Assembly: GCA_036732565.1 (NCBI GenBank)
Contig: DAINCF010000001.1
Span: 1,787-65,786, forward strand
Length of the DNA: 64,000 nt
Reading direction: 5' to 3'
From: Vicinamibacterales bacterium
GTDB taxonomy: Bacteria > Acidobacteriota > Vicinamibacteria > Vicinamibacterales > UBA2999
In this document: piece by piece, positions 1 to 64,000 of the stretch
How the letters are laid out: each line of letters begins with the position of its first letter
Position numbering within the stretch: the first letter of the stretch is position 1
Translations under genes and position numbers: made by a program
The notes under the pieces: generated by a model
Seen by the model: only the letters and a program-made list of their open reading frames with translations
Told to the model about the DNA's origin: nothing
Database searches by the model: none

Positions 1-200
1 ATGGCGCGCAGGAACTTCGTCTTCGGCCCGCGCACGTTGACCACCGGGTGCAGGCCGATCGTCTTGGTGACGACGCCGGCCCAGCCCGCGTCGAACGCGC
101 GCATGATGTTGCTGTCCGATTCGGTCGGCGGCGCCGACGACAGCAGGAACGGGTTCTCGAAGTGAAGGCCGGTGAAGCTGACCGAGAGGTTCGCGCCCAT
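1..200 (-). CDS. preA: Dihydropyrimidine dehydrogenase PreA-like subunit (dihydroorotate-dehydrogenase fold), N-terminal fragment; the gene runs off the left edge
   Basis: Not in the ORF track. The reverse complement of 1-200 reads MGANLSVSFTGLHFENPFLLSSAPPTESDSNIMRAFDAGWAGVVTKTIGLHPVVNVRGPKTKFLRA. This matches the conserved PreA/DHOD-like N-terminus, and the gene is adjacent to dihydropyrimidinase. The start is uncertain: in-frame ATGs also occur at 212 and 221. Confidence 0.7.
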   Translation of the reverse strand, partial: MGANLSVSFTGLHFENPFLLSSAPPTESDSNIMRAFDAGWAGVVTKTIGLHPVVNVRGPKTKFLRA

Positions 201-219
201 AGGCGGTAGCATAGTGGCC

Positions 220-1593
220 ATGAGCGTCCTCATCAAGAACGGTACGATCGTGACCGCCGCGGATCAGTACGTCGGCGACGTGCTGGTCGAGGGTGAGCGG
301 ATCTCCACGATCGGGACGTCTTTGGCGGTGCCCGCCGATCGCACGATCGACGCCACGGCGAAGCTCGTGCTGCCCGGCGGCATCGACGTGCACACCCACC
401 TCGACATGCCGTTCGGCGGCACCACGTCAGCCGACGATTTCGAGTCCGGCACCATCGCCGCGGCCTTCGGCGGAACGACGTCAATCGTGGACTTCGCGAT
501 TCAGTACCGCGGCCAGACCCTGCACCACGCCTGGGAGACGTGGATGCGCAAAGCCGAGGGCAAGGCCGCCATCGACTACGGCTTCCACATGATCATCACG
601 GAGCTGAACGATCAGGTGGAAGGGGAGATGGACGCGCTCGTCACGCAGGGAGTCACCTCGTTCAAGCTGTTCATGGCCTATCCCGGCGTATTCATGCTGG
701 ACGACGCGTCGATCTTCAAGGCGCTGCTCCGGACCGGTAAGAACGGCGGGACCATCTGCATGCACGCCGAGAACGGCGGCGTCATCGACGTGCTGGTGAA
801 GAAGGCGCTCAGCGAGGGCAAGACCGCGCCGAAGTATCACGCGTTGACGCGTCCCGCCCGCGCCGAAGCCGAGGCGACGCATCGTGCGATTGCGCTGGCC
901 GAGATCGCCGACGTCCCGATCTACATCGTGCATCTGTCGGCGGCCGAGGCGCTCGAGATGGTCACCGAAGCGCGCGACCGCGGGCTGCCGGCGTACGCGG
1001 AGACCTGTCCTCAGTATCTGTTCCTGTCGTACGACAACTACGAGGAGCCGGGTTTCGAGGGCGCGAAGTACGTGATGAGCCCGCCGCTGCGATCCAAGGA
1101 CACGCAGGATCGGCTCTGGCGCGGACTGGCGTTCAACGATCTGCAAGCCATATCGACCGATCACTGTCCCTTCTGCATGAAGGAGCAGAAGACCATCGGG
1201 CACGACGACTTCTCGAAGATCCCGAACGGCGCGCCGGGCATCGAGACCCGCATGAGCCTGGTCTACGATGGCGGCGTGCGCACGGGGCGCATCTCGCTGA
1301 ATCGATTCGTGGAGCTCACCTCGACGTCGCCGGCGAAGATCTTCGGGCTCTTTCCGCGCAAGGGCACGATCGCGCCGGGCTCCGACGCGGACATCGTCAT
1401 CTTCGATCCCGCTCGCAAGACGACGTTGTCGGCCAGCACGCACCATATGAAGGTGGATTACAACCCCTACGAAGGCCGTGAGGTCACCGGCGTCGCCGAG
1501 ACCGTGCTGTCGCGAGGCCGCATCATCATCGAGAACGGCACGTTCGTCGGCCGCGCCGGCGCGGGCGCGTTTCTGAAGCGCAGGCCGCGGTGA
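220..1593 (+). CDS. Dihydropyrimidinase / D-hydantoinase (cyclic amidohydrolase)
   Basis: ORF 172-1593. The family-typical N-terminus MSVLIKNGTIVTA starts at ATG 220. The metal-binding DVHTHLDMPFGG motif is present and the length (~457 aa) fits. Confidence 0.9.
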   Translation: MSVLIKNGTIVTAADQYVGDVLVEGERISTIGTSLAVPADRTIDATAKLVLPGGIDVHTHLDMPFGGTTSADDFESGTIAAAFGGTTSIVDFAIQYRGQTLHHAWETWMRKAEGKAAIDYGFHMIITELNDQVEGEMDALVTQGVTSFKLFMAYPGVFMLDDASIFKALLRTGKNGGTICMHAENGGVIDVLVKKALSEGKTAPKYHALTRPARAEAEATHRAIALAEIADVPIYIVHLSAAEALEMVTEARDRGLPAYAETCPQYLFLSYDNYEEPGFEGAKYVMSPPLRSKDTQDRLWRGLAFNDLQAISTDHCPFCMKEQKTIGHDDFSKIPNGAPGIETRMSLVYDGGVRTGRISLNRFVELTSTSPAKIFGLFPRKGTIAPGSDADIVIFDPARKTTLSASTHHMKVDYNPYEGREVTGVAETVLSRGRIIIENGTFVGRAGAGAFLKRRPR

Positions 1594-3182
1594 CGTCCCT
1601 CTATCTGGGCCTCGACGCCAGCACGCAGGGCCTGACCGCGCTCGTCCTCGAGGTCACCGGCGAACATCGCCGCATCGTCTTCGAGTCATCGCTCAACTTC
1701 GACGAGGCCCTGCCGCAGTACGGGACGGACCACGGTGTGCTGCGCGGCGCCGATCCAGCAGTCGCGGTGTCCTCGCCCGTGATGTGGGCCGAGGCGCTCG
1801 ACGTGATGATGCGGCGCGTGGCCGAAAGCGGCATCGATCTTCGGGCACTCGCCGCGATCGCCGGGTCGGCGCAGCAACACGGCAGCGTCTATCTCAACGC
1901 CGACGCCACGAGCCGGCTGGCCGCGCTCGATCCCGAGCAACCGCTGGCGCCGCAGGTGACCCCGATGTTGTCGCGCGGGGTGTCGCCGATCTGGATGGAC
2001 TCGAGTACGGCACACGAGTGCGCCGAGATCACGGCGGCGGTGGGCGGGGAACAATGGCTCGCCGACCGCACCGGGTCGCGTGCGTTCGAGCGGTTCACCG
2101 GGCCGCAGATCAGGAAGTTCTTCAAACAGGAGCCGGCTGCTTACGACGCCACCGATCGCGTGCACTTGGTCAGCTCGTTCCTGGCCACGCTGCTCACCGG
2201 CGGTCACGCACCACTCGATCCAGGCGACGGCTCGGGTATGAATCTGATGGAGCTGGCATCGGCGTGCTGGTGGCCGCCTGCGCTCGAGGCGACGGCCCCA
2301 GCCCTCGAGCAACGGTTGCCTGCGATCGTCGCGTCGTCGAACATCATCGGCACCCTCGCGCCGTACTGGCAGCAGCGGTCCGGTCTTCCAGCGACGAAGG
2401 TCGTCGCCTGGTCCGGCGACAACCCCTGCAGCCTCATTGGCTCTGGCCTCGTCCGCGAGGGGCGTGTCGCGATCTCGCTGGGCACGAGCGACACGATCTT
2501 CGGTCTCATGAAGACGCCGCGTGTCAGCCGCACCGGCACGGGCCACGTGTTCGGCGCGCCGACCGGCGAGTACATGGGCATCACGGTGTTCAAGAACGGC
2601 TCCCTCGCGCGCGAGCGCGTGCGCGATGCCTTCGGCCTGTCATGGGCCGAGTTCTCCAGGACGCTCGCGGCCACGCCGCCCGGCAACGGTGGGCGCATCC
2701 TGGTGCCGTGGTACGAGCCCGAGATCACGCCCTCCGTCCCGACGGCCGGCGTCCATCGCTACGGCCTCGCGGCTGACGATGGGCCTGGACATGTGCGTGG
2801 CATCATCGAAGCGCAGCAGATGGCGCTGGCCCTGCACTCACGCTGGATGGGCGTCCACGTCGACATGATTCACGCGACCGGCGGCGCCGCCGCCAATCGC
2901 GAGATCCTGCAAGTGATGGCCGACGTCTTCGGCGCGGAGGTCTATCAACTCGAGGTCGGGAACTCCGCATGCCTGGGCGCCGCGCTCCGTGCATATCACG
3001 CCGATGCGCTCGCCGAGGGACGTCCTCTCGCGTGGGAGGACGTCGTCACCGGGCTCGCCGAGCCGGTTGCCTCGAGCCGCCTCACCCCCGATCGCGATCG
3101 CTATGCGATCTATCGCGAGCTCATGACGAGGTACGCCGCCTGCGAGGCCCACGCGCGCGGCCTCGGCCCCGCTCCGGCCTAA
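1590..3182 (+). CDS. FGGY-family carbohydrate kinase (xylulokinase-like)
   Basis: 530-aa ORF. N-terminal LYLGLDASTQGL (FGGY phosphate-1 motif) and C-terminal HATGGAAANREILQVMADVFG. The start overlaps the upstream stop (GTGA). Confidence 0.85.
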   Translation: MTSLYLGLDASTQGLTALVLEVTGEHRRIVFESSLNFDEALPQYGTDHGVLRGADPAVAVSSPVMWAEALDVMMRRVAESGIDLRALAAIAGSAQQHGSVYLNADATSRLAALDPEQPLAPQVTPMLSRGVSPIWMDSSTAHECAEITAAVGGEQWLADRTGSRAFERFTGPQIRKFFKQEPAAYDATDRVHLVSSFLATLLTGGHAPLDPGDGSGMNLMELASACWWPPALEATAPALEQRLPAIVASSNIIGTLAPYWQQRSGLPATKVVAWSGDNPCSLIGSGLVREGRVAISLGTSDTIFGLMKTPRVSRTGTGHVFGAPTGEYMGITVFKNGSLARERVRDAFGLSWAEFSRTLAATPPGNGGRILVPWYEPEITPSVPTAGVHRYGLAADDGPGHVRGIIEAQQMALALHSRWMGVHVDMIHATGGAAANREILQVMADVFGAEVYQLEVGNSACLGAALRAYHADALAEGRPLAWEDVVTGLAEPVASSRLTPDRDRYAIYRELMTRYAACEAHARGLGPAPA

Positions 3183-3208
3183 GAGCCGGTTTCAAGGGAC
3201 CTGACGCA

Positions 3209-3236
3209 CGTACGTAGCGCAGGCCTTCAGGCCTGC
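3209..3236. repeat. REP-like hairpin element, single copy (CGTACGTAGCGCAGGCCTTCAGGCCTGC)
   Basis: Lies between convergent gene ends (3182 and 3242). Stem GCAGGCC / GGCCTGC. The same 28-mer family recurs at 9984, 10023, 15937 and 16000. Confidence 0.8.
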
Positions 3237-3241
3237 CATGG

Positions 3242-4132
3242 CTAGACCGTCCAGAACGGATCGCTCGCGGGGACGAAGTCGATCGGAACTTCGCTGACGA
3301 ACGACTTCAGCCACTCGGCGCACAGCTTCATGCCGGCCTGCTCCGACACCACGTGGCCGATGACGATCAGACCCTTCTTCTTTCCGGACGCGATCTGATC
3401 CTGCACGTACTCGACCAGCTCCCACTCGCGGGTCTCTCCGACGATGAGGACGTCGACGTCCGGACGGGCGATGTGGGGAGGCCCCGACACCTGACTGAAG
3501 TAGCCCCACCTGGCGATCGCGCGCGTCACGATCAGCTGCGGATCGCCCAGAATGCGCATCGTCCGCGGCTTCAAGCGGGAGTCGATGTCTTTCGCCAACT
3601 CCGCGAGCGGTCGTTTCGGGAAGACGAACTCCCGCTCGCTGTCGGCCGTCTTGAACCTCTCCCACCCGAGCTCCCGGGCCATTCCCACCGCGATGCCGTC
3701 GGGCTTTCGGCGATGCCAATGGTCATGAAAATGGAACACGGCCATCTGGTGCTGACGAATGAAGTCTGCCTTGTACCGATAGGTCTCATCGTCACGCAGA
3801 TCGTCGATGCGATCTTGATGCGAATAGAAGGTTGGCTCGTGGGTGATGACCAGGTTGAGCCCGGCGCCGGCGGCCTTTTGCAAGACCTCGAGCGTGGCCA
3901 TCATCGTCGTGGCAATGCCGCGAACCGGCGTGTCCGGCGCGCCCGCGATCATGTTGTCGACCGTCTCAGCGTTCCACGGAACCCCGACGCGGTCCTTGAT
4001 CCGCTGCACCACATCTCCCGCGCTCAAGGCGGCCGCCGCGCCTTGACTCGCCCGCGCGGGACCCGGCTGCGCGACGATTGGCACGGCGCTGCCGCTTGCG
4101 GCGACGAGGAACGATCGGCGCGTCATCTCCAT
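3242..4132 (-). CDS. NIF3-family dinuclear-metal-centre protein with a Tat-type signal peptide
   Basis: ORF 3242-4216. The likely start is MEMTRRSFLVAASG (twin-arginine motif) at 4132, 5 nt after the symporter stop. NIF3 motifs LNLVITHEPTFY and HFHDHWH are present. Confidence 0.75.
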   Translation of the reverse strand: MEMTRRSFLVAASGSAVPIVAQPGPARASQGAAAALSAGDVVQRIKDRVGVPWNAETVDNMIAGAPDTPVRGIATTMMATLEVLQKAAGAGLNLVITHEPTFYSHQDRIDDLRDDETYRYKADFIRQHQMAVFHFHDHWHRRKPDGIAVGMARELGWERFKTADSEREFVFPKRPLAELAKDIDSRLKPRTMRILGDPQLIVTRAIARWGYFSQVSGPPHIARPDVDVLIVGETREWELVEYVQDQIASGKKKGLIVIGHVVSEQAGMKLCAEWLKSFVSEVPIDFVPASDPFWTV

Positions 4133-4137
4133 CGGCG

Positions 4138-5961
4138 TTATCCCGTGAAGTACAGATATCCAGCCGCGATCACCGCCAGCACGAAACCCGAGGTTGCAAC
4201 ATCGCGCCAGTCCCAACTCCGAGCACTCTCTGCACGATGTTCGGCAGTGCTCGTGCCGAAACTCAGGTTCGTGATCTTCGCGTAGTCTGGCTCCGGGGTC
4301 ATGTAGCTGACTGCGATCATGACGATCGCCGAGATGATCGTGATGAGGATGCTGAAGTACTGGAAGTTGATGTTGTTCACGATCCAGAGGAAAGAGCCCT
4401 CAGGATAGCCGCTCTTGTAGGCATCGAGCCCGAGGGTCACGGGCGTATCGACGAGCATGCGGAACACCCCGACGATGAATCCGATGACCATCGCCCAGAA
4501 GCATCCCTGCGCGTTCAACCGTTTCCAGAACACGCCAAAGAAGAACACGACGAAGATGGGAGGGGCCAGGTACCCTTGCACGGCCTGCAAGTAGTTGTAC
4601 AGACCGGGCGCGCCTCGCACGACGGGAATCCACGCCATAGCGATGACCACCATGACGATGGTGGCGATGCGCCCCATACGGACGATCTCGTACTGGGTCG
4701 CCCTGGGTCGCCACTTTTGATAGATGTCCACTGTGAAGAGCGTCGAGCACGCGTTGAACACGCCTGCCAGCGACCCCATCAGCGCGGAGAGCAGGCCCGC
4801 CACGACAATGCCACGAAGACCTGGGGGCAGGAGATGCTGCACCAACAACGGAAACGCGGCCTGGGCGCTGGGCGTGGCCGTGCCGGTCACCGGGTCGTAG
4901 ACCTCCGCCAATCCGGGGATCTTTCCGCTCTTCGCCAAGGCGAAACAGATCAAGCCCGGAATGATGAACAGGTAGACCGGGAAGAGCTTCAAGACGGCGG
5001 CGAAGATGCTGCCGCGACGGGCCACCTGCTCGTTCGGCGCGCCGAGCGCGCGCTGGACGATGTACTGGTCGGTGCACCAGTACCAGAGGCCGATCACTGG
5101 CGCACAAATCGCCATGCCGAGCCACGGGAAGTCCTGATTGAAGTACCACGCCTGACGAATCGTTTGTCCCGCGGCGTTCTTCTCCCAGACCGGCGCCCAG
5201 GTCCCTTCAACGCCGTGCGGAATGAGCGGCTTCCAGAGGTTGAACATCTCCGGACCGCAGATCCGCTTCAACTCGCTCCAGCCGCCCAGCGTGGCGAGAC
5301 CGTATGCCGTCAGCAATGCCGAGCCGGCAATCAAGACGACGACCTGCACGGCATCGTTGTAGGCCACGGCGCGCATGCCGCCGAGCGCCGTGTACAAGCC
5401 CGTCAATGCGATCACGAGCACCGAGCCGATCCAGAAGCTGTCGAGATGCACGGGCCCGAGGTCGAGTGCGATCTCCGGCAGCAGCGTGGCGAACACGACG
5501 CCGCCCGCGAAGATGCCCACCGCGATCTTCGAGACGATGAACGTGACGATCGACACGATGGAGAGGACGTATCGAGAAGCGGTGGAGAAGCGGCGCTCGA
5601 GGAACTCGGGCATCGTGAACACGAGCGAGCGCGCGTAGAACGGCACGAAGACCCACGCGAGCACCAGGAGGCACCACGCGTGGAATTCGTAATGCGCGAG
5701 CGCGACGCCGTCCTTCGCTCCCGAGCCCGCCAACCCGACGATGTGCTCGGAGCCGATGTTCGAGGCGAAGATCGAGGCGCCGATGATCCACCAGCTGAGA
5801 TTGCGCCCGGCCAGGAAGTAATCGGCCGCCTCGTTCTTGCTCCGTCTCACCACCCGCCAGGCGACGATCAGCAGGATTGCGAAGTAGATTGCGATCACCA
5901 ACCAATCCACGCCGGTGAGCGTGGAGGTTGGCAGCTGGCTGGCACCTTGAGACATCGTCAT
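4138..5961 (-). CDS. Sodium:solute symporter (SSF/SGLT family)
   Basis: 607-aa polytopic ORF. Contains the family motif YFLAGRNLSWWIIGASIFASNIGSEHIVGLAG. ATGA overlap with the upstream GH3 stop. Confidence 0.9.
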   Translation of the reverse strand: MTMSQGASQLPTSTLTGVDWLVIAIYFAILLIVAWRVVRRSKNEAADYFLAGRNLSWWIIGASIFASNIGSEHIVGLAGSGAKDGVALAHYEFHAWCLLVLAWVFVPFYARSLVFTMPEFLERRFSTASRYVLSIVSIVTFIVSKIAVGIFAGGVVFATLLPEIALDLGPVHLDSFWIGSVLVIALTGLYTALGGMRAVAYNDAVQVVVLIAGSALLTAYGLATLGGWSELKRICGPEMFNLWKPLIPHGVEGTWAPVWEKNAAGQTIRQAWYFNQDFPWLGMAICAPVIGLWYWCTDQYIVQRALGAPNEQVARRGSIFAAVLKLFPVYLFIIPGLICFALAKSGKIPGLAEVYDPVTGTATPSAQAAFPLLVQHLLPPGLRGIVVAGLLSALMGSLAGVFNACSTLFTVDIYQKWRPRATQYEIVRMGRIATIVMVVIAMAWIPVVRGAPGLYNYLQAVQGYLAPPIFVVFFFGVFWKRLNAQGCFWAMVIGFIVGVFRMLVDTPVTLGLDAYKSGYPEGSFLWIVNNINFQYFSILITIISAIVMIAVSYMTPEPDYAKITNLSFGTSTAEHRAESARSWDWRDVATSGFVLAVIAAGYLYFTG

Positions 5962-8333
5962 CGCGCGATTACCTCGAAGCTCGTCTTCATCGTCGCCGTC
6001 GAGCTCGTGCCCACCAGCACCTCGAAGCGGCCTGGCTCCACGACGCGCTGCATCTGCCGATCGACGAGCGAGAGCGCGTCAGGGCCGAGCGTGAACGTCA
6101 CCGTCTTGCGCTCGCCCGGGCCGAGCGTGACCCGCTCGAACCCGCGCAGTTCCTTTTCTGGCCGCGTGACAGAGCTGACGACATCGTGCAGGTAGAGCTG
6201 CACCACCTCGTCGCCCGCGCGTGTGCCCGTGTTGCTGGCGTCCACGCTCACGGTGACCTTTCCTGCAGGGCCGATTGTGGTTGGAGTGACCGTGATGTCG
6301 GAGAGAGAGAACGTGGTGTAGCTCAGGCCGTGTCCGAACGGCCACAGCGGCTCGCGCGTGAGATCGAGGTGCGCGCGGAACGATGTCGGGCGGCGGTTGT
6401 AGTAGACGGGAAGCTGGCCGGTGTGGCGCGGGAATGTGACGGGCAGCTTGCCGCCGGGGTTGACGTCGCCGAAGAGAATCTCGCCCACTGCGGTGCCGCC
6501 TTCCTGGCCGACGTACCACGCTTCGAGCACTGCGGACGCGCGCTCGGCCACGCGCGGGATCGCGAGCGGTCGACCGTTGATGAGCACCACGGTCACCGGC
6601 TTGCCGGTTTGAATCAAGGCTTCGACGAGTTCCTCCTGCTGGCTCATCAGCTCGAGATCGGCGACGTCGCCGAGATGCTGATCCGACCAGGCTTCGCGTG
6701 AGGTCGATTCGTTCGTGCCGATCACGGCCACGATGGCGTCGGCTTGACGTGCCACGTTCACCCCCTCTTTGATGCGCTCGCGATTCTTGATCGGATCGCC
6801 CAGCACGACCACATCCTGATCCCAATTCGCGGCCTGCTCGGTGATGCGAACACCTTCGGCGTGGAGCACTTTCACGCTCGGACCGGCCTTCGCGGTGATG
6901 CCGGTGAGCACGTCGACACCGCGGCCGGGATCGCGAGAGTAGCCGCCAAGGTGCACGCCCTGGGCGTTGGGTCCGATCACGGCGAGCGTCTTCACCTTCG
7001 CGCGATCCAGCGGCAAAGTGTTGCGCTTGTTCTCGAGGAGCACGATCGATTTGCGCGCGGCCTCGAGCGCGAGCGCCTGATGCTCGGGCGTGTTGGTGAC
7101 ACGCTCCGCCTCGTCCGCGTCGACGTACGGATCCTCGAACAGGCCAGCGAGGACCTTCGCACGGAGCACACGGCCGACCGCCTCATCGACGGTGGACTCG
7201 GCCACGCGCCCATCCTTCACCATCGCCACGAGCTCAGGGAAGCCATCTGGATCCGGCAGCTCGAGGTCGACCCCGGCTTCCAACGCCTGGCGTGCGGCGT
7301 CGGCCTTGTCCTTCGCGACATGATGCCGCGTGACGAGCTGCTCGATGCCGAAGTAGTCGGACGCGATCAGTCCCTGAAACCCCCATTCGCGGCGCAGCAG
7401 ATCGGTGAGCAGCCAACGGCTGACGTGCGACGGCACGCCGTCGACTTCGTTGTAACTCGGCATGACCGAGAAGGCGCCGGCTTCCTTGACGGCGACCTCG
7501 AATGGCACCAGCAGCTCGGCCCGCAACAGCCGCTCGGGGATGAGGCTCGGCGCGGTGTTGACGCCGCCTTCATGAGATCCGTGTCCGGCGAAGTGTTTGA
7601 GCGTGGCGAACACCTTATCCTTGGCCAGCGGCAGCGCGGCCTGCCCCGCCGAAGCGTCTGCGCGAAGGCGGGTACCTTGATAGCCGCGGACGGCGGCGAC
7701 GCCGAGCCGCGCGACCAAGTATGGATCCTCACCGTACGTCTCTTCGATGCGACCCCAGCGTGGGTCGCGGCCCAGGTCGACGACGGGGGAGAGCACATGG
7801 TGGCTGCCACGGGCGCGCGTCTCGCGTGCCGCCGCGCTCATGAGACGTTCGATGAGGGCAGGATCCCAGGTACTTCCCAGCGCGATCGGCACGGGGAAGT
7901 GCGTGCCCTGGCGTGCCGCGAGGCCATGCAGCGCTTCCTCATGGGCGAACACCGGAATGCCGAGGCGCGTCTGCTCGCGGACCCACTTCTGGACGGCGTT
8001 CATGAACTCGGCTTGCTCGCGGGGTGACCGCAGGCGCGGCCCGGTGGGCGTGCCGCCGATCTCGCTCGGACGCGAGATCTGCCCGAGGCCCTGGCCGAGC
8101 ACGTCCTTGGCGCCGGCCGGAGTGAATCGGCCGTCGGCGTCCTGGATCTTGGCCTTGCGCGCCCAGATGCCTTGCAACTGGGTCACCTTCTCTTCGAGCG
8201 TCATGCGCGCGAGGAGGTCGGCAACGCGCTCGTCGACCGGACGGGCCGCATCGCGATACCCTTGGGTGTGGACGAGCGCGACGAGGACCAGCCAGGAGGC
8301 GGTCGTCGTCCAGACGCGGCCGGGGCTGACCAT
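5958..8333 (-). CDS. Glycoside hydrolase family 3 beta-glucosidase (periplasmic)
   Basis: 791 aa. GH3 motifs GRDPRWGRIEETYGEDPYL, KHFAGHG and GLIASDY (nucleophile region), with a signal-like N-terminus. GGAGG SD before ATG 8333. Confidence 0.9.
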   Translation of the reverse strand: MVSPGRVWTTTASWLVLVALVHTQGYRDAARPVDERVADLLARMTLEEKVTQLQGIWARKAKIQDADGRFTPAGAKDVLGQGLGQISRPSEIGGTPTGPRLRSPREQAEFMNAVQKWVREQTRLGIPVFAHEEALHGLAARQGTHFPVPIALGSTWDPALIERLMSAAARETRARGSHHVLSPVVDLGRDPRWGRIEETYGEDPYLVARLGVAAVRGYQGTRLRADASAGQAALPLAKDKVFATLKHFAGHGSHEGGVNTAPSLIPERLLRAELLVPFEVAVKEAGAFSVMPSYNEVDGVPSHVSRWLLTDLLRREWGFQGLIASDYFGIEQLVTRHHVAKDKADAARQALEAGVDLELPDPDGFPELVAMVKDGRVAESTVDEAVGRVLRAKVLAGLFEDPYVDADEAERVTNTPEHQALALEAARKSIVLLENKRNTLPLDRAKVKTLAVIGPNAQGVHLGGYSRDPGRGVDVLTGITAKAGPSVKVLHAEGVRITEQAANWDQDVVVLGDPIKNRERIKEGVNVARQADAIVAVIGTNESTSREAWSDQHLGDVADLELMSQQEELVEALIQTGKPVTVVLINGRPLAIPRVAERASAVLEAWYVGQEGGTAVGEILFGDVNPGGKLPVTFPRHTGQLPVYYNRRPTSFRAHLDLTREPLWPFGHGLSYTTFSLSDITVTPTTIGPAGKVTVSVDASNTGTRAGDEVVQLYLHDVVSSVTRPEKELRGFERVTLGPGERKTVTFTLGPDALSLVDRQMQRVVEPGRFEVLVGTSSTATMKTSFEVIAR

Positions 8334-8354
8334 GCGGAGCCTCCGATCAGATTT

Positions 8355-8371
8355 AGTTCATAACATGAACT
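8355..8371. promoter_or_regulatory. Palindromic operator candidate AGTTCAT-AAC-ATGAACT in the divergent GH3 / ROK intergenic region
   Basis: Perfect 7-bp inverted arms with a 3-nt spacer, 22 nt upstream of the GH3 start, in an AT-richer stretch. The ROK repressor is encoded divergently. Confidence 0.5.
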
Positions 8372-8495
8372 TTGGTGTCGCGTATGATATGCGCGTATTT
8401 ATCGATTCGTCTAGCGTCTCTGTGATGCCACGCGGCCTTGCCCGGGTCGGCTCGTGATCCTATAGTTCGAAGCCACAACAAACACCGGCACGACC

Positions 8496-9689
8496 ATGCG
8501 GAAGATCGACCTCACGAACTTCCAGGTTGCCACCAGCGAGACCGCCCGACAGATCAACCGGCGGATCGCGCTGAACTTCATCCGGCGCCATCAACCGATG
8601 TCGCGCGCCGACCTGGCACGTCGGTCGGGCCTGCAACGCAGCACGGTCTCCGCCATCATCGACCAGCTCATCGAAGAAGGTTGGGTCACCGAAGGGGCCA
8701 TCGGACACGTTCCGCGTGGCCGCCGGCCGCGCTTTCTCCATCTCAACGTCGAGCGGGCCGGCATCATCGCCGTGGAGCTCCGGCCCGAGACCACGACCGT
8801 CGGGCTCGCGGGCGTGGATGCCCGCTTCCTCGTGCAGACCGCGTGGCCGACCCCCGAGACGCCGACGGGGTTCGTCCGCGAAGTGACCCGTACGGTCACC
8901 GCCTTCAGGCGCGCGCATCCGGACATCGTCTGCGAAGGCATGGGCGTGAGCTTGCCGGGGCGCGTGGATCGATCGGGTCGCCTCATCTTCGCGCCAAACC
9001 TCGGGTGGAAGCCGGTGGATCTGCGCGATCAGCTCGAGGCCGCCGTCAAACTGCCGGTCGTCCTCGAGAACGCCGCGAACGCATGCGCCCTGGCGGAGCT
9101 CTGGTTCGGACGACATCCCGAGAGCATCCGCCACCTGATCGCCGTGACGGTGTCCGAGGGCATCGGCGTCGGGCTGCTGTTGAACGGACAGTTGGTGCAT
9201 GGCGGCAACTCGATGGCCGGTGAGTTCGGCCACGTCACGCTCGACGAGCAGGGACCGCCGTGTCCGTGCGGCAAGCGCGGGTGCTGGGAGCGGTACGCGT
9301 CGAACTCCGCCGCGATTCAGCATTACCTCGCGACGCGCGGGCGTTCGGCGAGCGCGAACGGGCCGGAGCTTCGCTTCAAGGATCTGCTGCGCCTGGCCGA
9401 CGAGGGCGACCGTGCGGCGACGACGTCGCTCGAGCGGATGGCCCAGTACCTTGGGATGGGGCTCGCCGGCCTCGTCACCGGTCTCTCGCCGGAGCTCATC
9501 GTGATCATCGGCGATGTCACGTCCGCCTGGGATCGTCTCGGCCCGCTCGTCATCGACGTGGTGAAGCGGCGGTCGCTGTCACAGGCGACGCCGCGGATCG
9601 TGCCAACCGATCCGGCGCTGCAACCTCGTCTGCGCGGCGCGGCCACGCTGGTCGTTCAGCAGCATTTCGGCGCGCCCGCCGTCGCGTAG
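8496..9689 (+). CDS. ROK-family transcriptional regulator (NagC/XylR type)
   Basis: N-terminal wHTH (INRRIALNFIRRHQPMSRADLARRSGLQRSTVSAIIDQL). ROK sugar-kinase-like body with the zinc motif GHVTLDEQGPPCPCGKRGCWE. Confidence 0.9.
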   Translation: MRKIDLTNFQVATSETARQINRRIALNFIRRHQPMSRADLARRSGLQRSTVSAIIDQLIEEGWVTEGAIGHVPRGRRPRFLHLNVERAGIIAVELRPETTTVGLAGVDARFLVQTAWPTPETPTGFVREVTRTVTAFRRAHPDIVCEGMGVSLPGRVDRSGRLIFAPNLGWKPVDLRDQLEAAVKLPVVLENAANACALAELWFGRHPESIRHLIAVTVSEGIGVGLLLNGQLVHGGNSMAGEFGHVTLDEQGPPCPCGKRGCWERYASNSAAIQHYLATRGRSASANGPELRFKDLLRLADEGDRAATTSLERMAQYLGMGLAGLVTGLSPELIVIIGDVTSAWDRLGPLVIDVVKRRSLSQATPRIVPTDPALQPRLRGAATLVVQQHFGAPAVA

Positions 9690-9702
9690 GGTTGGGGCAC
9701 TG

Positions 9703-9730
9703 GTAGGGGCGGTTCGCGAACCGCCCCTAC
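9703..9730. terminator. Perfect 28-bp palindrome GTAGGGGCGGTTCG/CGAACCGCCCCTAC, 14 nt after the ROK stop (hairpin terminator or REP-like element)
   Basis: Verified as a perfect palindrome by reverse-complementing. No U-tract follows, so intrinsic-terminator function is uncertain. Confidence 0.4.
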
Positions 9731-9883
9731 GTCGATGTCTCTGCGAATGAGTGTGTTCTTCTTGCCGTGATCGCGTGTACCGCATCGACGAATTGCTCGC
9801 GCGGAGTCCGGCTACGACGCCTGGCTTCGGTATGCGCCGATCGTTGAAGCCGCCGCGCTGGACTACATCGGGGTGGTGCCTAT

Positions 9884-9950
9884 CAAGCCTCAGGCCTCCA
9901 GGCCCCAAGCCTCCAGGCCCCAAGCCTCCAAGCCTCCAAGCCTCAAGCCT
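9884..9950. repeat. Simple-sequence repeat: AAGCCT x6 separated by C, CC or CCAGGCCCC
   Basis: Read directly: caagcct caggcct ccaggcccc aagcct ccaggcccc aagcct cc aagcct cc aagcct c aagcct. Intergenic. Confidence 0.8.
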
Positions 9951-9983
9951 TAGTTTAGAGTGCGTTGCGAAGTTACTCACCAC

Positions 9984-10050
9984 CGTACGTAGCGCAGGCC
10001 TTCAGGCCTGCCTGAGGTTGTAGCAGACCTAAAGGTCTGCGCTACGTACC
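9984..10050. repeat. Inverted pair of REP-like hairpin elements
   Basis: 9984-10011 is CGTACGTAGCGCAGGCCTTCAGGCCTGC. The reverse complement of 10023-10050 is GGTACGTAGCGCAGACCTTTAGGTCTGC. The stem changes GGCC->GACC and GGCC->GGTC are compensatory. Confidence 0.85.
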
Positions 10051-10081
10051 TAGTTTTCGCAAGGCACTCTTAGAATGTTCC

Positions 10082-10552
10082 ATGCCCCGTCGGCAGTGTT
10101 ACCACTGTAAGCAGTGGATCGAAGCCGGTGAAGCACACGACTGCTGGACGACGACCGAGGCGGCGCTGACGCGGGACCTGTCAGAGGACCTGCGAGACGC
10201 GTGGGAGCGTCTGCGCGAGACGGCGGCCGAGTTCGGCGAGCAGCGGATCTACGCCTCGCACCACTCGATCATGTTCTCGCGAAAGACTTGCTACTTCTTC
10301 GTGCGTCCGAAGCGGAACTTCCTCGAGCTGTGCGTGTTTCTCGGCCGCGCGCTGAGGGCACCACAGGTACGGCGCGCAGATCAGTCCTCGAAGGCCAAGA
10401 TCTACAACATCATTCACATTCGGCATCGCGATGAAGTCGAGCCGCCGGTCACCGACTGGCTGCGCGAAGCCTACGAGTTCTGTGAGATCAAGGCCGGCGC
10501 CCGCAAGGCGCCGGCACGCAAGGCCGCCACGCGCAAGACGAAGCGGCGCTAG
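10082..10552 (+). CDS. DUF5655-like protein (function unknown)
   Basis: 156-aa ORF. The pattern IYASHHSIMFSRKTCYFFVRPKRNFLELCVFLGR is typical of DUF5655. Family call is from memory. Confidence 0.6.
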   Translation: MPRRQCYHCKQWIEAGEAHDCWTTTEAALTRDLSEDLRDAWERLRETAAEFGEQRIYASHHSIMFSRKTCYFFVRPKRNFLELCVFLGRALRAPQVRRADQSSKAKIYNIIHIRHRDEVEPPVTDWLREAYEFCEIKAGARKAPARKAATRKTKRR

Positions 10553-11007
10553 TCACCGCCGTCGTAGGCTTGTTGCAACCGCTTCATGTCCAGCTTGTCC
10601 ATCTGCAGCATGGCGTGCATCGCTCGCTGCGCCTTCGCGGCGTCGCTGTCGCTCAACATCTTGCCGAGCGTGTTCGGGACGATCTGCCACGACAGTCCGA
10701 ACTTGTCCTTCAACCAGCCGCAGCGGCTGGGCGCGCCGCCGTCGGCGATGAGCCTGACCCACAGCTCGTCGATCTCCTGCTGCGTGTCGCAGCCGACGAA
10801 GAACGAAATGGCCTCGTTGAACGAGTGCTGCGGTCCGGCGTTCAGGCCGATGAACGGCTGACCTTCGAGCTCGAACTGGACCGACATGACCTTCCCCTGC
10901 GCCCGATTGACGGCAATCACCTTCGAGCGCTTGAAGGTCGAGGTGTAGAGGTTCATGGCGTCTTCGGCTTGCGTGTCGAACCAGAGAAACGGTGTGATCG
11001 ATGGCAT
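10549..11007 (-). CDS. VOC / glyoxalase-fold protein (PhnB-like, 3-demethylubiquinone-9 3-methyltransferase-domain family)
   Basis: N-terminus MPSITPFLWFDTQAEDAMNLYTSTF and ...PSRCGWLKDKFGLSWQIVP are hallmark strings of this family. Confidence 0.8.
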   Translation of the reverse strand: MPSITPFLWFDTQAEDAMNLYTSTFKRSKVIAVNRAQGKVMSVQFELEGQPFIGLNAGPQHSFNEAISFFVGCDTQQEIDELWVRLIADGGAPSRCGWLKDKFGLSWQIVPNTLGKMLSDSDAAKAQRAMHAMLQMDKLDMKRLQQAYDGGD

Positions 11008-11110
11008 GATGGCCTCCCGCGGAGATGCGGCGAACCGTGTTCGCCGCGTTCGTGAGTAAGTCGGAGCCGCTCGCCGGTTCTCGACATCGCGTTACCGAGA
11101 TTCGACGGGC

Positions 11111-12553
11111 ATGCGTCGCGCGGTTGTATCCTTGGCGCAGATGACCTCGAAACTGAGCTTGTCCGCGGTGGCGGTCCTTCTCGGCGGACTCTCGATCGCC
11201 GCCCAGCAGAGTGAGCGTGCGATGCCCGACGTTCGTTTCATGGCGGTCGATCCCGGCCATTTCCACGCGGCGCTGGTGCAAAAGGAGATGTATCCGGGCG
11301 TCGCGGAGCGGGTCGACGTGTACGCACCCGTCGGGCCAGATCTGACTGAGCACCTCAACCGTATCGTCGCGTTCAACCGGCGCAGCCAGTCGCCGACCAA
11401 GTGGGCCGTCGAGGTGCACGCGAGCCCCGACTTCTTCTCGCGCATGATCAAGGAGCGGCCCGGCAACGTCGCCATCTTCTCCGGGCGCAATCGCGGCAAG
11501 ATCGCACAGGTTGGCACGTCGGTCCAAGCGGGCCTTCACGTGCTCGCCGACAAACCCTGGATTCTGAAGTCCGACGAGCTGCCCGCCCTCGACGCGGCGC
11601 TCGCCGACGCGGATGCCAAAGGCGTGGTCGCCTACGACGTCATGACCGAGCGCTTCGAGGCGACGAACAGCCTCCAGCGCGTGCTCGTGAACGACAAGGC
11701 GGTGTTCGGCGACATCGTGCCGGGCACGGCGGACGAACCCGCGGTCTACATGGAGAGCGTGCACTTCCTGAAGAAGGTCGTCTCCGGTGTTCCGAACATC
11801 AGACCGCCGTGGTTCTTCGACACGGCGGAGCAAGGCGAAGGGCTCAACGACATCGGCACGCACCTCGTGGATCTGGTGCAATGGACGCTGTTCCCCGATC
11901 AGACCATCGACCATCGAGCCGATCTCCGCGTGTTGGCGGCGCAGCGTTGGCCGACCGTCATTCCCGAACCGGAGTTCCGCAGTGTCACGAACGCACCGGG
12001 GTTTCCGGAGAGCCTGTCGGCGTCGGTGAAGGACGGGAAGCTGGAGTACTACTGCAACACGCTCGTGTCGTACACGCTGCGCGGCATCCACACCAGGCTG
12101 AATGTGATTTGGGATTGGGAACCGCCGCAGGGATCAGGCGACACCCACTTCGCGTTCTACCGCGGCACGCGCGCGCGGATCGAGGTACGGCAGACGCGCG
12201 CGGACAAGTTCCGGCCGGAACTGTACGTGGTGCCGGCCACGGCGGCGATCAAGGCGCAGGTCCTCTCGGCGGTGCAGGCGAACGTCGATCGATCCAAGAA
12301 GGACTATCCCGGCATCGGCGTCGAAGACCGCGGCACCGAAATCCGCATCACGATCCCCGATTCGCTCCGCGTGGGCCACGAGGCGCACTTCGCGCAGGTC
12401 ACCGAGAGCTTTCTCGGTTACGTGCGCAATCGCCGTTCGCTTCCCGCATGGGAACGACCGAACATGCTGGCGAAGTACTACGTGACGACGACCGGCACGG
12501 AGCTGAGCCGCAAGAGTCCGTCCAAGCCCGCAACCCGCATCGCCCCGCAATAA
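11111..12553 (+). CDS. Putative secreted oxidoreductase (Gfo/Idh/MocA-like Rossmann N-terminus plus oxidoreductase C-terminal domain)
   Basis: 480-aa ORF with a signal-like N-terminus. Contains FMAVDPGHFHAALVQ and HVLADKPW motifs. An alternative start exists at 11141. Confidence 0.7.
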   Translation: MRRAVVSLAQMTSKLSLSAVAVLLGGLSIAAQQSERAMPDVRFMAVDPGHFHAALVQKEMYPGVAERVDVYAPVGPDLTEHLNRIVAFNRRSQSPTKWAVEVHASPDFFSRMIKERPGNVAIFSGRNRGKIAQVGTSVQAGLHVLADKPWILKSDELPALDAALADADAKGVVAYDVMTERFEATNSLQRVLVNDKAVFGDIVPGTADEPAVYMESVHFLKKVVSGVPNIRPPWFFDTAEQGEGLNDIGTHLVDLVQWTLFPDQTIDHRADLRVLAAQRWPTVIPEPEFRSVTNAPGFPESLSASVKDGKLEYYCNTLVSYTLRGIHTRLNVIWDWEPPQGSGDTHFAFYRGTRARIEVRQTRADKFRPELYVVPATAAIKAQVLSAVQANVDRSKKDYPGIGVEDRGTEIRITIPDSLRVGHEAHFAQVTESFLGYVRNRRSLPAWERPNMLAKYYVTTTGTELSRKSPSKPATRIAPQ

Positions 12554-12592
12554 ACGTCGTCCCCGACGGGCCAAACGTCGACCTTGACGTTG

Positions 12593-14068
12593 CTATTGCT
12601 TCGACGTTCGGCGCGGCGTATTGGGCACGATCAGGCGAATGAGACCGTCGCCTTTGTTCAGGATGAAGATCTGGCCGTTGGGCCCGACGCCGAATCGCAG
12701 ATCGGCGCGCGTCGCGATCTCCTTCCCCTGCTCCATGTTCTTGTCCCGTATGAGCTGCAGCAACGTCTTCGACTCGCCCTCATCGTCGAACAGAATGCGG
12801 CGGACCGCATCCTGTCCGCCGTTGGGTGGAAGCTTGTCGGCGTTGACGTAGAACACTTCGCCGCTCGGGTTGTCGCCGAAGATCAGGAGACCGGCCAGCT
12901 GCTTGATGGTGTTCTGCCGATAGACGAAGCCGCCGATCGCGGCTGCGTTTCGCTGGAAGAGCGGATCGAGCTGCCCGTACTCGACGACGGGATAGGTCAT
13001 CTTTGGATCGCTGCGCGGCTTGGTGGCCGTGCTCACGAACCGATCGACATATGCGTAGCTGCCTTCCCAATCGTTCCACCCGAGGTTGGCCCCGGCCGTG
13101 ACCGGGCTGATTTCCTCGACGATGTTCTGGCCGATGTCGGACATGTACATGCGGCCGGTCTTCGAGTCCCAGAACAGCCGCTGCGGATTGCGCACGCCGT
13201 AGGCGTAGATCTCAGCGAGCGTGTCGTCCTTGCCATCGCTCGCGAACGGATTGGCGGCCGGGATGCCGTACTTGCCGTTCGCGCTGTTCTTGCCGAGGGG
13301 ATCGATGCGCAGGATCTTGCCGAAGATCGAAGCGAGGTTCTGCGACATGTCCATCGGGTCGCCGCCGCTGCCACCGTCGGCCATGCCGACGTAGAGAAGA
13401 CCGTAGTCGGCGTCGCGGGCCGTGGCCAACGGGTTGAAGGTCATGTGCCCGCCGTTGTGATTGGGAAATGGGTGCTCGACCCGCATCAGCTCGCGCGGGG
13501 CGTCGCCATCGTACGCAGCGGCGCTCGGGTTCTTGACCGTCCACTCGAGCAGGAGGTTGTCGTGCGTGCGCTTGGCCTCGGCCGAGGGCCTGAAGTCCGG
13601 CGTTGGTGTCGTGTTGCTGGTGTCGACCAGCACATAGAACTTGCCAAAGCCCGGCGCACCGCGGCGCGTGAAGTGCGGATGGAACGCAATGCTCTGAATC
13701 CCGCGCTCGCTGAACTGCGACTGCACGCTGACCGCCCACTTCGGATCGCGCAGGTCGAGATACGGCGCCACAGTGTGCCCGTCGTAGCTGACGGTGTAGA
13801 TGATGCCGGTCATGTCCGCCACGAACAGGCGCTTCGTGCCCGGCTCGTCCACCATGGCCATCGTCCGGGCAGGTTTCCCGTCGACGTCGGGAATTGAGGC
13901 GAACTCCCTGAAGCCGACGGTGATGACGCCATCGGTGGTGGGAATGGGCGTAGGGAATGGATCGTCGGTCGTGTTCGGCGGCGGCGTCTGCGGTGGCGGT
14001 TGCGCGAGCGCTACCGCAGAAGAGGCCACCAGGAGAAGTCCCGCCACGAGCAGCCGCGTGATCAACAT
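12593..14068 (-). CDS. PQQ-dependent sugar dehydrogenase (soluble glucose/sorbosone dehydrogenase family), secreted
   Basis: Signal peptide MLITRLLVAGLLLVASSAVALA. Motifs HPFPNHNGGHMTFNP and YAYGVRNPQRLFWD. Confidence 0.85.
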   Translation of the reverse strand: MLITRLLVAGLLLVASSAVALAQPPPQTPPPNTTDDPFPTPIPTTDGVITVGFREFASIPDVDGKPARTMAMVDEPGTKRLFVADMTGIIYTVSYDGHTVAPYLDLRDPKWAVSVQSQFSERGIQSIAFHPHFTRRGAPGFGKFYVLVDTSNTTPTPDFRPSAEAKRTHDNLLLEWTVKNPSAAAYDGDAPRELMRVEHPFPNHNGGHMTFNPLATARDADYGLLYVGMADGGSGGDPMDMSQNLASIFGKILRIDPLGKNSANGKYGIPAANPFASDGKDDTLAEIYAYGVRNPQRLFWDSKTGRMYMSDIGQNIVEEISPVTAGANLGWNDWEGSYAYVDRFVSTATKPRSDPKMTYPVVEYGQLDPLFQRNAAAIGGFVYRQNTIKQLAGLLIFGDNPSGEVFYVNADKLPPNGGQDAVRRILFDDEGESKTLLQLIRDKNMEQGKEIATRADLRFGVGPNGQIFILNKGDGLIRLIVPNTPRRTSKQ

Positions 14069-14254
14069 GATGAGGCAGCGTAGATGGGACGGACGCGGAG
14101 AGTCAATTCGCCAGCGCCGTTCGTGGCGGCCTAACCGTTACGTTTTGCGCCACATCGGAGCTCGACCGGTGCGGAACTCGCGGCTTTCCTTTGACACGGT
14201 CGGGCGAACTGCTTAATATCCGCCGTCGTGAACGTTTACGGTGCCGCGAATGCC

Positions 14255-15907
14255 ATGACAACCGGTTTCACTCGACGAGATTTCCTTCGCACCGCGGGTG
14301 CCGCCGCGGCGGTGACACTTGCCCCGCGGACGTCGCGCGCCGCCGACTCGCGGATCGACGTCGCCATCGACGAGCCGGGCGCGGTGATCACGCAGGATCT
14401 GTACGGTCACTTCGTCGAGCACCTTGGCGGTGTCGTCTACGACGGCGTGTGGGTCGGCGAGCAATCGAAGATCCCGAACACGGGAGGGATCCGTCAGGCG
14501 CTGATCGATCACATGCGGCGTCTTCCCAACGGCGCCATCCGCTGGCCGGGCGGCTGCTTTGCCGACAGCTACGACTGGCGGGACGGTGTTGGACCGAAGG
14601 CCTCGCGGCCGCGCCGAACGAATTTCTGGGCCAACTCCATGCAGGCCCTGCCGGACGACGCGGGCAAGTACGAGCCGAATCTTTTCGGCACGAACGACTT
14701 CATCCGGTTGTGCAAGCAGCTCGGCAGCGAGCCGTATCTCGCCGCGAATCTGCGCAGCTTACCGGCGCGCGATTTCTATCAGTGGGTCGAGTACTGCAAC
14801 AGTCCCGCGGGGAGCTCGTCGCTCGCCGACCTCAGGGCCGCGTCAGGTGATCGCGAGCCGTTTCGCGTGCGCTTCTGGGGAGTCGGCAACGAAACGTGGG
14901 GCTGCGGCGGCAATCTCACCGCGGAGGAGTACGCGACCGAGTACCGTCGCTTCACCGCGTGGCTCCCCAGTTACGGCGTGGATCTGGCGCTCATCGGCGC
15001 GGGGCCTGGGAGCGGCGATCTGAAGTGGACGCGTGGCTTCTTCACGGCGCTGGCTGAGAAAGGCGAGGGGGCCCTCCGCAGCATCTGGGGTTGGGCGCTG
15101 CACCACTACTCGTGGAACGTCAGTCGCGGCGCGACCACCGACTGGAACAAAGGGAAAGGGGACGCCGTTCGGTTCACGACGGACGAGTGGTACGAGCTGT
15201 TGAAGGAAGGCGATCGAATCGACGAGCTCATCACGACACACTGGTCGGTGATGGGCGAGGTCGACCGGCAGCATCGCGTCAAGCTGCTCGTCGACGAGTG
15301 GGGCGCCTGGCATCGTCCCGGAACGGAGCTCATTCCCGGGCACCTGCTCGGCCAGCAGTTGACCATGCGGGATGCGCTGCTGACCGCGCTGACGCTCGAC
15401 ACGTTTCATCGTCATGCCGACAAAGTGGTGATGGCGAACGTGGCGCAGCTCGTGAACTGCCTGCACTCGCTGTTCCTTGCGCATGAAGATCGATTCGTCA
15501 CGACGCCGGCCTTCCACGTGTTCGAGATGTACAAGCCGCATGTCGGTGGCCGTGTCGTGCGGGCGATCGCGTCGGCGCCGTCGGTGACCTACGAGCGTGT
15601 GGGCTCGACCGGCTCGCTGTGGGGATTGGCGGGGTCCGCGTCGCTCAAGGATCGGACGCTCACGCTGACGATGGTCAATCCGCACGTGACGGAGCCGCGC
15701 GAGACCGAGATCGCCGTGCGCGGTGCCTCCATCGCCTCGATCCGTGTGGATGTCCTGCGCGCGGCTGATATTCACGCGGTCAACACGTTCGAGCACCCGA
15801 CGGCGGTGGTTCCGCAGCAGGAGAAATTGCCGGCGCCGCGTGGCAACCTCGTCGTCCACCGCTTTGCGCCCGCATCCGTCACCCGCCTGACCATCGAACT
15901 GGCGTAG
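14255..15907 (+). CDS. GH51 alpha-L-arabinofuranosidase with a Tat signal
   Basis: ORF from GTG 14228, but ATG 14255 gives MTTGFTRRDFLRTAGAAAAV. GH51 motifs GGCFADSYDWRDGVGP and FWGVGNETWGCGG. Confidence 0.85.
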   Translation: MTTGFTRRDFLRTAGAAAAVTLAPRTSRAADSRIDVAIDEPGAVITQDLYGHFVEHLGGVVYDGVWVGEQSKIPNTGGIRQALIDHMRRLPNGAIRWPGGCFADSYDWRDGVGPKASRPRRTNFWANSMQALPDDAGKYEPNLFGTNDFIRLCKQLGSEPYLAANLRSLPARDFYQWVEYCNSPAGSSSLADLRAASGDREPFRVRFWGVGNETWGCGGNLTAEEYATEYRRFTAWLPSYGVDLALIGAGPGSGDLKWTRGFFTALAEKGEGALRSIWGWALHHYSWNVSRGATTDWNKGKGDAVRFTTDEWYELLKEGDRIDELITTHWSVMGEVDRQHRVKLLVDEWGAWHRPGTELIPGHLLGQQLTMRDALLTALTLDTFHRHADKVVMANVAQLVNCLHSLFLAHEDRFVTTPAFHVFEMYKPHVGGRVVRAIASAPSVTYERVGSTGSLWGLAGSASLKDRTLTLTMVNPHVTEPRETEIAVRGASIASIRVDVLRAADIHAVNTFEHPTAVVPQQEKLPAPRGNLVVHRFAPASVTRLTIELA

Positions 15908-15936
15908 AGCTTAGCGTGTGTCGCGCACGCCATGAT

Positions 15937-16026
15937 CGTACGTAGCGCAGGCCTTTAGGCCTGCCCAAGGCCGTTCGTCCGCTGGCTCGCGCCACTCGGG
16001 CAGGCCTGAAGGCCTGCGCTACGTCC
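15937..16026. repeat. Inverted pair of REP-like hairpin elements between the convergent GH51 genes
   Basis: 15937-15964 is CGTACGTAGCGCAGGCCTTTAGGCCTGC. 16000-16026 is GCAGGCCTGAAGGCCTGCGCTACGTCC (inverted copy). A 35-nt spacer separates them. Confidence 0.85.
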
Positions 16027-16034
16027 CTTAGTCA

Positions 16035-17681
16035 CTACGACGTGGCGAGGTGGGCGACGGTGTACGAGCGCGCCGGGAGCTTGAAGGTCATACGCGCGCC
16101 GGCACTGGATGCTTCGAGGGTTCGCGGGGCGACGCGGTTGGGCTGCTCGAACGTGTTGAATGCCTTGAGGTCGTCGCCGGTCAGCGTGTGGCAGGCCAGC
16201 ACGCGCGTTGGCGTGGGGCCGCGCCATTCGAGCGCGAGCTCGCGTGGTGACTCGAGATCGCGATTCAGCATCAGCACGCAGGCCTCGCCGTTTTGCGGGT
16301 TGAGCGTGGCGACGACATCGAGGAACGGAACGTCGGCGTTGCGGGCGAACTCCGGCCGCAAGCCGGCGGCGGTGATGGGATAAGTCTCACACTCCACGGC
16401 GACGTCGAGAACCTTGCCGTGCGCATGGCGGATGGCCCAGGCGTACGGGTAGTAGATGCTCTGGCGCAGCACCGATGTATCGTTCGTCACCAGCGGCGCG
16501 ATTACGTTGATGATCTGCGCGAGACATCCGATCCGCACGCGCTCCGACTGGCGGAGCAGGGTGTTGAGGAGACCTCCGACGAGCAGGGCGTCTTCGAGGT
16601 TGTAGACCTCTTCGAGCAGCTTCGGGGCGAACGCGCGCTTGCCGTTGACCGCGTCGCCGCTGTTCGCGCGGTACCACACGTTCCACTCGTCGAACGACAG
16701 CCACAGCCGCTTGCTCGACTTGCGCAGGCCTTGGACGTAGTCGCAGACGGCTGCGGTCTCGTGAATCTGCCGGTCCATGTCGAGATTCATGGCCAGGTAA
16801 CGAGCCGGGTTGGTCCCCGTGCGATCCTTCGTGTTGCCGTAATAGACGTGGAGCGAGAGGCCGTCCACCTGGTCGTAACATTCCTCGAGCACCTCGCGAT
16901 CCCACTCGAGGTACGTCGCCATGCCCGGACCACTGGAACCGCAGGCAATCAGCTGCAGGCTCCGATCGAGCACACGCAACTGACGCGCCGTGTCACGCGC
17001 CTTGCGCCCGTACTCGCGCGCCGGCATCGTCCCCATTTGCCACGGACCATCCATCTCGTTGCCGAGGCACCAGTAGCGCACGTTGTGCGGCTGCTCGTAG
17101 CCGTGCGATCGCCGCAGGTCGCTCCATTTGGTGCCTTTGTCCAGGTTGCAGTACTCCACGTACGACACGGCCGTCTCCGGTGTGCCGGTGCCGAGGTTGA
17201 ACGCGAGCAGCGGCTCGGTGCCGATCAGCTTGCACCAGTCGATGAATTCGTTGGTGCCGAACTGATTCGTCTCCAGCGAATTCCACGCACGCTCCAGCAC
17301 GGTCGGCCGCTTGTCCTTCGGGCCGACGCCATCGAGCCAGTTGTAGCCCGAGACGAAGTTCCCGCCCGGGTAGCGCATGATCGGGACGGCCAATTCCTTC
17401 ATCTGGGCGATCACGTCGGTGCGGAAACCGTTGCGGTCGGCGAGCTTGGAGCCGGGCTCGTAGACGCCGGTGTAGACGGCTCTCCCCAGATGCTCCAGGA
17501 ACGCGCCGAACAGTCGACGGTCGAAGTCCGATCGACCGTGCGCCTGGCCGATCACCGCGCGGGCGGGTCCACGACTCACCTGTGCGTAGCCGATGGCGCT
17601 CAACCAGGAGGATGAGGTGGCCAGCGCAGCTCCAGTTTTCCCCAAGCCCGAGAGAAACGCGCGTCGGTCCGTGGTGGTCAT
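16035..17681 (-). CDS. GH51 alpha-L-arabinofuranosidase (second paralog), Tat/Sec signal
   Basis: MTTTDRRAFLSGLGKTGAALA at the N-terminus. Motifs PGGNFVSGYNWLDGVGP and YWCLGNEMDGPWQMG. Confidence 0.85.
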   Translation of the reverse strand: MTTTDRRAFLSGLGKTGAALATSSSWLSAIGYAQVSRGPARAVIGQAHGRSDFDRRLFGAFLEHLGRAVYTGVYEPGSKLADRNGFRTDVIAQMKELAVPIMRYPGGNFVSGYNWLDGVGPKDKRPTVLERAWNSLETNQFGTNEFIDWCKLIGTEPLLAFNLGTGTPETAVSYVEYCNLDKGTKWSDLRRSHGYEQPHNVRYWCLGNEMDGPWQMGTMPAREYGRKARDTARQLRVLDRSLQLIACGSSGPGMATYLEWDREVLEECYDQVDGLSLHVYYGNTKDRTGTNPARYLAMNLDMDRQIHETAAVCDYVQGLRKSSKRLWLSFDEWNVWYRANSGDAVNGKRAFAPKLLEEVYNLEDALLVGGLLNTLLRQSERVRIGCLAQIINVIAPLVTNDTSVLRQSIYYPYAWAIRHAHGKVLDVAVECETYPITAAGLRPEFARNADVPFLDVVATLNPQNGEACVLMLNRDLESPRELALEWRGPTPTRVLACHTLTGDDLKAFNTFEQPNRVAPRTLEASSAGARMTFKLPARSYTVAHLATS

Positions 17682-17732
17682 GGCGACGCGAAGGATACCA
17701 GATTTCCCTTTCGGGAACGTTCACGAAGGTCC

Positions 17733-18146
17733 CTATCGCTCGCGCGCGCGATCGAGCACCGGCTTGATGTCGAGGATCGGCGTGCCGTTGAGCGCCTCGA
17801 GGTCGCGCACGCGAACCCGCGTGCCCTCGATCGCGAGGATCCGGACGCGATGCAGTCCGATGGGGTTCGGCCGATCCGCGGAGCGCGTGCTGAACACACC
17901 GGTGAGCGGGTTGGCCGGGTTGTCTCGTGGACGCACGACCAGTACGTCGCGGTCGGCCCGATCCAGCCACGTCAGCACGATGACGTCATCGTCCACTCGT
18001 AGATCGCGCAGGCCGTCGCCGACACGTGCGGCGAACGCGAGCGTGGCCTCGGGCGATCCTTCGCTGCCTTGTTTCGGCGCGAGCGCGGCATCGACCAGCG
18101 ACGACTCCACCCATCCGATTGGCTGCAACTCGTAGCGCTCTTTCAT
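17733..18146 (-). CDS. trmO: tRNA (N6-threonylcarbamoyladenosine(37)-N6)-methyltransferase TrmO / TsaA-like
   Basis: 137 aa. LQPIGWVES..., RPNPIGLHRVRILAIEG and LNGTPILDIKPV are characteristic of the TsaA/YaeB fold. Confidence 0.8.
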   Translation of the reverse strand: MKERYELQPIGWVESSLVDAALAPKQGSEGSPEATLAFAARVGDGLRDLRVDDDVIVLTWLDRADRDVLVVRPRDNPANPLTGVFSTRSADRPNPIGLHRVRILAIEGTRVRVRDLEALNGTPILDIKPVLDRARER

Positions 18147-18221
18147 TGGTCACGTTCCTCCGTCGCGTTTCGTCATGGCGCCGGGCGCGAATGATCGCGT
18201 ACATTCGTCGCTCGCGCACGC

Positions 18222-19127
18222 ATGATCGGCATTGCGATCGTCTTGGTCGTCGTTGTGGCTCCGTTGCTTTACGGCATGACTGGAGCGGTCCGCATCTGGT
18301 GGGAATCAGCGGCGGCACGTGTTGAACAGCCGCAGGTGAAAAGTTGGCGTCTCACGTTCGCCTCGGCGCTGTTGTACGTGCTCGCGTTCAACTTGACCTT
18401 CTTCATTCAAGAATTGTTTCTGGTGCTGCCCAAGGCGATGACGCCTGGCCTTCGGCCCAGGCTCTTCCACAACAATCACAACTGGGAAGGCGATCATCCA
18501 CTGGCGCATCTGTTTCAAGGAACCGGGGCGCTCGCGATTCTGATCAGCGGCGTTGTGTGCGCCTTGATCGTCCAGCGCCGGAGCATCCGCTCGCCCACGC
18601 TCCGGCTGTTCCTCGTCTGGATGACCTTTACCGGCATGCTGCAGGCCCTGCCGCAAGTGGTCGTCGGCAGCCTCGTCTCCGGTAACGATGTGGGTATGGC
18701 GATGGGTTACTTGGGGATCAGCGGCGCGACGAAGACCGCGGCAGCGCTCGTCGCCCTTGCCGCCATCCCGCCGATCGCGATGTGGCTGACGCGCGAGTTC
18801 CTCAGCCTTGCGGACGACCAGGTGCAGATCGCCAGCGCACGAGCGCGGGTCGCGTTCGTGTGGTCTGTCGCGACGCTGCCGGCGATCCTCGCGATTCCGA
18901 TGATCATCCCGTTTCGTGTCCCGCGCGAATGGATTGAGGTGGCCGCGGTGCCGGTGATCTCGACCGCGATCGGGATTGCCTGGATTCAGGCGACCGCGTG
19001 GCACGTGCGTGGAGCGACCGCGCGTGGCGGCCTGAGCCGCTTATCAGCGATGTATCCACTCGGCGCGGTGCTGGTGCTGCTCGCGTTCTTTCAGCTCGTG
19101 CTGCGGCCGGGCATTCGCTTCTTCTAA
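18222..19127 (+). CDS. Polytopic membrane protein, function unknown
   Basis: 301-aa ORF with about 8 hydrophobic segments. No motif I recognise. Confidence 0.6.
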   Translation: MIGIAIVLVVVVAPLLYGMTGAVRIWWESAAARVEQPQVKSWRLTFASALLYVLAFNLTFFIQELFLVLPKAMTPGLRPRLFHNNHNWEGDHPLAHLFQGTGALAILISGVVCALIVQRRSIRSPTLRLFLVWMTFTGMLQALPQVVVGSLVSGNDVGMAMGYLGISGATKTAAALVALAAIPPIAMWLTREFLSLADDQVQIASARARVAFVWSVATLPAILAIPMIIPFRVPREWIEVAAVPVISTAIGIAWIQATAWHVRGATARGGLSRLSAMYPLGAVLVLLAFFQLVLRPGIRFF

Positions 19128-19153
19128 TGGCATGTACTCTCGAATGTCCTACT

Positions 19154-19238
19154 GGGCCGTTCCGTAGGAACGGCCGGATTGCGCTCCCCAAGCACTCTGG
19201 CGACAGTAGCAATCCTGTTGATACGCTCCACTAGAGGG
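19154..19238 (+). repeat. ~85-nt conserved element, copy A (GGGCCGTTCC-GTA-GGAACGGCC hairpin plus a conserved tail ...ATCCTGTTGATACGCTCCACTAGAGG)
   Basis: Hand alignment to the reverse complement of 49452-49536. The first 22 nt are identical, and the blocks TCCCC[AG]AGC[AG]CTC..GGC and ATCCTGT[TC]GATACGCTCCA[CT]TAG are shared. Lies between convergent genes. Confidence 0.7.
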
Positions 19239-19245
19239 CGTTCGA

Positions 19246-20346
19246 TCAGGGCGTGTGTGTCAGCGCCAACACCGCGTAGGCGGTGGCAGCGTCGCTCATG
19301 AAGCGCGACGCCTCGGTCGACGGATCGCGTTCCTTGTTGAGCGACGAGGTCCACCACCGACCTGTCGCCGGATCTTGGTTGCGGCGCAACCAGTCCAGGC
19401 CGCGCGTGAGCGACGAGTCAGCCGACGAAGCCTCTGCCCGCTGCAAGGCGAGGGTGGCGAGGCCCGTCGCCAAGCCATCGCTGCGGCGGTCGGGGGCGCT
19501 CTTGTCGATGCGAGTCCACGCGCCGAGTGTGGAGAGGCTCCATCCACCATCCGGCTGTTGCAGCGCTCGCATCTCGTCCGCGACCGCACGGCGTTGATCG
19601 ACGCTGATCACGTCGTCCAGCGGCGCGGCCATCAGGATCAGCTTATTGAACGCGTTCTGCGCGGCGAACCCGCGTCCGAGAAAGTCGCGTAGCCGCGTGA
19701 GGCCGTCCTTGGCGTCGGCGCTCGAGGCGTACGGGCCGGGCGCCAGAGCGACAGCAGTCGCGGCGAGAGTGGCGCCAAAGTACGGCGCCGTTGGCGACTC
19801 CCACGGCTCGAGGTGAAAGTTCAACCAGGCCCAGGCACCGTTCAGCTCACCGGTGCGCATCTGCAGCGCCCACATGTTCGCGAACGCCGTGCGGGTGTCG
19901 TCTGCCAGCGCGCCCGTCTGCGCGTCGCGCGCGCTGAGCACCAGCGCGTTGAGCACCGCTTCGGAACCGCGCGACTCGCTGGTCTTCGGCAGACCGACGC
20001 GTTGATCCGAGTAGAACGGCGCCACCTCGTTCCAGAGCCGGACGCGCTTGGAGACGTTGGCGGTCAGCTTCTGCTCTTGCGGCGACGGCGCCGATTCGCC
20101 GAGATGCTTGCGAAGGGCAGGGCGGGCGAGCGCATAGGGGACCGCCGAATGACACGAGACGCAGAACGTGTCGTGATCCCGTGCGGCGTTGCGCCACGTG
20201 GACCACCATTCCATGCGTTCGTCAAGGTAGGTGGCGGCGCGTGTGGCGTCCCATCCCGTGGTCGATGCTTCGGGCGCGGCCGCCCGCGTGGCCAACCCGG
20301 CGAGCCCGATTGCGGAGAGCAAGACGAGCGTGGTGCCGAGCTTCAT
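19246..20346 (-). CDS. Secreted protein with one CXXCH motif and prenyltransferase/squalene-oxidase-like repeats (function unknown)
   Basis: Signal peptide [24 protein letters not shown]. Contains [13 protein letters not shown] and DPATGRWW repeat-like strings. Confidence 0.65.
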
Positions 20347-20367
20347 AGCGGCCGATTCTACTCCCTG

Positions 20368-21210
20368 CTAGCGCTGACAGATAGGGCAGTAGAAGGTCGA
20401 GCGGCCCGCCTGGGTACGTCGCTTGATCGTCCCGCCGCAGCGCGATCGCAGGCAGTGCTGGCCTTCTCGGTCGTAGACGCGGAACCGCGACGATCGATAG
20501 GTGGCGTTCAACTCGCGCTCCACGGCCCTGGTCAGCACCTGCTTGATTGCCTTCGTCAGGCGATGCGCATGCTCCCGCGGCGCACCGGACGGTGTCGCGA
20601 TGGTGGATGCTCGCCGATGCGGCAGTAACCCAGCGTGATGAAGCGCCTCGCTGACGTAGATGTTGCCAAGACCCGCGACCACGCGTTGATCCAGCAGGGC
20701 GGCCTTGAGCGACGTCTTTTTGCCTCGGCAGGCTCGTGCCAAGACCGCTGCGCTGAAGTCTTCCGCCAGCGGCTCGGGGCCCAACCGCCTCAGCGCAGGG
20801 TGATCTGCAAGTTCGTCCCGCGGCGAGAGGTCCATGAAGCCGAAGCGTCGCGGATCGTTGAACAGGACCGTTGCGCCAGACGACATCCGGAAGATCACGT
20901 GATCGTGAGGCTCGGGATCTCGCGATCCCGCGTCGCTCGAACCGGACGCATCCATATCGCGCGCGATGCGAAACCAACCGGTCATGCCGAGGTGCATCAG
21001 CAGCGTCTCGCCCGACGACAACTCCGCCAGCAGATACTTGGCTCGCCGATTCAGCGCTCGCACGGTCTGACCGGTAAGTCGCGTCACGAAACCCGCAGGG
21101 AACGGCGCCCGCAGGTTGGGCCGTCGCAGAACGACGGACTCGAAGCGCGCGCCGGTCATGACGGGCTCGAGCGTGCGGCGAACGGCTTCGACCTCCGGAA
21201 GCTCAGGCAA
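20368..21210 (-). CDS. mutM: Formamidopyrimidine-DNA glycosylase
   Basis: MPELPEVEAVRRTL N-terminus, an H2TH region, and the C-terminal zinc finger CLRSRCGGTIKRRTQAGRSTFYCPICQ. Confidence 0.9.
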   Translation of the reverse strand: MPELPEVEAVRRTLEPVMTGARFESVVLRRPNLRAPFPAGFVTRLTGQTVRALNRRAKYLLAELSSGETLLMHLGMTGWFRIARDMDASGSSDAGSRDPEPHDHVIFRMSSGATVLFNDPRRFGFMDLSPRDELADHPALRRLGPEPLAEDFSAAVLARACRGKKTSLKAALLDQRVVAGLGNIYVSEALHHAGLLPHRRASTIATPSGAPREHAHRLTKAIKQVLTRAVERELNATYRSSRFRVYDREGQHCLRSRCGGTIKRRTQAGRSTFYCPICQR

Positions 21211-21244
21211 CGCTCAAGCATAGCAGCCGCGAAGGAGCGGGACG

Positions 21245-23875
21245 CTAGCTGGTCCCCTTCTCCAGCGCCGCCTTCAGGCGCGGATCCGACGCGACCGACG
21301 CCAAGTCTTCGTCTAACGCTGCTTCGCTCCTGCTGTGACCATCGGCAAGAGCACGTGCGACCGCGTCCACACCACGGTCGATCTCGCCGGCGAGAATCAA
21401 CGTGACGCCCGCGCGATAGCGAGTCGTCGCCGCAATCTTGTCTGCCGCGAGCACATTGGCGGCCAGGCGGACCGCCTGTTCGCGATGCCCGAGCTTCGCG
21501 TGACAGATGGCCTGCAGGCTGAGCGACTGGAGATCCGACGCGTTGACTTGCAGCTCACGTTCTGTCAGCGCAATCGCGGTCTCGTATGCGTCACGAGAAC
21601 GTCCCGTCAAACCGAGTTTGGCGAAAACATCACCAAGATTGCGATGGGTCACGGGTCTCCTTGGGTCGAGACGGACCGCTTCCTCGTAGGCCATCGCCGC
21701 GTCTTCGTACCGACCGTTGTCGTAGTGGATCTTTGCGATGTTCGCGTGCGTCATGGCATGAGGGGCAATGCTCAGGGCCTTGTAATATGTCTCCAGCGCT
21801 TCACTCGTGCGTCCGGCCGCGTGCAACGCTGTGCCGAGCTGCTGGAGAGCCAACCCGTTGTTCGGGCGGAGCTCGGCGAGTCGACGGAAGTGCGGCACCG
21901 CGTCCTCGTATCGCCCCGCTTCGAACAGCACGAGCCCAGTGGTGCGGTGATTGTCCCAATAGCCAGGTCGCAGCGTGCGCGCCGTCGCCAGATCGTCGAG
22001 CGCCTCCGCCGTGCGCCCGAGGTCGGCCTGCAACCGGCCACGCATGCGATAGAGGTCGTCGCTGGTCGGCTGAAGAGCGACGGCTCTGTTGACTTCATTC
22101 AGCGCGTCTTGGTACCGCCCCATGCCCCGGTAGATTATGGCGAGCGTGTATCGAACGGTGGGCTCGTCCGGGTTGAGGCGCACTGCCTCGAGCGCCGCCG
22201 ATCGGGCGCGATCGGTCCACGTCTCATCCCGCGTGACTTGATACTTCTGCCAGTAGGCCTCCGCGAGACTGGCGTGTGCGAGCACGAACTGCGGATCGCG
22301 CTCGATGGCTCGCGCCAGCAGCCCAATCGCGTAATCCGCGTTGCCGGCCACCTCCGGCGTGCGCATGTACTCGCGGGCCTGCGCGTACTCCTCGAAGGCC
22401 TGAGCGTTCACCGACAGCGCTCGCCGCACCGCAATGGGGTCCAGCAGATCGCGCGTCACGCGTAGACCCCCGCGACGCAGCGCGAGCTCGGTCCCGTTGA
22501 TGGTGGCTTCAGCCAGTACCTGGGGATCGGTGAGCGCTGCACGTGCTGATTGCGACGCCAAGGGCACGTTCTTGCTCGTGGTCAGCGAGAACGTGATGTC
22601 GAGCGCGTTGCCGTTTCGCTGCACGCTGCCCAACAGCACGTGGGTCGCGCCGACGTCAATCGCCTGATCGGAGACAGGTGGCGCCTGCCGTACCATGACG
22701 AGGTCGGAGGACCGCCCGAGAGATTGCAGTAGGAGCTGTTCGAGCGCTGCGGCGATGTGTCCCGACATCGCATCGGCGCCGACCGCCGACATCTTCAAGG
22801 CAAGTACCGGGCGTTCGCCTGATTGACGGGGAGTCGTCAAGTATCCCAAGGCGCCGACCACTATCAGAGCCAACGTCGCGGCGGCCGCGGCGAAGCTTGG
22901 TCGGACTCTGGTTGGGCGGCTCTTGGAAGCCGGTCCGGTGACGCCGTGCAGCGCGGCGTCGAGCGCCGACTGCATTTCGGCGGCGGATGCATAGCGCAGG
23001 GTCGGATCCGGCGCCATCGCGGTGGCCGCCACACCAATCAGCGTCTTGTGAATGTGCAGATCCTGAGGTGGCACCGCTAGAGGCTTCGTGTCGGCCGAGG
23101 CGGACGACTCCGCGGCGCCGATCAGCAAATCCGCAAGGATCACACCGACGCTGTACACATCCGTCTGCGCTCCGGGAGGCTGTCCCAGTAGGCGTTCCGG
23201 TGCGAGGAAGCGTGGCGTCCCAGCCAGACCCATGCTCACGGTGTGCATCGACGGAGCATCCAGCCGCGCAAGGCCGAAGTCCAACACCTTGATGTCATTG
23301 GCCGGCAGAATGAACACGTTGGCCGGCTTGAGATCGCAATGAATCACGCCTTTCGAATGCGCATGCCGAACCGCCTCGAGGATTTGCCGGACATAGCCCG
23401 CGGCCTCGGTCGCGGCCACACGACCCTCACGCTGGCGATCGCCGAGCGTCCGTCCTTCCAGAAGTTCCATGACGATGTGGAGTCGTCCGTGAGCCTCGAG
23501 CACATCGTAGATGGTGGCAATGTTGCTGTGGTGGAGGCGCGCAACCATCCTGGCCTCGCGCAGCAGGCTCGCGTGGGCCACCGTTCCGGTGAGCACTTTC
23601 AACGCGACCTGGCGCAGCAGCCGCGTGTCGTCGGCCAAATACACTTGGCCCATTCCACCCTGGCCGAGGAGCGAGACTACGCAATACGGACCGATGGTTT
23701 GGCCAGCGGCGTAGACCGGCACGGCTTCGTCGTGGTGGACGTGCGGTATGAGCGGAACGTCAAGGAACCCCCTGGCTGCGCCTTCCAGCTCCACGAGCGC
23801 GGCGACGCGATGGTCGAGTGGGTCGAGCGACCCTTGCAAATCCAGCAGCCGCGATCGTCGCTCTTCGATAGGCAA
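21245..23875 (-). CDS. Ser/Thr protein kinase with a TM segment, a TolB-N/CsgG-like periplasmic module and C-terminal TPR repeats
   Basis: Kinase motifs GQGGMGQVYLA, VALKVL, HCDLKPANV, DFGLA and APE. One TM segment (AAAATLALIVVGALGYL). Long TPR array (YWQKYQ..., ALQPTSDD...). Confidence 0.9.
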   Translation of the reverse strand: MPIEERRSRLLDLQGSLDPLDHRVAALVELEGAARGFLDVPLIPHVHHDEAVPVYAAGQTIGPYCVVSLLGQGGMGQVYLADDTRLLRQVALKVLTGTVAHASLLREARMVARLHHSNIATIYDVLEAHGRLHIVMELLEGRTLGDRQREGRVAATEAAGYVRQILEAVRHAHSKGVIHCDLKPANVFILPANDIKVLDFGLARLDAPSMHTVSMGLAGTPRFLAPERLLGQPPGAQTDVYSVGVILADLLIGAAESSASADTKPLAVPPQDLHIHKTLIGVAATAMAPDPTLRYASAAEMQSALDAALHGVTGPASKSRPTRVRPSFAAAAATLALIVVGALGYLTTPRQSGERPVLALKMSAVGADAMSGHIAAALEQLLLQSLGRSSDLVMVRQAPPVSDQAIDVGATHVLLGSVQRNGNALDITFSLTTSKNVPLASQSARAALTDPQVLAEATINGTELALRRGGLRVTRDLLDPIAVRRALSVNAQAFEEYAQAREYMRTPEVAGNADYAIGLLARAIERDPQFVLAHASLAEAYWQKYQVTRDETWTDRARSAALEAVRLNPDEPTVRYTLAIIYRGMGRYQDALNEVNRAVALQPTSDDLYRMRGRLQADLGRTAEALDDLATARTLRPGYWDNHRTTGLVLFEAGRYEDAVPHFRRLAELRPNNGLALQQLGTALHAAGRTSEALETYYKALSIAPHAMTHANIAKIHYDNGRYEDAAMAYEEAVRLDPRRPVTHRNLGDVFAKLGLTGRSRDAYETAIALTERELQVNASDLQSLSLQAICHAKLGHREQAVRLAANVLAADKIAATTRYRAGVTLILAGEIDRGVDAVARALADGHSRSEAALDEDLASVASDPRLKAALEKGTS

Positions 23876-23995
23876 CGCACAGAGATCTGCGACGCCACTG
23901 CTTGCGGTCCCTCTCGAGCGTCGGCGGACCCGGTGGCTCCGGTTCCTGTAGCAGGTCGCGGAGAGACACTTCTCGCACGTAGCCTCCTTCGTGAG

Positions 23996-24562
23996 TCAAG
24001 CCTGGCGCAACTGGTCGAATAACCACAGACGCGCAGTCAGCCAGTCTCGCTTGACCGTTCCGGTGGACAGTTCGAGTACGGTCGCTGTTTCCTCGATCGA
24101 CAGCCCTCCAAAAAAGCGCAATTCGACGATCCGGGCCTGTCGTGAATCCAGTGCCGCGAGGCGACCGAGCGCCGCGTCGAGTGCCACGAGATCCGTCTCC
24201 GGAGTCATCGGCGCGGCCACCTCCGCCTCCTCCAGAGGAATAGGACGGACACCCAGACCGCGCTTCCACGCCGCACGCCTGCGAGCGTGATCCAATAGGA
24301 CACGACGGGCCAAGCGCGCTGCGATGGCGAGGAAGTGCGCCCGATTCTGCCAATTGACTCGACGCTGATCAACCAGGCGCAAGTAGACCTCGTGCACGAG
24401 AGCCGTGGACTGCAGCGTGTGACCCGCGCGTTCTCCGCGCAACTGTCGGGCCGCCAATCGGCGGAGCTCCGGGTAGACGGCGCGAATCAGCTCGTCGAGC
24501 GCCGCCTGGTCGCCACCCTGCCATCGTTGGAGTAGGCGGGTGACATCCGGCTCCTCAACCAT
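23996..24562 (-). CDS. ECF-type RNA polymerase sigma factor (TIGR02999-like; the kinase-associated ECF group)
   Basis: DVTRLLQRWQGGDQAALDELIRAVYPELRRLA... and STALVHEVYLRL are hallmark strings. The ORF track starts at GTG 24589, but ATG 24562 has GCAGGAGG 5 nt upstream. Confidence 0.85.
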   Translation of the reverse strand: MVEEPDVTRLLQRWQGGDQAALDELIRAVYPELRRLAARQLRGERAGHTLQSTALVHEVYLRLVDQRRVNWQNRAHFLAIAARLARRVLLDHARRRAAWKRGLGVRPIPLEEAEVAAPMTPETDLVALDAALGRLAALDSRQARIVELRFFGGLSIEETATVLELSTGTVKRDWLTARLWLFDQLRQA

Positions 24563-24800
24563 CTGTGCCTCCTGCGTTACCGCCGGCACACGGGCGAACT
24601 GTGCCGCCGTCAGGCTTTGCTTGAGCGATTCAGAGAAGGTTGGATTATCGCCTGAACGAGAAAGGCTGCGTCTGAACCTTTAGGGCGGAATGTCCCTACT
24701 GGGGGAACGGCAGTCAGGCTCGACGCCGTTCCGACATCGCCGTTGAATACGTTTGGCAGTCTCGGAGCGGCCCCGAGGATCTACATATGAGCGCGCGCTT

Positions 24801-25253
24801 TCAGTAGGTGACCCGGTACAGCAACCACGCCTTCATCCATTCCGCGTTGCGCCGATGGTAGAAGTCGCGTGCGGGCGTGTTCCAATCGAGCACCTGCCAA
24901 TCCATGCGACCGCACCCACGCTGTTCGCCCATTGTCCGCACATGGTCGAAGAGCATGCCGCCCGCTCCCGAGCCGCGTGCGTCTTCCAGGACGAACAGAT
25001 CTTCGAGATAGATCGTCGGCTTTGCCATGAAGCTCGAATAGGCCTCGAACCAGATCGCGTAGCCAACGGCCCGCCCGCCGTCGTCGACCGCGAGTGCGGC
25101 TTCGAAGCGCGGGCGCGGCCCCAACGCGTGGGAGCGAAGTCGCTCGACCGCCGCGGCATCTGGACGTTCGAGGTGCTCGTAGTCGGCAAGCGCGTGGATC
25201 AGCCGGACGAACTCGTCGAACCGATCTTCAGTGAGTGGAATGATGGTCATCAC
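24801..25253 (-). CDS. GNAT-family N-acetyltransferase
   Basis: 150 aa. The acetyl-CoA motif region is LEDLFVLEDARGSGAGGMLFDHV. Confidence 0.85.
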   Translation of the reverse strand: MMTIIPLTEDRFDEFVRLIHALADYEHLERPDAAAVERLRSHALGPRPRFEAALAVDDGGRAVGYAIWFEAYSSFMAKPTIYLEDLFVLEDARGSGAGGMLFDHVRTMGEQRGCGRMDWQVLDWNTPARDFYHRRNAEWMKAWLLYRVTY

Positions 25254-25295
25254 GGATTCGAGCGCGAGCCTGGAGCGGCGGCTCGTCTATCGAGA

Positions 25296-25784
25296 CTACT
25301 CCAGTCGCTTCCAGCCCCAGAGCTTCATCGTGTCGGTGGAGGACAAGCGGTGGCCGAGCTGATGTGCCAACATCGTGATCTGCCCGCGATGATGCGCATC
25401 GTGCTGCGCGAGGTAGAACATCATATTGACGGTCCGCCGCGGCATACCTTTGACTCGGCCCCGCCCGTCAACAAGCGCCGCGCGAAACAGCATCATGAAC
25501 GCCTCGCGACTGTGCCCCAGCGCCCGGCGCGCGTCCGCCTGTGTCGACGAGGCGCGGTCCAGCGAGGGCAGATCTGGATCCGCCCCGCCCATCTTCGCGA
25601 ACGTGCGCCGCACGCTCTGCATGTGGGCGACGATGGCGACAATCGACCGCCCGCCTCCGCCCGGCGGCTCGGCACGCCAGAGACTTCGTGGCAACACCGC
25701 AACCAAGAGCTCGCTGACGCGAAGCCCGTGGTCGAAGTTGTCCAGAAGCTCACGTTGCAAGTCGAAGGGCTGGCCAGACGCCAT
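25296..25784 (-). CDS. DinB-family protein
   Basis: FYLAQHDAHHRGQITMLAHQLG (DinB His triad region). Start chosen at MASGQPF (GAAGGA SD); the ORF extends to 25841. Confidence 0.75.
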   Translation of the reverse strand: MASGQPFDLQRELLDNFDHGLRVSELLVAVLPRSLWRAEPPGGGGRSIVAIVAHMQSVRRTFAKMGGADPDLPSLDRASSTQADARRALGHSREAFMMLFRAALVDGRGRVKGMPRRTVNMMFYLAQHDAHHRGQITMLAHQLGHRLSSTDTMKLWGWKRLE

Positions 25785-25844
25785 CGGTATCCTTCCATGC
25801 GCCCGAAAGTATGGGCGCGGATGCGAAGAATACATTGTCATAGG

Positions 25845-26471
25845 TCAACGTGAGGCGATCAGTAGTCCACTTCCACCAGTGTCGGTGAGCTTCGCAATCT
25901 GGTCCGTTTGCAGTTGAAATGGCTCGCGCCGTCCTGTGAGGACATCCCGTCTGGTGTACGTCTGGCGCATCAATCCTGAATGCGAGTGCTGCGACGAATC
26001 GAGCAAGAGGTGCCCGAGCTCGTGGGCGATCACTTGGCCAACCATCCTCCCGAAGAGCGAGCGCACCGTTGGCTCACCCGCCTCAGTCATGCTCGCTCGC
26101 ACCAATGCCAAGACCGCTGCTGGCGAGATCACGATGACACGCCGCCAGGTCTTGCCAGCACGAAAGACGGCGCCGAGGGGGTGATCGGCAGGTCGTCCGC
26201 TTGCCGCTGATAGCTCGTCGTCTGCGCAGATCAGCTGAACGACCAGGCTTGGAGTGGTCTGTGCGAGGGCGTTGTCGGGCCACGCAAACGCGACTCCGTA
26301 CGGCGCCCACACTGCGCTGACTTCTCGGCGTGCCACTTGGAGCACACGATCACTGATTGTGCACGGTCCCATCGTGACGGTCACAGTCAACACGGAGCTC
26401 GTTGCGGCCCCCGTGATCGTGACGCTAGTGAGAAGAACCGCCACTATCAGGCACAGCGCGTTGCGCTTCAT
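25845..26471 (-). CDS. Secreted HExxH protein (putative zinc metallopeptidase-like), family unknown
   Basis: Start MKRNALCLIVAVLL (GGAGGA SD, 26471) with a signal peptide. Contains VIAHELGHLLLDSSQHSH. Confidence 0.6.
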   Translation of the reverse strand: MKRNALCLIVAVLLTSVTITGAATSSVLTVTVTMGPCTISDRVLQVARREVSAVWAPYGVAFAWPDNALAQTTPSLVVQLICADDELSAASGRPADHPLGAVFRAGKTWRRVIVISPAAVLALVRASMTEAGEPTVRSLFGRMVGQVIAHELGHLLLDSSQHSHSGLMRQTYTRRDVLTGRREPFQLQTDQIAKLTDTGGSGLLIASR

Positions 26472-26796
26472 CGCTTCCTCCTGCGCCACTCAGGACGGAC
26501 GACAGAAGGAAGTTCGCGTGTGCAATTCCCGACGATGCTGGTGAGACTACATACGTCGAGTTCTGGAGTCTTCTGTGAGCGGGTGAGACCAACGTGCTAC
26601 CGCAGCCGACGAGATGGAATCCTGCTTCGCGGTCCGGATCTGGATTCTGCCGTTTCGTCCAAAGCAGTGCGTGTGGCAACAGTACGTCCTTCAACACCGC
26701 GTCGCGAGCCCAAGCCGTTGCAACGCCATTGTTGACGACGATGACGGCAAACGATCGACCGTTCACGTCCGCACGAAATGTCAGTCTGTTCGACAT
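26425..26796 (-). CDS. Hypothetical small protein (tentative)
   Basis: ATG 26796 preceded by GGAGGCGAGTC. The N-terminal ~80 aa (MSNRLTFRADVNGRSFAVIVVNNGVATAWARDAVLKDVLLPHALLW...) look protein-like. The C-terminal tail looks non-coding and overlaps the next gene by 47 nt. Confidence 0.3.
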   Translation of the reverse strand: MSNRLTFRADVNGRSFAVIVVNNGVATAWARDAVLKDVLLPHALLWTKRQNPDPDREAGFHLVGCGSTLVSPAHRRLQNSTYVVSPASSGIAHANFLLSSVLSGAGGSDEAQRAVPDSGGSSH

Positions 26797-26894
26797 GACT
26801 CGCCTCCATGAACTCGACTTGCGTACTCTGCGCGTGAGGGGAGGTAGCGGTTCGTCGCCTCTCCTTGACCAATCGCCTGCGGCGCAACCCAGGC

Positions 26895-29288
26895 TCAGCC
26901 AGCGAACATGCTTGCGCGTGCTGCCGCCGCCGCTGCTTCGGAAGCCGCTGCGGCCGCGCGTTCGGCTGACTGGACCGCGTCGTTGGCTTCTTGCTCCGCT
27001 CGCCGCGCGGATTCCTCGGTTGTCTTGACGAGATCGTTTGCCTGATCGCGCAGTTCGGAAATCGCGCGGGTCAGCTCGTCGCACTCGTCGCGGAGGCGCA
27101 CGATCTCCTCCTGAAGCCGTCGTGCTTCCTGCTCGTGATCGCTGCACTGCCGTTCGTGGTCTGCGGTGTCCTGCTCATGTTGTTGGGTCTTGCCGACAAG
27201 CTCTTCGCCCTGGTTTGCCGCATCCTGGATCTGACCGAGCAGTTGCGTCGACTCTTGTTCATGCGCGCCGCATTCCTGAACGAGGCGTTGTGCCTCGCTC
27301 GCATGCTCGCCGATCGTAGCGAGCTCCTTGTTGGCGTCGGCCACTGCTTGTTGGATTTCGCCGACGAGCGATGACGCTTCATCGGCGCTCGCCTCGATCC
27401 GGGATACGGTCTCATCGGCTCGAGCTGCGTGATCCTCTATTTGAGTAACCAGATCGCTGGCCGATTTGGCATGCTCGCTGGCCACCTCCGCGTGGCCCTC
27501 AGCGGTTGTGGCGTGTTGACCGGCGTCCCCAGCCTGTTGTTCGGCAATGCCCGCCTGCTGTTCCGCCGCCGACGCCTGCTGCTCGGCAACACCAGCGTGC
27601 TGCTGTGCCGTCGTTGCCTGCTCTTCGGCCACGCCCGCCTGTTGCTCGGCCGTCGACGCCTGCTGCTCCGCAGTGCTGGCGAACTGCTCTGCCACCGTCG
27701 CATGCTGTTCGGCAGTGCCGGCTTGCTCCGCCGCCGCATCGGATTGTTCCTGCGCGATGGATGCCTGTTGTTCGGCGGCCTGGGCCTGTTCCTCCGCGCG
27801 TCCAGCCTGTTGTTCTGCGGAGGCGGCATGAGTATCGGCAGCCGCTTCGTGTCGCTCCGCAGCACCCGCGTGTTGTTCGGCTACCGACGCGTGCTGCTCG
27901 GCCGCCGTCGCTTGCTGTTCCGCGGCCGTCGCTTGCAGCTCGGCCCCGCTCGCATGCTGCTCCGCGACACCGGCTTGTTGTTCTGCGAGGGTAGCCTGTT
28001 GCTCTGCCGCCGTGGCTTGCTGCTCGGCAGCGGTGGCCTGCTGTTCGGCGAGGCCGGCCTGTTGCTCCGCGGTCGTTGCCTGTTGTTCTGCAGCACTCGC
28101 TTGCTGCTCTGCGACGCCGGCGTGTTGCTCGGCCGCGCCGGCCTGCTGCTCCGCCGTGCCAGCGTGTTGTTCCGCGGTTCCGGCATGCTGCTCAGCGGCG
28201 GCACTCTGTTGCTCGGCCAACCCCGATGCCTGTTCTGCGCTAGCAGAGTGTTGTTCGGCTACCCCAACTTGTTGCTCAGCCGCACCCGCATGTTGTTCAG
28301 CACTCGTAGCATGCTGCTCCGCATCGCCCGAATGCTGCTGCGCCAGGCCAGCCTGTTGTTCCGCTTGGTCCGCCTGGTCTGCTGCCGCTTGCGCGCGCTC
28401 GGCCGCTGCCTCTGCCTGTTCGCCGGCCGATTCGGCATGCTCTTGTGCCTCGCGCGCGGCGTCCGCCGCGCTCTGACTGCTGTTGTTGGCATCCGCGGCG
28501 GCCTCTGCCGCACTCTCGCCATTGAACTGATCGGCCACATTCCCCTCCAACTCGGTTGAGCCAACGGTTCCTGAGGACAGTCCCGATGCGCTGCCTGCCG
28601 GCTGTTCGAATACCTTGAGGTCCCGGAGTAGGTCTTTCTCCCGTTGGTGCAGACGTTCGAGCTGACTCTCCATCTGACGCCGAGCGTCCAGCGTCTGCTC
28701 GCCGATTCGATCGACTTGTTCGAGATCGCCCACCAACCGGCGGTTGCCCTCGACGACGTCGCTGAGGGCTTTTCCGAGGCCCGTCACGGTGTCGAGTGGT
28801 CCGAAGTCCGCCTCGCCACCGCTCAGGCGGTCAGCTGTCTTCGCCAACTCGCCAATGCCTTGAGCGATCGGCGCCACGCCCGCGGCGTTCCCATCGAGAA
28901 TCTTGCCGAAGCCCTCGAGAGTGTTCCCTACCCCTTTGCTCGCGCTACCAAAGGCACCGTCACCTGCGCCTCCGAGCTTCAGCACTCCGGCGGCCTTGCC
29001 GAGGTCATCCTTCGCGTAGAGGAGGTCGATCCCATCTTGAACGACGCCGTAGGCGGCTTTGAGAGGTGGCACGCGGTCTCCGACAGCGGCGAAGGTTCCA
29101 TCGGCAACGCCTTTGATGATCTGCGCCCCAGATGAGATCATCCCTAACCTGGCGTCGCCGATACCCTCAGCCGACGACTGCTCGAGATCACCCATGACAC
29201 GTCGAATATCAGTGATGGCATTTCTCACTCGCTCGAGGTGCGCTTCGACATCCTGGGGTGTTCGTGGACGACTGTCGCTCATGGTCAT
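26895..29288 (-). CDS. 797-aa acidic repeat protein: Gly-rich N-terminal domain, 43 AEQ[Q/H]Axx heptads, C-terminal coiled-coil; no signal peptide
   Basis: ORF track protein. I parsed the repeat register by hand (aa 309-609). It lies 6 nt downstream of the J-like gene stop. Confidence 0.85.
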   Translation of the reverse strand: MTMSDSRPRTPQDVEAHLERVRNAITDIRRVMGDLEQSSAEGIGDARLGMISSGAQIIKGVADGTFAAVGDRVPPLKAAYGVVQDGIDLLYAKDDLGKAAGVLKLGGAGDGAFGSASKGVGNTLEGFGKILDGNAAGVAPIAQGIGELAKTADRLSGGEADFGPLDTVTGLGKALSDVVEGNRRLVGDLEQVDRIGEQTLDARRQMESQLERLHQREKDLLRDLKVFEQPAGSASGLSSGTVGSTELEGNVADQFNGESAAEAAADANNSSQSAADAAREAQEHAESAGEQAEAAAERAQAAADQADQAEQQAGLAQQHSGDAEQHATSAEQHAGAAEQQVGVAEQHSASAEQASGLAEQQSAAAEQHAGTAEQHAGTAEQQAGAAEQHAGVAEQQASAAEQQATTAEQQAGLAEQQATAAEQQATAAEQQATLAEQQAGVAEQHASGAELQATAAEQQATAAEQHASVAEQHAGAAERHEAAADTHAASAEQQAGRAEEQAQAAEQQASIAQEQSDAAAEQAGTAEQHATVAEQFASTAEQQASTAEQQAGVAEEQATTAQQHAGVAEQQASAAEQQAGIAEQQAGDAGQHATTAEGHAEVASEHAKSASDLVTQIEDHAARADETVSRIEASADEASSLVGEIQQAVADANKELATIGEHASEAQRLVQECGAHEQESTQLLGQIQDAANQGEELVGKTQQHEQDTADHERQCSDHEQEARRLQEEIVRLRDECDELTRAISELRDQANDLVKTTEESARRAEQEANDAVQSAERAAAAASEAAAAAARASMFAG
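27462..28364 (-). repeat. Intragenic tandem repeat, 43 x 21 bp (903 bp), with no indel in register
   Basis: Encodes AEQQAGL AQQHSGD AEQHATS ... ASEHAKS. Ala is at position 1 in 43/43 units and His at position 4 in 17/43. It generates spurious repeat ORFs in the other frames and on the other strand. Confidence 0.9.
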
Positions 29289-29294
29289 GCCCTA

Positions 29295-30104
29295 TCAATC
29301 GAGCTCGAGGGGGAGCGTCTTGTCCAGACGATCGACATCGAGTGACCAGATGCCTGTCTTCAGGAATGGCTCCGCATCGGCGTACTGGATCAGGAGGGCA
29401 TACGACAGCAAGCGGCCGTCCCAGTCGCGCCCGCGGCCGAGCCCCGAGTCGATCTGGGCTACTTCGTCCGGCTTCAGCGCCCATTCTGGGTAGCCGTAGC
29501 TTCCGCTGTGGGCGACGTGTAGCCCCGTCTTCACACTGGAATAGACGACCGCCGCGGCAAGAATCCGTATGGATCCCCGCGATCGGTTGCGGACGCGCAT
29601 CCGCTCGTCAACGAACAGCGCATTGAGCTCCGAGATGGTCGATTCCGCCGCTGCCAGGCGCTGTTGTGCCTGTTGCACGGTAGCGGACAGATCGGCGCGT
29701 GCCTGCCGCTCACGCCACCACCCAAGACCCATGGCGGTGACGAGGGTCAGCAGCACTGCCGAGATGACGCCCGCAACGAGTGTCGATCGGGGAAGCACGT
29801 CGGGCGCGGCCACCGCCTCTTGTCCACGGGCGGTTGGAGCTGTGAATGGTGTCGCATTCATTGCAAGTGCTGGCTCATTTGCGGGAAGGTCGATGTTGCG
29901 ATCGGCCTCTCCTGGTGCGAGGAGCTCGCACGCGTCTCGCAAGTCCTGCAACGCCTTCTGGTAGGTGCGTCGCAGCGTCGGTGTCGGAGCGTTGGTCAGC
30001 CGGATGTGCGTGTCGGTGTGCAGCGCCTGAAACTGTCGGCGGACCTCCGCGCGGGCAGCATCGCGTTGGCATCCGAGGAGGGCCTCAGCCGCTTCGCGTG
30101 TCAT
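29295..30104 (-). CDS. Single-pass membrane protein with an N-terminal J-like domain (HPD replaced by H-I-R) and a ~130-aa extracytoplasmic C-terminal domain
   Basis: EALLGCQRDAARAEVRRQFQALHTDTHIRLTNA...YQKALQDLRDACELL aligns by eye to the J-domain helices II-III. TM segment STLVAGVISAVLLTLVTAMGLGWW. ATGA overlap with the Hsp70 stop. Confidence 0.7.
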   Translation of the reverse strand: MTREAAEALLGCQRDAARAEVRRQFQALHTDTHIRLTNAPTPTLRRTYQKALQDLRDACELLAPGEADRNIDLPANEPALAMNATPFTAPTARGQEAVAAPDVLPRSTLVAGVISAVLLTLVTAMGLGWWRERQARADLSATVQQAQQRLAAAESTISELNALFVDERMRVRNRSRGSIRILAAAVVYSSVKTGLHVAHSGSYGYPEWALKPDEVAQIDSGLGRGRDWDGRLLSYALLIQYADAEPFLKTGIWSLDVDRLDKTLPLELD

Positions 30105-31615
30105 AAATGGTTCACCGGCGTGGCGCGCACTAACGCGTGCTGGCGGGCAAGTGCCGCTGCTGCACTGGCATCGTCGCGCGAAAAGAGCTGCTCGAGCTCG
30201 AGTCCGGACTCGGCATCGTAGGCGCTCACCGCGACCGTAGAGTCGGCGCGCACTTCGATGGTGACGTCGACCGGATAATTGAGTCTCGGTCGTGCCAAGG
30301 GGCCCACCACCAAATCGCCCAAGTAAGTTTCTTGGCCATCGCCTGGCCGAAACTGCACGATCTCGAGCACGATCCGTTCTTGCTCGGCGCGAGTTGTGAA
30401 GAAGGTCCGAGTCGCGCGGCCTGGTAACGGTACGTTCTGGGGGACCACGGCATCGAACGTGACGCGGCCAGTGTGCGGGTCGACGACGCGCACGCCGGTG
30501 GCGTGGCCGCTAACGCCTCGCAGCGTGGGTGGCAGGTCGAGTGCCTCAGCGTCTCCCGACAATTGCAACGCGTGAATAGCCGCCCCGAACGCCACGGCCT
30601 TCCCGGGCTCGTGATAGCGCACACGCTCGGGGAAAAGGCGTTCCATCCGGTCCCGAATCGCTGGCACCATCGACGAACCGCCGACGAGCAATACGTCATC
30701 GATGTCATCGGGTTCGAGGCGGGCCGATCGAACGCATTCGAGCGCCAGCGCCTGACAGCGATCGAGGAGCGGGCCAATCTGTTCGTCGAATGCATACACC
30801 GCGATTCGCACGTCCAGCGGCAAGTCGCCCATCAGCAGGGTGCGCCGGACGACAGGCCGGGTAGTCGCGCAAAGCTCAATCTTGAGTGCCTCTGCTGCGC
30901 GCCGCAGATCCAGCAGCGTACGGGCAGTACTGGACAAACGCGTGCGGAGCCGCTCGTCGCACCCCGACAACAGTAATGCGGCAACCGCGTCGTCGAGTTC
31001 CTTACCCCCGAGATCGGCGACGCCAGCCTTGGACAGCACAGTAAGGCCGGAGCTTTGACAGGCAACCACGGATACGTCGCAGGTGCCCCCGCCCCAGTCG
31101 AACACCAACACGACGCGATCATCTGCTCCAACGGTGGCGCCGTAGTGAAGAGCAGCGGCCACCGGTTCCTCGACCAGATGCATCACCGGCAGATCGGCCA
31201 TCATGGCGGCGGCAATCACCGCTCTCCGCTGCGGGTCCGTGAAGTGTGCAGGAACTGTGATGACCCCACCATCGATCTGGGCATCACCCGATGTCTCTGC
31301 GTCGTAGCGGAGTTTCTTGAGGATGAGAGCCGCGAGCGCTTCCGCGCGCCAACCGGCTCCCCGGGCGTCGAAGCAGATCGGCTCGGCGGTGCCGAGGCTG
31401 CGCTTGAAGTATCGCAGCGCGACGAGATGCGGCTCTTCGTCAAGGAGCGCTTCCGCCGTGCGCCCGACATATGCGGCCTGACTCGCGAAACACACAACCG
31501 ATGGCGTGTGAAACAGGTCCTGCTGCACGCAGTCCGGCAGGAGCAACGGCGTGCCGTCGGCGTTGACGCGGGCCACGAGCGCATAGCTATTGCCCAGATC
31601 GATGCCGATTCTCAT
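30101..31615 (-). CDS. Atypical Hsp70-family ATPase (504 aa; NBD plus beta-sandwich SBD, no helical lid)
   Basis: IGIDLGNSYALVARV, VITVPAHFTDPQRRAVIAAA, EPVAAALHYG, VLVFDWGGGTCDVSVV, LLVGGSSMVPAIR and KAVAFGAAIHA match the Hsp70 NBD signatures. The protein ends about 120 aa after the NBD. Confidence 0.9.
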   Translation of the reverse strand: MRIGIDLGNSYALVARVNADGTPLLLPDCVQQDLFHTPSVVCFASQAAYVGRTAEALLDEEPHLVALRYFKRSLGTAEPICFDARGAGWRAEALAALILKKLRYDAETSGDAQIDGGVITVPAHFTDPQRRAVIAAAMMADLPVMHLVEEPVAAALHYGATVGADDRVVLVFDWGGGTCDVSVVACQSSGLTVLSKAGVADLGGKELDDAVAALLLSGCDERLRTRLSSTARTLLDLRRAAEALKIELCATTRPVVRRTLLMGDLPLDVRIAVYAFDEQIGPLLDRCQALALECVRSARLEPDDIDDVLLVGGSSMVPAIRDRMERLFPERVRYHEPGKAVAFGAAIHALQLSGDAEALDLPPTLRGVSGHATGVRVVDPHTGRVTFDAVVPQNVPLPGRATRTFFTTRAEQERIVLEIVQFRPGDGQETYLGDLVVGPLARPRLNYPVDVTIEVRADSTVAVSAYDAESGLELEQLFSRDDASAAAALARQHALVRATPVNHL

Positions 31616-33240
31616 GACCGTTGTGCCCCGATTTCCCAGCCGGCGATCACCTGTTTCAGCTCGCCGCGCAGCTCCAAGAGGGTCGTTCCGGCGATCTCGC
31701 GGGCGCGAGCCGTCGTGGCGTACCGACGCTCCAGGGCGTCGTAGGCTTGCACCTGGCGCTGCGCTCGCTGGCGGGCGGCATCCGCGTCCGCGGTCTGGCG
31801 GACGACACGCTCTCGAATTGCCTGCTCGAGGTCGGCGATCAACGTTGGTAGTTCATCTTGCAGATGCTGCGCGACGGTCGCCACCCACAAGCGTTGGAAC
31901 TCCTGTAGAATTCGACGTCCTTCTCCCCGTAGGTGCTCACGAGCTCGTTCACGCTCTCGAGCCTCACCCTCCGCCCGCTCCCGCCGGACCGTCCTCATCG
32001 CTTGCAACGCGCCAAGCGAGAGGAGCAGCACGCTGAGCGGCACCATCACGTCACGGAATGAACGGAGGAACGAGAAGCCGAACGCCGACAACAGCATCAC
32101 GACGACCATCTGATAGCGGCGGGCTATGGTGAGATATTCGAAGAACCCCGGCCGTGGCAATTCGCCTTGGTAATGTCTCGAGAAGATCACTGTGATGTCG
32201 AGGATCCGATGCAACCGCCCGTCAGACAGATGCCGAAGCGGCGTTGGGGTCCTCGCGCCTTTGCCAGTTGGCAGTCGATCGGCCGCCTGACGCTGAATCA
32301 CTCGGATCAGATCGTGAGTCGCGCGGAGATCCGCGAGGCCGTGTGCAAGAAGCGCTCGTCGTATGTCTCGCAGAAGGTTCTGCTCATCAGTCGGAGCGAG
32401 CCGAGTTGTCGTTGTGCGAGAGCGCGCTTCGCGGTCGAGGCGGACGACAGCATTGACTGCTTGCTCGACCTCGCTCCACAGCTCGGCCCCTGGCAACGAC
32501 GCCATGTGAAGGCGCTCCTCGAGTCCACGGACGAGCTCCACGGTCTGCCGCTGAAGGGACGTCCGCAGTTCGGCGACCGCCTCGACGCCAACGGCTTGAA
32601 GAGTTGGCGCGGAGCGGTGCTGCAGCAGGCCTCGGCGAGTGCGAAGCGACTGTAAGTCTCGGTGAACGTCGGCGGTGAAGGCAGCCAGCAGCGCTGATGC
32701 AGCGTCAGCGATGGCGACCGCTTGCAAAGCATTCCATGTGGCCGAGTCGACGTGCGACGCCCATGCAGCGACGAGGGTCTCCGCGGTGTGGTCGGCCTCG
32801 AGCCAACAGGTATTCCATGCGTGGTCGGTGAGAAGACGGCGGACCGTGGGAGTCTCGGCAGCGCAGCCGCTTACGAGGACGAACGGCCGTTGGTCAATCG
32901 CGCCTGCGACAGTAGGCGATGGTGGGTCGCTGGGCGCCACCCACGCCAGAATCGGCGCAACCGTCCGGCCTGCCACGGTGACACTCACCGCCGGCGATGC
33001 TAGCCGCAGGTGAATCAGTCGTCCGGCAGCCTCGATGGTGTCAGGTGTCGTCGCCTCAGACGTGAGTATTTCGACCTCGCTGACCGGCGACTCACAGGTC
33101 CGAATGAGGTGCTCGGCTGCGGCCCGCAGTGCCGTTTGGGAGCGCGGACCGCTCTCGGCGACCAGTCGGGAGAACTCTTCCAGCCACTGTCTCAGCGTTC
33201 GCTGTGCTGTCACGGCACCGCCACGGGCGACCGTTCTCAC
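31612..33240 (-). CDS. 542-aa membrane protein, no recognisable domain (TM hairpin plus C-terminal Arg/Glu-rich coiled-coil)
   Basis: GTGA and ATGA overlaps with both neighbours. Hydrophobic hairpin MVVVMLLSAFGFSFL...MVPLSVLLLSLGALQAM. C-terminus RRERAEGEARERERAREHLRGEGRR. Confidence 0.8.
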   Translation of the reverse strand: MRTVARGGAVTAQRTLRQWLEEFSRLVAESGPRSQTALRAAAEHLIRTCESPVSEVEILTSEATTPDTIEAAGRLIHLRLASPAVSVTVAGRTVAPILAWVAPSDPPSPTVAGAIDQRPFVLVSGCAAETPTVRRLLTDHAWNTCWLEADHTAETLVAAWASHVDSATWNALQAVAIADAASALLAAFTADVHRDLQSLRTRRGLLQHRSAPTLQAVGVEAVAELRTSLQRQTVELVRGLEERLHMASLPGAELWSEVEQAVNAVVRLDREARSRTTTTRLAPTDEQNLLRDIRRALLAHGLADLRATHDLIRVIQRQAADRLPTGKGARTPTPLRHLSDGRLHRILDITVIFSRHYQGELPRPGFFEYLTIARRYQMVVVMLLSAFGFSFLRSFRDVMVPLSVLLLSLGALQAMRTVRRERAEGEARERERAREHLRGEGRRILQEFQRLWVATVAQHLQDELPTLIADLEQAIRERVVRQTADADAARQRAQRQVQAYDALERRYATTARAREIAGTTLLELRGELKQVIAGWEIGAQRS

Positions 33241-34364
33241 CGCCGTCCCTCGTCATGACTGGTGACACGCACGCACCGAAAGCCGACGCTGTCGTCGCCC
33301 TGCTCGGGATTCAGGCGCGCGCGGGCGGACGCACGAAGACTAGACGCGATCGAGCGCCATGATCCGCCCCGTGCAACGCGATGGGCCGTGACCGTTGCAT
33401 CGGAGCTGACATACCAACCATCGACCCATTCCCACACGTTGCCTGCCATGTCGTAGAGACCCCAGTCGTTGGGCGCGAACGAGGCTACAGGCGCGGTGTG
33501 TTCCCAGCGATCGGCTGGCGGTGTGCCGAAGCTATTGGCGTGCGCTGTCAGGAATTGATCGCCCCAGGGGTACACAGCATCCACATTGCGGCCGCGCGCC
33601 GCGTACTCCCATTCCGCTTCGGTCGGCAGCCTGGCGCGAATCGAGGCACAGAACTCCTGCGCGTCGGCCCAGCGCGCGTTCACGACAGGCTGGTCGGGTC
33701 GCGTACTCCATGGCGGTTGTGGTGGCGTCGCCCGCCGGCGCGAAGCCGCGAACTCGCTGAACTGTTGCAGCGTCACTTCGGTGCGCATGATGTCGAAAGC
33801 GACGTCGATCGCGACCGCTCGACGAGGGCGCTCATCGGCGAGGCAGCTCGCATCGGTTGGAACACACCCCATCGCCACCGCGCCCGTCCCGACTCTGCGC
33901 CATGGCGTGGTAGCGAATGACTGTGCCCGCTCTTTGATGTCTTCGAGCGCAGCGGCTTCGAGATCGCGAGCCATGGTCTCTGCCGTGACTGTGGCGATGT
34001 CATCCTGCAGATCCAGTCGCACCAGCAGGGCCTGGCTCTCCTCGACGTCTACCGTCAGCTCGCGCCGGACCTTGGCGATTTGGCTCAGGACGATCACGAC
34101 ATGCGAACCGGCTGCGACAGGTATCTCGCGTGGTGTGTCCGCGACCGCCACGCCCGCGTCCTGCCCATCGATCCAGACTCGGCACGGCGCATCGCTGAGA
34201 ATGACGAGGCGACTGGCATGTTCGGCTGGCGGCGGCCCCCGACGCCGCTTCGTCACGTCCTGGACGTTCGGAGCTCGAGGCTTCGGCTTCGGCGGTGCCA
34301 CTTGCTCGGCCAGAAGAGTCGCGGCCATGAGCGTGGCCAGTAGGAACGTCGACAGCGATCGCAC
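33237..34364 (-). CDS. Secreted FGE/SUMF1 (formylglycine-generating-enzyme-fold) domain protein with a PEGA-like N-terminal domain
   Basis: Signal peptide MRSLSTFLLATLMAATLLA. LVILSDAPCRVWIDGQDAG is PEGA-like. RLPTEAEWEYAARG, NVWEWV and RVARGGSW are FGE-sulfatase motifs. Confidence 0.8.
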   Translation of the reverse strand: MRSLSTFLLATLMAATLLAEQVAPPKPKPRAPNVQDVTKRRRGPPPAEHASRLVILSDAPCRVWIDGQDAGVAVADTPREIPVAAGSHVVIVLSQIAKVRRELTVDVEESQALLVRLDLQDDIATVTAETMARDLEAAALEDIKERAQSFATTPWRRVGTGAVAMGCVPTDASCLADERPRRAVAIDVAFDIMRTEVTLQQFSEFAASRRRATPPQPPWSTRPDQPVVNARWADAQEFCASIRARLPTEAEWEYAARGRNVDAVYPWGDQFLTAHANSFGTPPADRWEHTAPVASFAPNDWGLYDMAGNVWEWVDGWYVSSDATVTAHRVARGGSWRSIASSLRASARARLNPEQGDDSVGFRCVRVTSHDEGRR

Positions 34365-34370
34365 AGAGCC

Positions 34371-35519
34371 TCACTTTTGAACCCAATCGCTCACGAGAAA
34401 CGACAGGCCCTGCAGATAGTCATCCGGTGCACAGTCGCGACACTCGAGCTCGACCGCCGCTCGCACGGTCCCATCCTCGACGCCTGTCAATCGGAGCGTG
34501 ATCAAACTGATCGTTCCGGTGGTTCGAAGTGTGCCGAATGCCAAGGCACTTGCGTTCGCCATGCGCCCGAGTTCCGCGGCACTCCGCGAGTCGGTAATGC
34601 CGAAGTTCTGAAACTGCGCCTCTTGAAGCAGCTCTTTGATGCGCTTGCGCTCGACGATCGACAGACCGGCGGCTGACAATTTGACGGCAAGCGCGCTCTC
34701 GAGCATCTCACGCAAGTCGCCCGCTTCCATCTCGAACCCAACTACCGCGACCGGTTGCTGGGCGAGCGCTTCGAGACGCAGTGGTTCGGTGACCTTGACC
34801 GTGAATTCGGCGATGGAGTACGGGTTGGCGCTGAGGTGCCGCTTCGTTCCCCCACTCTCTCCTGTGACCTCAGCGGCATAGAAGACACCGCCGACCGAGA
34901 AGCCACTCTCATACAGGTCGGTTCCCGATCCCCTGGCGAGCGGCGTGAGGTGCTCGAGCTTGCCGCTTCTGGTGTTGTACGCGCGGACTTCGTGACGCCG
35001 AAGCTGTAGTTCTTGGCCAAGCACCCAGGCGTAGTCGCCAGAGGGTGACAGTCCGATCGATTCCGGCTTGAGTATGCCGAGGTCGATTGATTTGATCTCG
35101 GCACCGGACTTCGGATTTCGGACCGACAGCGAGTATTGACGCTGGACTGCCTCAGGCCTCAGGCTTCCCGGGGTGAAGAGTGCGCTCGTCGCGACCGCCT
35201 CTTGAGCGATCGCGATCAGGATCTGCGACCGGCCGCGATTGATCGCGGCCAGCCGCGCTCGGGTCACCCCGCCTGCGATCGGCACTCGGTACAACTCGCG
35301 CCCCGTCTGAGCTCGTGCGATCCAGTGCTCGGTCACGAGATATCGCTCGTCGCCGCGAGCATCGTCGAACACACATGGGTCCCGGCGTACTTCGCATGCT
35401 TGCAGACGCTCACCCGACGGCTGTCGGCCAGCCCTGACAATCAGATCCCCCGCAGAAGCGGAGTGAGAGTGGAGACAGACCGCTACTGCCAACGCCTGAA
35501 CGCCGGTGCGAATGTCCAT
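34371..35519 (-). CDS. Secreted protein: unknown N-terminal ~230 aa plus a C-terminal CsgG/FlgO/TolB-N-like module
   Basis: Signal-like N-terminus. The C-terminus VAVVGFEMEAGD...SIVERKRIKELLQEAQFQNFG...LGRMANASALAFGTL follows the CsgG-like pattern. This is by-eye recognition. Confidence 0.65.
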   Translation of the reverse strand: MDIRTGVQALAVAVCLHSHSASAGDLIVRAGRQPSGERLQACEVRRDPCVFDDARGDERYLVTEHWIARAQTGRELYRVPIAGGVTRARLAAINRGRSQILIAIAQEAVATSALFTPGSLRPEAVQRQYSLSVRNPKSGAEIKSIDLGILKPESIGLSPSGDYAWVLGQELQLRRHEVRAYNTRSGKLEHLTPLARGSGTDLYESGFSVGGVFYAAEVTGESGGTKRHLSANPYSIAEFTVKVTEPLRLEALAQQPVAVVGFEMEAGDLREMLESALAVKLSAAGLSIVERKRIKELLQEAQFQNFGITDSRSAAELGRMANASALAFGTLRTTGTISLITLRLTGVEDGTVRAAVELECRDCAPDDYLQGLSFLVSDWVQK

Positions 35520-35537
35520 GGTCTGCCTCCCTTCCCT

Positions 35538-36101
35538 CTAGAACAGCACTCGCAGACCCACGCGCGTTCGCAGGGATCCGCTCGAGCCGAGGGTATCGAC
35601 CGGTCCGCCGTACGCTCCTTCGACGAAAAGAGAAGCGTTCTCTTTGATCGCGGTCTGAACGCCAAGTTTTCCGAGGACCTCGGGCTTGATGTCGACGCCT
35701 TCCGTCTGACTCAGCGGTGTACTGACCTCACCGCCGAAGTACGCGCTCGATGCCTTTTGCGGCGTGAAGTAGAAAGCGGCGCTACCGTTTGTGTAGAAGA
35801 GAGGTGTCGACCCCCGCTTGACCGTTCCGCTGCCGCTGAGGCCGAACGACAGCACGAAGCGGTTGGTGACGAACCGACCGAAGTCAACGGCCCCGAAGAT
35901 GTTGGTCGATGTCGACGTTCCGCCCTCGAAGCCGCCGACACCCTCGGTGCTTGAAATCTGTGTAAACGTTGCAAAACTGAGACTCAGTTGCTTCGCGCCC
36001 TTGCGCCCGACGGTACGTGCCCCCTCGGCCGACTGGCCGAATGCAGGGGCAGCCGCGACGCTGACGAAAAGAGCAATCAAGACCGGCAGATACTTCCGCA
36101 T
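35538..36101 (-). CDS. Small outer-membrane beta-barrel protein
   Basis: MRKYLPVLIALFVSVAAAPAFGQ signal (GGAGG SD; the ORF extends to 36122). Alternating beta-strand pattern and a C-terminal ...GLRVLF. Confidence 0.75.
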   Translation of the reverse strand: MRKYLPVLIALFVSVAAAPAFGQSAEGARTVGRKGAKQLSLSFATFTQISSTEGVGGFEGGTSTSTNIFGAVDFGRFVTNRFVLSFGLSGSGTVKRGSTPLFYTNGSAAFYFTPQKASSAYFGGEVSTPLSQTEGVDIKPEVLGKLGVQTAIKENASLFVEGAYGGPVDTLGSSGSLRTRVGLRVLF

Positions 36102-36142
36102 GTTGGACCTCCGTGTGCTCACGCGTTGATGGGTGCGAACGC

Positions 36143-36625
36143 CTAGAAACGCGAAACGCGGCGGCGTTCGATCTCCTTGACCAACTGCTCGCCCTTGATG
36201 CTGATGCGCACGCGATAGCGCGTGCTGTTGGGCTCGAAGCCGGCCGAGTCGATGTCATAGTTGCGAATCACGGCATTCACGCTGGTCTCGACGACGCTCC
36301 TCACGTCTTGGTTGTTCATCACCATCGTGTTGCCGCGAACTTCGGATTGAACCTTCTGTGCCAGGTCGGCTTGCGCGAGACTGAGCGCCGACTGACGTGC
36401 CAACCCTTCGTTCTTGTGATCGAAGATGCCTTCGCCGCCAATCACCGTGGTTTCGAACACGCGGCGCAGCTCGCTGAGAATGCGATCGTCTTTCCGGAGG
36501 CTTTCGTCGGCGACCGCGCCGCCGGGTGTGTAGACGGTGACTTTCTCCTGAGTGCTGGCGCACCCGGTAGCGCATGCGAGGGTCAGAACCGCCGCCACTT
36601 CTCTCCACCAACTCTTCGTCCTCAT
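36143..36625 (-). CDS. Lipoprotein, LPP20/FlgP-like (tentative family)
   Basis: Lipobox region AAVLTLACATGCAST. The pattern ARQSALSLAQADLAQKVQSEVRGNTMV...YRVRISIK resembles the LPP20 family. Confidence 0.6.
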   Translation of the reverse strand: MRTKSWWREVAAVLTLACATGCASTQEKVTVYTPGGAVADESLRKDDRILSELRRVFETTVIGGEGIFDHKNEGLARQSALSLAQADLAQKVQSEVRGNTMVMNNQDVRSVVETSVNAVIRNYDIDSAGFEPNSTRYRVRISIKGEQLVKEIERRRVSRF

Positions 36626-36653
36626 GACTGCCTCCTACGGTTGGATTGAGCTC

Positions 36654-37988
36654 TCACATCACGGTCATGCGGACGATGAACTTGTCCGCGCTCACTAGTT
36701 GCACTGGCCGTCCGGCCGCCTGAATACAGGTCGCCACGAGCTCGTCTTGCGGCAGCAGGACGTAGCCGGACAGCATCTCGAGTTCCGCCTGTGGGTGACT
36801 GGCGGTCGGCACGCTCGCAAATCGCACCGAATCGATGCCTTCGAGAGTTTCGAGACCAGCCTTCAGCCGTTGCGCGATCGAGAGGTCGACGTTCGCGAAC
36901 GTGACGCGCGTAACTCGCGGCCGGGAGGCGAGGATGCTCGGAATCTTCCAAGCCAGCGCGGCTGCGAACTCGGACGCGACGCCTTGCAGCGAAGATGTGA
37001 TGGCGCCGAGCGCGCTGGTATGCGCCTTCGTCACGCTGCGGCTGAAGGCCTCGATGATGTAACCGTTCGACACCACCATCGCTTTCGCTGAGGCGACGGT
37101 CGTTGCCGAGGCGAACTCCACGTCTTGCGGTTTGATTCGCTGCCAGGACAACTGCACGTTGCCTGTGAGGAGCATGTCAGCGCCGACCGCTCGCGCTACT
37201 GCGACCGCATCCAACGTGATGCCCTGACGTGCCCGTTCGAGCTGCGCCGCATTCACCGATCCGGCGGCCATCACGTCGTCGGAAGTCATCACCGGGTATC
37301 CGAATGCACCGAAGGCTTGGGCGATGGCGGCCTCGGCATTGCGCATCGTGCCCGAGGTCGTAGAGGCCGGAGTGTGTCCCCATGGCGTCGATCCGGACGC
37401 GCTCTGCGTCTCCGGCGGAGGTGCATTGAAGGCCGCCTCGGGAAGCAACACCAACAGTCGAGGGTTGCCCATGACGTCGAGATAGAGTTTGAGACCGTCG
37501 AGCTCACTGGCGGCCTCGCCGGTCGACTGCACGACCATCGCGTCGATGCGCACCTCGTACTTCGGCGGCGTCTCCTCGACGAGGCCTTCTCCCACAAGCT
37601 CGTACGACTTGACGAACCCTTTCGAGCGAGACGCGACGATGTCGCTGACTGCCCGAACGTTGCGCACGAGCGTCAGACGGCCGATCTCGACTCCGGCGCC
37701 GCGTGCCACGGCTTCGGCGTAGGCTGACTGGAGCGCTGCCTGACGAGCGGCGGACACATTGCCTCCAAACACCGTGGCCGATCCGATGACGAACACTCTT
37801 TCCGCTGGCCGAGGCTCGTTCGCGAGCGCTCGGACTTCGCCGACGCCCTGTCGCCCGGGCTGGGGCTCGACTCCCTGCACCGTCGGCGTACGAGGTGGCA
37901 CGGGTGTGACTTGTCCCGCAGCGGGAGAGGTGGTGCCGAGCAGTGTTGGCACCAGCAGCGTTCCAAAGAGCAGAGCGATCTTGATCAT
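36654..37988 (-). CDS. Secreted multi-domain protein, FlgT-like architecture (LPP20-like N-terminal domain plus a TolB-N/CsgG-like middle domain); tentative
   Basis: Signal peptide MIKIALLFGTLLVPTLLG. The N-terminal domain is AARQAALQSAYAEAVARGAGVEI...YEVRIDAMV. The middle domain is PRLLVLLPE...ARAVGADMLLTGNV. Confidence 0.6.
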   Translation of the reverse strand: MIKIALLFGTLLVPTLLGTTSPAAGQVTPVPPRTPTVQGVEPQPGRQGVGEVRALANEPRPAERVFVIGSATVFGGNVSAARQAALQSAYAEAVARGAGVEIGRLTLVRNVRAVSDIVASRSKGFVKSYELVGEGLVEETPPKYEVRIDAMVVQSTGEAASELDGLKLYLDVMGNPRLLVLLPEAAFNAPPPETQSASGSTPWGHTPASTTSGTMRNAEAAIAQAFGAFGYPVMTSDDVMAAGSVNAAQLERARQGITLDAVAVARAVGADMLLTGNVQLSWQRIKPQDVEFASATTVASAKAMVVSNGYIIEAFSRSVTKAHTSALGAITSSLQGVASEFAAALAWKIPSILASRPRVTRVTFANVDLSIAQRLKAGLETLEGIDSVRFASVPTASHPQAELEMLSGYVLLPQDELVATCIQAAGRPVQLVSADKFIVRMTVM

Positions 37989-38012
37989 GAGGTGGCGCCA
38001 CTGAAGGTGTCG

Positions 38013-38420
38013 TCAACGAGAGCAATCGCCGCTGTTGCATGTGAGATTGATCTCCATGCAACTGCCTGCGCTCACCGTGTGCGTACCCGACCAGCTTCCA
38101 CCGGTGTTGGTGCGCGCGGTGTAGCTGTGCGGGCCAACATTGAGCGTGGTGGCGACGCGGGCATCCCCATCGTTGACACAGGAGACGCCATTGCCGGCTT
38201 CGTAGTACCTGCGGAGCGTGCCGATGTAGGCGTCGTCGACATAGATGTCGATGGTCGACCAGCCGCGGTTTGCGTTCGTCGAGAACGCGAGCCGGCCGGT
38301 CTGAGGTGTCGTCGTGCTCGGGCCGACCGGGTTGATGGTGTTGCCATCCTGATCGGTGGTGCTGCTGCACGCCGACGCGAGGATGGCCGCCACCAAGAGC
38401 ATTGAAGCAAACAAGCGCAT
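38013..38420 (-). CDS. Small Cys-containing lipoprotein, unknown function
   Basis: MRLFASMLLVAAILASACSS (lipobox-like). 135 aa with 5 further Cys. Confidence 0.7.
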   Translation of the reverse strand: MRLFASMLLVAAILASACSSTTDQDGNTINPVGPSTTTPQTGRLAFSTNANRGWSTIDIYVDDAYIGTLRRYYEAGNGVSCVNDGDARVATTLNVGPHSYTARTNTGGSWSGTHTVSAGSCMEINLTCNSGDCSR

Positions 38421-38483
38421 CGTTCATTGCCTCCGCGCCCTAGACGGACGTGGCTGCTGCGTTCTGAGGACGTTGAACGAGGG

Positions 38484-39227
38484 CTAGTGAGATTCGAACA
38501 TCGACGTTCCGGTCACGCCCTGTTCCTCGAGGTTACGGCGCAAGGAACGCAGCATGCGATCGAATCGGCGATACAGGACTTTCGGATCGGTTCCGAACGT
38601 GTTCGCGAGGTCTTGCACCGTTCGCCGATCTCGAAAGCGCAGCTGAATCAGGTGGAGGTCCCCGACCGGCAGCCGCTCCAAGGCGGCGGAGAGGCTGGCA
38701 CGAGCGCGTAACCTCCGGCAGCGTCGCTCGCGTGCCGCCAGCGGATCGGCAAATGGCGTTTCACCAACTTCGCCAACGACGTCGATCGACACTCTGCGGC
38801 GTCGTTGGCGGGGCGGCAGGAGCTGTTGCAGCTGCCGAAGGTCAGCGCGTGAGGGTGCGTTCGCGCCTCGGCTGACAATCTCGATCGCTTCGTCCGCGGT
38901 GAATCCATCTCGCGAGACCAGGCGCTCGAGGCGAATGGCGGGTTCCCCTAGCCTGGTCGCCGCCACTGTCGGCCGCCACTTCCCATATGTGCTGTTCTGC
39001 CAATCAAGCAGCATTCGCAGGACCACGACATTGAGGTAACGCCTCAGTGAGCTTCGACCGTCGAAGCGGCTAAACACGTCGTATTCGCGCTCGACGACGC
39101 GCAAATGGACGGTTTGCGCGAAATCTTCCGCGTCTTCTCGGGACATCCGTCGGGAACGGGCAACTTCTCGAATCACGCAAGAAAGGAGCGCCATTTGGTC
39201 CGGTAACGGGGAGATTGGTGTGCTCAT
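38484..39227 (-). CDS. Sigma-70-family (ECF-like) sigma factor with a ~90-aa insertion between regions 2 and 4; first gene of the operon
   Basis: Region 2: EDAEDFAQTVHLRVVEREYDVF...LNVVVLRMLLDW. Region 4: LPVGDLHLIQLRFRDRRTVQDLANTFG. ATG 39227 has a GAGGG SD and a TGATG junction with the upstream small ORF. The ORF track start is GTG 39260. Confidence 0.75.
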   Translation of the reverse strand: MSTPISPLPDQMALLSCVIREVARSRRMSREDAEDFAQTVHLRVVEREYDVFSRFDGRSSLRRYLNVVVLRMLLDWQNSTYGKWRPTVAATRLGEPAIRLERLVSRDGFTADEAIEIVSRGANAPSRADLRQLQQLLPPRQRRRRVSIDVVGEVGETPFADPLAARERRCRRLRARASLSAALERLPVGDLHLIQLRFRDRRTVQDLANTFGTDPKVLYRRFDRMLRSLRRNLEEQGVTGTSMFESH

Positions 39228-39394
39228 CACGCCCTCGCTGGTGTGGGGTTTCGCCAACACTCCATAAACGGAGACGCAGTGAAAACCGAACAGCTGGCGG
39301 TGCGGCGAGCGCAGTCGACAGACTCCTGGGCAGGTGCCGTCCGCCGTTGTCGTGGAGAGAACGTGCAGAGGATCGGAGCGAATCGAAACACCAT
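39227..39394 (-). CDS. Candidate 55-codon upstream ORF translationally coupled to the sigma gene (tentative)
   Basis: AGGAGG sits 7 nt before ATG 39394. Its TGA stop shares its A with the sigma ATG (TGATG). Peptide: MVFRFAPILCTFSPRQRRTAPAQESVDCARRTASCSVFTASPFMECWRNPTPARA. Hand-counted GC3 is only about 64%, so coding status is unsure. Confidence 0.3.
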   Translation of the reverse strand: MVFRFAPILCTFSPRQRRTAPAQESVDCARRTASCSVFTASPFMECWRNPTPARA

Positions 39395-39518
39395 CGTGCG
39401 ACCTCCTACCCTCAGACGCGCGAGACGCCCGTGAAGTAGATCGTGTGGTGTCGCGACGCCTGACACCCTGAGGTCGTGTCCCGACCGTGAATGAAGCGAA
39501 GGGGCCCTCGTGGCGTGC

Positions 39519-39550
39519 GGAACTGCTTGGGTTTATCGGCGATCGCGTAC
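39519..39550 (+). promoter_or_regulatory. Candidate ECF-type promoter (GGAAC ... CGCGTA) upstream of the ECF sigma gene at 39594
   Basis: GGAAC at 39519-39523, followed 16-20 nt later by GCGAT/CGCGTA. Position is 45-75 nt before the start. Motif-only call. Confidence 0.25.
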
Positions 39551-39593
39551 GACGGTCTTCCCTGTATTATTCGAGCCAACAGTCCTCCACCGC

Positions 39594-40163
39594 ATGGACC
39601 TAGAGTCGTCGTTCGAGCTGATTGAACGTGCGCAAGCCGGCGATTCGTCGGCCCTCGAACGCCTGCTCGCGCGCTATCGCCCACGCCTTCAGCGATGGGC
39701 CAGTGGGCGCTTGCCCCGTTATGCCCGCGACATGACCGACACGGACGATCTCGTGCAGGAGGCGTTGATCGGCACGTTCAAGAACTTCAAGGCATTCGAG
39801 CACCGGGGTGAATGGGCGCTACAGGGATACCTACGGCGTGCGGTGACCAACCGCATTCGGGACGAACTGCGTAGGGTCGAAGCGCAGCCCAGACGTGAGG
39901 AGTTGCGAGACGACACGCCGGGTAGCGACCGCTCGCCCCTCGAACTGGCCATGGGTCGTGAGGCGTTCGGCAGGTACGACACGGCGCTGTCGCTCTTGGA
40001 GGGCGTCGAACGCGAAGCCGTGATTGCCAGAATCGAATTGGGCTGCAGCTACCAAGAGATCGCAGCGCTCGCCGACAGGGCAAGCGCGGATGCCGCGCGG
40101 ATGTTGGTGGCACGAGCCTTGGCCAAGCTGGCGACAGCAATGGCTGGGAATTCTCACGCCTAG
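39594..40163 (+). CDS. ECF-type RNA polymerase sigma factor
   Basis: MDLESSFELIERAQAGDSSALERLLARYRPRLQRWASGRL, DDLVQEALIGTFKNFKAF and region 4 EREAVIARIELGCSYQEIAAL. The ORF track starts at GTG 39510. Confidence 0.85.
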   Translation: MDLESSFELIERAQAGDSSALERLLARYRPRLQRWASGRLPRYARDMTDTDDLVQEALIGTFKNFKAFEHRGEWALQGYLRRAVTNRIRDELRRVEAQPRREELRDDTPGSDRSPLELAMGREAFGRYDTALSLLEGVEREAVIARIELGCSYQEIAALADRASADAARMLVARALAKLATAMAGNSHA

Positions 40164-40217
40164 GCCGTCTATTGTGTGTCCTGGTTGAGCTGTTATCATC
40201 TGCGCGGAACAGAGCTG

Positions 40218-42713
40218 ATGTTGTCTCGTGATGCCACGTTGCTGACTCTCGCAGAGGCTGTTGCTGACGGCTCCGACATCGACTGGCTGCGTGCGGAGTC
40301 CAGCGCGGATGGCGTCAGCCAACTGGAGATCGTGCAGCAGCTCCGGCTCCTGGCGAGTCTCGGTGCATCGAGTCGTGCGACCGCGGCGCAGTGGGGACCA
40401 CTCCAGCTGCGAAGCGAGATTGGCGGGGGCACCTTCGGAACCGTCTACCGGGCCTGGGATCCTCGCCTCGAACGCGAAGTCGCGTTGAAGCTGCTCCATC
40501 CGGAACCTGGAACCCCCTCGAGCCCTTCGACAGTCGTCAAAGAAGCGCGGCTCCTCGCCCAGGTGGACAGGCATCCGAGTGTTGTCAAGGTCTACGGCGC
40601 AGACGTTTTCGATGGCAGGGTCGGTATCTGGATGGAGTTCGTAACCGGGCGAACCCTAAAGCAGATCATCGAGGAGCAAGGACCGTTCGGGGCCGAGGAA
40701 GCCGCTCTGATAGGTCGTGATTTGTGTGGAGCGCTGGCAGCGGTGCACAAGCTTGGCTTCGTTCACCGGGATGTCAAGGCGCAGAACGTGATGCGGGAAG
40801 CCGGCGGGCGGATTGTCCTGATGGATTTCGGCGCAGGACACGCAGCCGCCGATCGCGAACTGCGCCCGCTGGCCGGCACGCCGCTGTACTTGGCACCCGA
40901 GCTGCTCGGCGGAGCGACCGCGAGTCCACAGTCCGATCTATACAGCCTTGGGGTACTTCTGTACTACCTGGTCACCGGGCAGTTCCCAGTGACAGCGACA
41001 TCGCTGTCCGAATTGCGTGCGCGGCACGCGGAAGGCAGCCGCCAACTGTTACGCGACGCGCGGCCGGACTTGCCTGATTGGTTCGTGCGAGCGGTCGATC
41101 AAGCAACCGCGCCGATGCCGTCCGACCGCCCACAGAGTGCCGGGGCGCTGGAAGCGCTCTTGGAGCCAGGGTCACGGCTCGCCTCGGGACCTACTTCTGT
41201 CGTTCGACCGCTCTCGCGGCGATTAGCGCCTACTTGGGCACTGGCAGCCGTGTGTGTCCTGACGCTCTTAGCTCTGATCGGGCTGGCGCTCTTCACGATG
41301 CAGGGAGGCACGACTCTAGGTGTTGTACCCAAAGTGGCCGTTCTTCCGATTCTCAACTTGTCTGGACAGCCCGACTGGATCGCCGACGCTTTCGCCGACG
41401 ACCTGATGACCACCTTCACCCTCGTCGATGGCGTGCAACTGGCGGGTTGGACATCGGCCTCTGCCGCAGCTCGTCGGCCTGGCGCGAGTCCGACTGAAAT
41501 CGCAACGGCGCTCGGCGTTGAGTGGTTGATTGAGGGATCGGTCCGCCGAGGAGAATCCAGCGACGGTGTGTTGGTCAATCTGAGACTTCTGGATCGCGCC
41601 GGGTCGGTGCGATGGAGCAATTCGTTCAGCAAAGCCGTTCGCGACCTGACCACTGTTCCCCGGGAGGCCGTGACCGGTGTGGCTTCGGCAATAGGCATAG
41701 CTCTCCCCGTCGATGCACCGGTTCGCACGGGCCTTCCGCACAGTCAGAATGACGGGGCTCGAGCTGCCTACCTGGAGGCCAGATCGCTCCTTCGGAACGA
41801 CACGGTCGCGAACTACAAAGCCGCGCGCGGCTACCTCGAGCGCGCGATCGCGCTCGATTCTCAGTACGCGATGGCACACGCGACTTTGGGAAGATGCCTC
41901 ATCGATCTTCAAGTGAACGGACTCGTGCCGACGAGCGAAGCGATCCCTCTGGCACGCGAGCACATCAACCGGGCGATCGCTCTCGATGGGCGCCTGTCAG
42001 AGCCCCACACACGGTTGGCGGACCTGCGCCTCTACTATGACCGTGACTGGTCTGGAGCTGGCGATTCATATCGGAACGCCATCAGCCTCAATCCGAACGA
42101 TATCCTTGCTCGCATCCAGTACTCGAAGTACCTCGCCGCGCTCGGACGCGTAAACGAGGCGGTCGTTCAAGCCAGGACTGCTGAAGATCTCGATCCAGTT
42201 TCTCCGGCTACCGGGAACGTTGCGATGATGCTTTACTACGCGCGTCGCCATGACGAGTCGGTGGTGGCTTTCCAGCGGCGTCTTCGAGCCTCACCTGGCT
42301 TGACGCAAGTGCATTTCAGTATCGGCCGCGTCTATGCGGCCAAGGGTGCGTTCGGTGACGCCCTTCGTGAGTTGCGGCGAGCCATTGAAATTGGCGGCGG
42401 CGCGACGGCCAGCCCTCTCTACCTTGCGGAATTGGCACGTACCCATGCGCAGGCGGGCGACGAGTCAGAAGCGAGGCTCCAACTTTCGACCCTGGAACGC
42501 GCGAATCCACAACTGAGCGCTAATCTCCGCGCCTACTTCGGATATGTTTACGCGGCGCTGGGAGATAAGGACAAAGCCTTCGAGCTTCTGCAGGCTGCTG
42601 TGGACGAACAGGCGGCCGTTCTGATGTGGGCGCAGGTAGACCCACGATTGGATGGCCTGCGTGACGATGCTCGATATCCACAACTCCTACGCAGTATTGC
42701 GCTTGTCAAGTGA
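40218..42713 (+). CDS. Ser/Thr protein kinase with a TM segment, a TolB-N/CsgG-like module and TPR repeats (paralog of 21245-23875)
   Basis: GGGTFGTVYRAWD, VALKLL, HRDVKAQNV, DFGAG and APE. TM segment WALAAVCVLTLLALIGLALF. VAVLPILNLSGQPDW...EWLIEGSV, then TPR repeats. The ORF track starts at GTG 40176. Confidence 0.9.
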   Translation: MLSRDATLLTLAEAVADGSDIDWLRAESSADGVSQLEIVQQLRLLASLGASSRATAAQWGPLQLRSEIGGGTFGTVYRAWDPRLEREVALKLLHPEPGTPSSPSTVVKEARLLAQVDRHPSVVKVYGADVFDGRVGIWMEFVTGRTLKQIIEEQGPFGAEEAALIGRDLCGALAAVHKLGFVHRDVKAQNVMREAGGRIVLMDFGAGHAAADRELRPLAGTPLYLAPELLGGATASPQSDLYSLGVLLYYLVTGQFPVTATSLSELRARHAEGSRQLLRDARPDLPDWFVRAVDQATAPMPSDRPQSAGALEALLEPGSRLASGPTSVVRPLSRRLAPTWALAAVCVLTLLALIGLALFTMQGGTTLGVVPKVAVLPILNLSGQPDWIADAFADDLMTTFTLVDGVQLAGWTSASAAARRPGASPTEIATALGVEWLIEGSVRRGESSDGVLVNLRLLDRAGSVRWSNSFSKAVRDLTTVPREAVTGVASAIGIALPVDAPVRTGLPHSQNDGARAAYLEARSLLRNDTVANYKAARGYLERAIALDSQYAMAHATLGRCLIDLQVNGLVPTSEAIPLAREHINRAIALDGRLSEPHTRLADLRLYYDRDWSGAGDSYRNAISLNPNDILARIQYSKYLAALGRVNEAVVQARTAEDLDPVSPATGNVAMMLYYARRHDESVVAFQRRLRASPGLTQVHFSIGRVYAAKGAFGDALRELRRAIEIGGGATASPLYLAELARTHAQAGDESEARLQLSTLERANPQLSANLRAYFGYVYAALGDKDKAFELLQAAVDEQAAVLMWAQVDPRLDGLRDDARYPQLLRSIALVK

Positions 42714-42783
42714 CGGAGCTTAGTCGGTCCGATTCAGTCTCAGCGGCGGACTGGACCAACGCCACATAACCGAGGAGGCCGGC

Positions 42784-43011
42784 ATGGCTGTGACGGTGAA
42801 TCTGCACAAGGACAAAGCAAAGCTGGAGGCGAAGATTGACGCCCTTCGAGATCTGGACACTAAGGAGGCTGAGCGCATGGCGAAGGCACTCGAACGCCTC
42901 TTGAAAGTCATGAAGGGCGTGTGCGTTGTCATGGGAAAAAAAGACTCCAGTATGGCCCGAGTGTTTCGACGCGAGGATAAGTCGAACAAGCCCAAACCAT
43001 CCAATCGATGA
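42784..43011 (+). CDS. 75-aa Lys-rich helical small protein; possible precursor or partner of the downstream SagB-type dehydrogenase
   Basis: GAGGAGG sits 5 nt before ATG 42784. ATGA overlap with the next gene. Hand count gives 120 G+C of 228 nt (~53%). Confidence 0.6.
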   Translation: MAVTVNLHKDKAKLEAKIDALRDLDTKEAERMAKALERLLKVMKGVCVVMGKKDSSMARVFRREDKSNKPKPSNR

Positions 43012-44177
43012 AGGTGTCGCGCAACCGGGTTCGCCGCTCACCCCACTTGGTGTCCTATTGGGATGGTGGGCGGTTGACCCTGATGAATTTCTGCACTGGT
43101 GTCGCCGCTGAAGCGACGCCAGTAGCCATCGAAGTCTTGTCCTTTTTCGGCCGATGGCGGCCACGAGCCGAACTGCGACGCGCGATGCCGTCGGCTCCTC
43201 CTGATCTGCTTGAGCTCGTCGTCAATCGCTTGATCGAGTGTTCATTCTTGGAGGGGCAGGGCAGCAGGAGTCGTGCGGAACCCACCTTGAAGAAATGGAA
43301 ACATTGGAACCCCGCGGCAGGCTTCTTCCATTACGCGACTCGTGATGTGCCCTACGTTGATCCGGCCGCGAAGAAACCTTCGCTGGCTTCGACCCGTGTG
43401 CGGCGTCCGCCGCTGGTCAAGCGGCTCTCCGGGGTAGCGACCACCCACCTGCCCCGATCGTATGCACTGGACTCGTTTACCAACACCTTGTTGGGGCGCC
43501 GAACCTGGCGGGATTTTGGCGACGGTCCTCTCACCAAGGACGAGCTCGCAACGCTATTGAACCTCACCGGAGGCGTGCAACGCTGGGAGATGACACTGGA
43601 GGGCCGCGCCCCATTGAAAACATCTCCGTCGGGCGGGGCCACACATCCAGGCGAACTGTACGTGCTGGCTTTGAATGTGAAGGGGCTGAAACGCGGCATC
43701 TATCACTATCGGGCTGACAATCATACGTTGGAACTAGTGCGCTCGCGCGGAAGTCGCGCCGATGTAGAACGCTACCTGCCGACTCAGTGGTGGTACCGCC
43801 GGGCCGCGGCTCTCGTCTTCTTTACCGCAGTCTTCGCGAGGAGCATGTGGCGCTATCGGTCGGCTCGGGCGTATCGAGCCTTACTGATCGAGGCCGGGCA
43901 TCAATGCCAGACGTTCTGCCTCACGGCGACTTGGCTTGGCTTGGCCCCCTTTTGCTCGATGGCCCTGGCCGACTCCGCAATCGAAGATGATTTGGGAATC
44001 TCGAGCGACACGGAGTCGGTGTTGTATGCAGCGGGCGTTGGGCGGCGCCCCGCTGGAGTGGAATGGGCGCCCGCGCCTCGCGATGCGGACTGGCTCGATG
44101 GACCCTCGAAGGTGGATCACAGACCATTGGCCTCTAGCGGCAACGATTCCAAGCGAAGAGCCAAGGGCACACGGTAG
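43008..44177 (+). CDS. SagB/ThcOx-family dehydrogenase (nitroreductase fold) with a ~110-aa N-terminal extension
   Basis: RRTWRDFGDGPLTKDELATLLN, PSGGATHPGELYVLA, IYHYRADNHTLE and LIEAGHQCQTFCLTATWLGLA are SagB-type signatures. The N-terminus (HLVSYWDGGRLTLMNFCTG...EVLSFF...LVVNRLIECSFLE) looks like a PqqD/RRE domain. Confidence 0.8.
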   Translation: MKVSRNRVRRSPHLVSYWDGGRLTLMNFCTGVAAEATPVAIEVLSFFGRWRPRAELRRAMPSAPPDLLELVVNRLIECSFLEGQGSRSRAEPTLKKWKHWNPAAGFFHYATRDVPYVDPAAKKPSLASTRVRRPPLVKRLSGVATTHLPRSYALDSFTNTLLGRRTWRDFGDGPLTKDELATLLNLTGGVQRWEMTLEGRAPLKTSPSGGATHPGELYVLALNVKGLKRGIYHYRADNHTLELVRSRGSRADVERYLPTQWWYRRAAALVFFTAVFARSMWRYRSARAYRALLIEAGHQCQTFCLTATWLGLAPFCSMALADSAIEDDLGISSDTESVLYAAGVGRRPAGVEWAPAPRDADWLDGPSKVDHRPLASSGNDSKRRAKGTR

Positions 44178-44435
44178 GGCCGTCTTCAGCGATCACTTTC
44201 GGACTGGTGCACGTATGGATACTGACCCGAACGGCCGAATCCACCCGCCTTCGTCGCGAGCATGTGGATCAGCGGACGCTCTGGTAAACGGCGGTACCCC
44301 GTAGCCGAGGAATTCTGGGAAGCGCGAACGAGTCCTTGATGGCTCCCGGAACGAGCGGGATGAGACGCCGTGCGATCTTGCCTGCGGTGTCCGTCTAAGC
44401 TGGAAAGGTGTCAACCGATCACCGGGGGTAAGACG

Positions 44436-47354
44436 GTGCAACAATTTGCCCTGCCGTTCCACTTGTCGAACCGATTTCAACGTTCGAGCCTCTTTTCATC
44501 GTTGGCCGGCTCGCTGATCGTCGTTGCCGCGAGCACGTCGCTCGCCGTGGCGCAGCCCGCCGAGGTGACAACGATTCGAATCTTGAAGGAGGGGCTTTCG
44601 CAGAATGTGGTGTCGACGACCCCTTCGAGCAGTGGTAAGGAGGCGGTCGCTGATGAGAAGCTAGCCTTCTTGTCGGAATTTGATGCATACGTTGAGTTCG
44701 AGACCAGCTTCCTGGAACGGGACGCAGATCGCCTTGACGCAACTTTCCGCGCTTTGAAGGAGCACCAAATTCCGCCTGACGTCCTGCGGCCGACGCGATG
44801 CGGCTCTGGGCCGGGTGGCGTCTGCGTTCGCTTGGATCTCGTGACCGGCGTCGAGCGGGTGGTACCGGCGTCAGTACTCGCCGTGTTCGTGGACTCAGGG
44901 CTGATTCGTTTCAGGGCCTTTCGGCGAGACGGCTCGTTCATTCCATCCGGTACGGGCGCTGTGCGGTTGGCGCCTGCCGGCCACGAGATCCTGAGGGTGG
45001 ACGGTTCGGGCTTGACCGTCTTCCCGTGCACACCCGTCGACACATCTGCTGCATGCAGCGCGCTCACGCTCGTCCGCGTTCCGACCCGGGAGTTGACGCT
45101 ACAGGTGGCTGCTACCCGGGCGGGGGCGCTTCCTCCAACCGCACCGAGCTGGGTGCAACTCATCGAGCAATGCGACCAACCGGCCTGGGCGGGATGCCTC
45201 GTCATCACGCTGAGTCGCGCGCGCCAGGAGCTGCCGCGATCGCTCGTTGACGAGATAGTGGCGCGACCGCTGCGCGCGCGAGTGGTCGGTCTACCCGACG
45301 TCGGTCCAGAACTGAAACCACTGATACTTCCGCCACCACTCTTGCCTGGCATCGGGCCGCTTAGCAAACAACCGCCGGCCAGCACGCCCACGCAGAGACC
45401 GCAATCGCAGCAGGTCATGTACGCGACATTGTCAGGTGAAGGCGAGCTCGCGATCTCGTTCAGAAACTACCGCAGACCTGTGACGATACCTTCTGGTGCT
45501 GACCTTGAGATCCGGAATTTCAGTGATATCGATGTGACCGTCGAAGTGCGCACTCCTGCAGCGGTGGCATCGGGCGAAATACTTCGGCAGGGTAGCATTC
45601 GCATGGGACCTTGTAGTGACGCGAAGTTTCAATGCGTTACAGGTGTTGCGCTGCGCGATTCCACGTTGCGTATTCCGGCAGTGGCCCTCGCAGTACGTGC
45701 CGACACTGCGGCAACCTTGACGATCCGGGCACTGGTGGGCCTGACGACGACAAGCGATGGCTATTTGCTGCTCAGGAAAGATCCGAACCTGGTTGCTCAG
45801 CCTCCTCCGGTGGAAGGCCCGGTGAATTATCTGTCGCAACCGGCGGCGCTTCCAGAATCAACGGAGCCATCCGGCATGTGCCCTCCTGAGCGGAATGAGA
45901 AGGGAGAGCTGAAAAACCCGCCCACCTCCAGCCTGTCGCTGATAGGCGATTTCGTGCTGCAGCGACTTGCGGATTTCGACGACGACAACGACGGTGAGGA
46001 CGTCATAACTTCGACAGCACCCTACGACGGTGGGTACTACGCAGGAATTCAGGGAGATGCCAAGGTGGAGTTCAAGCGGCTCAACGGTCCGCTGGACGGT
46101 ACGCTCACCCTCTTGTTTCAGAAATCGTATTTCGGCGGCGTCGACAGTCGGCTGTTGCCCCACAGCTCACAAGCGACGCTGGGGCGGTCGCCGGTGATTC
46201 GTGTTGACGATGTGGTGAGCGTCGAAAACTACTTTTTCAAGGTCACGCCATCGCCTTACATGTTCCTGCAGGTCGGCCGGTTGACACTGCCGACCAAGCC
46301 CGACAACGTTGCGGGTCGCGAGGCCGCCGAGGGTTTTCAGATTGCATTCAATCCCCGGTGCGGCGGTTTCGCCACGATCACTCCTTCCTACGCAATCATG
46401 CGCGAGGGGCTGAACGGCTTCGTCGACGAGCACGATCGTGACGCCGATGTAGTGGCTCTCGATGTCGAACTCGACTGGAGTAAGTGGACACCCAAACCAA
46501 GATCCAAACCCGGGACCGCCGACTCCAAAGCCGCGGCTGGCAGCAAGAATCGTGCTCCAGCTGTTCGTTTCGCGCTCCGCTACGCCTGGGACCGTGGGCG
46601 CGACTTTGAGTCCTCCGAGCCACTCCTCGACTACAACGCGGAGTTGCACGACAGCTATGGCACGCTGAAGCGCTGGACCATCGGCACCGACTATGTGCAG
46701 GCCATATTGGGCGGGTATACGGTGAAGGGAGCGGCGTATCACAGTCGCCTCAGACGCATGGATGCCGCAGCGAATCGTCAGCAGGGGCACGGTACCGTCG
46801 TTCGGGGTGACCTGATAAGCCCCGATTGGGGTCCGGCGGGTCAGCTCGGTTTCACGTTCGCGCGTGGGGCCGGCGACGATCCTTCCACCCCTCTCATCGA
46901 TGAAGGATTTCTCGGCAACGATCAGCGCCGTTTCGCGGAGGGTGGTGACAAAGCTGATCGTCAGCCCGACTCGATCTTCTTCGGCCGCCTAGTGAACGTG
47001 GCACAGGTTCGGCAGGTCGACGGCAAGCTCAGGCCGGCGTTCGGCTTGGGCAACAAGACCTATGCAGCGCTGACGTGGAACTCGCATGTCCCGTCCCCTG
47101 ACGGTAATCCGTTGCGGAACCTGCTGCTAAGGGTCAAGTACCGCAGCATATGGCAGCGCGATCTCGGCGATGCCACTGGCTTCGCGGGATCCGAAGTCGC
47201 GCTACGGGTGATGGGCGTCGGCACCTGGACACCCTATGCGGGGCTCACCTACTACCGGCCTGGCATGGCGATGAGGCACTTGATTGCCAGGACCCAGATC
47301 GTCCAGTTCGCGCTCGGTGCGACCGTACAGGTCCCCCTGTTCGATCTCAGATGA
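44436..47354 (+). CDS. ~970-aa secreted protein of unknown function; the C-terminal third is beta-barrel-like
   Basis: ORF 44370-47354; GTG 44436 preferred (G-rich SD). Signal peptide SLFSSLAGSLIVVAASTSLAVAQP. No domain recognised. Amphipathic beta-strand pattern towards the C-terminus. Confidence 0.75.
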   Translation: MQQFALPFHLSNRFQRSSLFSSLAGSLIVVAASTSLAVAQPAEVTTIRILKEGLSQNVVSTTPSSSGKEAVADEKLAFLSEFDAYVEFETSFLERDADRLDATFRALKEHQIPPDVLRPTRCGSGPGGVCVRLDLVTGVERVVPASVLAVFVDSGLIRFRAFRRDGSFIPSGTGAVRLAPAGHEILRVDGSGLTVFPCTPVDTSAACSALTLVRVPTRELTLQVAATRAGALPPTAPSWVQLIEQCDQPAWAGCLVITLSRARQELPRSLVDEIVARPLRARVVGLPDVGPELKPLILPPPLLPGIGPLSKQPPASTPTQRPQSQQVMYATLSGEGELAISFRNYRRPVTIPSGADLEIRNFSDIDVTVEVRTPAAVASGEILRQGSIRMGPCSDAKFQCVTGVALRDSTLRIPAVALAVRADTAATLTIRALVGLTTTSDGYLLLRKDPNLVAQPPPVEGPVNYLSQPAALPESTEPSGMCPPERNEKGELKNPPTSSLSLIGDFVLQRLADFDDDNDGEDVITSTAPYDGGYYAGIQGDAKVEFKRLNGPLDGTLTLLFQKSYFGGVDSRLLPHSSQATLGRSPVIRVDDVVSVENYFFKVTPSPYMFLQVGRLTLPTKPDNVAGREAAEGFQIAFNPRCGGFATITPSYAIMREGLNGFVDEHDRDADVVALDVELDWSKWTPKPRSKPGTADSKAAAGSKNRAPAVRFALRYAWDRGRDFESSEPLLDYNAELHDSYGTLKRWTIGTDYVQAILGGYTVKGAAYHSRLRRMDAAANRQQGHGTVVRGDLISPDWGPAGQLGFTFARGAGDDPSTPLIDEGFLGNDQRRFAEGGDKADRQPDSIFFGRLVNVAQVRQVDGKLRPAFGLGNKTYAALTWNSHVPSPDGNPLRNLLLRVKYRSIWQRDLGDATGFAGSEVALRVMGVGTWTPYAGLTYYRPGMAMRHLIARTQIVQFALGATVQVPLFDLR

Positions 47355-47504
47355 CTTTGTGCGACATTGCGAAGATGAAGTCCCGTTTGTTCGGTTTCCA
47401 AGCTCGAGTCGACGCTTCAGCCGTCGAGATATCACCAAGGCCCGAGGATCGCAAGATAGACGGGTTGGATAACCACTCGATGTCGCGAATCACAACGCAC
47501 CGTC

Positions 47505-48005
47505 GTGGCATCCAAGGTGGATATGACACCAGATCAGTCGATCGTGGCTTCCTCCGTCAACGCCTGGAAGCAGCAACTGGAGAGAGCCGAGAAGTTGTTT
47601 TCAGGGCTCGACGACGCCCAGCTCTTGACCGAGGTCGCGCCAGGCAGGAATCGCCTCGTGTATCTGTGGGGGCATCTGATTGCCGTCCACGACGCGATGC
47701 TGCCGCTGCTCGGGCTGGGCCCGCGGCTCCATCCCGAACTGGACGAGGTCTTCCTGACGTCGCCCGATCGCACGACCGCCGAACTGCCCTCGGCAGTGGA
47801 GCTGAAACGGCTTTGGCAAGATGTGAACGGGCGGCTGCTTGCCGGCTTCGATGGCTTCACCGCCGCCGACTGGGCGCAGAAGCACAGCGCGGTCTCGACT
47901 GACGACTTCGCGGCGAATCCCCTGCGGAACCGCCTGGCGATTCTGCTCAGCCGCACGTCTCACGTCGCGTATCACCTCGGCCAGGCGCAACTCGCACCCA
48001 AGTGA
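47505..48005 (+). CDS. DinB-superfamily protein
   Basis: WGHLIAVHDAMLPLL and LLSRTSHVAYHLGQ, a His-containing four-helix pattern. Alternative start at 47523. Confidence 0.7.
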   Translation: MASKVDMTPDQSIVASSVNAWKQQLERAEKLFSGLDDAQLLTEVAPGRNRLVYLWGHLIAVHDAMLPLLGLGPRLHPELDEVFLTSPDRTTAELPSAVELKRLWQDVNGRLLAGFDGFTAADWAQKHSAVSTDDFAANPLRNRLAILLSRTSHVAYHLGQAQLAPK

Positions 48006-48011
48006 CTCGGC

Positions 48012-49445
48012 TCAACGTCCTTTGAGGGCGTTCCGCAGGCTGTCGGCCAGCGATCCAAGCGACGTCGATGGCTCGGCATCTCGTCTCGCGGCGTAGTCGC
48101 GCAGCTCGGTCTGCTCGCGCTGCTCGGCGACGGCCTTCTTGCTCACACGAATGCGGCGTCCCGAGGGGTCGACCTCGAGCACCGCGACCTCCACCTCGCT
48201 GCCGACGGGGAACGCCTTTCGCACGTCCATCGTCCGCTCCAGGCCCGTTTCCGCGAGGGGCATCAATCCGCTGCGCCCAGGCGCCAGGAATACGAACACG
48301 CCGAACGGCTCGTGACGTTCGACCTTGCCGGTGACGATCGCGCCAGGTACAATCGCGCCTCGGGGGAACTGCGCGCTCGCGGCTCGTGAGGATGCCTCGT
48401 CGACGAGCGCGACGCCGATGCGCTTCTGCGCGACGTCGATGCTCAGGATCTCGAACGCGCCGGTCATGCCGACGGTGACAGATGCGGCCCAAGCGCCAGG
48501 GCGACCCGTCGGGGCAAACGTCGAGGCGTGCGCCAACCCTTCGATACCCGGCTCCAACTCCACGAACGCGCCGAAATCGGCGACGCGCGTGACCCGGCCC
48601 GCCCGCACGTGTCCCACCGCATAATTCGTGGCCACCATCGTCCACGGATCGTCGAGCAGCTGCTTCAATCCGAGCGAGATCTTCTGCGTCGCCTCGTCGA
48701 CGCGCAGCACCTTCACGGTGATCGCGTCACCGGGCGCCACGACGTCCTGAGGGTTGGCGACGCGCGCCCAGCTCATCTCCGACACGTGAAGCAGTCCCTG
48801 AATGCCACCGCCGAGATCCACGAACGCGCCGAACTCCAGGACAGACGCGACACGCCCGGTGAGCACCGCGCCGACCACGATCGACGTGCGCACGTTCGCC
48901 GCCGCGGCCAGTTGCTCCTCCTCGAGATGCTTGCGCCGCGAGACGACGATGTCCTTGCCGCCGTTCTTGTACTCGATGATGCGGAACGCGTACGCCTGCC
49001 CCTCGTGTACCGCCGGATCCACGGTTCGGACGACGTCGATCTGCGACAGGGGGCAGAAGGCGCGCTCGCGGCCGATGCGCACCTCGTAGCCACCTTTCAC
49101 GGCCTGCACCACCTTGCCTTCCACGGCAAGCCCGTTTCGGAACGCGTCCTCCAGCTCCCGCTGCGTGGCGGCGTTGCGCACGCCCTTGCGGGAGAGCACG
49201 ATGCCACCACTGGTGGAGACGACCCTCGCCTGAAGGCGATCGCCGATTGCGACTTCGACGTCGCCGTCGGCGTCTTTCAACTCCTCGATGTCGATCTGGG
49301 CCTCGCCTTTTCCACCCACGTCGACGAACGCGACCTCAGGGCCGATTGCGACGATCGTGCCCTCGATGGTCTCGCCTCGCTCGAACCGCCGCGCCTTGAG
49401 AGACGCTTCGAACATCGCGGCGAAATCTTCCTCTTGCTCGCTCAC
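48012..49445 (-). CDS. S1 RNA-binding-domain protein (ribosomal protein S1 paralog, about 5 S1 domains)
   Basis: EDFAAMFEASL...GETIEGTIVAI..AFVDVGGK and repeated G.V..V..FGAFV.L motifs. The second GTG (49445) is 5 nt after AGGAG; the ORF track starts at 49451. Confidence 0.85.
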   Translation of the reverse strand: MSEQEEDFAAMFEASLKARRFERGETIEGTIVAIGPEVAFVDVGGKGEAQIDIEELKDADGDVEVAIGDRLQARVVSTSGGIVLSRKGVRNAATQRELEDAFRNGLAVEGKVVQAVKGGYEVRIGRERAFCPLSQIDVVRTVDPAVHEGQAYAFRIIEYKNGGKDIVVSRRKHLEEEQLAAAANVRTSIVVGAVLTGRVASVLEFGAFVDLGGGIQGLLHVSEMSWARVANPQDVVAPGDAITVKVLRVDEATQKISLGLKQLLDDPWTMVATNYAVGHVRAGRVTRVADFGAFVELEPGIEGLAHASTFAPTGRPGAWAASVTVGMTGAFEILSIDVAQKRIGVALVDEASSRAASAQFPRGAIVPGAIVTGKVERHEPFGVFVFLAPGRSGLMPLAETGLERTMDVRKAFPVGSEVEVAVLEVDPSGRRIRVSKKAVAEQREQTELRDYAARRDAEPSTSLGSLADSLRNALKGR

Positions 49446-49451
49446 TCGCAC

Positions 49452-49536
49452 TCCTAATGGAGCGTATCGACAGGATGACTACCGCCTGCCGAGCGCTCGG
49501 GGACCAGTTTCCGGGCCGTTCCTACGGAACGGCCCG
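49452..49536 (-). repeat. ~85-nt conserved element, copy B, forming the 5' leader of the S1-domain gene and lying just downstream of ybaK-like
   Basis: The reverse complement reads GGGCCGTTCCGTAGGAACGGCCCGG...TCCCCGAGCGCTCGGC...GTAGTCATCCTGTCGATACGCTCCATTAGGAG. See copy A at 19154-19238. Confidence 0.7.
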
Positions 49537-49583
49537 ATTGTGATTTCAACGGTTTTGTCCCACCAGGAACAGCCAGCTCGTGA

Positions 49584-50063
49584 TTATACGGGTGGCGCTT
49601 CCAGGTCTTGCGTGACGTCCACCCATTCGGCACGAACCAACGCGGCCATCCGCACGGGATCGATCCGCACGGCGGCACGCGACGCCCCGGCGGCAGGGAA
49701 GACCTCAGAGAACGCGCGCAGCGACACGTCGCAATAGACCTGCACCCCGTCCGGCACCCCGAACGGGCACACTCCACCGATCGGATGGCCCGTTGCCGCT
49801 TCCACTTCCGATGTCTCCAGGAACCGGGCCTTGGTCCGAAACGTGTCCTTGTACTTCCGGTTGTCGAGACGCGCGTCCCCGCGGGTGACGATGAGGATGA
49901 CGCTCCTGTCCACGCGCAGCGAGAGCGTCTTCGCGATCTGTGCCGGTGCGACTCCAAGGGCCTCGGCTGCGAGAGCCACGGTCGCGGTGCTGGCGTCGAG
50001 TTGGATGACCTCCACGTCAGGCGCCGTGTCGGCCAGGAACTTCCTCACCGCGTCAACACCCAT
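49584..50063 (-). CDS. YbaK/EbsC-family aminoacyl-tRNA editing domain protein
   Basis: 159 aa. IAKTLSLRVD..., HPIGGVCPFG and FPAAGAS patterns. Confidence 0.8.
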   Translation of the reverse strand: MGVDAVRKFLADTAPDVEVIQLDASTATVALAAEALGVAPAQIAKTLSLRVDRSVILIVTRGDARLDNRKYKDTFRTKARFLETSEVEAATGHPIGGVCPFGVPDGVQVYCDVSLRAFSEVFPAAGASRAAVRIDPVRMAALVRAEWVDVTQDLEAPPV

Positions 50064-50079
50064 CGACCCTCCTCGGACA

Positions 50080-50664
50080 TCAGTCGAAGATACCGTCCTT
50101 GGGTAGATTCCAACCTTCGCCCATCGATGACGGCACGTTCAGCACCTGTGAATCGCCCCCCGGCGCCCACCAGACATACAAGAGCTCCAGCGTCGTGTCG
50201 CCGGTGTTGCGCATCCTATGGTGCACGTTCGGTGATGTGTGGATCGCGGTCCCAGGCGTCGCGCCGAAGGTTTCGGCGCCAACAGTCCACTCGGCGATGC
50301 CGCGGAGGACGTAATAGAGCTCGGGAGCCGGGTGGAAGTGGAATGGGTAGACGCTGCCGCGGTCCAAGTGGAGGACGCCCATGCGGATCTCGGCATTCGC
50401 GATGCCCTTCCACGCGGCAGCCTGTGCATCCTGCCAGTTCGAGATCCACCCGACGAGCTCTCTGTAGCGGTACGTCTTGCGGAACCACTCGGGGTAGCGG
50501 CTCGTGGTCATCCAAGGCAGGTCTTCCATGGATACATGAATCCGCGCTGGAGGCGCTTTGGTCGCGTCGGCCCTACTGTCCTGATCGCTGGTGCTTCCCG
50601 TGACCATCGGGCCTACGAACGCTCCCATCGCAATGCCAAGAAGCAAAGCTGCTTTCCAGTGCAT
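50080..50664 (-). CDS. Secreted cupin-domain protein
   Basis: Signal peptide MHWKAALLLGIAMGAF. Cupin motifs YPFHFHPAPELYYVLRG and HTSPNVHHRMRNTG. Confidence 0.8.
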   Translation of the reverse strand: MHWKAALLLGIAMGAFVGPMVTGSTSDQDSRADATKAPPARIHVSMEDLPWMTTSRYPEWFRKTYRYRELVGWISNWQDAQAAAWKGIANAEIRMGVLHLDRGSVYPFHFHPAPELYYVLRGIAEWTVGAETFGATPGTAIHTSPNVHHRMRNTGDTTLELLYVWWAPGGDSQVLNVPSSMGEGWNLPKDGIFD

Positions 50665-50777
50665 GATCCAATCCTGCAGAGCGGCGAAGACTCATTGAGG
50701 TCGTCTTGCTTGACGGACCTACTGCGTCCGATGCCGCCCTCCTGGGCCTGGATACATCGTGCGGCGCGGGACGCAGG

Positions 50778-51203
50778 CTAGAGAGACACGGGGCCGCTCC
50801 AGCGCGTCCGTACGAGCATGTAGATGATCCATCCCATCGGGCCGAACATCAGTGTCAAGAACAGGCACGGGACCAGCAGCCACCGCGGCACGCCGCGCTC
50901 GACGCTGTCGCGTGCTTCCCACGTGCCGATCAGCAGATCGAACGCGAGATAGTGCAGCCAGCCGGCGAGCAACAGCCACGGATTCGCGAAGAGCACCGCG
51001 ACACCGGCGAGCGTGGAGAAGCTCCCCTCCGCTCGCGGAAACACCGCAATCACAATCGCGATGTAGGCCACGGCGAAGAGCGCCGGGACGGCTTTCCCAG
51101 CCATTACATCGGTCACCCAGCGACGGTGCGGGAGTAACGCAAGAAGAATCCAGCCGAGCACGGAAAGCAGGTTCGCGATCGAGAAGATCTGTTCGACGGT
51201 CAT
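50778..51203 (-). CDS. ABA4-like (DUF4281) membrane protein
   Basis: 141 aa with 4 TM segments. WLHYLAFDLLIGTWEARD is typical of the family. Confidence 0.7.
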   Translation of the reverse strand: MTVEQIFSIANLLSVLGWILLALLPHRRWVTDVMAGKAVPALFAVAYIAIVIAVFPRAEGSFSTLAGVAVLFANPWLLLAGWLHYLAFDLLIGTWEARDSVERGVPRWLLVPCLFLTLMFGPMGWIIYMLVRTRWSGPVSL

Positions 51204-51213
51204 GATGCGCCCT

Positions 51214-52041
51214 TCAGATGGCTAACAGCGGAACACCGCGGAGTGCCTGTATCAGCAGCATCACGTACAACGCCGCATAGCTTGCGGCCGCGATCAGCAC
51301 CAGAGGCACGCGCGCCTCCTGGCGGATCCGCAAGCCTGCGAGGAGGAGCGCGACCAGCGACAGCGCCTGGATCGCGTGCAACCCGAAGAAGTGCGGCACG
51401 CGGAGGTCGCCATGGGTCGTGCTCCATCCGGTGCCGATCAGGCCGGGACCGCCGTCGGGCGCGCCAACCGTATGGGCGCCGGTGATGGGCAAGCCTTCGC
51501 CGGCGCGCGCGGCTGCCAATTGCGCCGCTGTCGGGACCGTCATCACTCCACCGGTCAGCGCGCCAACGATCGTGAGACACATGCCGAAGCGCAGTGCCCA
51601 GCCGAGCGACCTGTCTTCGAAACGTTGCCGCCACAGCGCGACGGCGACCGCAATGGTCACCATCGTCTGGGCGACAATCGCCCCTCCCATGATCCTGAAC
51701 AGCGTGGTGTCGATGACCGTCGTGTTGTTGAAATGGCTCGTCGTCCCTCGCCATGCCTGGCCGCCGATGATGGCGATCTCGAGCAGCATGGTCAGCGCCG
51801 TGAACCAGCCGACGAACCGTCGCGTGCGCGTCCACTCGGGTATGAACGTGAACATCCACGCCAGGGTGACGGTGTAGATAGTGATGGAGACGGCGAACTT
51901 GGCCGGCTTGAGCCAGGCGGGCGCGCCGGTGATGACGGTCGGATCCAGCACCAGCCCAACGATGGCGCCGGCCAAGACGACCACCATCAGCGCGGCGGTC
52001 GCCATGAGCTCCGGGCTGGTTCGCCACAATCGTTGCACCAT
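51214..52041 (-). CDS. Polytopic membrane protein, function unknown
   Basis: ORF extends to 52101. Start MVQRLWRT at 52041 has GAGGAG 7 nt upstream. About 7 TM segments. Confidence 0.65.
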   Translation of the reverse strand: MVQRLWRTSPELMATAALMVVVLAGAIVGLVLDPTVITGAPAWLKPAKFAVSITIYTVTLAWMFTFIPEWTRTRRFVGWFTALTMLLEIAIIGGQAWRGTTSHFNNTTVIDTTLFRIMGGAIVAQTMVTIAVAVALWRQRFEDRSLGWALRFGMCLTIVGALTGGVMTVPTAAQLAAARAGEGLPITGAHTVGAPDGGPGLIGTGWSTTHGDLRVPHFFGLHAIQALSLVALLLAGLRIRQEARVPLVLIAAASYAALYVMLLIQALRGVPLLAI

Positions 52042-52071
52042 GGCTACACTCCTCATCGGCATGTAATCATT

Positions 52072-52100
52072 GTCAACATAGAATGTTGACTCTGTCAACA
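52072..52100. promoter_or_regulatory. TetR operator candidate: three alternating half-sites GTCAACA-N5-TGTTGAC-N3-GTCAACA
   Basis: Read directly at 52072-78, 52084-90 and 52094-100. Lies in the 81-nt divergent region between the membrane gene (52041) and tetR (52123). Confidence 0.6.
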
Positions 52101-52122
52101 TGTAAGGTTACGATCCTCGCGT

Positions 52123-52764
52123 ATGAGTGGTTCGACGGTGAGGCGGCCGCGGAGGAAACGAGCTGGTCAGTACCATCACGGCGACCTCCGCCGTGCCCTC
52201 ATCGATCAGGCGCTGCGGACCATCGACAAGCCGGGCGGGGAAGGGCTCACGCTCCGTGGCGTCGGCGATGCGCTCGGCGTGTCGCGGACCGCGCTCTACC
52301 GCCACTTTTCCGATAAGCAGGCGCTGGTCGCCGCCGTCGCGCGCGAAGGCTTCCGGATGCTGCGGTTGGCGCTCGTGGAAGCGTGGGAGCACCATGGCGG
52401 CGGCGGTACGGGCTTCGAGGCGATGGGCGAGGCGTACGTGCGATTTGCCGTCGCGCATCCTTCGCATTACCGGGTGATGTTCGGGCGCTTCGTCGAGTCG
52501 GGCGCGCGCGATCCCGAGCTCATCGAAGAAGCCGAGGCCGCGTTCCAGGCGTTGGTGGATGCTCTTGTGGAACTACAGCGTGACGGACAGGCGCGCCGTG
52601 ACGATCCCGTCATGCTGGCGCGATTCGTGTGGGCGGTCACGCATGGCATCGCGATGCTGGTCATCGACGGGCAACTGCGCGAGTGTGATGAGTCGGGGAT
52701 GACGCTGAATCAGTATGCCGCGGAGCGGATCCGAGCCGCGATCGCCATTTCGTCGTTATCCTGA
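52123..52764 (+). CDS. TetR/AcrR-family transcriptional regulator
   Basis: HTH region LTLRGVGDALGVSRTALYRHFSDKQAL. Confidence 0.9.
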   Translation: MSGSTVRRPRRKRAGQYHHGDLRRALIDQALRTIDKPGGEGLTLRGVGDALGVSRTALYRHFSDKQALVAAVAREGFRMLRLALVEAWEHHGGGGTGFEAMGEAYVRFAVAHPSHYRVMFGRFVESGARDPELIEEAEAAFQALVDALVELQRDGQARRDDPVMLARFVWAVTHGIAMLVIDGQLRECDESGMTLNQYAAERIRAAIAISSLS

Positions 52765-53301
52765 CGATGGGGGAGTTGAACGCCGCTTGCCCCTCCAGAC
52801 ATCCCACGTGAACGGCCCGGCGTCATCATTGCCGATCGGATGGCCCGACAGCTTGAGTGCCAGCTTGATCTGGCCGTGATGGTAGCCCTCGTGCCACAGC
52901 ATGAGCTGGAGCATCAGGATCGGGTGGTCGTAGTTCAGGTCCATGTCCCGACCGGCCAGCACCCTCCCCCTTACCGCGTCCCGCACGGCCTTGGCGCTGT
53001 CGGTCAGCATCTGCGCGATGCGATCGCGGTCACGTTCGACCACCCACTCGTCCTCCGGCACCGTCCTGGCGAACTCGGGGGCCTCCTCGAAGACCGAGAT
53101 GAGCCGCTCATGGTGCATGTGCATGAACTGCTGCGCGACGGACGGGCTGCTCTCCATCGCCTTCGCCTCCAGCCCGCCTTCAGGGAGAGCGTGTAGCAGG
53201 TTGAGCATGATGGCGTTGCTCCGGTCCCAGGAATCCAGCAGAGCCTCGAGCAGACCTTGCTCCGGCGCACTCGACATGTCCGTTCCCATAGTGGGCAGCA
53301 T
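52756..53301 (-). CDS. DinB-family (DinB_2-like) protein
   Basis: FMHMHHERL and LWHEGYHHGQIKLALK. Start uncertain (53301, 53289 or 53277). Confidence 0.75.
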   Translation of the reverse strand: MLPTMGTDMSSAPEQGLLEALLDSWDRSNAIMLNLLHALPEGGLEAKAMESSPSVAQQFMHMHHERLISVFEEAPEFARTVPEDEWVVERDRDRIAQMLTDSAKAVRDAVRGRVLAGRDMDLNYDHPILMLQLMLWHEGYHHGQIKLALKLSGHPIGNDDAGPFTWDVWRGKRRSTPPSSG

Positions 53302-53331
53302 AGCCGTTGCTCGGCACGTCCGCGTAAACCT

Positions 53332-53682
53332 CTAGCGCACCTTCTTCTTGCGCTTCGTGCTCACATAGCGGTGGGCGCCGCCGACGAGATCCCGAAGCGC
53401 ATCTGGATGCACGCGCGCCAGGCGGACGAGAACACACGGATAGGCCACGTAGTGTTCCTTGAGGTAGTAGGTGTCCGGATCCTCTTCGATGAGCGCATCC
53501 CGGTCGGTGAAGTCCATCATCACGACCAACGTGTCTGGCTCGGCAGACTTGTGCGACGCGATGCACGCGAACATCTTCCCGCGCACCTTCAAGGTCGGCT
53601 GCCCCCAGGTGGTGGTGACCTCCACGTCCGGCAGGGAGCGACCAATGGACTCGACCAGCTTGAACCTGTTGCTGCGCGGCAT
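53332..53682 (-). CDS. MmcQ/YjbR-family protein
   Basis: 116 aa. LPDVEVTTTWGQPTLKVRGKMFA pattern. Confidence 0.7.
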   Translation of the reverse strand: MPRSNRFKLVESIGRSLPDVEVTTTWGQPTLKVRGKMFACIASHKSAEPDTLVVMMDFTDRDALIEEDPDTYYLKEHYVAYPCVLVRLARVHPDALRDLVGGAHRYVSTKRKKKVR

Positions 53683-53756
53683 CGGCCCCGCCTGATCTTA
53701 CGACCGCTGCGCAAATCGTCGATAGGCTCGACTACTCCTGAATCGATTCGCCGCCG

Positions 53757-54779
53757 TTACTTGTAGGCCACACCGGCACTGGCGGGCCCTGCCAGTGGGA
53801 TCACTTCCGTGGAGCTGAAGCCGGCTTGGCGACACCACCCGAAGAAGTCCGCGGCGGTGAAATCGAAGGCGTCGCCGAACTCGATCAGCATGTTGAGCGA
53901 CATCATCAGCCCAAAGGCATTCTCGCGGCGGGCGTCATCGATCAGATTCTCCACGACGATGAAGGCGCCGCCTGGTGGCAGGGCGTCGTAGGCGGCTCGG
54001 ACGAGGTGCATCTTTTTCTCGAGGTTCCAGTCGTGGAGGATCATCCCCATCGTAATCACGTCGGCTTTCGGCAACGGCTCCGCGAAGAAATCGAGCGCCT
54101 GTGCCGAGATCCGATCGGCGAGTCCCGCGGCCGCGATCTTCCGTTCCGCGATCGCCGTGGCGGCCGGGAGGTCGACCGAGGTGAATCGAAGATGCGGGTG
54201 TCTCCTGGCCACGAGCATCGACAGTTGGCCGGTCGCGCCGCCCACATCACAGACCGTGCGGTACCGCGAAAAATCGAACTTGTCGGCAAAGGCTTGGAAG
54301 TTGGCCAACGAGATGCCGCTCATGGCATCCATGAACTGCTCGAGCCGCTCGGGCTTGCTGTACAGCTCGGCGAACATCGATGTGCCGGTGTGCTTGATCT
54401 CGTTCTGCGCGCAGCCGGTGCGGAGCCCTTCGGTGAGGTCGCCCCAGTACCGGTAGAGGCGGGCGTTGGCCATCTCCAACATGCCGCCGACGAACTGCGG
54501 GCTGTTCCGATCCAGAAACGCGGCGGTGTCCGACGTATTGCGATAGCGCGCCTCGCGGCCATCGCCGTCGCGGTCGAGAAACCGCAGCGCCACGAGCGTG
54601 TCGAAGAAATCGGGATTGGCTCGCGGATGCAGCTGAAGCGCCGACTGCAGCTCGGCACCCGTCATGGACGTGGACCCGAGCTGCGTAAAGAGCTCCAGCT
54701 CCACCGCCGAGAGCAGGACCTTGGCTGGCCAGAAGGCCAGGCCGACCTCCATGATTCGAGCGGGTGATGCCGTGGTCAT
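53757..54779 (-). CDS. Class I SAM-dependent O-methyltransferase (Methyltransf_2 type with an N-terminal dimerisation/wHTH domain)
   Basis: VCDVGGATGQLSMLVARRHPHLRFTSVDLP (motif I) and ADVITMGMILHDW. The ORF extends to 54815. Confidence 0.8.
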   Translation of the reverse strand: MTTASPARIMEVGLAFWPAKVLLSAVELELFTQLGSTSMTGAELQSALQLHPRANPDFFDTLVALRFLDRDGDGREARYRNTSDTAAFLDRNSPQFVGGMLEMANARLYRYWGDLTEGLRTGCAQNEIKHTGTSMFAELYSKPERLEQFMDAMSGISLANFQAFADKFDFSRYRTVCDVGGATGQLSMLVARRHPHLRFTSVDLPAATAIAERKIAAAGLADRISAQALDFFAEPLPKADVITMGMILHDWNLEKKMHLVRAAYDALPPGGAFIVVENLIDDARRENAFGLMMSLNMLIEFGDAFDFTAADFFGWCRQAGFSSTEVIPLAGPASAGVAYK

Positions 54780-55143
54780 GGGCGATAGCATACGGAACTG
54801 GCGAGGCTGCCGCAAAGCAGTATGAGTGTCGAGCCTCGTGCTTGTCCTGACCTCAGAGGGAATTGAGGGGCTCCCGCCGTTCCTCGATACTCAGGCTCCT
54901 GGATGGATTCGTGCAGCAAGAAGCAAGGAGCCTTACATGACGCAATTCACAACGAGCCAACGCCCGTAAACCGATGGCGACGAGCCATCTCTGCGGTAAC
55001 GGTGCTCGGCACACCGCAGGACATGACCCTTCAAGAGCTGCGCGTCGAGTGCTTCTTTCCATTGGATGAAGCGACCGCCACCGCGGCTCGCCGCCTGTTC
55101 GATGGTGTTGAGAACGCACGCTGATCGGCTGGGACGCAAGGAA

Positions 55144-55992
55144 TCATGCCTGTTCGCGCGCAAACAGCGCCTCGGCTTCGGCGAAGCCGTAGAAGGTGCG
55201 TTCGATCGACTGCCACGTCCCGCGCTCGCGCAGCTCCGTGGCGATGTGCTCGAGCGAGCCGAGCATCGCCAGCATCGCCAGTTGCCCGATGCTGACCCTG
55301 CTGGCGCCCGCCTCGAAGAGCTCGGCGGCAGATGGCGCGCCCGGTAGCGCCATGAGACTGATCGGCCCACGCAGCTGATCGACGAGGTGCGCGACGAGCG
55401 TGGTGTCGACCAACAGCGGAACGAAGATGAGATCCGCCCCCGCCTGGAGGTAGCGTCGGCCGCGTTCGACGGTGAGATCGAGACGCTCGTCGACGTCCGT
55501 GCCGAGATTGAGGACGAACGTGTCGGTCCTGGCGTTGATGACCAGCGGAATGCCGCGACGGTCCGCGACCGCTCGCGCGGCGGCGATTCGCGCGGACTGC
55601 GCGTCGATGTCGAACAGGGCGGGCGCACCGCGGTCGTGCGCGTTGTCCTCGAGGTTGATGCCCACGGCCCCCGCGTCGATGACGGCTTCGACCGTCTTCG
55701 CCACGTCACCAGCGGCGCCGCCGTAGCCGGCTTCGATGTCGGCGCTCACGGGACACGAGACCGCGCGCGCGATCCGCGCCACCGCGCGGACCATCGCGTC
55801 GCGGCCGATGTGCTCGGCGTCCTGGACCCCTTCGGAATAGGCAATGCCGGCGCTCGTCGTCCCGATGGCCGTGAAGCCCGCCTTCTCGAAGATCCGCGCG
55901 CTGGCTGCGTCCCACGCGTTCGGGAGGAGCAATCCGCCGGCCTGGTTCTGATCTCGAAATCGCGCCGCAAGAGCTGTTTGTGCAGGTGTCAT
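55144..55992 (-). CDS. Isocitrate lyase / PEP mutase superfamily enzyme (not a PepM by motif)
   Basis: LLLPNAWDAASARIFEKAGFTAIGTTSAG and GINLEDNAHDRG. It lacks the PepM-specific EDKxxxxxNS motif. Confidence 0.8.
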   Translation of the reverse strand: MTPAQTALAARFRDQNQAGGLLLPNAWDAASARIFEKAGFTAIGTTSAGIAYSEGVQDAEHIGRDAMVRAVARIARAVSCPVSADIEAGYGGAAGDVAKTVEAVIDAGAVGINLEDNAHDRGAPALFDIDAQSARIAAARAVADRRGIPLVINARTDTFVLNLGTDVDERLDLTVERGRRYLQAGADLIFVPLLVDTTLVAHLVDQLRGPISLMALPGAPSAAELFEAGASRVSIGQLAMLAMLGSLEHIATELRERGTWQSIERTFYGFAEAEALFAREQA

Positions 55993-56103
55993 GTATCCCC
56001 CGGTCGTCTTCGCAAGCAGTAGAGCAGTCGAGAGGCGCCGATCGCTTCCAGGATCTTTAGCGGGGTGGTTGTCGGTTATGCTGGCTTCAGGGCCGGTTCA
56101 ACC

Positions 56104-56931
56104 ATGTCGGAAATCACGGTTCAGCCTCTGTTGACCACGCCAGTCGTGCGGATCCGCGATGTGTGCTGTCAGGGCACCTGTCGGCATCAGAGCGCGGAGG
56201 AATGCGCGGTCGCCATGCACCTGGTGTTCCCCTATCGCGGGGTCTTCGTTCGGCATCTCGGGCGTGACGAGGCCGTCGCCGAAGCCAATCAGGTGTTGTT
56301 CTTCAACCCAACCGAAGGCTACCGGGTCAGCCATCCCGTGCCTGGCGGCGATTGCAGCCTGGACCTGGTCATCAGCGAACCGGTGCTCCGTGAGCTCGTG
56401 CCACGCGCGCTTCTGCGCGACGGCTCGGCGCTGGCGTTTCGGTCGCAGCGCGTGCGTATCGACGCGCGCGCGCAGGCGATGGTCGCGCTGCTTCGTCACA
56501 ACTTGCGACGCGACCGCATGGGTGCGTTGGAAGCCGAGAGCCTCGCCTTGACGCTCGCGCAGCAAGCGCTCGGGCCGCGCACCGCGCGCACTCCAGGCGC
56601 CAGTCCCGGGCGCCGACGACTCGTCGATCGCGTCAAGCTCGTGCTCACCAGCGATCTCGCGCGGCGCTGGACGCTGGCGGAGGTTGGCGCTGCCGTGGGC
56701 CACTCCCCGGTGTACCTCACCCAGGTGTTCCAACAGGTCGAAGGGCTCCCGCTCTATCGCTACCACTTGCGGCTGCGACTGGCGCGTGCGCTGGATCTGT
56801 TGCCGCAGTCCGACGACTTGACGTCTCTGAGCTTGGATCTCGGCTTCTCCAGCCACAGTCACTTCACCACCACGTTCCGCCAGACGTACGGCCGCTCGCC
56901 ATCAGCGTTCCGGCAAGCGGCGCTCCTCTAA
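56104..56931 (+). CDS. AraC-family transcriptional regulator
   Basis: C-terminal double HTH WTLAEVGAAVGHSPVYLTQVFQ...LGFSSHSHFTTTFRQTYGRSP. The ORF starts at 56065. Confidence 0.85.
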   Translation: MSEITVQPLLTTPVVRIRDVCCQGTCRHQSAEECAVAMHLVFPYRGVFVRHLGRDEAVAEANQVLFFNPTEGYRVSHPVPGGDCSLDLVISEPVLRELVPRALLRDGSALAFRSQRVRIDARAQAMVALLRHNLRRDRMGALEAESLALTLAQQALGPRTARTPGASPGRRRLVDRVKLVLTSDLARRWTLAEVGAAVGHSPVYLTQVFQQVEGLPLYRYHLRLRLARALDLLPQSDDLTSLSLDLGFSSHSHFTTTFRQTYGRSPSAFRQAALL

Positions 56932-57009
56932 AGATCGCGAAAGCGGCGCTCTCGGACCGCGTGCTCTACTGCCGATGTCCCGAGGTTGGGGCGTTCAGTG
57001 GAGGACGTG

Positions 57010-57879
57010 ATGACAGAGAACCAGACGTTGGAGATCAAGCGCAGCGTACAGACACCATCAGGTCGCATCACCTATGTCGAACAAGGGACCGGCCCGGCCG
57101 CGCTGTTCGTGCACGGCGTGCTGCTGAACGGCCATCTGTGGCGCCATCAGCTGGCCCACCTGTCCGACGTTCGTCGCTGCATCGCGCTGGACTTGCTGGC
57201 GCACGGCGACACCGAGATCGTGGACAGCCAGGATGTCTCGGTGACGGCCAACGCACGCATGCTGGAGGAGTTTCTCGATGCCTTGGGTCTCGAGCAGGTT
57301 GATCTCGTCGGCAACGACAGCGGCGGCGGCATCGCGCAGATCTTCGCCGCCTCACACCCCGAGCGCGTGCGCACGCTGACGCTCACCGACTGCGACGCCC
57401 ACGACAACTGGCCGCCCGAACCGTTCAAACCGTTCCTGGAAATGGCGGCGAACGGCGGTTTGCCTGGCACCCTTGCCGCGATGCTGGCGGACAAGAACGT
57501 CTACCGATCGCCGCAAGCCCTTGGACCGGCGTACGAACACCCGGAACGCGTCACCGACGAGACGATCGAGATCTACCTGCGGCCGCTCGTCCGGACCGAG
57601 CAACGGACGCGTGACTTCCAGCGGTTCCTTGCCGCGTTCGACAACATCCACACCGTGAGCGTCGAAGCGCAACTCAGGACGCTGACTGCGCCAACGCTGA
57701 TCGTCTGGGGCACCGACGACGTGTACTTCGATGTGAAATGGTCGCGATGGTTGGCGGACACCATTCCAGGGACCCGACGCCGCGTGGAGCTCGAAGGCGC
57801 GCGGATCTTCTTCCCGGAAGAGCGCTGGGCGGCGCTCAACGACGAACTACGCGCGCACTGGCAGCAATCGTCGCAGTAG
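57010..57879 (+). CDS. Alpha/beta-fold hydrolase
   Basis: HGVLLNGHLW (oxyanion region), the nucleophile elbow LVGNDSGGGIA, and WGTDDVYF. The ORF starts at 56986. Confidence 0.85.
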   Translation: MTENQTLEIKRSVQTPSGRITYVEQGTGPAALFVHGVLLNGHLWRHQLAHLSDVRRCIALDLLAHGDTEIVDSQDVSVTANARMLEEFLDALGLEQVDLVGNDSGGGIAQIFAASHPERVRTLTLTDCDAHDNWPPEPFKPFLEMAANGGLPGTLAAMLADKNVYRSPQALGPAYEHPERVTDETIEIYLRPLVRTEQRTRDFQRFLAAFDNIHTVSVEAQLRTLTAPTLIVWGTDDVYFDVKWSRWLADTIPGTRRRVELEGARIFFPEERWAALNDELRAHWQQSSQ

Positions 57880-57899
57880 GTGTCATTCGACGCGTCACC

Positions 57900-59123
57900 T
57901 CAGTGCGGATGGCGCAGGTAGTGCTGCCGCAGCAAATCCTTGCCGTAGTCGTTCCCGTTCGGAGTGCGCACCATCGTGTGGATGTGCTCGACGTTCGGCA
58001 GCATCGGATCCGCCGCCAGGTGCCGCAGGTTCGCGGGCCGATTGTGATCGAACTCGATCAGGATGACCGGGCTGTGGATGCGGTAGTAGAACACGCCTCC
58101 GGGCTCGGTCTTGCCGATCCAGGCGAACCAGGTTCGATCGAGATGCTGACGCACGTCTCCCATGCGCACTCGTGCGTGCCCTTCCGCCAGGTTGTCCACG
58201 TAGAGGGCAACGAGGTCGAGCAGCTGCCGCTGTTGCGGCTCCGTCAGCTCGGTGGCGCGAAGGCCGGCGTAGTCGAGCACGACGTTGTCCTTCCACGCTT
58301 CGGTCAGGATGTTGTTGCCGTCTTTGGAGAAGCTGAGGATCGCCCTGGCCCGCTGCCCTTCGGCGAGGCTGTTCACGAAGGCGAGCGCGCGGCTTTGCTC
58401 GTCTCTCAGGATCGTCGTGCCCTTGTATTTGCCGGAAGCCGCGGTGGCTGGCTCAGAACCCGTGAAGAAGGGCGTCATCACGACCTGATCGCCGAGCACG
58501 AAGTAGTTGATGATCGCGTGATGGCCGTCGAACTGCCATCCCCATGGCTCGGTCTCTGAAGGCGTGCCCATCACGGTGAGGTGATAGAGCCACTCGCCGT
58601 ACTCCTCGAAGTTGTTGTCGTTGAGCTCGGCGAGCGTGTGGTTCAGACGCATGATGTCGCGGGTCAGCTTCAGACCTTTCGCGCTCAGTCCGGCGCGCAG
58701 CAGCGCGAACGCGGCGTCCCGCTGTGGGGCGCTCATGTCCTGAAAGCTGACGCCCTGGCGCACGTAGAAGCTCTGATTCATCCACTTCCGCCACTCGTCG
58801 GCGTCGACCGGGAACGCGGTGACCTTGCGCTGCGCAGCGGAGAGGCTCTCGAGGAAGGCGCCCGCCGCGGTGCGCACGGGCGCGGTCGACACGCCGGTCG
58901 AGCGGACGCCAAAGAGATTGGACTCGATCTCGCCCGTTGCGGTGACGCCCCTGAACGGCTCGGCGAGGCCGACCTTCTCCGCGGCCACCGAGAGGCGCAG
59001 CAGTTCGGCAGGAGGCCTGAGTGGTGGTGCCGGCTTCGTTGTCTGCGACGACACCATCGGCTGCACGGCCACGATGGCGAGCATCAGTGCAGTGATCCCG
59101 ACCAGAACCGCGAATCGCTTCAT
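57900..59123 (-). CDS. DUF3500-family secreted protein
   Basis: Signal peptide MKRFAVLVGITALMLAIVA. WGWQFDGHHAIINYFVLGDQVV is a DUF3500 hallmark. Confidence 0.75.
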   Translation of the reverse strand: MKRFAVLVGITALMLAIVAVQPMVSSQTTKPAPPLRPPAELLRLSVAAEKVGLAEPFRGVTATGEIESNLFGVRSTGVSTAPVRTAAGAFLESLSAAQRKVTAFPVDADEWRKWMNQSFYVRQGVSFQDMSAPQRDAAFALLRAGLSAKGLKLTRDIMRLNHTLAELNDNNFEEYGEWLYHLTVMGTPSETEPWGWQFDGHHAIINYFVLGDQVVMTPFFTGSEPATAASGKYKGTTILRDEQSRALAFVNSLAEGQRARAILSFSKDGNNILTEAWKDNVVLDYAGLRATELTEPQQRQLLDLVALYVDNLAEGHARVRMGDVRQHLDRTWFAWIGKTEPGGVFYYRIHSPVILIEFDHNRPANLRHLAADPMLPNVEHIHTMVRTPNGNDYGKDLLRQHYLRHPH

Positions 59124-59206
59124 TACCCCTCCGGCCGGAGTCTATCCGAAAGGGACCGGAATTCAGCCCGGGTCGAACGATCGAGAGTCCTCGGGTGATC
59201 GCTCCT

Positions 59207-59782
59207 TTAACTCACTCCGTAGATCAGGCTGACACGCCCACCTTGAAGCTGGTGGACCTTCCTCAGCTCGAGCCCACGGCGACGTTCGGTGGTCGCGAAG
59301 AGCGCTTTACCTTCACCGGCGACCAGCGGATACACGATCAGCCGGAGCTCGTCCACCTGGCCGGCGTCAATCAGGCTCGCCATCACGCGAGCACCGCCCA
59401 TGAGGTAAATGTCCTTGCCGGGTTGCTGCTTGAGCGCAGTGACGTCTTCGAGTCGTCGGAGGAAGCTCGTGTTCGGCCAGAGCGCCGACGTCAATTTGCT
59501 CGAGAGCACATAGTGCGGGGTTTGGGCGATGAAGCGGGCCCATTCACGCTCACCGGGGGTTGGCGAGTTTCCAGTGATCCAGACCGGCTTGTCCGGCTCA
59601 TTCCGTATCGAGGTCCAATAACCCTCGTAGCCGGGGTACATCCGCCCACCGAGCAGGCAGGCGTCCACCTGCGACATCATGCCGTAGTCATCCGACCACG
59701 CGTCGACCCAATCCGCCGTGCCCTGCGGCCCTTCCATCTTCCCGTCGACAGAGATCTTCATTCCCGCGATCAACTTCCTCAT
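59207..59782 (-). CDS. Dihydrofolate-reductase-like (RibD C-terminal domain) family protein
   Basis: MRKLIAGMKISVDGKMEG and IYLMGGARVMASLIDAGQVDELRLIVYP. Confidence 0.8.
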   Translation of the reverse strand: MRKLIAGMKISVDGKMEGPQGTADWVDAWSDDYGMMSQVDACLLGGRMYPGYEGYWTSIRNEPDKPVWITGNSPTPGEREWARFIAQTPHYVLSSKLTSALWPNTSFLRRLEDVTALKQQPGKDIYLMGGARVMASLIDAGQVDELRLIVYPLVAGEGKALFATTERRRGLELRKVHQLQGGRVSLIYGVS

Positions 59783-59989
59783 GTAATCTCCCATCACTCG
59801 AATCACGCAAGCATGACGCGTCGTGCGCTCTCACCGCTTTCACGAACGCAGGTCCTGCCGCTGCCGAGCCAGCTCATCGCACAATCCAACGATGAATGTC
59901 GACGGTCCCGATCGAGGCCGTCTCGGTCATGAGATAGATTTAGCGTCTGGTCTCGAAACGGTGGGAGTGACAAGTGTGGCGGGATTTCG

Positions 59990-61210
59990 ATGGACGCGCT
60001 GATGGTGGCGGCGGCGCGTGCACTTGCGGTGGGCGATCCTCTCGGCGCACTGAAGCGGGTCGCCTTGCGCGACGATCCGCCCGCTCTCGCGCTTCGAGGG
60101 ATCGCGATGGCGCAGCTCGGCGATCTCGTACGCGCCAGGGCCCTCCTGCGACGTGCGGCGCGCGCCTTCGGTCCGAAGGAGGCGCTGGCCCGCGCGAGGT
60201 GTGTTGTTGCCGAGGCTGAGGTTGCGCTGGTCTCGCGCGACTTGGGCTGGCCCGCGAAGGCACTCGACGCGGCGCGGGCGACGCTCGACGCGCACGGCGA
60301 CCGGGTGAACGCCGCGCATGCACGGCATCTCGAGGTCCGGCGCCTTCTCCTGATCGGGCGCATCGACGAGGCCGAGCGTGCGCTCGCCGGGCTCGACCCC
60401 GCGCCCTTTCCGCCGGCGTCGAGGACAGCCCACGAGTTGGTGGTCGCGGGGATCGCGATGCGGCGCCTCCGCACGAAGGTGGCGCGCGCCGCGCTCGCTC
60501 GGGCCGAGCACGCTGCGCGCCACGCACGTGTTCCCGCGCTGACCGCTGAGGTCGAAAGCGCATGTCTCGTCCTGAGCACGCCCGCTGCGCGCTTGATCGC
60601 GAGGGGCGAGGAGCGACCCCTCCTGCTCGAAGAGGTTGAGACGTTGCTGGCGTCGAAAGCGTTCGTCGTGGACGCGTGCCATCTGGTCGTGCATGCCGAA
60701 GGCGTTGTGGTCTCTCTCGCGAAGCGTCCGGTGTTGTTCGCGCTTGCACGCGCGCTGGGCGAAGCGTGGCCGGGAGACGTCGCGCGGGACGTGCTCGTCG
60801 CGCGCGCATTTGGATCGAAGCTCGTCGACGAATCGCATCGCGCGCGGTTGCGGGTCGAAGTTGGGCGGCTTCGCAGGGTGCTTCGGACGCTGGCCGACGT
60901 CAGCGCGACGAAGCGAGGGTTTGCGCTGACACCGCTCCGCGCACGGGAGGTCGTCGTGCTGGCGCGGCCCGTCGAAGAGGAGCACGCGGTGGTGCTGGCG
61001 TTCCTCGCCGACGGTGAATCGTGGTCGAGCTCGGCCCTTGCGCTGGCGCGTGGCACGAGCCAGCGGACCGTGCAGCGGGCGCTCGATTCGCTTGCGGCCG
61101 CTGGCAAGGTGCAGTCGTTCGGTCGCGGGCGCGCGCGTCGGTGGATCACCCCGCCCGTTCCGGGATTCACGACGACGTTGTTACTCTCCGCTCCGCTCCC
61201 GATTGGCTAG
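59990..61210 (+). CDS. Putative transcriptional regulator (helical N-terminus, OmpR/trans_reg_C-like winged helix, C-terminal wHTH)
   Basis: VVSLAKRPVLFALARALGEAWPGDVARDVLVARAFG...RARLRVEVGRLRRVL resembles trans_reg_C. The C-terminus is SSSALALARGTSQRTVQRALDSLAAAGKV. Confidence 0.55.
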   Translation: MDALMVAAARALAVGDPLGALKRVALRDDPPALALRGIAMAQLGDLVRARALLRRAARAFGPKEALARARCVVAEAEVALVSRDLGWPAKALDAARATLDAHGDRVNAAHARHLEVRRLLLIGRIDEAERALAGLDPAPFPPASRTAHELVVAGIAMRRLRTKVARAALARAEHAARHARVPALTAEVESACLVLSTPAARLIARGEERPLLLEEVETLLASKAFVVDACHLVVHAEGVVVSLAKRPVLFALARALGEAWPGDVARDVLVARAFGSKLVDESHRARLRVEVGRLRRVLRTLADVSATKRGFALTPLRAREVVVLARPVEEEHAVVLAFLADGESWSSSALALARGTSQRTVQRALDSLAAAGKVQSFGRGRARRWITPPVPGFTTTLLLSAPLPIG

Positions 61211-61219
61211 GGTGGAAGC

Positions 61220-61870
61220 ATGAGCCGAAAACCCGCCGAGATTGTTCGTGAGTATGGCCCTTTTTCTGGAGTTGACGAAGTCCATGGCGTCACCTATGAC
61301 GGTGAGCACATCTGGTTCGCTGCCGGAGAGACGCTGAACGTCCTCGATCCCGCGAGCGGGAAAGTCGTGCGCTCGATCGACGTCGCCGCGGACGGAGGAA
61401 CCGCCTTCGATGGCCAGCACTTGTTTCAGCTCGCCGAGGATCGCATCCAGAAGATCGATCCGAAGACCGGCCGTGTGATCGCCACGATCCCGGCGCCCAG
61501 CGGTGGCGCTCCCTCTGGCCTCGCCTGGGCCGAGGGGACGCTGTGGGTGGGGCAGTACCAAGATCGGAAGATCCATCAGGTCGATCCGGACACAGGGAAG
61601 GTGCTTCGGACGATCGAGTCCAACCGCTTCGTCACCGGAGTCACCTGGGTCGACGGAGATCTCTGGCACGCCACCTGGGAAGGCGACGAGAGCGAGTTGA
61701 GGCGCGTCGATCCTCGATCGGGAGAGGTCCTGGAGCGGCTCGAGATGCCGCCGGGAGTGAAAGTGTCGGGGCTCGAGTCCGATGGTGGCGATCGGTTCTT
61801 CTGCGGCGGCGGCAACAGCGGGAAAGTGAGGACCGTCCGCCGGCCGAAGCGAGGCTCCACGCGCGAGTAA
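61220..61870 (+). CDS. Beta-propeller protein, glutaminyl-cyclase-like / Vgb-like (tentative)
   Basis: Repeated blade-like strings (HGVTYDGEHIWFA, GLAWAEGTLWVGQ, TGVTWVDGDLWHA). Confidence 0.55.
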   Translation: MSRKPAEIVREYGPFSGVDEVHGVTYDGEHIWFAAGETLNVLDPASGKVVRSIDVAADGGTAFDGQHLFQLAEDRIQKIDPKTGRVIATIPAPSGGAPSGLAWAEGTLWVGQYQDRKIHQVDPDTGKVLRTIESNRFVTGVTWVDGDLWHATWEGDESELRRVDPRSGEVLERLEMPPGVKVSGLESDGGDRFFCGGGNSGKVRTVRRPKRGSTRE

Positions 61871-61910
61871 CGCCAGACATCACGATTGTTCGACCTCGAC
61901 GCTGGCGCCG

Positions 61911-62753
61911 CTACGGCTGGTCGGCTCGAGCGCCGACCAGCCAGCAGGCAGCCGTAAAGCGGACTTCTGAACCGTGCACATAGGGATCGAAGGCGGGGCG
62001 GACCGTTTCGACGACTTGCGCGCGCGTCCGGTCGTCCGCCCCTTGAAGGGTCATGCCGACAGGACCGACCCGCGTCAAGTAGCGGACCAACTCCCTCTCG
62101 GGGAGCGTGCAGTCAACATCGAGCGGCTGGATGTCGATCTCGGCCCAGCCGCTCGCCTCCAGGATGCTGCGGACCCGGTGGTCGTTCGCGAACGCGAACT
62201 GCCCAGGCGCGTCCACCTGGCGCGGAGGGAGATTCGGCAGCAGCGGCGCCGCGGCCCGCTCGGCGGTCGTCATGAACGGATTGTCCGAGGCGCCCCGCCA
62301 CGCGATGAACCGGAGCGTGGCTTGGTCGCGTGCCGCCACTCTCAGGTTCGCAAACGCCCGCACAGGATCGTCGAAGAACATCACGCCGAATCGCGACATG
62401 ATCGTGTCGAAGCTCGCGGGCTCGAACGTGTGGACCTGCGCGTTGGCGCAGATGAAGGTCGCCGGCGTGCCGTCCCGTTCGACCCGGGCCTTGGCGACGG
62501 CGATCATCGGATCCGAGATGTCGATGCCGGTGCAGCGGCCCTCCGCTCCGAGCCGCCGCGCGACGGCGAGCGTCGTACTGCCCGTGCCGCAGCCGACGTC
62601 GAGCACCTGGCCCTGGGATCCTGCAGGAACCGCGTCGACGAGCAAATCTTCGAACGGTCGGTACAGCTGATCGAGCAACTCCTGCAGTTCGACCCACGCG
62701 CGTCCGGCCGGCCCGTTCCACAGCCTGGCCTGCGGGTCATCGGTCTCGTGCAT
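61911..62753 (-). CDS. Class I SAM-dependent methyltransferase
   Basis: VLDVGCGTGSTTLAVARRLG (motif I). Start MHETDD at 62753 (alternative at 62768). The 508-aa ORF-track entry reads through the neighbouring gene in another frame. Confidence 0.8.
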   Translation of the reverse strand: MHETDDPQARLWNGPAGRAWVELQELLDQLYRPFEDLLVDAVPAGSQGQVLDVGCGTGSTTLAVARRLGAEGRCTGIDISDPMIAVAKARVERDGTPATFICANAQVHTFEPASFDTIMSRFGVMFFDDPVRAFANLRVAARDQATLRFIAWRGASDNPFMTTAERAAAPLLPNLPPRQVDAPGQFAFANDHRVRSILEASGWAEIDIQPLDVDCTLPERELVRYLTRVGPVGMTLQGADDRTRAQVVETVRPAFDPYVHGSEVRFTAACWLVGARADQP

Positions 62754-62758
62754 GTCAT

Positions 62759-63382
62759 CTACGCCCATTGCTTCTGGCCTTTCCGCACCACCCAGGTCGT
62801 CATCGAGCGCTGATTCTGAACGATAGTCGTTTTGAGGGGATCGAGGAGCTCGCCGCCGAGCTGCGCCGTCAGCTCCTCGAGCCGCGCTTCCGTCACCAGA
62901 TAGCGTTCGCTGCCATCCGGGAGCAAGAAGCGGCCGGCTCCAACGTGACGCACCCGCGATTCGATGCCGATTGACGAGGCGAGCCGGCAGAAGAACAGCC
63001 CATCCTCGTCGAGCAGCCGCCAGCATCCTCGGAGCATGGCCTCGAAGTGCTGATCGTCGCGCGCGAAATGGAGCACCGCACTGCTGATCACGACATCGAC
63101 GCAGCGGTCCGGAAACGACATCGTCTCCAGCGTTTCGATGCGGAAATTGTCGGCGGGCAGTCCTGGTGCGAGGGTGGATGCCATCGCTCGGACGGCCTCG
63201 ATCGCGGACGCATCCGCGTCCGCTGCCACCACGTGGTAGCCAGCCCTGAGCATATGGACGAGATTCCGCCCGCGGCCGCAGCCTGCGTCGCAAACGCGCG
63301 CGCCGGGTGGAATCCGTCCTCGCAGAAGCTGATCGAACAGGTAGATATCGATGTCGCCAAACTGCGCCTGGAGGTCGGTCAT
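62759..63382 (-). CDS. Class I SAM-dependent methyltransferase
   Basis: VCDAGCGRGRNLVHMLRAGYHVVAADADASAIE (motif I plus the acidic loop). Confidence 0.8.
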   Translation of the reverse strand: MTDLQAQFGDIDIYLFDQLLRGRIPPGARVCDAGCGRGRNLVHMLRAGYHVVAADADASAIEAVRAMASTLAPGLPADNFRIETLETMSFPDRCVDVVISSAVLHFARDDQHFEAMLRGCWRLLDEDGLFFCRLASSIGIESRVRHVGAGRFLLPDGSERYLVTEARLEELTAQLGGELLDPLKTTIVQNQRSMTTWVVRKGQKQWA

Positions 63383-63421
63383 AGAGACCTGGATCGTAGA
63401 CGACTGTCATAGAATTCCGCC

Positions 63422-64000
63422 ATGACGCCAGAGTCACTGACCGCCCTCCGCCCGCTGATCCGCGGGGCCGTTATCGACCGGACCGATGCGACCTTCGACA
63501 CCGTTCGGCGCGTCTACAATGCCTGCATCGATCGACGACCGACCGGCATCGTGCGTTGCGCCGGCGCGGCGGATGTGATTCAAACCCTCGCCTTCGCGCG
63601 CGACGTGGAGCTGCCGCTGTCGATCCGCGGTGGCGGACACAACGTCGCCGGGCGCGCCGTCTGTGATGGCGGGATCATGCTCGACCTGTCGACGATGACG
63701 TCGATTCGCGTCGACCCGGCACGCAAACGCGTTCACGCCGAACCCGGCGTCACCTACAAGGAGTTCGACTACGAGACGCAAGCGTTCGGCTTGGCGACGA
63801 CGGGCGGCACCGTATCGGCGACCGGTATTGCCGGCCTCACGCTCGGTGGGGGCGTCGGCTGGTTGATGCGGGTCCACGGCCTCACCTGCGACAACCTCGT
63901 CTCCGCGGATGTCGTGACCGCCGATGGTCGGCTCCTTCGCGCGAGCCATGACGAAAATGCCGATCTGTTCTGGGGCCTGCGCGGTGGCGGCGGAAACTTC
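63422..64000 (+). CDS. FAD-binding (PCMH-type, FAD_binding_4) oxidoreductase, N-terminal part; continues off the right edge
   Basis: Not in the ORF track. ATG 63422 gives MTPESLTALRPLIRGAVIDRTD...LSIRGGGHNVAGRAV...GLTLGGGVGWL...LFWGLRGGGGNF, in frame to base 64000. Confidence 0.85.
   Translation, partial: MTPESLTALRPLIRGAVIDRTDATFDTVRRVYNACIDRRPTGIVRCAGAADVIQTLAFARDVELPLSIRGGGHNVAGRAVCDGGIMLDLSTMTSIRVDPARKRVHAEPGVTYKEFDYETQAFGLATTGGTVSATGIAGLTLGGGVGWLMRVHGLTCDNLVSADVVTADGRLLRASHDENADLFWGLRGGGGNF

What the first reader, a model, noticed from the sequence alone, without database searches (positions are those of the whole stretch)
26895..29288. 797-aa cytoplasmic protein with 43 perfectly phased AEQ[Q/H]Axx heptads (903 bp of 21-bp tandem repeat)
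SEEN: from aa 309 to 609 the sequence parses into 43 consecutive 7-aa units with no insertion or deletion (AEQQAGL, AQQHSGD, AEQHATS ... ASEHAKS). Position 1 is Ala in 43/43 units. Position 2 is mostly Glu and position 3 mostly Gln. Position 4 alternates Gln and His (17/43 His), a single-nucleotide CAG/CAC difference. Positions 6-7 are variable small residues.

The repeat tract has almost no basic residues, so it is strongly acidic and His-rich. A Gly-rich ~270-aa N-terminal domain and a Cys-containing coiled-coil C-terminus flank it. There is no signal peptide.

INFERENCE: the tract may be an Ala-zipper or single-alpha-helix ruler/filament, or a His/Glu metal- or pH-responsive scaffold. It is a possible Hsp70 client. 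The 21-bp repeat could expand or contract by slippage or recombination.
Basis: seen in the sequence. Interest (0 to 1): 0.7.

Follow-up and report, generated by a model that had tools for sequence, protein, structure and literature searches.

The report
Acidic coiled-coil rod with histidine core
The repeat is real and forms the middle of an unbroken rod of 77 seven-residue repeats (predicted length about 80 nm) with alanine and histidine/glutamine in its core; the protein belongs to an undescribed family of soil Acidobacteria that is always encoded beside a membrane-linked, truncated Hsp70-like ATPase.

Summary
The ORF is on the minus strand (26895-29288, 797 aa). Residues 309-609 parse into 43 gap-free heptads, with Ala 43/43 at position 1 and His 17/43 at position 4.

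The register runs without a break from aa 260 to the C-terminus: 77 heptads and no proline. In the C-terminal part, positions 1 and 4 carry Ile/Ala/Cys and Leu/His. The repeat core is therefore Ala at position a and Gln/His at position d. All 24 rod His sit at d and all 3 Cys at a.

The repeat units are saturated at synonymous sites, and the longest exact DNA repeat is 16 nt. The tract is therefore old and selected at the protein level. Assembly collapse and slippage are unlikely.

Orthologues of 798 and 817 aa keep the tract. More distant members have 35-40 heptads. All full-length members share a tail ending in [FY]-A-G.

In every locus long enough to judge, the gene lies beside a lidless Hsp70-like ATPase, two membrane proteins and secreted proteins with a PEGA-like module, some also carrying an FGE-sulfatase domain.

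A single-alpha-helix reading is rejected. Sensitivity to pH or metal is plausible but untested. Function is unknown. No family or paper describes this protein.

The parts
26895..29288 (-). Whole ORF with stop codon. 797 aa, 82 kDa, pI 4.4, net charge -90.
   Evidence: GC3 is 0.67, like the neighbouring operon genes. Orthologues are 59% identical.
28605..29288 (-). N-terminal head, aa 1-228. An orphan all-alpha domain rich in Gly and Ala (conserved KGvADGtF, LKLGGAGDG, APIAQGxGxLAK).
   Evidence: phmmer against 1.84 billion representatives gave 5 hits. There is no significant Pfam, NCBIfam or PADLOC match. The AF2 model is helical but of low confidence, pLDDT 55. Foldseek against the PDB found nothing below E 0.2.
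28512..28604 (-). Linker, aa 229-259. Rich in Gly and Ser, variable in length, AF2 pLDDT below 50.
   Evidence: The non-heptad indels between orthologues (-1 and -9 aa) fall here, plus -3 aa at the N-terminus.
27462..28511 (-). Central rod, aa 260-609. 50 heptads with Ala at position 1 (a) and Gln/His at position 4 (d).
   Evidence: Net charge is -53. Gly in the rod is confined to position 6 (f). Indels against the orthologue are 7, 14 and 7 aa.
26898..27461 (-). C-terminal rod, aa 610-797. 27 heptads in the same register, with a = Ala/Ile/Cys, d = Leu/His and e = Ala/Val.
   Evidence: AF2 pLDDT is 70-83 and the model is helical. There are weak SMC and tropomyosin periodicity matches.
27261..27272 (-). 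C673-G-A-H676: Cys at a followed by His at d.
   Evidence: Conserved in the L003 orthologue as CGAH.
27135..27146 (-). C715-S-D-H718: a second Cys(a)/His(d) pair. A third Cys(a) is C736, at 27081-27083.
   Evidence: The motif RQCSDHEQE is identical in L003. All 3 Cys are at position 1.
26898..26957 (-). Conserved tail AAAAASEAAAAAARASMFAG.
   Evidence: The tail ends RASMFAG (window, L003), RASMYAG (P0004), RASRYAG (L012) and RANYFAG (L010).
29295..30104 (-). 269-aa neighbour. It has a conserved N-terminal helical module, one transmembrane segment, a coiled coil and a beta-rich C-domain. Six nt separate its stop from the target's start codon.
   Evidence: It is conserved next to the Hsp70 gene in L003, L010 and L012, and fused to an FHA domain in L007 and L013.
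30101..31615 (-). Lidless Hsp70-like ATPase, 504 aa.
   Evidence: Pfam HSP70 E 1e-65, covering profile positions 2-492 of 599. It scores far below the DnaK and HscA equivalog cut-offs. The subfamily of about 505-509 aa is common in Vicinamibacteria.
31612..33240 (-). 542-aa protein with a transmembrane hairpin and coiled coils. It is the constant partner of the Hsp70-like gene.
   Evidence: No Pfam match. Homologues lie immediately upstream of the Hsp70 gene in L003, L007, L010, L011, L012 and L013.
33237..34364 (-). Secreted protein: signal peptide, PKPKPR motif, PEGA-like module and FGE-sulfatase (C-type-lectin fold) domain.
   Evidence: Pfam E 7e-49. The N-terminal module recurs in proteins flanking other family members.
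34371..37988 (-). Four envelope proteins of 382, 194, 160 and 444 aa. All have signal or lipoprotein-type N-termini. They show weak FlgO/CsgG, FlgT_N and LipL46 similarity.
   Evidence: They are syntenic in L003, L009 and JGI 3300043331.
38484..39260 (-). 258-aa sigma-like protein upstream of the operon.
   Evidence: 56% identical and syntenic in L003. The corresponding gene in the JGI contig has Sigma70_r4_2.

Best explanation
The gene encodes a cytoplasmic fibrous protein with three parts:
- an orphan helical head (aa 1-228);
- a short flexible linker;
- one uninterrupted 77-heptad alpha-helical coiled-coil rod (aa 260-797, about 80 nm if straight) that ends in a conserved ...AAAAAAR-ASMFAG tail.

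The register continues into a conventional C-terminal zipper with Ile/Ala at a and Leu at d. That fixes position 1 (Ala) as a and position 4 (Gln/His) as d.

The central 50 heptads therefore have a small, polar and presumably weak core: a ladder of Ala layers and Gln/His layers. This part is probably held in register by the conventional C-terminal zipper. The two Cys(a)-x-x-His(d) pairs may help, but that is inference.

Shown here: the register, its composition and conservation, protein-level selection, and the recurrent gene neighbourhood.

Inferred:
- The chains form a parallel, in-register homo-oligomer.
- The His ladder makes zippering depend on pH or metal ions.
- The rod is a scaffold, spacer or client of the membrane-anchored lidless Hsp70-like module (542-like TM protein, Hsp70-like ATPase, 269-like TM protein). 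That module is itself linked to secreted envelope proteins with a PEGA-like module, with or without an FGE-sulfatase domain.
For: - The heptad parse is confirmed and extends to 77 units.
- Hydrophobic residues in the C-terminal part fall on positions 1, 4 and 5 of the same register in three proteins.
- 24 of 24 rod His are at position 4, 3 of 3 Cys at position 1, and 62 of 77 a positions are Ala.
- There is no Pro in 538, 552 and 273 rod residues of three members, and 22 of 29 rod Gly are at the exposed f position.
- Identity between units is 0.83-0.89 at codon positions 1-2 of the conserved codons but 0.36 at position 3.
- Orthologues of 798 and 817 aa keep the tract. Rod indels are 7, 14 and 7 aa, and 19 of 24 His are conserved.
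- The AF2 model is all-helical, with pLDDT 70-83 in the C-terminal rod.
- The gene adjoins the Hsp70-like module in the window, L003, JGI 3300043331, L010 and L012, and very probably in L009+L002.
- Flanking proteins of P0004 share the PEGA-like module.
Against: - No oligomer model or experiment exists. The AF2 monomer has low confidence (mean pLDDT 57) and leaves aa 324-387 as coil.
- A core of Ala plus Gln/His with net charge -53 may not zip at all under physiological conditions.
- Gln at the exposed c position is as conserved as the core positions, and the simple model does not explain this.
- Related Hsp70 modules (L007, L013, L011) work without any rod protein, so the rod is an accessory.
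- One N-domain homologue (P0006) has a signal peptide.
- The function of the whole operon is unknown.
Confidence: 0.5

Rival explanations
1. The tract is an intrinsically disordered, polyanionic spacer (an entropic bristle or tether). On this reading the heptad periodicity is only a record of old duplications.
For: The tract has net charge -53, Gly at 18 of 43 position-6 sites, and no large hydrophobic residue in the core. AF2 gives pLDDT 31-45 and coil for aa 324-387.
Against: Synonymous sites between units are saturated, yet positions 1, 3, 4 and 5 stay fixed. The register is continuous into a canonical Leu/Ile zipper in three diverged proteins. There is no Pro in 273-552 rod residues. His is confined to one position, and Gly to the exposed f position.
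Confidence: 0.13
2. The protein is exported. It would be a surface fibre or an effector delivered through the envelope proteins of the operon. Alternatively it is the membrane-active effector of an Hsp70-centred conflict (immunity) system in which the lectin-fold and PEGA proteins act as sensors.
For: - Five genes of the operon encode secreted or lipoproteins.
- P0006 carries the same N-domain behind a signal peptide.
- In L011 the same Hsp70 pair is followed by other very acidic helical repeat proteins and a PEGA/Lcl_C protein.
- FGE-sulfatase-fold (FGS) and PEGA domains are listed as effector domains of chaperone-based conflict systems in PMC7159879.
Against: - The protein has no signal peptide, Tat motif or transmembrane segment.
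- Hsp70 and its partners act in the cytoplasm.
- There is no PADLOC hit for any operon protein.
- The rod evolves at about the same rate as its operon neighbours: 59-64% identity, against 48-81% for the other operon proteins. It is not hypervariable.
- The systems described in PMC7159879 are built around GTPases or MoxR-vWA, which are absent here.
Confidence: 0.15
3. The protein is a metal-storage or buffering protein, a His/Glu sponge.
For: The protein has 24 His plus about 100 acidic residues in the rod, and two CxxH motifs.
Against: His is only 3.3% of the protein and lies at core positions, not on the surface. No metal transporter or regulator sits in the conserved operon. Gln replaces His freely between orthologues, at 14 positions.
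Confidence: 0.07
4. The feature is an artefact: a collapsed or chimeric assembly of a repeat, or a non-coding repeat that is really read on the other strand (ORF 27429-28559, +).
For: Short-read contigs L002 and L006 end inside the tract. The antisense ORF has GC3 of 0.85.
Against: The longest exact DNA repeat is 16 nt and no two units are near-identical. An independent 331-kb MAG contig carries a colinear 798-aa orthologue. The high antisense GC3 follows from sense codons that start with G or C: sense first-position GC is 0.86. The N- and C-terminal domains are in the same minus-strand frame.
Confidence: 0.02

Closest known systems
Tropomyosin (uninterrupted two-stranded coiled coil)
   Same: It has a long, acidic, Pro-free rod with an unbroken heptad register and many Ala in the core. 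It is the best, though non-significant, PDB sequence match, and the match rests on periodicity alone (E 0.03).
   Different: There is no homology. Tropomyosin has about 40 heptads with mostly Leu/Ala/Val cores and short Ala clusters. This protein has 77 heptads with Ala at 62 of 77 a positions and Gln/His at 50 of 77 d positions, plus a 228-aa head.
Alanine-zipper and Alacoil motifs (E. coli Lpp-56 trimer; ROP- and ferritin-type antiparallel pairs). Recalled from my own knowledge.
   Same: Ala recurs every seventh residue in the core, which allows close helix packing.
   Different: Those motifs span a few heptads and their other core position is hydrophobic. Here there are 50 consecutive units with a polar d layer. 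Orientation and strand number are unknown.
Polar or 'detuned' coiled-coil cores: FtsLB (PMC8749076), the N@d ion-binding layers of trimeric autotransporter adhesins, and designed His3 metallo-coiled coils (PMC13262294)
   Same: Polar or His residues placed in core positions make stability or ligand binding tunable.
   Different: In those cases single layers or a few layers are polar. Here the ladder has 24 His and 26 Gln layers. No ligand is known.
Bacterial coiled-coil-rich cytoskeletal proteins (crescentin, FilP, Scy) and the Myxococcus gliding scaffold AglZ. Recalled from my own knowledge.
   Same: They share a head-plus-long-rod architecture. They are cytoplasmic and associate with envelope machines.
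   Different: There is no sequence similarity. Those rods contain stutters or non-heptad repeats and hydrophobic cores. Self-assembly was not tested here.
Specialised Hsp70 with a membrane-anchored co-chaperone (E. coli HscC-DjlC), and the HSP70/GrpE themes in GTPase-centred conflict systems (PMC7159879)
   Same: An Hsp70 paralogue is encoded with dedicated membrane-bound partners.
   Different: The Hsp70 here lacks the helical lid. The partner's N-module has no HPD motif and no significant J-domain similarity. No GrpE, GTPase or tubulin gene lies in the locus.

Membership tests
Single alpha-helix (SAH / ER-K) domain | Very high density of Glu with Lys/Arg, giving i to i+4 opposite-charge pairs | tested here: not met
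   aa 309-609 contain 43 Glu and 4 Asp but only 1 Lys and 2 Arg.
Canonical heptad coiled coil | Unbroken 3-4 spacing of core positions, with hydrophobic residues at a and d | tested here: inconclusive
   Periodicity and register are met over 77 heptads, with no Pro. Hydrophobic a/d positions are met in aa 610-797. In aa 260-609 the core is Ala/Gln/His instead.
Canonical heptad coiled coil | Two or more helices actually wound together (oligomeric state and orientation) | not testable with these tools
   Only monomer AF2 was available. It gave mean pLDDT 57 and a helical model.
Alacoil / alanine zipper | Ala or another small residue at the same core position in every heptad | tested here: met
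   Ala is at position 1 in 62 of 77 heptads, including 50 consecutive ones.
Alacoil / alanine zipper | Antiparallel helix pair (Alacoil) or trimer (Lpp type) with reduced interhelix distance | not testable with these tools
   There is no multimer model or structure.
Contingency-type tandem repeat (slippage-prone) | Near-identical DNA units that allow strand slippage or unequal recombination | tested here: not met
   Mean identity between units is 0.60 and the maximum is 19/21. The longest exact repeat is 16 nt. By contrast, the distant member P0004 has a young array of 42 bp x 8.2 copies at 86% matches.
Any curated protein family (Pfam, NCBIfam, PADLOC) | Score above the family threshold | tested here: not met
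   There were no Pfam and no PADLOC hits. NCBIfam gave only SMC-type coiled-coil noise of 17-20 bits against cut-offs of 270-729.
New 'His-ladder rod' family (defined here) | Head domain, a heptad rod in continuous register to the C-terminus with Ala at a and His/Gln at d, and a tail ...R-A-[SN]-x-[FY]-A-G | tested here: met
   Window, L003, P0004 and L012-554 show all of these features. L010 shows the C-terminal part only. A second L012 gene shows the heptads without a head.
Hsp70 (neighbour, 30101-31615) | Actin-like nucleotide-binding domain plus beta substrate-binding domain | tested here: met
   Pfam HSP70 E 1e-65 over profile positions 2-492 of 599. The helical lid is absent. The protein is not an equivalog of DnaK or HscA: 205 bits against cut-offs of 648-822.
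J-domain (N-terminus of the 269-aa neighbour) | HPD motif between helices II and III | tested here: not met
   The window has HTD, while L003 and L009 have YND and L010 has HND.
J-domain (N-terminus of the 269-aa neighbour) | Significant profile similarity to J-domains | tested here: inconclusive
   hhalign aligns the expected region, but with E 0.053 and probability 1%. There is no Pfam DnaJ hit at E up to 5.

The most novel reading that the evidence does not exclude
The nine-gene operon encodes a new envelope-associated machine, or conflict system, powered by a lidless Hsp70. In it the 80-nm His/Gln-core rod would be a switchable mechanical element. It would zip or unzip with cytoplasmic pH or metal ions, or by Hsp70 action, to set a distance, transmit a signal from periplasmic lectin-fold/PEGA sensors, or release the Gly-rich head domain.
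Probability: 0.12. Interest if true: 0.8.

Novelty: new variant of a known kind. Interest (0 to 1): 0.55.

Why it matters
Long natural coiled coils almost always have hydrophobic cores and contain register breaks. This rod has 77 unbroken heptads, and about 50 of its core layers pair Ala with Gln or His. That would make it a natural test case for how polar, titratable cores behave over tens of nanometres. It would also be a ready-made scaffold for pH- or metal-switchable protein materials.

Biologically, the protein marks an uncharacterised module that is common in Vicinamibacteria, which are abundant soil Acidobacteria. The module joins a lid-less Hsp70 to membrane and envelope proteins. Working out the rod's role would show what this specialised Hsp70 does.

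Tried and rejected
Searches that found little or nothing:
- The full-length homologue search was swamped by low-complexity words and gave one spurious hit.
- An exact-sequence look-up of the target and of the identical Hsp70 found no contig.
- A scan of genome contigs with the N-domain found nothing.
- The metagenome scan returned only a fragment of the L003 species.
- A profile search with the N-domain alignment added nothing new.

Structure:
- AF2 models of the full protein and of the head were of low confidence.
- Foldseek against the PDB gave only generic helical bundles, all with E above 0.2.
- phmmer against the PDB gave only tropomyosin-type periodicity.

Families and literature:
- Pfam, NCBIfam and PADLOC have no family for the target, the 269-aa protein or the 542-aa protein.
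- Rfam found nothing in 20-48 kb.
- Literature searches for Hsp70 with FGE-sulfatase or PEGA, for related gene neighbourhoods, and for the peptide motifs found no description.

Ideas rejected:
- SAH domain: the tract has almost no basic residues.
- Slippage-prone repeat or assembly collapse: the DNA units are too diverged.
- The antisense ORF as the real gene: its high GC3 is a by-product of the sense codons.
- My first core assignment (position 5 as a, position 1 as d): the C-terminal registers of P0004 and the window show a = position 1 and d = position 4.
- Homology between the head domain and the acidic helical proteins of L011: about 3 bits, not significant.
Full report
OBSERVATION

The 797-codon ORF lies at the stated coordinates but on the minus strand, with ATG at 29288 and TGA at 26895-26897. 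Residues 309-609 divide into exactly 43 heptads without any insertion or deletion. Position 1 is Ala in 43/43 units. Position 2 is Glu in 36, position 3 is Gln in 34, position 4 is Gln in 24 and His in 17, and position 5 is Ala in 36. The tract has 47 acidic residues and 3 basic ones. Gln and His do not strictly alternate.

An ORF on the opposite strand (27429-28559, +) has a higher GC3 of 0.85. This is a by-product of sense codons that begin with G or C (Ala, Glu, Gln, His, Gly), because first-position GC in the sense frame of the tract is 0.86. The sense ORF has the same GC3 (0.67) as its operon neighbours.

THE PERIODICITY IS LARGER THAN REPORTED

Laid out in the same register, the protein has Ala at position 1 from aa 260 onward, which makes 50 consecutive units. 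The heptad frame then continues without a stutter to the last residue: 77 heptads, aa 260-797.

In the C-terminal 27 heptads, hydrophobic residues fall on position 1 (Ala 12, Ile 7, Cys 3), position 4 (Leu 10, His 6) and position 5 (Ala 10, Val 7). Positions 6 and 7 carry none. The distant relative P0004 shows this most clearly, with Ile/Ala at position 1 and Leu/Met/Trp at position 4. Position 1 is therefore the a position and position 4 the d position.

Over the whole rod the a layer is Ala 62, Ile 7, Cys 3, and the d layer is Gln 26, His 24, Leu 10, Ala 7. All 24 His of the rod are at d and all 3 Cys are at a. The rod contains no Pro. Of its 29 Gly, 22 are at position 6, which is the exposed f position. 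Fourier power for Ala is 67 at period 3.5 and 12.5 at period 7.

The protein is 82 kDa with pI 4.4 and net charge -90. It has no hydrophobic segment (maximum 19-residue Kyte-Doolittle mean 0.97, in the poly-Ala tail), so it has neither a signal peptide nor a membrane anchor.

THE DNA REPEAT IS OLD, NOT UNSTABLE

The 43 DNA units are on average 60% identical. No pair reaches 20/21, and the longest exact repeat in the tract is 16 nt. In the four conserved codons, identity between units is 0.83-0.89 at codon positions 1 and 2 but 0.36 at position 3. All four Ala codons, both Glu codons, both Gln codons and both His codons are in use. The units are therefore saturated at synonymous sites and are kept alike by selection on the protein.

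This leaves little substrate for slippage or for collapse in a short-read assembly. TRF accordingly finds only degenerate arrays. By contrast, the distant member P0004 has a young array of 42 bp x 8.2 copies at 86% matches.

RELATIVES

No curated family matches. An exhaustive phmmer search with the head domain against 1.84 billion representative proteins gave only five hits.

A Vicinamibacterales MAG (L003, a 331-kb contig) carries a colinear 798-aa orthologue with 59% identity. Identity is even along the protein: head 63%, tract 64%, C-terminal part 61%. Within the rod, the indels against the window protein are 7, 14 and 7 residues, so the register is preserved. That orthologue has 79 heptads. 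Nineteen of the window's 24 d-position His are His there too, and Gln/His exchanges occur at 14 positions. A JGI contig with the same gene order encodes an 817-aa protein at this position. A third close lineage survives as fragments (L002, L009).

Three more distant relatives were found:
- P0004: 506 aa, 35 heptads.
- The 554-aa protein of L012: 40 heptads.
- A C-terminal fragment in L010.

The two full-length ones have the same plan, and the fragment shows its C-terminal part. The plan is a head, a rod in continuous register with Ala at a and His at d, and a tail ending RASMYAG, RASRYAG or RANYFAG, against RASMFAG in the window. Heptad number is thus nearly constant in the window's clade (77-79 where it can be counted) but differs widely across the family.

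STRUCTURE PREDICTION

AF2 on the monomer, with an alignment of only three sequences, is helical throughout. Confidence is low overall (mean pLDDT 57). It reaches 70-83 in the C-terminal rod, stays below 50 in the head, and a segment at aa 324-387 is left as coil. The head alone gives pLDDT 55, and Foldseek against the PDB finds nothing below E 0.2. The best PDB sequence matches are tropomyosins at E about 0.03, which reflects shared periodicity and not homology.

GENOMIC CONTEXT

The target is the last gene of a tightly packed minus-strand operon. From the upstream end it encodes:
- Four secreted or lipoproteins of 444, 160, 194 and 382 aa, with weak LipL46/FlgT_N and FlgO/CsgG similarity.
- A secreted protein with a PKPKPR motif, a PEGA-like module and an FGE-sulfatase domain (375 aa).
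- A 542-aa protein with a transmembrane hairpin and coiled coils.
- A 504-aa Hsp70-like ATPase that covers Pfam HSP70 positions 2-492 of 599 and so lacks the helical lid.
- A 269-aa single-pass membrane protein.
- The target itself, whose start codon lies 6 nt after the previous stop.

All nine genes, plus an upstream sigma-like gene, are syntenic in L003 and in the JGI contig.

The Hsp70-like subfamily (about 505-509 aa) is common in Vicinamibacteria and Thermoanaerobaculia. Its constant neighbour is the 542-like gene, and the 269-like gene usually follows. Rod-family genes appear with this module in different positions. They lie downstream of the 269-like gene in the window clade and in L012, where a second, head-less heptad gene follows. 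In L010 the rod gene lies upstream of the 542-like gene.

Secreted proteins with the PKPKP/PEGA-like module, with or without an FGE-sulfatase or Lcl_C domain, also recur. They are found in L012 and L011, and on both sides of P0004.

Other versions of the module lack the rod. L007 and L013 carry an FHA fusion of the 269-like protein and a PDZ protein. L011 carries different, extremely acidic helical repeat proteins. The rod is therefore a recurrent accessory of this Hsp70 module, not part of its core.

The N-terminal module of the 269-aa protein looks like a J-domain, but it lacks the HPD motif and its profile similarity is not significant (E 0.053, probability 1%).

INTERPRETATION

The evidence best fits a cytoplasmic head-plus-rod protein whose rod is a continuous alpha-helical coiled coil.

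The conventional Ile/Leu C-terminal part probably sets the register and holds the chains together. This is inference. By the usual a = Ile, d = Leu rule it would favour a parallel dimer, but hydrophobic e positions leave higher-order states open.

The central 50 heptads, with Ala and Gln/His layers and a strong negative charge, should be only marginally stable. They place about 18 imidazoles, and in the C-terminal part two Cys-x-x-His pairs, on the bundle axis. Such a core could be tightened or loosened by protonation or by metal ligation. This is inferred from coiled-coil geometry, from designed His-site coiled coils (PMC13262294) and from functionally 'detuned' polar cores such as FtsLB (PMC8749076). 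It was not tested.

The conserved neighbourhood makes a physical or functional link to the lidless Hsp70 machine likely. Whether the rod is its client, its scaffold or its output cannot be decided here.

A single alpha-helix is excluded by composition. A metal sponge is unlikely, because His is 3.3% of residues, lies in the core, and is freely exchanged with Gln. An artefact is very unlikely. Two rivals remain open. One is a purely disordered acidic spacer. The other is an exported fibre or a conflict-system effector; FGS and PEGA domains are typical of the chaperone-based conflict systems described in PMC7159879.

NOVELTY

No curated family covers the protein. No paper in the searched library mentions the motif or an Hsp70 / FGE-sulfatase / PEGA neighbourhood of this kind. 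The protein is a coiled-coil fibrous protein, which is a known kind. It stands out for its unusually regular polar core and for an undescribed genomic partnership with a lidless Hsp70.

Noticed in passing
window 27429-28559 (+): A 376-aa antisense ORF across the repeat has GC3 of 0.85, higher than the real gene (0.67). This is a side effect of sense codons that all start with G or C. A GC3-based gene caller could pick the wrong strand.
   Followed up: yes
window about 21000-47500: Genes in this stretch have lower GC3 (0.55-0.78) than the flanks (0.80-0.89). Inside the stretch, the operon is bracketed by two Ser/Thr kinase-TPR genes (21245-23875 -, 40176-42713 +) and three ECF-type or sigma-like genes (23996-24589 -, 38484-39260 -, 39510-40163 +). 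This may be an acquired or separately regulated island.
   Followed up: partly
window 29907-30104 (-); L007 12072-13412 and 5272-5880; L010 3585-4409: The N-terminal module of about 65 aa in the 269-aa protein is strongly conserved (...LLG...A....VRR.Y..L..D.QIRLTNAPTP.L...YQK.LQ.L..ACE.LAPG). In other Vicinamibacteria it is fused behind FHA domains. It resembles a J-domain but has no HPD motif. It is an unnamed domain tied to this Hsp70.
   Followed up: partly
L011 9711-12887: Next to a related Hsp70-like gene lies a 1058-aa protein with net charge -171. It is built of 10-aa ELKEAEF-type repeats plus a Gly-rich helical C-domain. Three acidic apolipoprotein-like helical proteins and a PEGA-like/Lcl_C secreted protein follow it.
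   Followed up: partly
L012 10455-10679: A second gene directly after the 554-aa family member starts with A-x-Q-H heptads straight away and has no head domain. It is cut by the contig end. Some loci therefore encode two rod proteins.
   Followed up: partly
L002 1124-1126: The close relative P0002 has an in-frame TAA where a Gln codon (CAA) is expected at heptad position 6. The heptads continue in frame after it to the contig end. This is either a read error or a nonsense allele in that population.
   Followed up: partly
L007 7125-9995: The 542-like protein of this lineage (956 aa) has a long Ala/Pro/Lys-rich C-terminal extension with repeated KPNAAAAFQAKMAAMKAAREAGKAA units. It is basic, where the rod is acidic.
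   Followed up: no
window 26425-26796 (-): A 123-aa ORF with a GGAGG Shine-Dalgarno-like sequence 7 nt upstream starts about 100 nt after the target's stop. It has no Pfam match and is not conserved in L003. No convincing terminator lies between it and the target.
   Followed up: partly
window 25845-26489 (-): A 214-aa secreted protein contains an HELGH (HExxH) zinc-protease-type motif but matches no Pfam family. It is absent from the L003 locus.
   Followed up: no
window 34371-37988 (-): Four envelope proteins upstream in the operon show only weak, sub-threshold similarity to ring- or channel-forming families (FlgO/CsgG, FlgT_N, LipL46). They are 63-81% identical in L003. They might form an outer-membrane-associated assembly.
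   Followed up: partly
window 43008-47354 (+): A nitroreductase-family protein (389 aa) is followed by a 994-aa protein with no family match. Both lie just beyond the second kinase.
   Followed up: no

What the first reader, a model, noticed from the sequence alone, without database searches (positions are those of the whole stretch)
29295..31615. Lid-less Hsp70 translationally coupled to a membrane-anchored J-like protein whose HPD is H-I-R
SEEN: the 504-aa protein keeps all Hsp70 nucleotide-binding signatures (IGIDLG, VITVPAHF, EPVAAALHYG, DWGGGTCDVS, LLVGGSSMVP, AFGAAIHA). It stops after a beta-sandwich-sized segment, so the alpha-helical lid present in ~640-aa DnaK is missing.

Its stop overlaps (ATGA) the start of a 269-aa protein. 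That protein's first 60 aa align by eye to the J-domain helices, but where HPD is expected it reads THIRL. A single TM segment and a ~130-aa outside domain follow.

ESTABLISHED: the HPD tripeptide is required for J-domain stimulation of Hsp70 ATPase. HscC/DjlC is a precedent for specialised Hsp70 plus membrane J pairs.

INFERENCE: this is either a non-canonical co-chaperone/anchor or a J-like recruitment module that tethers the Hsp70 to the inner membrane.
Basis: partly seen in the sequence, partly recalled or inferred. Interest (0 to 1): 0.65.

Follow-up and report, generated by a model that had tools for sequence, protein, structure and literature searches.

The report
Lidless Hsp70 with HPD-less J-like partner
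A soil bacterium encodes a shortened Hsp70 chaperone coupled to a membrane protein whose J-type docking domain lacks the supposedly essential HPD motif, and the chaperone has changed the matching contact residues, which points to a private, rewired chaperone pair that has not been described.

Summary
A 504-aa Hsp70 (30101-31615, minus strand) has the nucleotide-binding domain and the beta-sandwich but no helical lid. Its stop overlaps (ATGA) the start of a 269-aa protein (29295-30104).

Residues 1-67 of that protein are a true remote homologue of the J-domain (hhalign 94.9%, P 4e-8; its helical Foldseek matches with probability 0.98-1.00 are J-domains). It has no HPD. The family signature is Q-I-R-L-T-N-A-P-T, and the window reads H-I-R-L-T-N-A-P-T. 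A conserved DLPxxxP motif, one TM helix and an ApaG-like beta-sandwich follow.

The Hsp70 forms its own clade apart from DnaK, HscA and HscC. It keeps the catalytic residues, but family-wide it has replaced the residues that read the HPD: R167, N170, T173, Q378 and linker D393.

The pair sits in a tightly packed nine-gene cluster. An uncharacterised hairpin-anchored protein precedes the Hsp70 in every locus where it could be checked. In other genomes the J-like module is fused to FHA domains or to periplasmic FGE-sulfatase, Lcl_C or PPIase domains.

Best reading: a membrane-tethered Hsp70/J-like machine insulated from DnaK/DnaJ, a new variant of a known kind. Binding, ATPase effect and physiological role are untested.

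The parts
30101..31615 (-). Lidless Hsp70, 504 aa. NBD is about aa 1-357 (30545-31615). An altered linker A-L-D-L-P-P-T-L-R-G is aa 358-367 (30515-30544). SBD-beta is aa 368-478 (30182-30514). A short conserved C-terminal helix is aa 479-504.
   Evidence: Pfam HSP70 E 9.6e-66, profile positions 2-492 of 599. Scores are below every NCBIfam DnaK/HscA cut-off. Alignment to E. coli DnaK and residue mapping. Forms its own clade in an NJ tree.
29295..30104 (-). 269-aa J-like membrane protein. Its start overlaps the Hsp70 stop (ATGA).
   Evidence: AF2 model has mean pLDDT 79.
29904..30104 (-). J-like module, aa 1-67: helices 3-10, 18-37 and 42-62. H33-I-R35 aligns with HPD. N38-A-P-T41 is the hairpin tip.
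   Evidence: hhalign against 50 J-domains: 94.9%, P 4.4e-8, score 41.3, against shuffles of 9.6+-2.3. Pfam DnaJ is the most frequent weak hit. J-domain HMM hits. Foldseek matches 4j80_A, 9fqr_HA and 2ctq with probability 0.98-1.00. Motif statistics.
29871..29891 (-). Conserved short linear motif D72-L-P-A-N-E-P78 in the disordered linker between the J-like module and the TM helix.
   Evidence: [DE]LPx(2-4)P occurs 5-16 aa after the module in 93 of 129 family proteins, against 1 of 466 background windows. AF2 pLDDT is below 50 at residues 73-84.
29721..29789 (-). Single transmembrane helix (about aa 106-128). It continues as a helical stalk to aa 165.
   Evidence: Hydrophobic stretch STLVAGVISAVLLTLVTAMGLGWW. 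AF2 predicts one continuous helix 106-165 with pLDDT above 90.
29349..29600 (-). C-terminal beta-sandwich (aa 169-252), ApaG-like, predicted to lie on the periplasmic side.
   Evidence: Foldseek matches ApaG (2f1e, 1xvs, 1xq4) with probability 0.98-0.99 and TM 0.44. It recurs in 69 of 181 module proteins. The equivalent domain in L001 carries four cysteines.
31612..33240 (-). 542-aa protein of unknown family, the constant upstream partner of this Hsp70 lineage. It is mostly helical, with a hydrophobic helical hairpin (about aa 375-410) followed by a coiled coil. Its stop overlaps the Hsp70 start (ATGA).
   Evidence: Junction. Homologues of 542-956 aa lie directly upstream of the Hsp70 in every locus where this could be checked. 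No Pfam or PDB sequence match.
33237..34364 (-). 375-aa secreted protein: signal peptide, a PEGA-like segment (judged by eye) and an FGE-sulfatase (C-type-lectin fold) domain. Its stop overlaps the next start (GTGA).
   Evidence: Pfam FGE-sulfatase E 7e-49. Junction. In other genomes the same domain is fused directly to J-like plus TM (7 of 51 proteins).
26895..29288 (-). 797-aa helical protein with about 45 copies of the heptad A-E-Q-[QH]-A-x-x, 6 nt downstream of the J-like gene. Candidate client or scaffold.
   Evidence: 57% identical to the 820-aa gene in the same position in L084. Weak SMC-like coiled-coil hits only.
34371..37988 (-). Four tightly packed upstream genes for envelope proteins (382, 194, 160 and 444 aa). 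From the N-terminal sequences, read by eye, the 382-, 194- and 444-aa products appear to carry signal peptides, and the 160-aa product appears to carry a lipobox-type lipoprotein signal. They are conserved with the Hsp70 genes in close relatives.
   Evidence: Intergenic gaps of 6-28 nt. Weak FlgO/CsgG and FlgT_N hits. Same gene order in L084 and in a JGI contig.

Best explanation
The two genes encode a dedicated Hsp70/J-type pair that is tethered to the membrane and insulated from the housekeeping DnaK/DnaJ system.

The Hsp70 is an active ATPase with a peptide-binding beta-sandwich but no lid. The 269-aa protein is a single-pass inner-membrane protein. Its cytoplasmic N-terminus is a diverged J-domain that has exchanged HPD for Q/H-I-R-L-T-N-A-P-T.

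I propose the following steps:
1. The J-like domain docks at the usual J-site, meaning NBD lobe IIa, the linker and SBD-beta.
2. The contact is rewired. The basic R35 and the NAPT tip face the family-invariant E170 and H/R378, in place of the D35-R167/Q378 contact of DnaJ-DnaK.
3. The adjacent DLPxxxP motif may occupy the open, lidless peptide groove. This would resemble the way IscU's LPPVK motif is bound by HscA (stated from my own knowledge of that system).
4. Together these contacts hold the Hsp70 at the membrane next to the hairpin-anchored 542-aa partner.
5. They couple the Hsp70's ATP cycle to what the periplasmic beta-sandwich and the co-encoded FGE-sulfatase protein sense.
6. The most likely clients are the co-encoded long helical proteins (here the 797-aa heptad-repeat protein).

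Shown here: homology, loss of HPD, reciprocal changes in the Hsp70, gene coupling, recurrent co-location and domain fusions.
Inferred: physical binding, the site of binding, ATPase stimulation (I put this at about 0.35 on its own), topology, clients and physiological role.
For: - J-domain homology of aa 1-67: hhalign 94.9%, P 4.4e-8, score 41.3, against 9.6+-2.3 for 100 column shuffles and 12.3 for the reversed alignment.
- An HMM built from 50 DnaJ J-domains hits 174 family proteins, best E 1.5e-8.
- Pfam DnaJ is the top recurring weak hit, and one member reaches E 1e-4.
- The AF2 module has pLDDT above 92, and the Foldseek hits with probability 0.98-1.00 that fall on helical folds are J-domains.
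- HPD is absent in all 175 modules. Q33, R35, N38, A39, P40 and T41 are each present in 82-97% of them.
- In the Hsp70, the catalytic residues D8, K70, P143, D148, R151, E171, D194, T199 and D201 are kept.
- R167, N170, T173, Q378 and D393 are conserved in DnaK, HscA and HscC but are replaced in all 26 family members sampled: G/D/H/E, E, V, H/R and G respectively. E206 and E217 are also lost, matching the change of DnaJ K26/R27 to Q/E in the module. The roles of these residues are taken from PMC8215388.
- ATGA coupling in the window and in L084.
- The J-like gene lies directly downstream of the Hsp70 in L090 as well.
- J-like genes are present in 10 of 13 Hsp70-seeded loci. A4 or the Hsp70 is present in about half of the J-like-seeded loci that have at least 4 kb of flank.
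- No other Hsp70 or J-domain hit exists in the 64-kb window.
- 101 of 181 module proteins have the arrangement N-terminal J-like plus one TM helix.
- Periplasmic FGE-sulfatase, Lcl_C, PPIase, SurA_N and TonB_C domains are fused after the TM helix in other members.
Against: - No interaction, structure of the complex or ATPase measurement exists. No multimer prediction could be run.
- The window protein itself does not reach Pfam DnaJ even at E 0.1. Foldseek E-values for the whole model are weak (0.03-0.3).
- Replacing H or D of the HPD has abolished ATPase stimulation in every system tested (PMC8215388). A non-stimulating role is therefore a serious alternative.
- Linkage is not obligatory. L086, L006 and L004 have the Hsp70 without a detectable J-like gene. 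L161, L168, L122 and L128 have a J-like gene with no Hsp70 within about 10 kb.
- The interdomain linker is strongly altered (VLLLD becomes P-x-L-R/K-G). Allosteric coupling may therefore not work as it does in DnaK.
- The R35-E170 pairing is my reading of two one-dimensional alignments.
Confidence: 0.55

Rival explanations
1. The J-like domain binds the Hsp70 but does not trigger hydrolysis. It acts as a passive anchor or a brake, as the HPD-less Pam16/Tim16 does at the mitochondrial import motor (my own knowledge). ATP turnover would be set by clients, by the 542-aa partner or by another factor.
For: HPD is absent in all 175 modules. Replacing H or D of the HPD has abolished stimulation in every system tested (PMC8215388). 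The Hsp70 linker residue D393 is replaced by G in all 26 family members sampled. The 542-aa partner is more constant than the J-like gene.
Against: Pam16 works with an HPD-bearing partner, Pam18. No HPD J-domain is encoded in the window or in the loci examined. The Hsp70 has lost the residues that an HPD J-domain would need, so no canonical J-protein is likely to act on it. The near-invariance of R35 and N-A-P-T at the hairpin tip points to an active contact surface and not a decayed one.
Confidence: 0.25
2. The lidless Hsp70 is not a chaperone for its own clients. It would be an Hsp110-like helper (nucleotide-exchange factor) of the housekeeping DnaK, as recently proposed in general for truncated bacterial DnaK paralogues.
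For: A 2026 review proposes this role for NBD-containing DnaK derivatives in complex bacteria (PMC13580251). The linker no longer resembles VLLLD, as is the case in Hsp110.
Against: The beta-sandwich pocket residues stay hydrophobic and the catalytic residues are intact. The gene is always coupled to a membrane hairpin protein and is often next to J-like membrane proteins. It is never next to dnaK, dnaJ or grpE in the family loci examined.
Confidence: 0.07
3. The resemblance to a J-domain has no functional meaning. The 269-aa protein would be a generic single-pass signalling or anti-sigma-like protein that merely lies next to an Hsp70 gene.
For: JGI names one homologue 'negative regulator of sigma E activity'. 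Pairs of ECF sigma factor and Ser/Thr kinase genes flank the cluster. Some J-like genes have no Hsp70 nearby.
Against: Profile, HMM and fold evidence for J-domain homology. Start/stop overlap with the Hsp70 gene is conserved in relatives. Co-location with a rare Hsp70 lineage is far more frequent than chance. The changes on the Hsp70 J-site are reciprocal. No anti-sigma domain was found by Pfam.
Confidence: 0.05

Closest known systems
E. coli HscC with the membrane-anchored J-proteins DjlB/DjlC
   Same: A specialised, non-housekeeping Hsp70 paralogue encoded next to membrane-anchored J-type partners. It is about as diverged from DnaK as this Hsp70 is: 27% identity to this Hsp70 and 34% to DnaK.
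   Different: HscC is 556 aa and keeps a shortened lid, and it keeps R167, N170, T173, Q378 and D393. DjlC has a canonical HPD J-domain. The two Hsp70s are separate clades. HscC has no counterpart of the 542-aa partner.
Pam16 (Tim16), the HPD-less J-like subunit of the mitochondrial import motor, with Pam18, Tim44 and mtHsp70
   Same: A J-like domain without HPD acts at a membrane together with a scaffold that holds an Hsp70 there. This comparison rests on my own knowledge. The J-like proteins are mentioned in PMC12953747, which I did not read.
   Different: Pam16 pairs with an HPD J-protein and with a canonical, lid-bearing Hsp70 whose J-site is unchanged. Here no HPD partner is seen and the Hsp70 J-site itself is rewired. 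There is no sequence relationship beyond the J fold.
Lidless eukaryotic Hsp70s: Ssz1/HSPA14 with the J-protein zuotin (RAC), and HSPA12
   Same: An Hsp70 lacking the alpha-helical lid forms a dedicated pair with a J-type protein (PMC13580251).
   Different: Zuotin has an HPD that acts on a different Hsp70 (Ssb). Ssz1 is regarded as a poor ATPase (my own knowledge), whereas the catalytic residues are intact here. The cellular context also differs: ribosome there, membrane here.
HscA-HscB-IscU
   Same: A specialised Hsp70 that recognises one short proline-containing motif (LPPVK) in a dedicated client delivered by a dedicated J-protein (my own knowledge). This is a possible analogy for the DLPxxxP motif next to the J-like module.
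   Different: HscB has HPD. HscA keeps the lid and the J-site residues. The DLPxxxP-groove interaction proposed here is untested.
Chaperone- or NTPase-centred 'conflict systems' of Kaur et al. 2020 (MoxR-vWA ternary systems; DO-GTPase/GAP1 systems, some with HSP70, GrpE and DnaJ fusions)
   Same: A constant NTPase core with variable neighbours. The neighbours include FGE-sulfatase (FGS) domains, caspases, TIR and FHA domains, and many components are membrane-associated.
   Different: No DO-GTPase, GAP1, tubulin, MoxR or vWA protein was detected by Pfam in the window operon or among the called genes of the loci examined. The HSP70 systems in that paper use GrpE and canonical DnaJ fusions in actinobacteria and firmicutes. 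The J-like module and the 542-aa partner were not found in the passages of that paper that I retrieved by searching for 'Hsp70' and 'DO-GTPase'.

Membership tests
J-domain (DnaJ domain, Pfam PF00226) | Helix II / helix III antiparallel hairpin preceded by a short helix I | tested here: met
   AF2 predicts H3-10, H18-37 and H42-62 with pLDDT above 92. Foldseek matches J-domains 4j80_A, 9fqr_HA and 2ctq with probability 0.98-1.00. Helices II and III are about 5 residues longer than in DnaJ, and helix IV is absent.
J-domain (DnaJ domain, Pfam PF00226) | Sequence similarity to the J-domain profile | tested here: inconclusive
   Met at the profile level: hhalign 94.9%, P 4.4e-8, and a J-domain HMM hits 174 family members. 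Not met at the curated level: the window protein has no Pfam hit at E 0.1 and scores E 0.12-0.71 against my J-domain HMM.
J-domain (DnaJ domain, Pfam PF00226) | His-Pro-Asp tripeptide in the helix II-III loop | tested here: not met
   H-I-R aligns with HPD in the window, and Q-[IV]-R in the family. The loop is N-A-P-T. No HPD occurs in any of the 175 modules.
J-domain (DnaJ domain, Pfam PF00226) | Stimulates the ATPase of a partner Hsp70 | not testable with these tools
   Needs biochemistry.
Hsp70 (Pfam PF00012) | Actin-fold nucleotide-binding domain with the catalytic residues | tested here: met
   Pfam E 9.6e-66. D8, K70, P143, D148, R151, E171, D194, T199 and D201 are conserved.
Hsp70 (Pfam PF00012) | Beta-sandwich substrate-binding domain | tested here: met
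   Aligned through DnaK residues about 393-504. Pocket positions 401, 404, 426, 436 and 438 stay hydrophobic.
Hsp70 (Pfam PF00012) | Alpha-helical lid (SBD-alpha) and conserved hydrophobic linker (D)VLLLD | tested here: not met
   Only about 25 residues follow the beta-sandwich. Profile positions 493-599 are unmatched. The linker reads L-P-P-x-L-[RK]-G, with D393 replaced by G in all 26 members.
DnaK / HscA / HscC orthologous groups | Score above the curated equivalog cut-off and placement inside the clade | tested here: not met
   DnaK 205 bits against a cut-off of 822; HscA 203 against 708. It forms a separate clade in the NJ tree, with 26.6%, 29.4% and 27.1% identity to E. coli DnaK, HscA and HscC.
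DnaK / HscA / HscC orthologous groups | HPD-reading residues R167, N170, T173 and Q378 | tested here: not met
   All four are conserved in E. coli DnaK, HscA and HscC and in 15 other DnaKs. All are replaced in 26 of 26 family members.
DO-GTPase/GAP1 or MoxR-vWA conflict systems (Kaur et al. 2020) | Core GTPase plus GAP1, or MoxR plus vWA, gene pair | tested here: not met
   No such Pfam domains occur in the operon or in the 542-aa partner family. No PADLOC hit.
Pam16/Pam18-type J-like/J heterodimer | An HPD-bearing J partner encoded with, or acting with, the J-like protein | tested here: inconclusive
   There is no HPD J-domain in the 64-kb window or within the module proteins. The rest of the genome is not available.

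The most novel reading that the evidence does not exclude
The A4-Hsp70 core plus its J-like adaptors may be a transmembrane sensing or defence machine centred on an Hsp70. In this reading, periplasmic C-type-lectin-fold receptors (FGE-sulfatase or Lcl_C, either fused to J-like plus TM or encoded alongside) and FHA-J-like adaptors (which would read Ser/Thr-kinase signals) gate a rewired, lidless Hsp70. The Hsp70 then assembles or releases co-encoded helical polymers or effectors: a kinase-caspase in L086, a TIR protein in a JGI contig, a phospholipase-like protein in L090. This would be an Hsp70 counterpart of the MoxR-vWA and GTPase 'thresholding' conflict systems. It would use a J-type interface that works without HPD.
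Probability: 0.2. Interest if true: 0.85.

Novelty: new variant of a known kind. Interest (0 to 1): 0.68.

Why it matters
The HPD tripeptide is treated as the universal, indispensable feature of J-domain action on Hsp70.

Here a whole natural family of J-domain homologues has replaced it with another invariant motif. The family has at least 409 clusters at 50% identity. These genes are repeatedly found next to an Hsp70 lineage that has changed exactly the residues that read the HPD.

If the pair is functional, it would be a natural example of a re-coded, insulated Hsp70/J interface. That would be useful for understanding how J-domains trigger hydrolysis, how paralogous chaperone systems avoid cross-talk, and how to design orthogonal chaperone pairs.

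It would also give a concrete, testable partner set for one of the many unexplained truncated DnaK paralogues of soil bacteria. And it would link an Hsp70 to transmembrane adaptor proteins that carry sensor-type periplasmic domains.

Tried and rejected
- **PADLOC:** no hit for any of the five core proteins.
- **Myxococcus StkA/StkB/StkC locus:** considered and rejected. StkA is 540 aa and is followed by an SCP2 protein and a small protein, which is a different arrangement.
- **DO-GTPase/HSP70 systems of Kaur et al.:** rejected because no GTPase, GAP1, tubulin or GrpE is present.
- **Genome-contig scan with the Hsp70 alignment:** the patterns were too generic. Only 3 of the 80 returned loci belong to the family; the others are ordinary dnaK loci. 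I reused those loci as a source of 50 real J-domains and canonical DnaKs.
- **542-aa partner:** a profile search against PDB sequences and a lenient Pfam search found nothing credible. The single-sequence AF2 model was unusable (pLDDT 44), so its fold is unknown. A degenerate dynamin-like GTPase was considered but is unsupported.
- **Diversity-generating retroelement in L093:** suggested by a bAvd gene next to the Hsp70. The repeats there are simply two paralogous Lcl_C genes, and no template/variable repeat pair was seen.
- **Metagenome scan with the J-like profile:** biased towards the soluble FHA-J-like subfamily (70 of 79 loci). It gives only a rough linkage estimate.
- **Exact look-up of the window proteins:** returned no names or organism.
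- **Circular-shift control for hhalign:** uninformative, because local alignments survive the shift.
Full report
**1. What is in the sequence**

On the minus strand there are ORFs at 30101..31615 (504 aa) and 29295..30104 (269 aa), exactly as reported. The Hsp70 stop and the next start share ATGA.

Pfam HSP70 matches with E 9.6e-66, but only over profile positions 2-492 of 599. In an alignment with E. coli DnaK, the beta-sandwich is complete up to about DnaK residue 504. Only about 25 residues follow, so the alpha-helical lid is missing apart from a short conserved helix. The DnaK sequence was read from NC_000913. My recalled copy, used, differed at one irrelevant position.

The pair is not isolated. 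The Hsp70 start overlaps (ATGA) the stop of a 542-aa ORF. That ORF in turn overlaps (GTGA) a 375-aa FGE-sulfatase protein. A 797-aa ORF starts 6 nt after the 269-aa gene. Four further genes lie upstream with gaps of 6-28 nt.

The same nine genes occur in the same order in two other metagenome contigs, with 58-73% protein identity for the Hsp70 and the 269-aa protein.

**2. Is the N-terminus J-like?**

Pfam finds nothing in the 269-aa protein at E 0.1. However, the first 67 residues are a recurrent module. I found it in other proteins of related loci, fused behind FHA domains, and as short ORFs.

- Ten module sequences were scanned against Pfam at E up to 10. DnaJ was the family hit by most of them (3 of 10, best E 0.024).
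- I took 50 real J-domains from dnaJ genes in ordinary dnaK loci that an earlier scan had fetched. I compared their alignment with 35 modules by hhalign. The result was probability 94.9%, P 4.4e-8 and score 41.3. One hundred column shuffles gave 9.6+-2.3 (maximum 19.2), and the reversed alignment gave 12.3.
- An HMM of those J-domains hits 174 module proteins at domain E below 1, best 1.5e-8.
- One family member reaches Pfam DnaJ at E 1e-4 on its own.
- JGI's pipeline had named two of the short ORFs 'Sec63'. I take this to reflect a J-domain-containing COG, which is my inference.
- An AF2 model built from a 24-sequence alignment gives the module pLDDT above 92, with helices 3-10, 18-37 and 42-62.
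- In a Foldseek search of the PDB, the hits on helical folds with probability 0.98-1.00 were J-domains: T. thermophilus DnaJ 4j80_A, 9fqr_HA and DNAJC12 2ctq. E-values for the whole multi-domain model are weak, 0.08-0.29.

The module is a J-domain homologue.

**3. The HPD position**

Across 175 modules the column compositions are as follows:

| Position | Composition (of 175) |
|---|---|
| 33 | Q 144, H 8 |
| 34 | I, V, L or M |
| 35 | R 164 |
| 38 | N 158 |
| 39 | A 170 |
| 40 | P 170 |
| 41 | T 161 |

No module has HPD. In the model, residues 33-37 end helix II and N-A-P-T is the hairpin tip. The family signature is therefore Q-I-R-L-T-N-A-P-T. The window's H is a minority variant.

Helix II keeps basic residues at positions 22-24 and keeps Y25. 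The DnaJ positions K26 and R27 are Q and E in the module.

**4. The Hsp70 has changed on the matching surface**

According to the review PMC8215388:
- D35 of DnaJ bonds to R167 and Q378 of DnaK.
- H33 bonds to the backbone of linker residue L391.
- P34 contacts P419.
- DnaJ R22, K26 and R27 face DnaK E206, D211 and E217.
- K48 faces D477.

Mapping 26 members of the lidless family onto DnaK gives the following replacements:

| DnaK residue | In the lidless family |
|---|---|
| R167 | G 19, D 5, H 1 (window), E 1 |
| N170 | E 25 of 26 |
| T173 | V 25 of 26 |
| Q378 | H or R |
| E206 | S or A |
| E217 | Y, S or T |
| D393 | G 26 of 26 |
| Linker VLLL | P-x-L-[RK] |

R167, N170, T173, Q378 and D393 are all retained in E. 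coli DnaK, HscA and HscC and in 15 other DnaKs.

The catalytic and allosteric residues D8, K70, P143, D148, R151, E171, D194, T199 and D201 are kept. P419, L391 and an acidic residue at 477 are also kept. MAFFT misplaces K70 by three columns; the HMMER alignment pairs the FKR and IKR motifs. Pocket positions of the beta-sandwich remain hydrophobic.

So the Hsp70 looks like a working ATPase with a peptide groove. The loss of HPD in the module is mirrored by loss of the HPD-reading residues in the Hsp70. The change includes a possible charge reversal: D35 facing R167 would become R35 facing E170. The pairing itself is my inference.

**5. Which Hsp70 is it?**

NCBIfam scores are far below every equivalog cut-off: DnaK 205 against 822, and HscA 203 against 708.

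I built an NJ tree over 490 shared columns. It included E. coli DnaK, HscA and HscC (read from NC_000913), 15 other DnaKs and 26 family members. The family is a separate clade. The window protein is 26.6%, 29.4% and 27.1% identical to DnaK, HscA and HscC.

The word-indexed search found 593 clusters at E 1e-10. The best 120 are nearly all 504-510 aa. The ones that carry names are from Vicinamibacteria and Thermoanaerobaculia (Acidobacteriota). Two further related loci are labelled Holophagales and 'Chitinophaga' MAGs.

The second refutation test ('belongs to a well-studied clade with a known partner elsewhere') is also not met. No other Hsp70 or J-domain is encoded in the 64-kb window.

**6. 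The rest of the 269-aa protein**

After the module comes a disordered linker (pLDDT below 50 at residues 73-84) that carries D72-L-P-A-N-E-P78. A [DE]LPx(2-4)P motif lies 5-16 residues after the module in 93 of 129 family proteins that have a tail. It occurs in only 1 of 466 control windows from the same proteins.

Then comes one long helix, 106-165. Its first 23 residues are hydrophobic and form the TM segment.

A beta-sandwich follows (169-252). Its best Foldseek matches are ApaG proteins, with probability 0.98-0.99 and TM 0.44. The equivalent domain in the L001 relatives carries four cysteines, and the 177-aa L001 protein has a strongly basic N-terminal flank. This fits an N-in/C-out topology. 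Topology was not tested.

**7. Genomic context across relatives**

A homologue of the 542-aa protein (542-956 aa) lies directly upstream of the Hsp70 in every family locus where the upstream region is available. In most of those loci the two genes overlap at start and stop.

This partner has an N-terminal region, a long helical part, a conserved PGFxEYxxxxRRYQM motif leading into two hydrophobic helices separated by about 6 residues, and then a coiled coil. It has no Pfam or PDB sequence relative. Its single-sequence AF2 model was unusable.

J-like genes were found in 10 of 13 Hsp70-seeded loci:
- window, L084, the JGI 29-kb contig, L001/L002, L085, L005, L092 and L093;
- the JGI 26.7-kb contig, judged by gene size only;
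- L090 and L091, which were seeded from J-like proteins and both contain the core.

No J-like gene was detected in L086, L006 or the short L004.

A profile search of 1.84 billion representatives found 409 module-bearing clusters at E 1e-3 or better, and 234 at 1e-10 or better. Architectures among 181 of them were:

| Architecture | Count |
|---|---|
| N-terminal module plus one TM helix | 101 (61 with the beta-sandwich) |
| Module only, or truncated | 39 |
| An N-terminal domain followed by the module | 31 |
| Tandem modules (8 of them with TM helices) | 9 |
| N-terminal module plus five TM helices | 1 |

Pfam on 51 atypical members found FHA in 13. After the TM helix it found FGE-sulfatase (7), Lcl_C (4), PPIase or FKBP (3), SurA_N, Big_2, TonB_C, Sel1 and others. 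The FGE-sulfatase protein encoded separately in the window operon is thus, in other genomes, part of the same polypeptide as the J-like module.

A metagenome scan seeded with the module returned 79 loci. Seventy of them are the soluble subtype with the module at the C-terminal end, the architecture of the FHA-J-like proteins of L001 and L085. This is a bias of the search patterns. Among those with at least 4 kb upstream, 5 of 10 had the 542-aa family and 4 of 10 the Hsp70. Of five J-TM loci, three had the core and two (L161, L168) did not within 10 kb.

Linkage is therefore frequent, and for such a rare Hsp70 lineage far above chance, but it is not obligatory.

Other neighbours vary:
- a PDZ protein and apolipoprotein-like helical proteins (L001, L085, L003);
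- a kinase-caspase fusion and a Sel1-caspase protein (L086);
- a phospholipase-like protein (L090);
- a TIR protein (JGI contig);
- bAvd and Lcl_C paralogues (L093).

**8. Interpretation**

The best-supported reading is a dedicated Hsp70/J-type pair held at the inner membrane and insulated from DnaK/DnaJ. The module cannot act on DnaK because it lacks HPD. Canonical J-domains should not act on this Hsp70 because it lacks R167, N170, T173, Q378 and D393.

- I infer docking at the usual J-site through a re-coded contact.
- I suggest that the DLPxxxP motif occupies the lidless groove, by analogy with LPPVK recognition by HscA (my own knowledge).
- The 542-aa hairpin protein would be the constant scaffold.
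- The periplasmic beta-sandwich and the FGE-sulfatase domain would be the sensing side.
- The co-encoded helical proteins would be clients. One example is the 797-aa protein with about 45 A-E-Q-[QH]-A-x-x heptads, which is 57% identical in L084.

The main rival is a Pam16-like, non-stimulating anchor or brake. It cannot be separated from my reading without biochemistry. The Hsp110-like 'helper of DnaK' idea from a 2026 review fits the altered linker. It does not fit the intact groove or the constant membrane partners.

**9. Comparison with the literature**

Searches of the held library found:
- the general statement that complex bacteria carry truncated DnaK paralogues of unknown role (PMC13580251);
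- the HscC/DjlB/DjlC system;
- the Myxococcus StkA locus, which has a different architecture;
- GTPase-centred conflict systems that sometimes include HSP70, GrpE and DnaJ fusions.

None describes a lidless Hsp70 lineage with an HPD-less J-like family, the Q-I-R-L-T-N-A-P-T signature, the 542-aa partner or the DLPxxxP motif. Absence from this library is not proof of absence from the literature.

**10. Verdict**

This is a new variant of a known kind (Hsp70 with a J-type co-chaperone). Function is untested.

Noticed in passing
window 26895-29288 (-): A 797-aa protein whose middle third is about 45 tandem copies of a 7-aa unit A-E-Q-[QH]-A-x-x (21-nt period). A glycine-rich N-terminal region and an SMC-like coiled coil flank the repeats. 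It is conserved at 57% identity, with a different repeat number, in L084.
   Followed up: partly
window 34371-37988 (-): Four tightly packed genes lie upstream of the FGE-sulfatase gene, for proteins of 382, 194, 160 and 444 aa. The 382-, 194- and 444-aa products appear to have signal peptides, and the 160-aa product appears to have a lipoprotein signal, all judged by eye. They give only weak FlgO/CsgG and FlgT_N hits. The order is conserved in L084 and in a JGI contig, which suggests an outer-membrane or periplasmic sub-complex belonging to the same operon.
   Followed up: partly
window 21245-24589 (-) and 39510-42713 (+): The nine-gene cluster is flanked on both sides by a pair made of an ECF sigma factor and a Ser/Thr kinase with TPR repeats. 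Close relatives also have a kinase-TPR gene and a sigma gene next to the cluster. The FHA fusions of the J-like module elsewhere hint at control by Ser/Thr phosphorylation.
   Followed up: partly
L093 11673-17312: The lidless Hsp70 is followed by a bAvd-like gene (the accessory protein of diversity-generating retroelements) and by three Lcl_C genes that have PEGA-like N-termini (judged by eye). The long repeats there are just two paralogous Lcl_C genes. No reverse transcriptase or template/variable repeat pair was seen within 10 kb.
   Followed up: partly
L086 11562-15504; L090 12337-13656; JGI 26.7-kb contig (no DNA held): Effector-like neighbours lie next to the A4-Hsp70 core in distant relatives: a protein kinase fused to a caspase, a Sel1-caspase protein, a phospholipase-like protein and a 1168-aa TIR protein. 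This pattern is typical of defence or conflict islands.
   Followed up: no
L128 8612-12107; L122 about 8000-11500; L001 206-4888; L085 2358-7280: The soluble FHA-J-like gene (about 200 aa) travels with a DUF481 outer-membrane barrel gene and two or three genes for helical or apolipoprotein-like proteins of about 300 aa. This sub-cluster sits divergently next to A4-Hsp70 in L001, L085 and L091. In L122 and L128 it occurs without an Hsp70 within about 10 kb.
   Followed up: partly
proteins P0204, P0212, P0220, P0226, P0230, P0246, P0247: Some family members carry two J-like modules in tandem before the TM helix. The second copy is more degenerate (for example N-A-A-T in place of N-A-P-T).
   Followed up: no
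L001 5125-7995; L085 7590-10004: In some relatives the 542-aa-family partner has a C-terminal extension of 200-400 aa. The extension is Pro/Ala-rich and low in complexity, with repeated amphipathic K-P-N/S-A-x-x-x-F/A-x-A-K-M/I-A-A-M-K segments. It is absent from the window protein.
   Followed up: no

Follow-up and report, generated by a model that had tools for sequence, protein, structure and literature searches.

The 64-kb stretch of DNA analysed here (the window) comes from a soil acidobacterium and carries on its minus strand a compact gene array that begins with an ECF-type sigma factor of 258 amino acids (38484–39260; NCBIfam TIGR02937, sigma70-ECF, 58.4 bits, cutoff 42.9). Six ORFs for envelope proteins follow, encoding a 135-residue lipoprotein (38013–38420), a FlgT-like periplasmic protein of 444 residues (36654–37988), a FlgP/LPP20-like lipoprotein of 160 residues (36143–36625), a putative small outer-membrane β-barrel of 187 residues (35538–36101), a 382-residue periplasmic protein that joins a β-propeller-like domain to one of the PelC/TolB-N/CsgG superfamily (34371–35519) and an exported 375-residue protein with the FGE fold that lacks both catalytic cysteines (33237–34364). 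The original prediction of six consecutive exported proteins holds: all six minus-strand ORFs are real, and an N-terminal export signal is readable in the sequence of each. Most of the predicted family assignments also stand, at the level of superfamily or fold. The remaining genes of the array encode a 542-residue protein with a predicted hydrophobic hairpin (31612–33240), a truncated Hsp70 of 504 residues (30101–31615), a bitopic protein of 269 residues with a J-like adaptor domain (29295–30104) and a cytoplasmic Ala/Gln/Glu-rich protein of 797 residues with a tandem repeat (26895–29288). Intergenic gaps measure 6–41 bp among the six exported ORFs and 6–63 bp in the array, and genes of the Hsp70 module overlap by 4 bp. 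On the same strand, 405 bp downstream of the 797-residue protein gene, lies the gene for an exported 214-residue protein with a HELGH motif (25845–26489), while a divergent pair on the plus strand (39510–42713) encodes an ECF sigma factor (217 residues) and a Ser/Thr kinase with TPR repeats (845 residues), as assigned by Pfam. As had been predicted, a Pfam scan of the 39 window ORFs found no flagellar, pilus or curli family, and no flagellar, curli or Pel genes occur in the window or in the related loci (L numbers below) with readable flanks. The envelope genes form a conserved non-flagellar cell-envelope module.

The 444-residue protein has a signal-peptidase-I type signal, an SHS2/FlgT_N domain (residues 63–154) with a conserved insert (98–123), a TolB-N/CsgG-like middle domain (about 159–355) and a predicted ferredoxin-like C-terminal domain (358–443). 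Its family profile gathers 1567 cluster representatives at E ≤ 1e-3. The proposed likeness to FlgT is borne out by sequence and structure alike: Pfam FlgT_N, below threshold for the window protein (E = 1e-3), matches 26 of 29 relatives (best 3.7e-8), and the top PDB matches of the AF2 model (pLDDT 78) in Foldseek are Vibrio FlgT (8z5n, 1.4e-9; 3w1e, 1.1e-8; ~400 aligned columns), followed by CsgG, GNA1162, PelC and LpoB. Pfam FlgT_M and FlgT_C found no match in the family. The insert is strongly conserved (G99, I102, G103 and V111 are invariant), yet pLDDT within it is about 35, the pattern expected if the segment becomes ordered only in an oligomer.

In the 160-residue lipoprotein the lipobox reads TLAC/ATGC, its cysteine being invariant in eight relatives. 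Alignment by hhalign of this family with the N-terminal domain of the 444-residue family gave a probability of 95% (E = 2e-8); judged from these profiles, the two are homologous. A profile search of the PDB returned C. jejuni FlgP as the sole match, with a marginal E of 0.043, spanning the ring-forming hairpin of FlgP; the insert of the 160-residue protein (residues 93–119) falls at the position of this hairpin and aligns almost without gaps. The LPP20-like assignment of the original prediction thus finds indirect support from both comparisons, but Pfam LPP20 itself gave no significant match. The 135-residue protein, thought to be a lipoprotein with six cysteines, does have a visible lipobox (LASAC, next residue S), but its cysteines number five. 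A Pfam scan yielded no match for it, and it is kept in L004, L008, L013 and L018.

The 382-residue protein, also with a signal-peptidase-I type signal, comprises a β-propeller-like domain (residues 26–245) and a PelC/TolB-N/CsgG-superfamily domain (256–380) in the AF2 model (pLDDT 80.6). Two cysteine pairs, C42/C49 and C360/C363, are invariant in the family and consistent with a periplasmic location. Pfam CsgG matches 24 of 26 relatives (best 1.6e-9) and the family also matches Pfam LpoB and FlgO, so that the CsgG-like module proposed for the C-terminus stands at superfamily level, but its closest structure is PelC (TM 0.61–0.65, target-normalised; ~20% identity). The neighbouring putative barrel (187 residues from ATG, 194 from an upstream GTG) has a signal-peptidase-I type signal, ~8 amphipathic segments and a conserved C-terminal GLRVLF. 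These features agree with the β-barrel ending in F that had been proposed, but no profile or structure in Pfam or the PDB matched it, and its only family match is weak (TP0733 OMP family, E = 0.012). The 375-residue protein carries a signal-peptidase-I type signal and no lipobox. Its FGE assignment was confirmed by Pfam FGE-sulfatase (7e-49), whereas the PEGA domain also proposed for it found no Pfam match even at E 0.5, and its N-terminal region is β-rich, of unconfirmed type. When aligned to human FGE, Cys336 falls in a gap and Cys341 is replaced, which suggests that the protein is catalytically dead. PorK chains match it at 3e-20, and PorK/GldK is its best NCBIfam match (95.9 bits, where the GldK cutoff is 350).

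The four-gene Hsp70 module consists of the 542-residue hairpin protein, the truncated Hsp70, the bitopic protein and the heptad-repeat protein. The Hsp70 matches Pfam HSP70 at 9.6e-66, ends at profile position 492 of 599 and probably lacks the C-terminal lid. Its relatives number at least 228 at E ≤ 1e-60; among the matches listed, most are 505–509 residues long, and the few with a source name belong to Vicinamibacteria or Thermoanaerobaculia. The constant partner of Hsp70 is the 542-residue protein, for which no known family was found; its predicted hairpin lies near residues 375–415, its gene overlaps each flanking gene by 4 bp, and its homologues are encoded directly upstream of Hsp70 in L004, L014–L016 and L019. 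The 269-residue protein comprises the J-like adaptor domain (residues 1–65), in which the HPD motif is not conserved, a transmembrane helix (~109–127) and a C-terminal domain with a predicted periplasmic location; FHA proteins encoded next to the same Hsp70 subfamily carry this adaptor domain too. In the 797-residue protein, with homologues in L004 and L019, the tandem repeat is of seven residues (21 nt), with a self-identity of 0.54 at period 7.

Comparison of loci separates the two halves of the array. Many contigs, whose GC ranges from 0.38 to 0.66, carry the envelope set (genes for the sigma factor, the lipoprotein, the FlgT-like and FlgP-like proteins, the small OMP, the PelC-like protein and sometimes the FGE-fold protein) but no Hsp70. 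Where the flank is visible, six distinct locus types are Hsp70-free (L001–L003, L005, L008/L009, L011, L017 and L018), and the short flanks of L007, L010 and L012 hold no Hsp70 genes. A homologue of the 160-residue lipoprotein follows the FlgT-like gene in all loci that extend past it except L001–L003 and the truncated L017, an adjacency that also spans GC from 0.38 to 0.66, and the OMP and PelC-like genes occur together in L001, L004, L005, L007, L008, L017 and L018. The Hsp70 module stands alone, without envelope genes, in L014–L016 and L019, from other Acidobacteriota. The envelope set and the Hsp70 module are therefore separable, and are joined only in the closest relatives of the window, the joined array being found in three or four closely related contigs. 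Because the envelope set is often Hsp70-free, its function appears to be independent of Hsp70; the suggestion that it works for the cytoplasmic and inner-membrane components encoded in the operon fits the closest relatives only. Homologues of the 258-residue sigma factor adjoin the envelope module in five loci (L004, L008, L013, L017 and L018). The divergent sigma factor and kinase, which are likely to be regulators, also lie beside the array in a JGI 3300043331 contig and in L004, and in L001, L005, L008 and L018 the envelope module has a Ser/Thr kinase gene at its flank. Homologues of the 214-residue protein, to which a Pfam scan assigned no family, adjoin the envelope module in L008, L009 and L018.

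The envelope set probably builds a ring-like structure beneath the outer membrane. Four of the six exported proteins fall in superfamilies with characterised subunits of large periplasmic rings at the outer membrane (FlgT, FlgP, PelC/CsgG and the FGE-fold PorK), and an insert that separates the SHS2 helix from strand 2, which correlates with ring formation in the family (PMC12222027), is present in both SHS2-type domains (444- and 160-residue proteins). On these grounds the ring or cage of the original prediction is reasonable, while the channel that it also envisaged is disfavoured by the short PelC-like domain and the barrel with its ~8 predicted strands. We tentatively favour a periplasmic ring scaffold that is associated with the outer membrane, controlled by the ECF sigma factor and secondarily coupled to a membrane Hsp70 system. 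In such a scaffold, the lipoprotein and the barrel would anchor the assembly at the inner side of the outer membrane, the two SHS2-type domains would oligomerize laterally by way of the conserved insert, like FlgP and FlgT in flagellar disks, and the TolB-N/PelC-like domains and the FGE-fold protein may add tiers or docking surfaces, as in the PelC and PorK rings. Activity of the ECF sigma factor would then yield a periplasmic ring or disk associated with the outer membrane. The four-gene Hsp70 module would have joined the operon in the lineage of the window only, where its bitopic protein could couple the periplasmic assembly with ATPase activity in the cytoplasm; this coupling is suggested by the way the operon is built in three or four contigs that are close relatives. 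The analysis shows the homologies, the export signals, the synteny and the modularity; complex formation, ring geometry, Hsp70 coupling and physiological role are what we infer. Several features count against a ring: the window proteins lie under the Pfam thresholds for FlgT_N, CsgG and FlgO, the FlgP match is marginal, the barrel is without profile support, FlgT_C is unmatched, the 382- and 375-residue proteins differ from PelC and PorK in not being lipoproteins, and many proteins in these superfamilies, LpoB, Lpp20 and GNA1162 among them, are not known as ring formers.

This last point also favours a looser arrangement, doubtful yet worth serious consideration, in which the proteins are loosely cooperating envelope-homeostasis factors of one ECF regulon and form no single ring complex, with possible roles in LpoB-like regulation of peptidoglycan synthases, in Tol–Pal-like action or as stress lipoproteins. 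Pfam LpoB matches 10 of the 26 relatives of the 382-residue protein and both TolB-N-like proteins of L011, one relative bears the JGI name 'TolB-like protein', and the flanking ECF sigma factors, Crp-type regulator and Ser/Thr kinases are typical of stress regulons. However, none of the loci showed a gene for a peptidoglycan synthase or a Tol protein, the ring-associated insert is kept in both SHS2 domains, and the adjacency of FlgT-like and FlgP-like genes across distant taxa, together with the fusion of a PelC/LpoB-like domain to FGE in L011, points to physical interaction.

It is unlikely that the whole array is a single Hsp70-centred system of trans-envelope signalling or conflict, with a constant core of hairpin protein and Hsp70, variable partners, and the envelope and FGE/C-type-lectin-fold proteins as the periplasmic sensor or effector set of this lineage. 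The pair of 542-residue protein and Hsp70 is indeed constant while its downstream partners vary (FHA proteins, a kinase–caspase fusion, Sel1–caspase, decapeptide-repeat and apolipoprotein-like proteins), different partners have the 65-residue adaptor domain in common, the window genes are translationally coupled, and FGE-fold domains are recurrent variable components of NTPase-centred conflict systems (PMC7159879). Yet the envelope module is found far more often without any Hsp70 gene, PADLOC matches none of the proteins of the array, the window has no GTPase, MoxR, vWA, caspase or nuclease, and no DGR-type repeat lies beside the FGE gene.

An outer-membrane exporter of a polymer or amyloid along the lines of PelBC or CsgG/CsgF, with the PelC/CsgG-like protein and the barrel as conduit, is improbable. 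Fold and profile searches place PelC and CsgG among the best matches and the barrel gene adjoins the PelC-like gene, but the TolB-N-like domain of ~125 residues resembles PelC and is too short to accommodate the transmembrane hairpins of a CsgG-type channel, the barrel (~165 mature residues, ~8 predicted strands) is too small for a pore, and the window and related loci contain no gene for a glycosyltransferase, a polysaccharide synthase, a curli subunit or a PelB-like TPR-porin. Least probable is that the genes encode standard flagellar accessory proteins (of the H-ring or basal disk) at a distance from a flagellar locus located elsewhere in the genome: the best-named relatives are FlgT, FlgP and FlgO, but flagellar genes are absent from the 64-kb window and from the related loci with readable flanks, Pfam FlgT_M and FlgT_C are unmatched, the partners (FGE-fold protein, propeller–PelC protein and Hsp70) are non-flagellar, and cultured Vicinamibacteria are described as non-motile.

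The ring scaffold that we favour shares parts with several known systems. Vibrio FlgT (H-ring, PDB 3W1E; LPHT ring, 8Z5N) and the 444-residue protein are both Sec-exported and periplasmic, with an N-terminal SHS2/FlgT_N domain, a post-helix insert and then a TolB-N-like domain. Their identity is only 13%, global TM values are low (0.28–0.34) because the domains are oriented differently, and the 444-residue protein is ~60–70 residues longer, has a predicted ferredoxin-like C-terminal domain and no match to Pfam FlgT_M or FlgT_C, and lacks a flagellar context. Its N-terminal and middle domains (residues 60–283) also match the NCBIfam model of Leptospira LipL46 (2.6e-10), at 39.5 bits, far under the 400 bits set for an equivalog; LipL46 itself is a functionally uncharacterised lipoprotein, and a literature search found no paper linking it to FlgT. 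Campylobacter FlgP and Helicobacter Lpp20 (LPP20 family, SHS2 fold) are small lipoproteins like the 160-residue protein, with the same pattern of helix, insert and two strands, the ring-forming β-hairpin of FlgP aligning with the insert. Unlike theirs, its gene adjoins a FlgT-like gene in a non-flagellar cluster, and the FlgP partners FlgQ, PflA and PflB are absent beside it. PelC, a dodecameric outer-membrane lipoprotein ring of Pel export, shares its fold with the C-terminal domain of the 382-residue protein, which is no lipoprotein, carries the additional propeller-like domain, has no pel genes nearby and lacks the CsgG transmembrane hairpins. PorK, in which the FGE fold acts as a docking hub (PMC12421860), and GldK are ring subunits of the type IX secretion system in Bacteroidota; like the acidobacterial 375-residue protein, they are periplasmic and have an FGE fold from which both catalytic cysteines are missing. 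PorK is a lipoprotein, however, the compact FGE domain (~210 residues) of the 375-residue protein suggests that the PorK insertion domains are missing, and no PorL, PorM or PorN genes were seen with it. Finally, the Neisseria GNA1162 operon type (CsgG-like, GNA1162/DUF799 and LPP20-type lipoproteins) represents functionally uncharacterised clusters that resemble the module in that a more distant relative, P0029 (39% identity), adjoins GNA1162-like/LpoB and CsgG genes and GNA1162 is among the fold matches of the 444-residue protein; unlike this triad, the window has no GNA1162-family gene and combines a FlgT-like protein with a propeller–PelC protein, a pseudo-FGE and a sigma factor.

The segment from 39260 down to 25845 carries 12 minus-strand ORFs arranged head to tail, separated by gaps of 6-63 bp, with a 4-bp overlap at three junctions and one gap of 405 bp, in a window of about 65% GC. 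The six consecutive exported proteins described in the original prediction were all found where it had placed them, and each has a readable N-terminal export signal. Lipoboxes were read directly from the sequence in the 135-aa (38013-38420) and 160-aa (36143-36625) proteins, and signal-peptidase-I type signals in the 444-aa (36654-37988), 187-aa (35538-36101), 382-aa (34371-35519) and 375-aa (33237-34364) proteins. The 135-aa lipoprotein contains five cysteines, not six. These genes belong to a conserved non-flagellar envelope module that combines exported homologues of FlgT, FlgP/LPP20 and PelC/CsgG/LpoB/FlgO with a catalytically dead FGE fold and a sigma factor. The observation in the original prediction was largely right and its interpretation partly right. 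Carbohydrate metabolism genes, kinases, regulators and housekeeping genes were recognized among the 39 window ORFs scanned with Pfam, and, as had been stated, no flagellar, pilus or curli gene was among them. A consensus promoter scan returned no promoters and was uninformative, as was a terminator scan, in which terminator-like sites lay at or below the shuffled expectation.

The 444-aa protein had been described as an LPP20-like N-domain followed by a TolB-N/CsgG-like middle domain. The N-domain is borne out as a FlgT_N/SHS2 domain, and the TolB-N/CsgG-like middle domain holds at the fold level only. Pfam FlgT_N falls below threshold in the window protein itself (19.8 bits, cutoff 28.8, E = 1e-3) and matches 26 of its 29 relatives (best 3.7e-8). 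An AF2 model built on the alignment of relatives (pLDDT 78, pTM 0.69) gave Vibrio FlgT as the top PDB match in Foldseek, first as part of the LPHT ring (8z5n; 1.4e-9) and then as its own crystal structure (3w1e; 1.1e-8). The alignments span about 400 columns, with a global TM of about 0.3 because the domain orientation differs. The next matches, HpaA, CsgG, GNA1162, PelC and LpoB, all fall on the middle domain. The C-domain (residues 358-443) is predicted in the same model to be a ferredoxin-like alpha/beta unit of the beta-alpha-beta-beta-alpha-beta type. Pfam FlgT_M and FlgT_C matched none of the 29 relatives and nothing in a sample of the wider family. A word-indexed search recovered 31 family members, all from metagenomes or MAGs, and a profile search with the family against 1.84 billion cluster representatives yielded 1567 matches at E <= 1e-3 and 76 at E <= 1e-30. 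The sampled matches, of about 390 aa, contain FlgT_N, in one case with CsgG as well, and none has FlgT_M or FlgT_C, which makes canonical FlgT look like one branch of a wider and mostly uncharacterised family of SHS2 plus TolB-N-like proteins. Targeted literature searches gave nothing applicable on a link between LipL46 and FlgT.

The 160-aa protein had been called an LPP20-like lipoprotein. Its lipobox cysteine is invariant in eight relatives. An hhalign comparison of its profile, built from these relatives, against the N-domain of the 444-aa family gave a probability of 95% and E = 2e-8. The Pfam LPP20 profile itself is not significant (E = 0.35, in one of the eight relatives), and the window protein has no Pfam match. 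The sole PDB match of the profile is a 171-aa 'Lipoprotein, putative' in 9HMF, a model of the Campylobacter jejuni periplasmic scaffold (E = 0.043). Three chains of 9HMF carry this one sequence, in agreement with the fitted FlgP trimer described for that scaffold (PMC12222027).

The AF2 model of the 382-aa protein (pLDDT 80.6) shows a beta-propeller-like N-domain (residues 26-245) followed by an alpha/beta C-domain of 125 residues (256-380). Two cysteine pairs are invariant in the family, which fits a periplasmic protein. Pfam CsgG matches 24 of 26 relatives (best 1.6e-9), LpoB ten and FlgO seven; the window protein scores 14.5 bits against the CsgG cutoff of 20.8, which is below threshold, and its match spans only positions 40-97 of the 210 in the profile. 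The CsgG-like C-terminal module proposed earlier is thereby supported at the superfamily level, with PelC and not CsgG as its nearest structure: chains of the PelC dodecamer are the best Foldseek matches to the C-domain (E = 1.4e-6, target-normalised TM 0.61-0.65, about 20% identity). Comparison of the 382-aa and 444-aa families by hhalign was weak (E = 0.011, probability 4%), though equivalent TolB-N-like regions were aligned. The further proposal, that these proteins might form a CsgG-like channel, is unlikely. A CsgG-type pore is a 36-strand assembly of a lipoprotein with transmembrane hairpins; the 382-aa protein has no lipobox, its domain of about 125 residues is too short for membrane hairpins, and no csgA, csgB, csgE or csgF gene was found in the window or related loci.

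The description of the 187-aa protein as a beta-barrel ending in F agrees with its sequence features, namely a signal peptide, a conserved C-terminal GLRVLF and about eight amphipathic segments, and lacks profile or structural support: no OMP profile matched beyond the TP0733 family (E = 0.012), and there was no PDB match. The FGE/SUMF1 domain of the 375-aa protein is secure (Pfam FGE-sulfatase, 7e-49, 167 bits). Its supposed PEGA-like domain is not confirmed: Pfam gave no PEGA match at E <= 1 for the full protein or at E <= 0.5 for residues 1-160 or the orthologue in locus L004. Both catalytic cysteines, Cys336 and Cys341 of human FGE, are missing. In the pairwise alignment the protein reads GGSW---RSIASS where human FGE reads GGSYMCHRSYCYR, so that one cysteine is opposite a gap and the other is substituted. 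The best NCBIfam match is to PorK/GldK, with 95.9 bits for GldK against a cutoff of 350; PorK chains were matched at 3e-20. The signal of the 375-aa protein is of the signal-peptidase-I type and has no cysteine, and Pfam found no T9SS family among the window ORFs scanned. A DGR-diversified FGE or C-type-lectin protein was also considered and rejected, the only repeat family at 24-48 kb being a 21-nt array inside the 797-aa gene.

The composition of the envelope module is apparent from comparative loci. Genes for FlgT-like and FlgP-like proteins adjoin in nearly every locus, including contigs with a GC content of 0.38 and 0.52, and most Acidobacteriota-like contigs have the small barrel and PelC-like genes alongside. 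The 258-aa sigma factor and the 135-aa lipoprotein are recurrent companions of these genes, and Ser/Thr kinases and a Crp-type regulator are often encoded nearby. On the contig of GC 0.52 (L011), a 407-aa fusion of a PelC/LpoB-like (LpoB/CsgG-like) domain with FGE-sulfatase (3717-4940) directly follows the FlgT-like and FlgP-like genes, and provides a link of the Rosetta-stone type between the TolB-N-like and FGE components. Upstream (504-1601) lies a 365-aa protein with an LpoB/CsgG-like domain and a C-terminal region ending in F. No flagellar gene was found in the window or related loci. Cultured Vicinamibacteria are described as non-motile; literature searches on Vicinamibacter motility gave nothing applicable. 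Among species-representative genomes, the only one with a close relative is a Vicinamibacterales MAG, and the taxonomic assignments are based on this MAG together with the source names of Hsp70 relatives.

Several features of the surroundings were recorded in addition. GC3 is 0.67-0.80 in the operon genes (about 25800-47400) against 0.83-0.89 in flanking genes, and overall GC is 0.60-0.65 between 24 and 48 kb; the lower GC3 may reflect horizontal acquisition or differing expression. Within or next to the region are two large Ser/Thr kinases that carry TPR repeats (21245-23875, minus strand, 876 aa; 40176-42713, plus strand, 845 aa). Downstream of the divergent sigma factor/kinase pair, 43008-47354 (plus strand) encodes a nitroreductase-family protein (389 aa) and a 994-aa ORF that matched nothing in Pfam or PADLOC; the same layout, with a nitroreductase and a protein of about 1070 aa, stands beside the array on contig JGI 3300043331. 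The 214-aa protein encoded at 25845-26489 (minus strand) is exported, contains an HELGH motif and belongs to no Pfam family. It has homologues adjoining the envelope module in L008, L009 and L018, and may serve that module as a metalloprotease-like accessory.

Downstream of the envelope genes, also on the minus strand, lies a second module that encodes a 542-aa protein (31612-33240), a 504-aa Hsp70 (30101-31615), a 269-aa protein (29295-30104) and a 797-aa protein (26895-29288). Pfam HSP70 matches the 504-aa protein at 9.6e-66 over profile positions 2-492 of 599, which takes in the ATPase and substrate-binding domains. Its scores fall well short of the DnaK and HscA equivalog cutoffs, and it therefore represents a distinct and probably lid-less Hsp70 subfamily, with members of 505-509 aa. 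Relatives at E <= 1e-60 number at least 228, and those few with a named source come from Vicinamibacteria or Thermoanaerobaculia. The module, which occupies 26895-31615 and 31612-33240 in the window, recurs in four unrelated loci, L014 (8070-13340), L015 (7835-13652), L016 (7775-21518) and L019 (1-4409). In all four the Hsp70 gene is preceded by a homologue of the 542-aa protein (540-710 aa, unannotated, with a predicted hydrophobic hairpin), and the genes that follow vary, encoding FHA proteins, a kinase-caspase fusion, decapeptide-repeat proteins and apolipoprotein-like proteins. None of the four contains envelope-module genes. Residues 1-65 of the 269-aa protein make up an adaptor domain that recurs mid-protein or C-terminally on FHA proteins in those loci. 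Its profile has weak PDB matches (E = 0.06-1), of which 13 of 20 are J-domains aligned over helices I-II; Pfam DnaJ does not match the 269-aa protein, and the HPD motif reads HTD in the window and varies among relatives. Behind the adaptor, the 269-aa protein and several of its relatives have a transmembrane helix and then a conserved C-terminal domain predicted to be periplasmic. PDB sequence searches with the 542-aa and 269-aa proteins returned nothing useful. The 797-aa protein (23% Ala, 12% Gln, 12% Glu) contains a seven-residue (21-nt) tandem repeat; at least 33 copies of the 21-nt unit at 27469-28300 encode AEQ(Q/H)Axx heptads, and on the opposite strand the array creates a spurious 376-aa ORF of high GC3 (27429-28559).

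Judged by these sequence relationships, the second module looks like an undescribed membrane-associated Hsp70 system of Vicinamibacteria and Thermoanaerobaculia. Targeted literature searches found no paper describing such a system and nothing applicable on HscC/DjlC-type systems. A role in defence was dismissed, as PADLOC matched none of nine proteins. A GAP1/DO-GTPase-Hsp70 conflict system was likewise set aside, since such systems require GTPase and GAP1 components (PMC7159879), which no array protein matches.

The original prediction held that the envelope proteins serve the cytoplasmic and inner-membrane genes of the operon. This applies in the close relatives of the window only; elsewhere the two modules are independent. 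Only relatives of at least 75% identity (L004/L006 and JGI 3300043331) have the genes for the FGE-fold, 542-aa, Hsp70, 269-aa and heptad-repeat proteins after the envelope genes, the 35.7-kb JGI contig being probably a third case of joined modules. The envelope and Hsp70 modules are independent units that are joined, with translational coupling, in the close relatives of the window, where the bitopic J-like 269-aa protein is the obvious candidate link.

By analogy with their homologues, we infer that the envelope proteins may form an outer-membrane-associated ring or disk. Family likeness apart, the best specific argument for a ring is an insert that separates the SHS2 helix from the second strand; in the SHS2-fold family such an insert correlates with ring formation (PMC12222027). 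In the 444-aa protein this insert comprises 25 residues, ranks with the best-conserved parts of the alignment and is modelled at a pLDDT of about 35; that of the 160-aa protein corresponds in length to the FlgP hairpin and aligns with it in the FlgP match at E = 0.043. ECF sigma factors and kinases as likely regulators suggest that the envelope structure is induced or regulated. A fuller reading, in which FlgT-, FlgP-, PelC- and PorK-like subunits build a free-standing ring beneath the outer membrane as a counterpart of the H-ring or basal disk, coupled across the inner membrane to an Hsp70 ATPase through the bitopic J-like protein, is an unlikely one in our estimation. If true, the ring may resemble the pre-existing module that supplied flagellar accessory disks, and the lineage of the window would possess a new kind of chaperone-driven trans-envelope machine.

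Complex flagellar motors have periplasmic disks and rings (FlgP, FlgT, FlgO) and the T9SS has its PorK ring; all are textbook evolutionary add-ons of unclear origin. A non-flagellar cluster that combines relatives of these ring builders across distant bacterial groups is a concrete candidate for the origin of accessory rings, and may represent an ancestral or parallel outer-membrane scaffold from which ring parts were recruited. It also gives cryo-ET and genetics a defined target in Acidobacteriota, a soil phylum that is abundant but has been little studied. The Hsp70 module, with its constant hairpin protein, lid-less Hsp70 and adaptor on variable FHA or transmembrane partners, may be the more novel piece of the two.

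Each likeness to a known system is partial. FlgT, the H-ring protein, shares FlgT_N with the 444-aa family, whereas no FlgT_M or FlgT_C match was found in that family and no flagellar gene in the window or related loci. PelC has the fold of the 382-aa C-domain, but is a lipoprotein encoded in the pelA-G operon and forms a dodecamer; the 382-aa protein carries no lipobox, and no pel genes were among the window ORFs scanned with Pfam. The 375-aa protein differs from PorK/GldK in equivalog score, in lipoprotein status and in having no PorN/L/M partners among the window ORFs scanned, and has in common with them an FGE fold devoid of catalytic cysteines. In the 33-fold ring of PorK, which likewise lacks these cysteines, the fold acts as a docking hub (PMC12421860).
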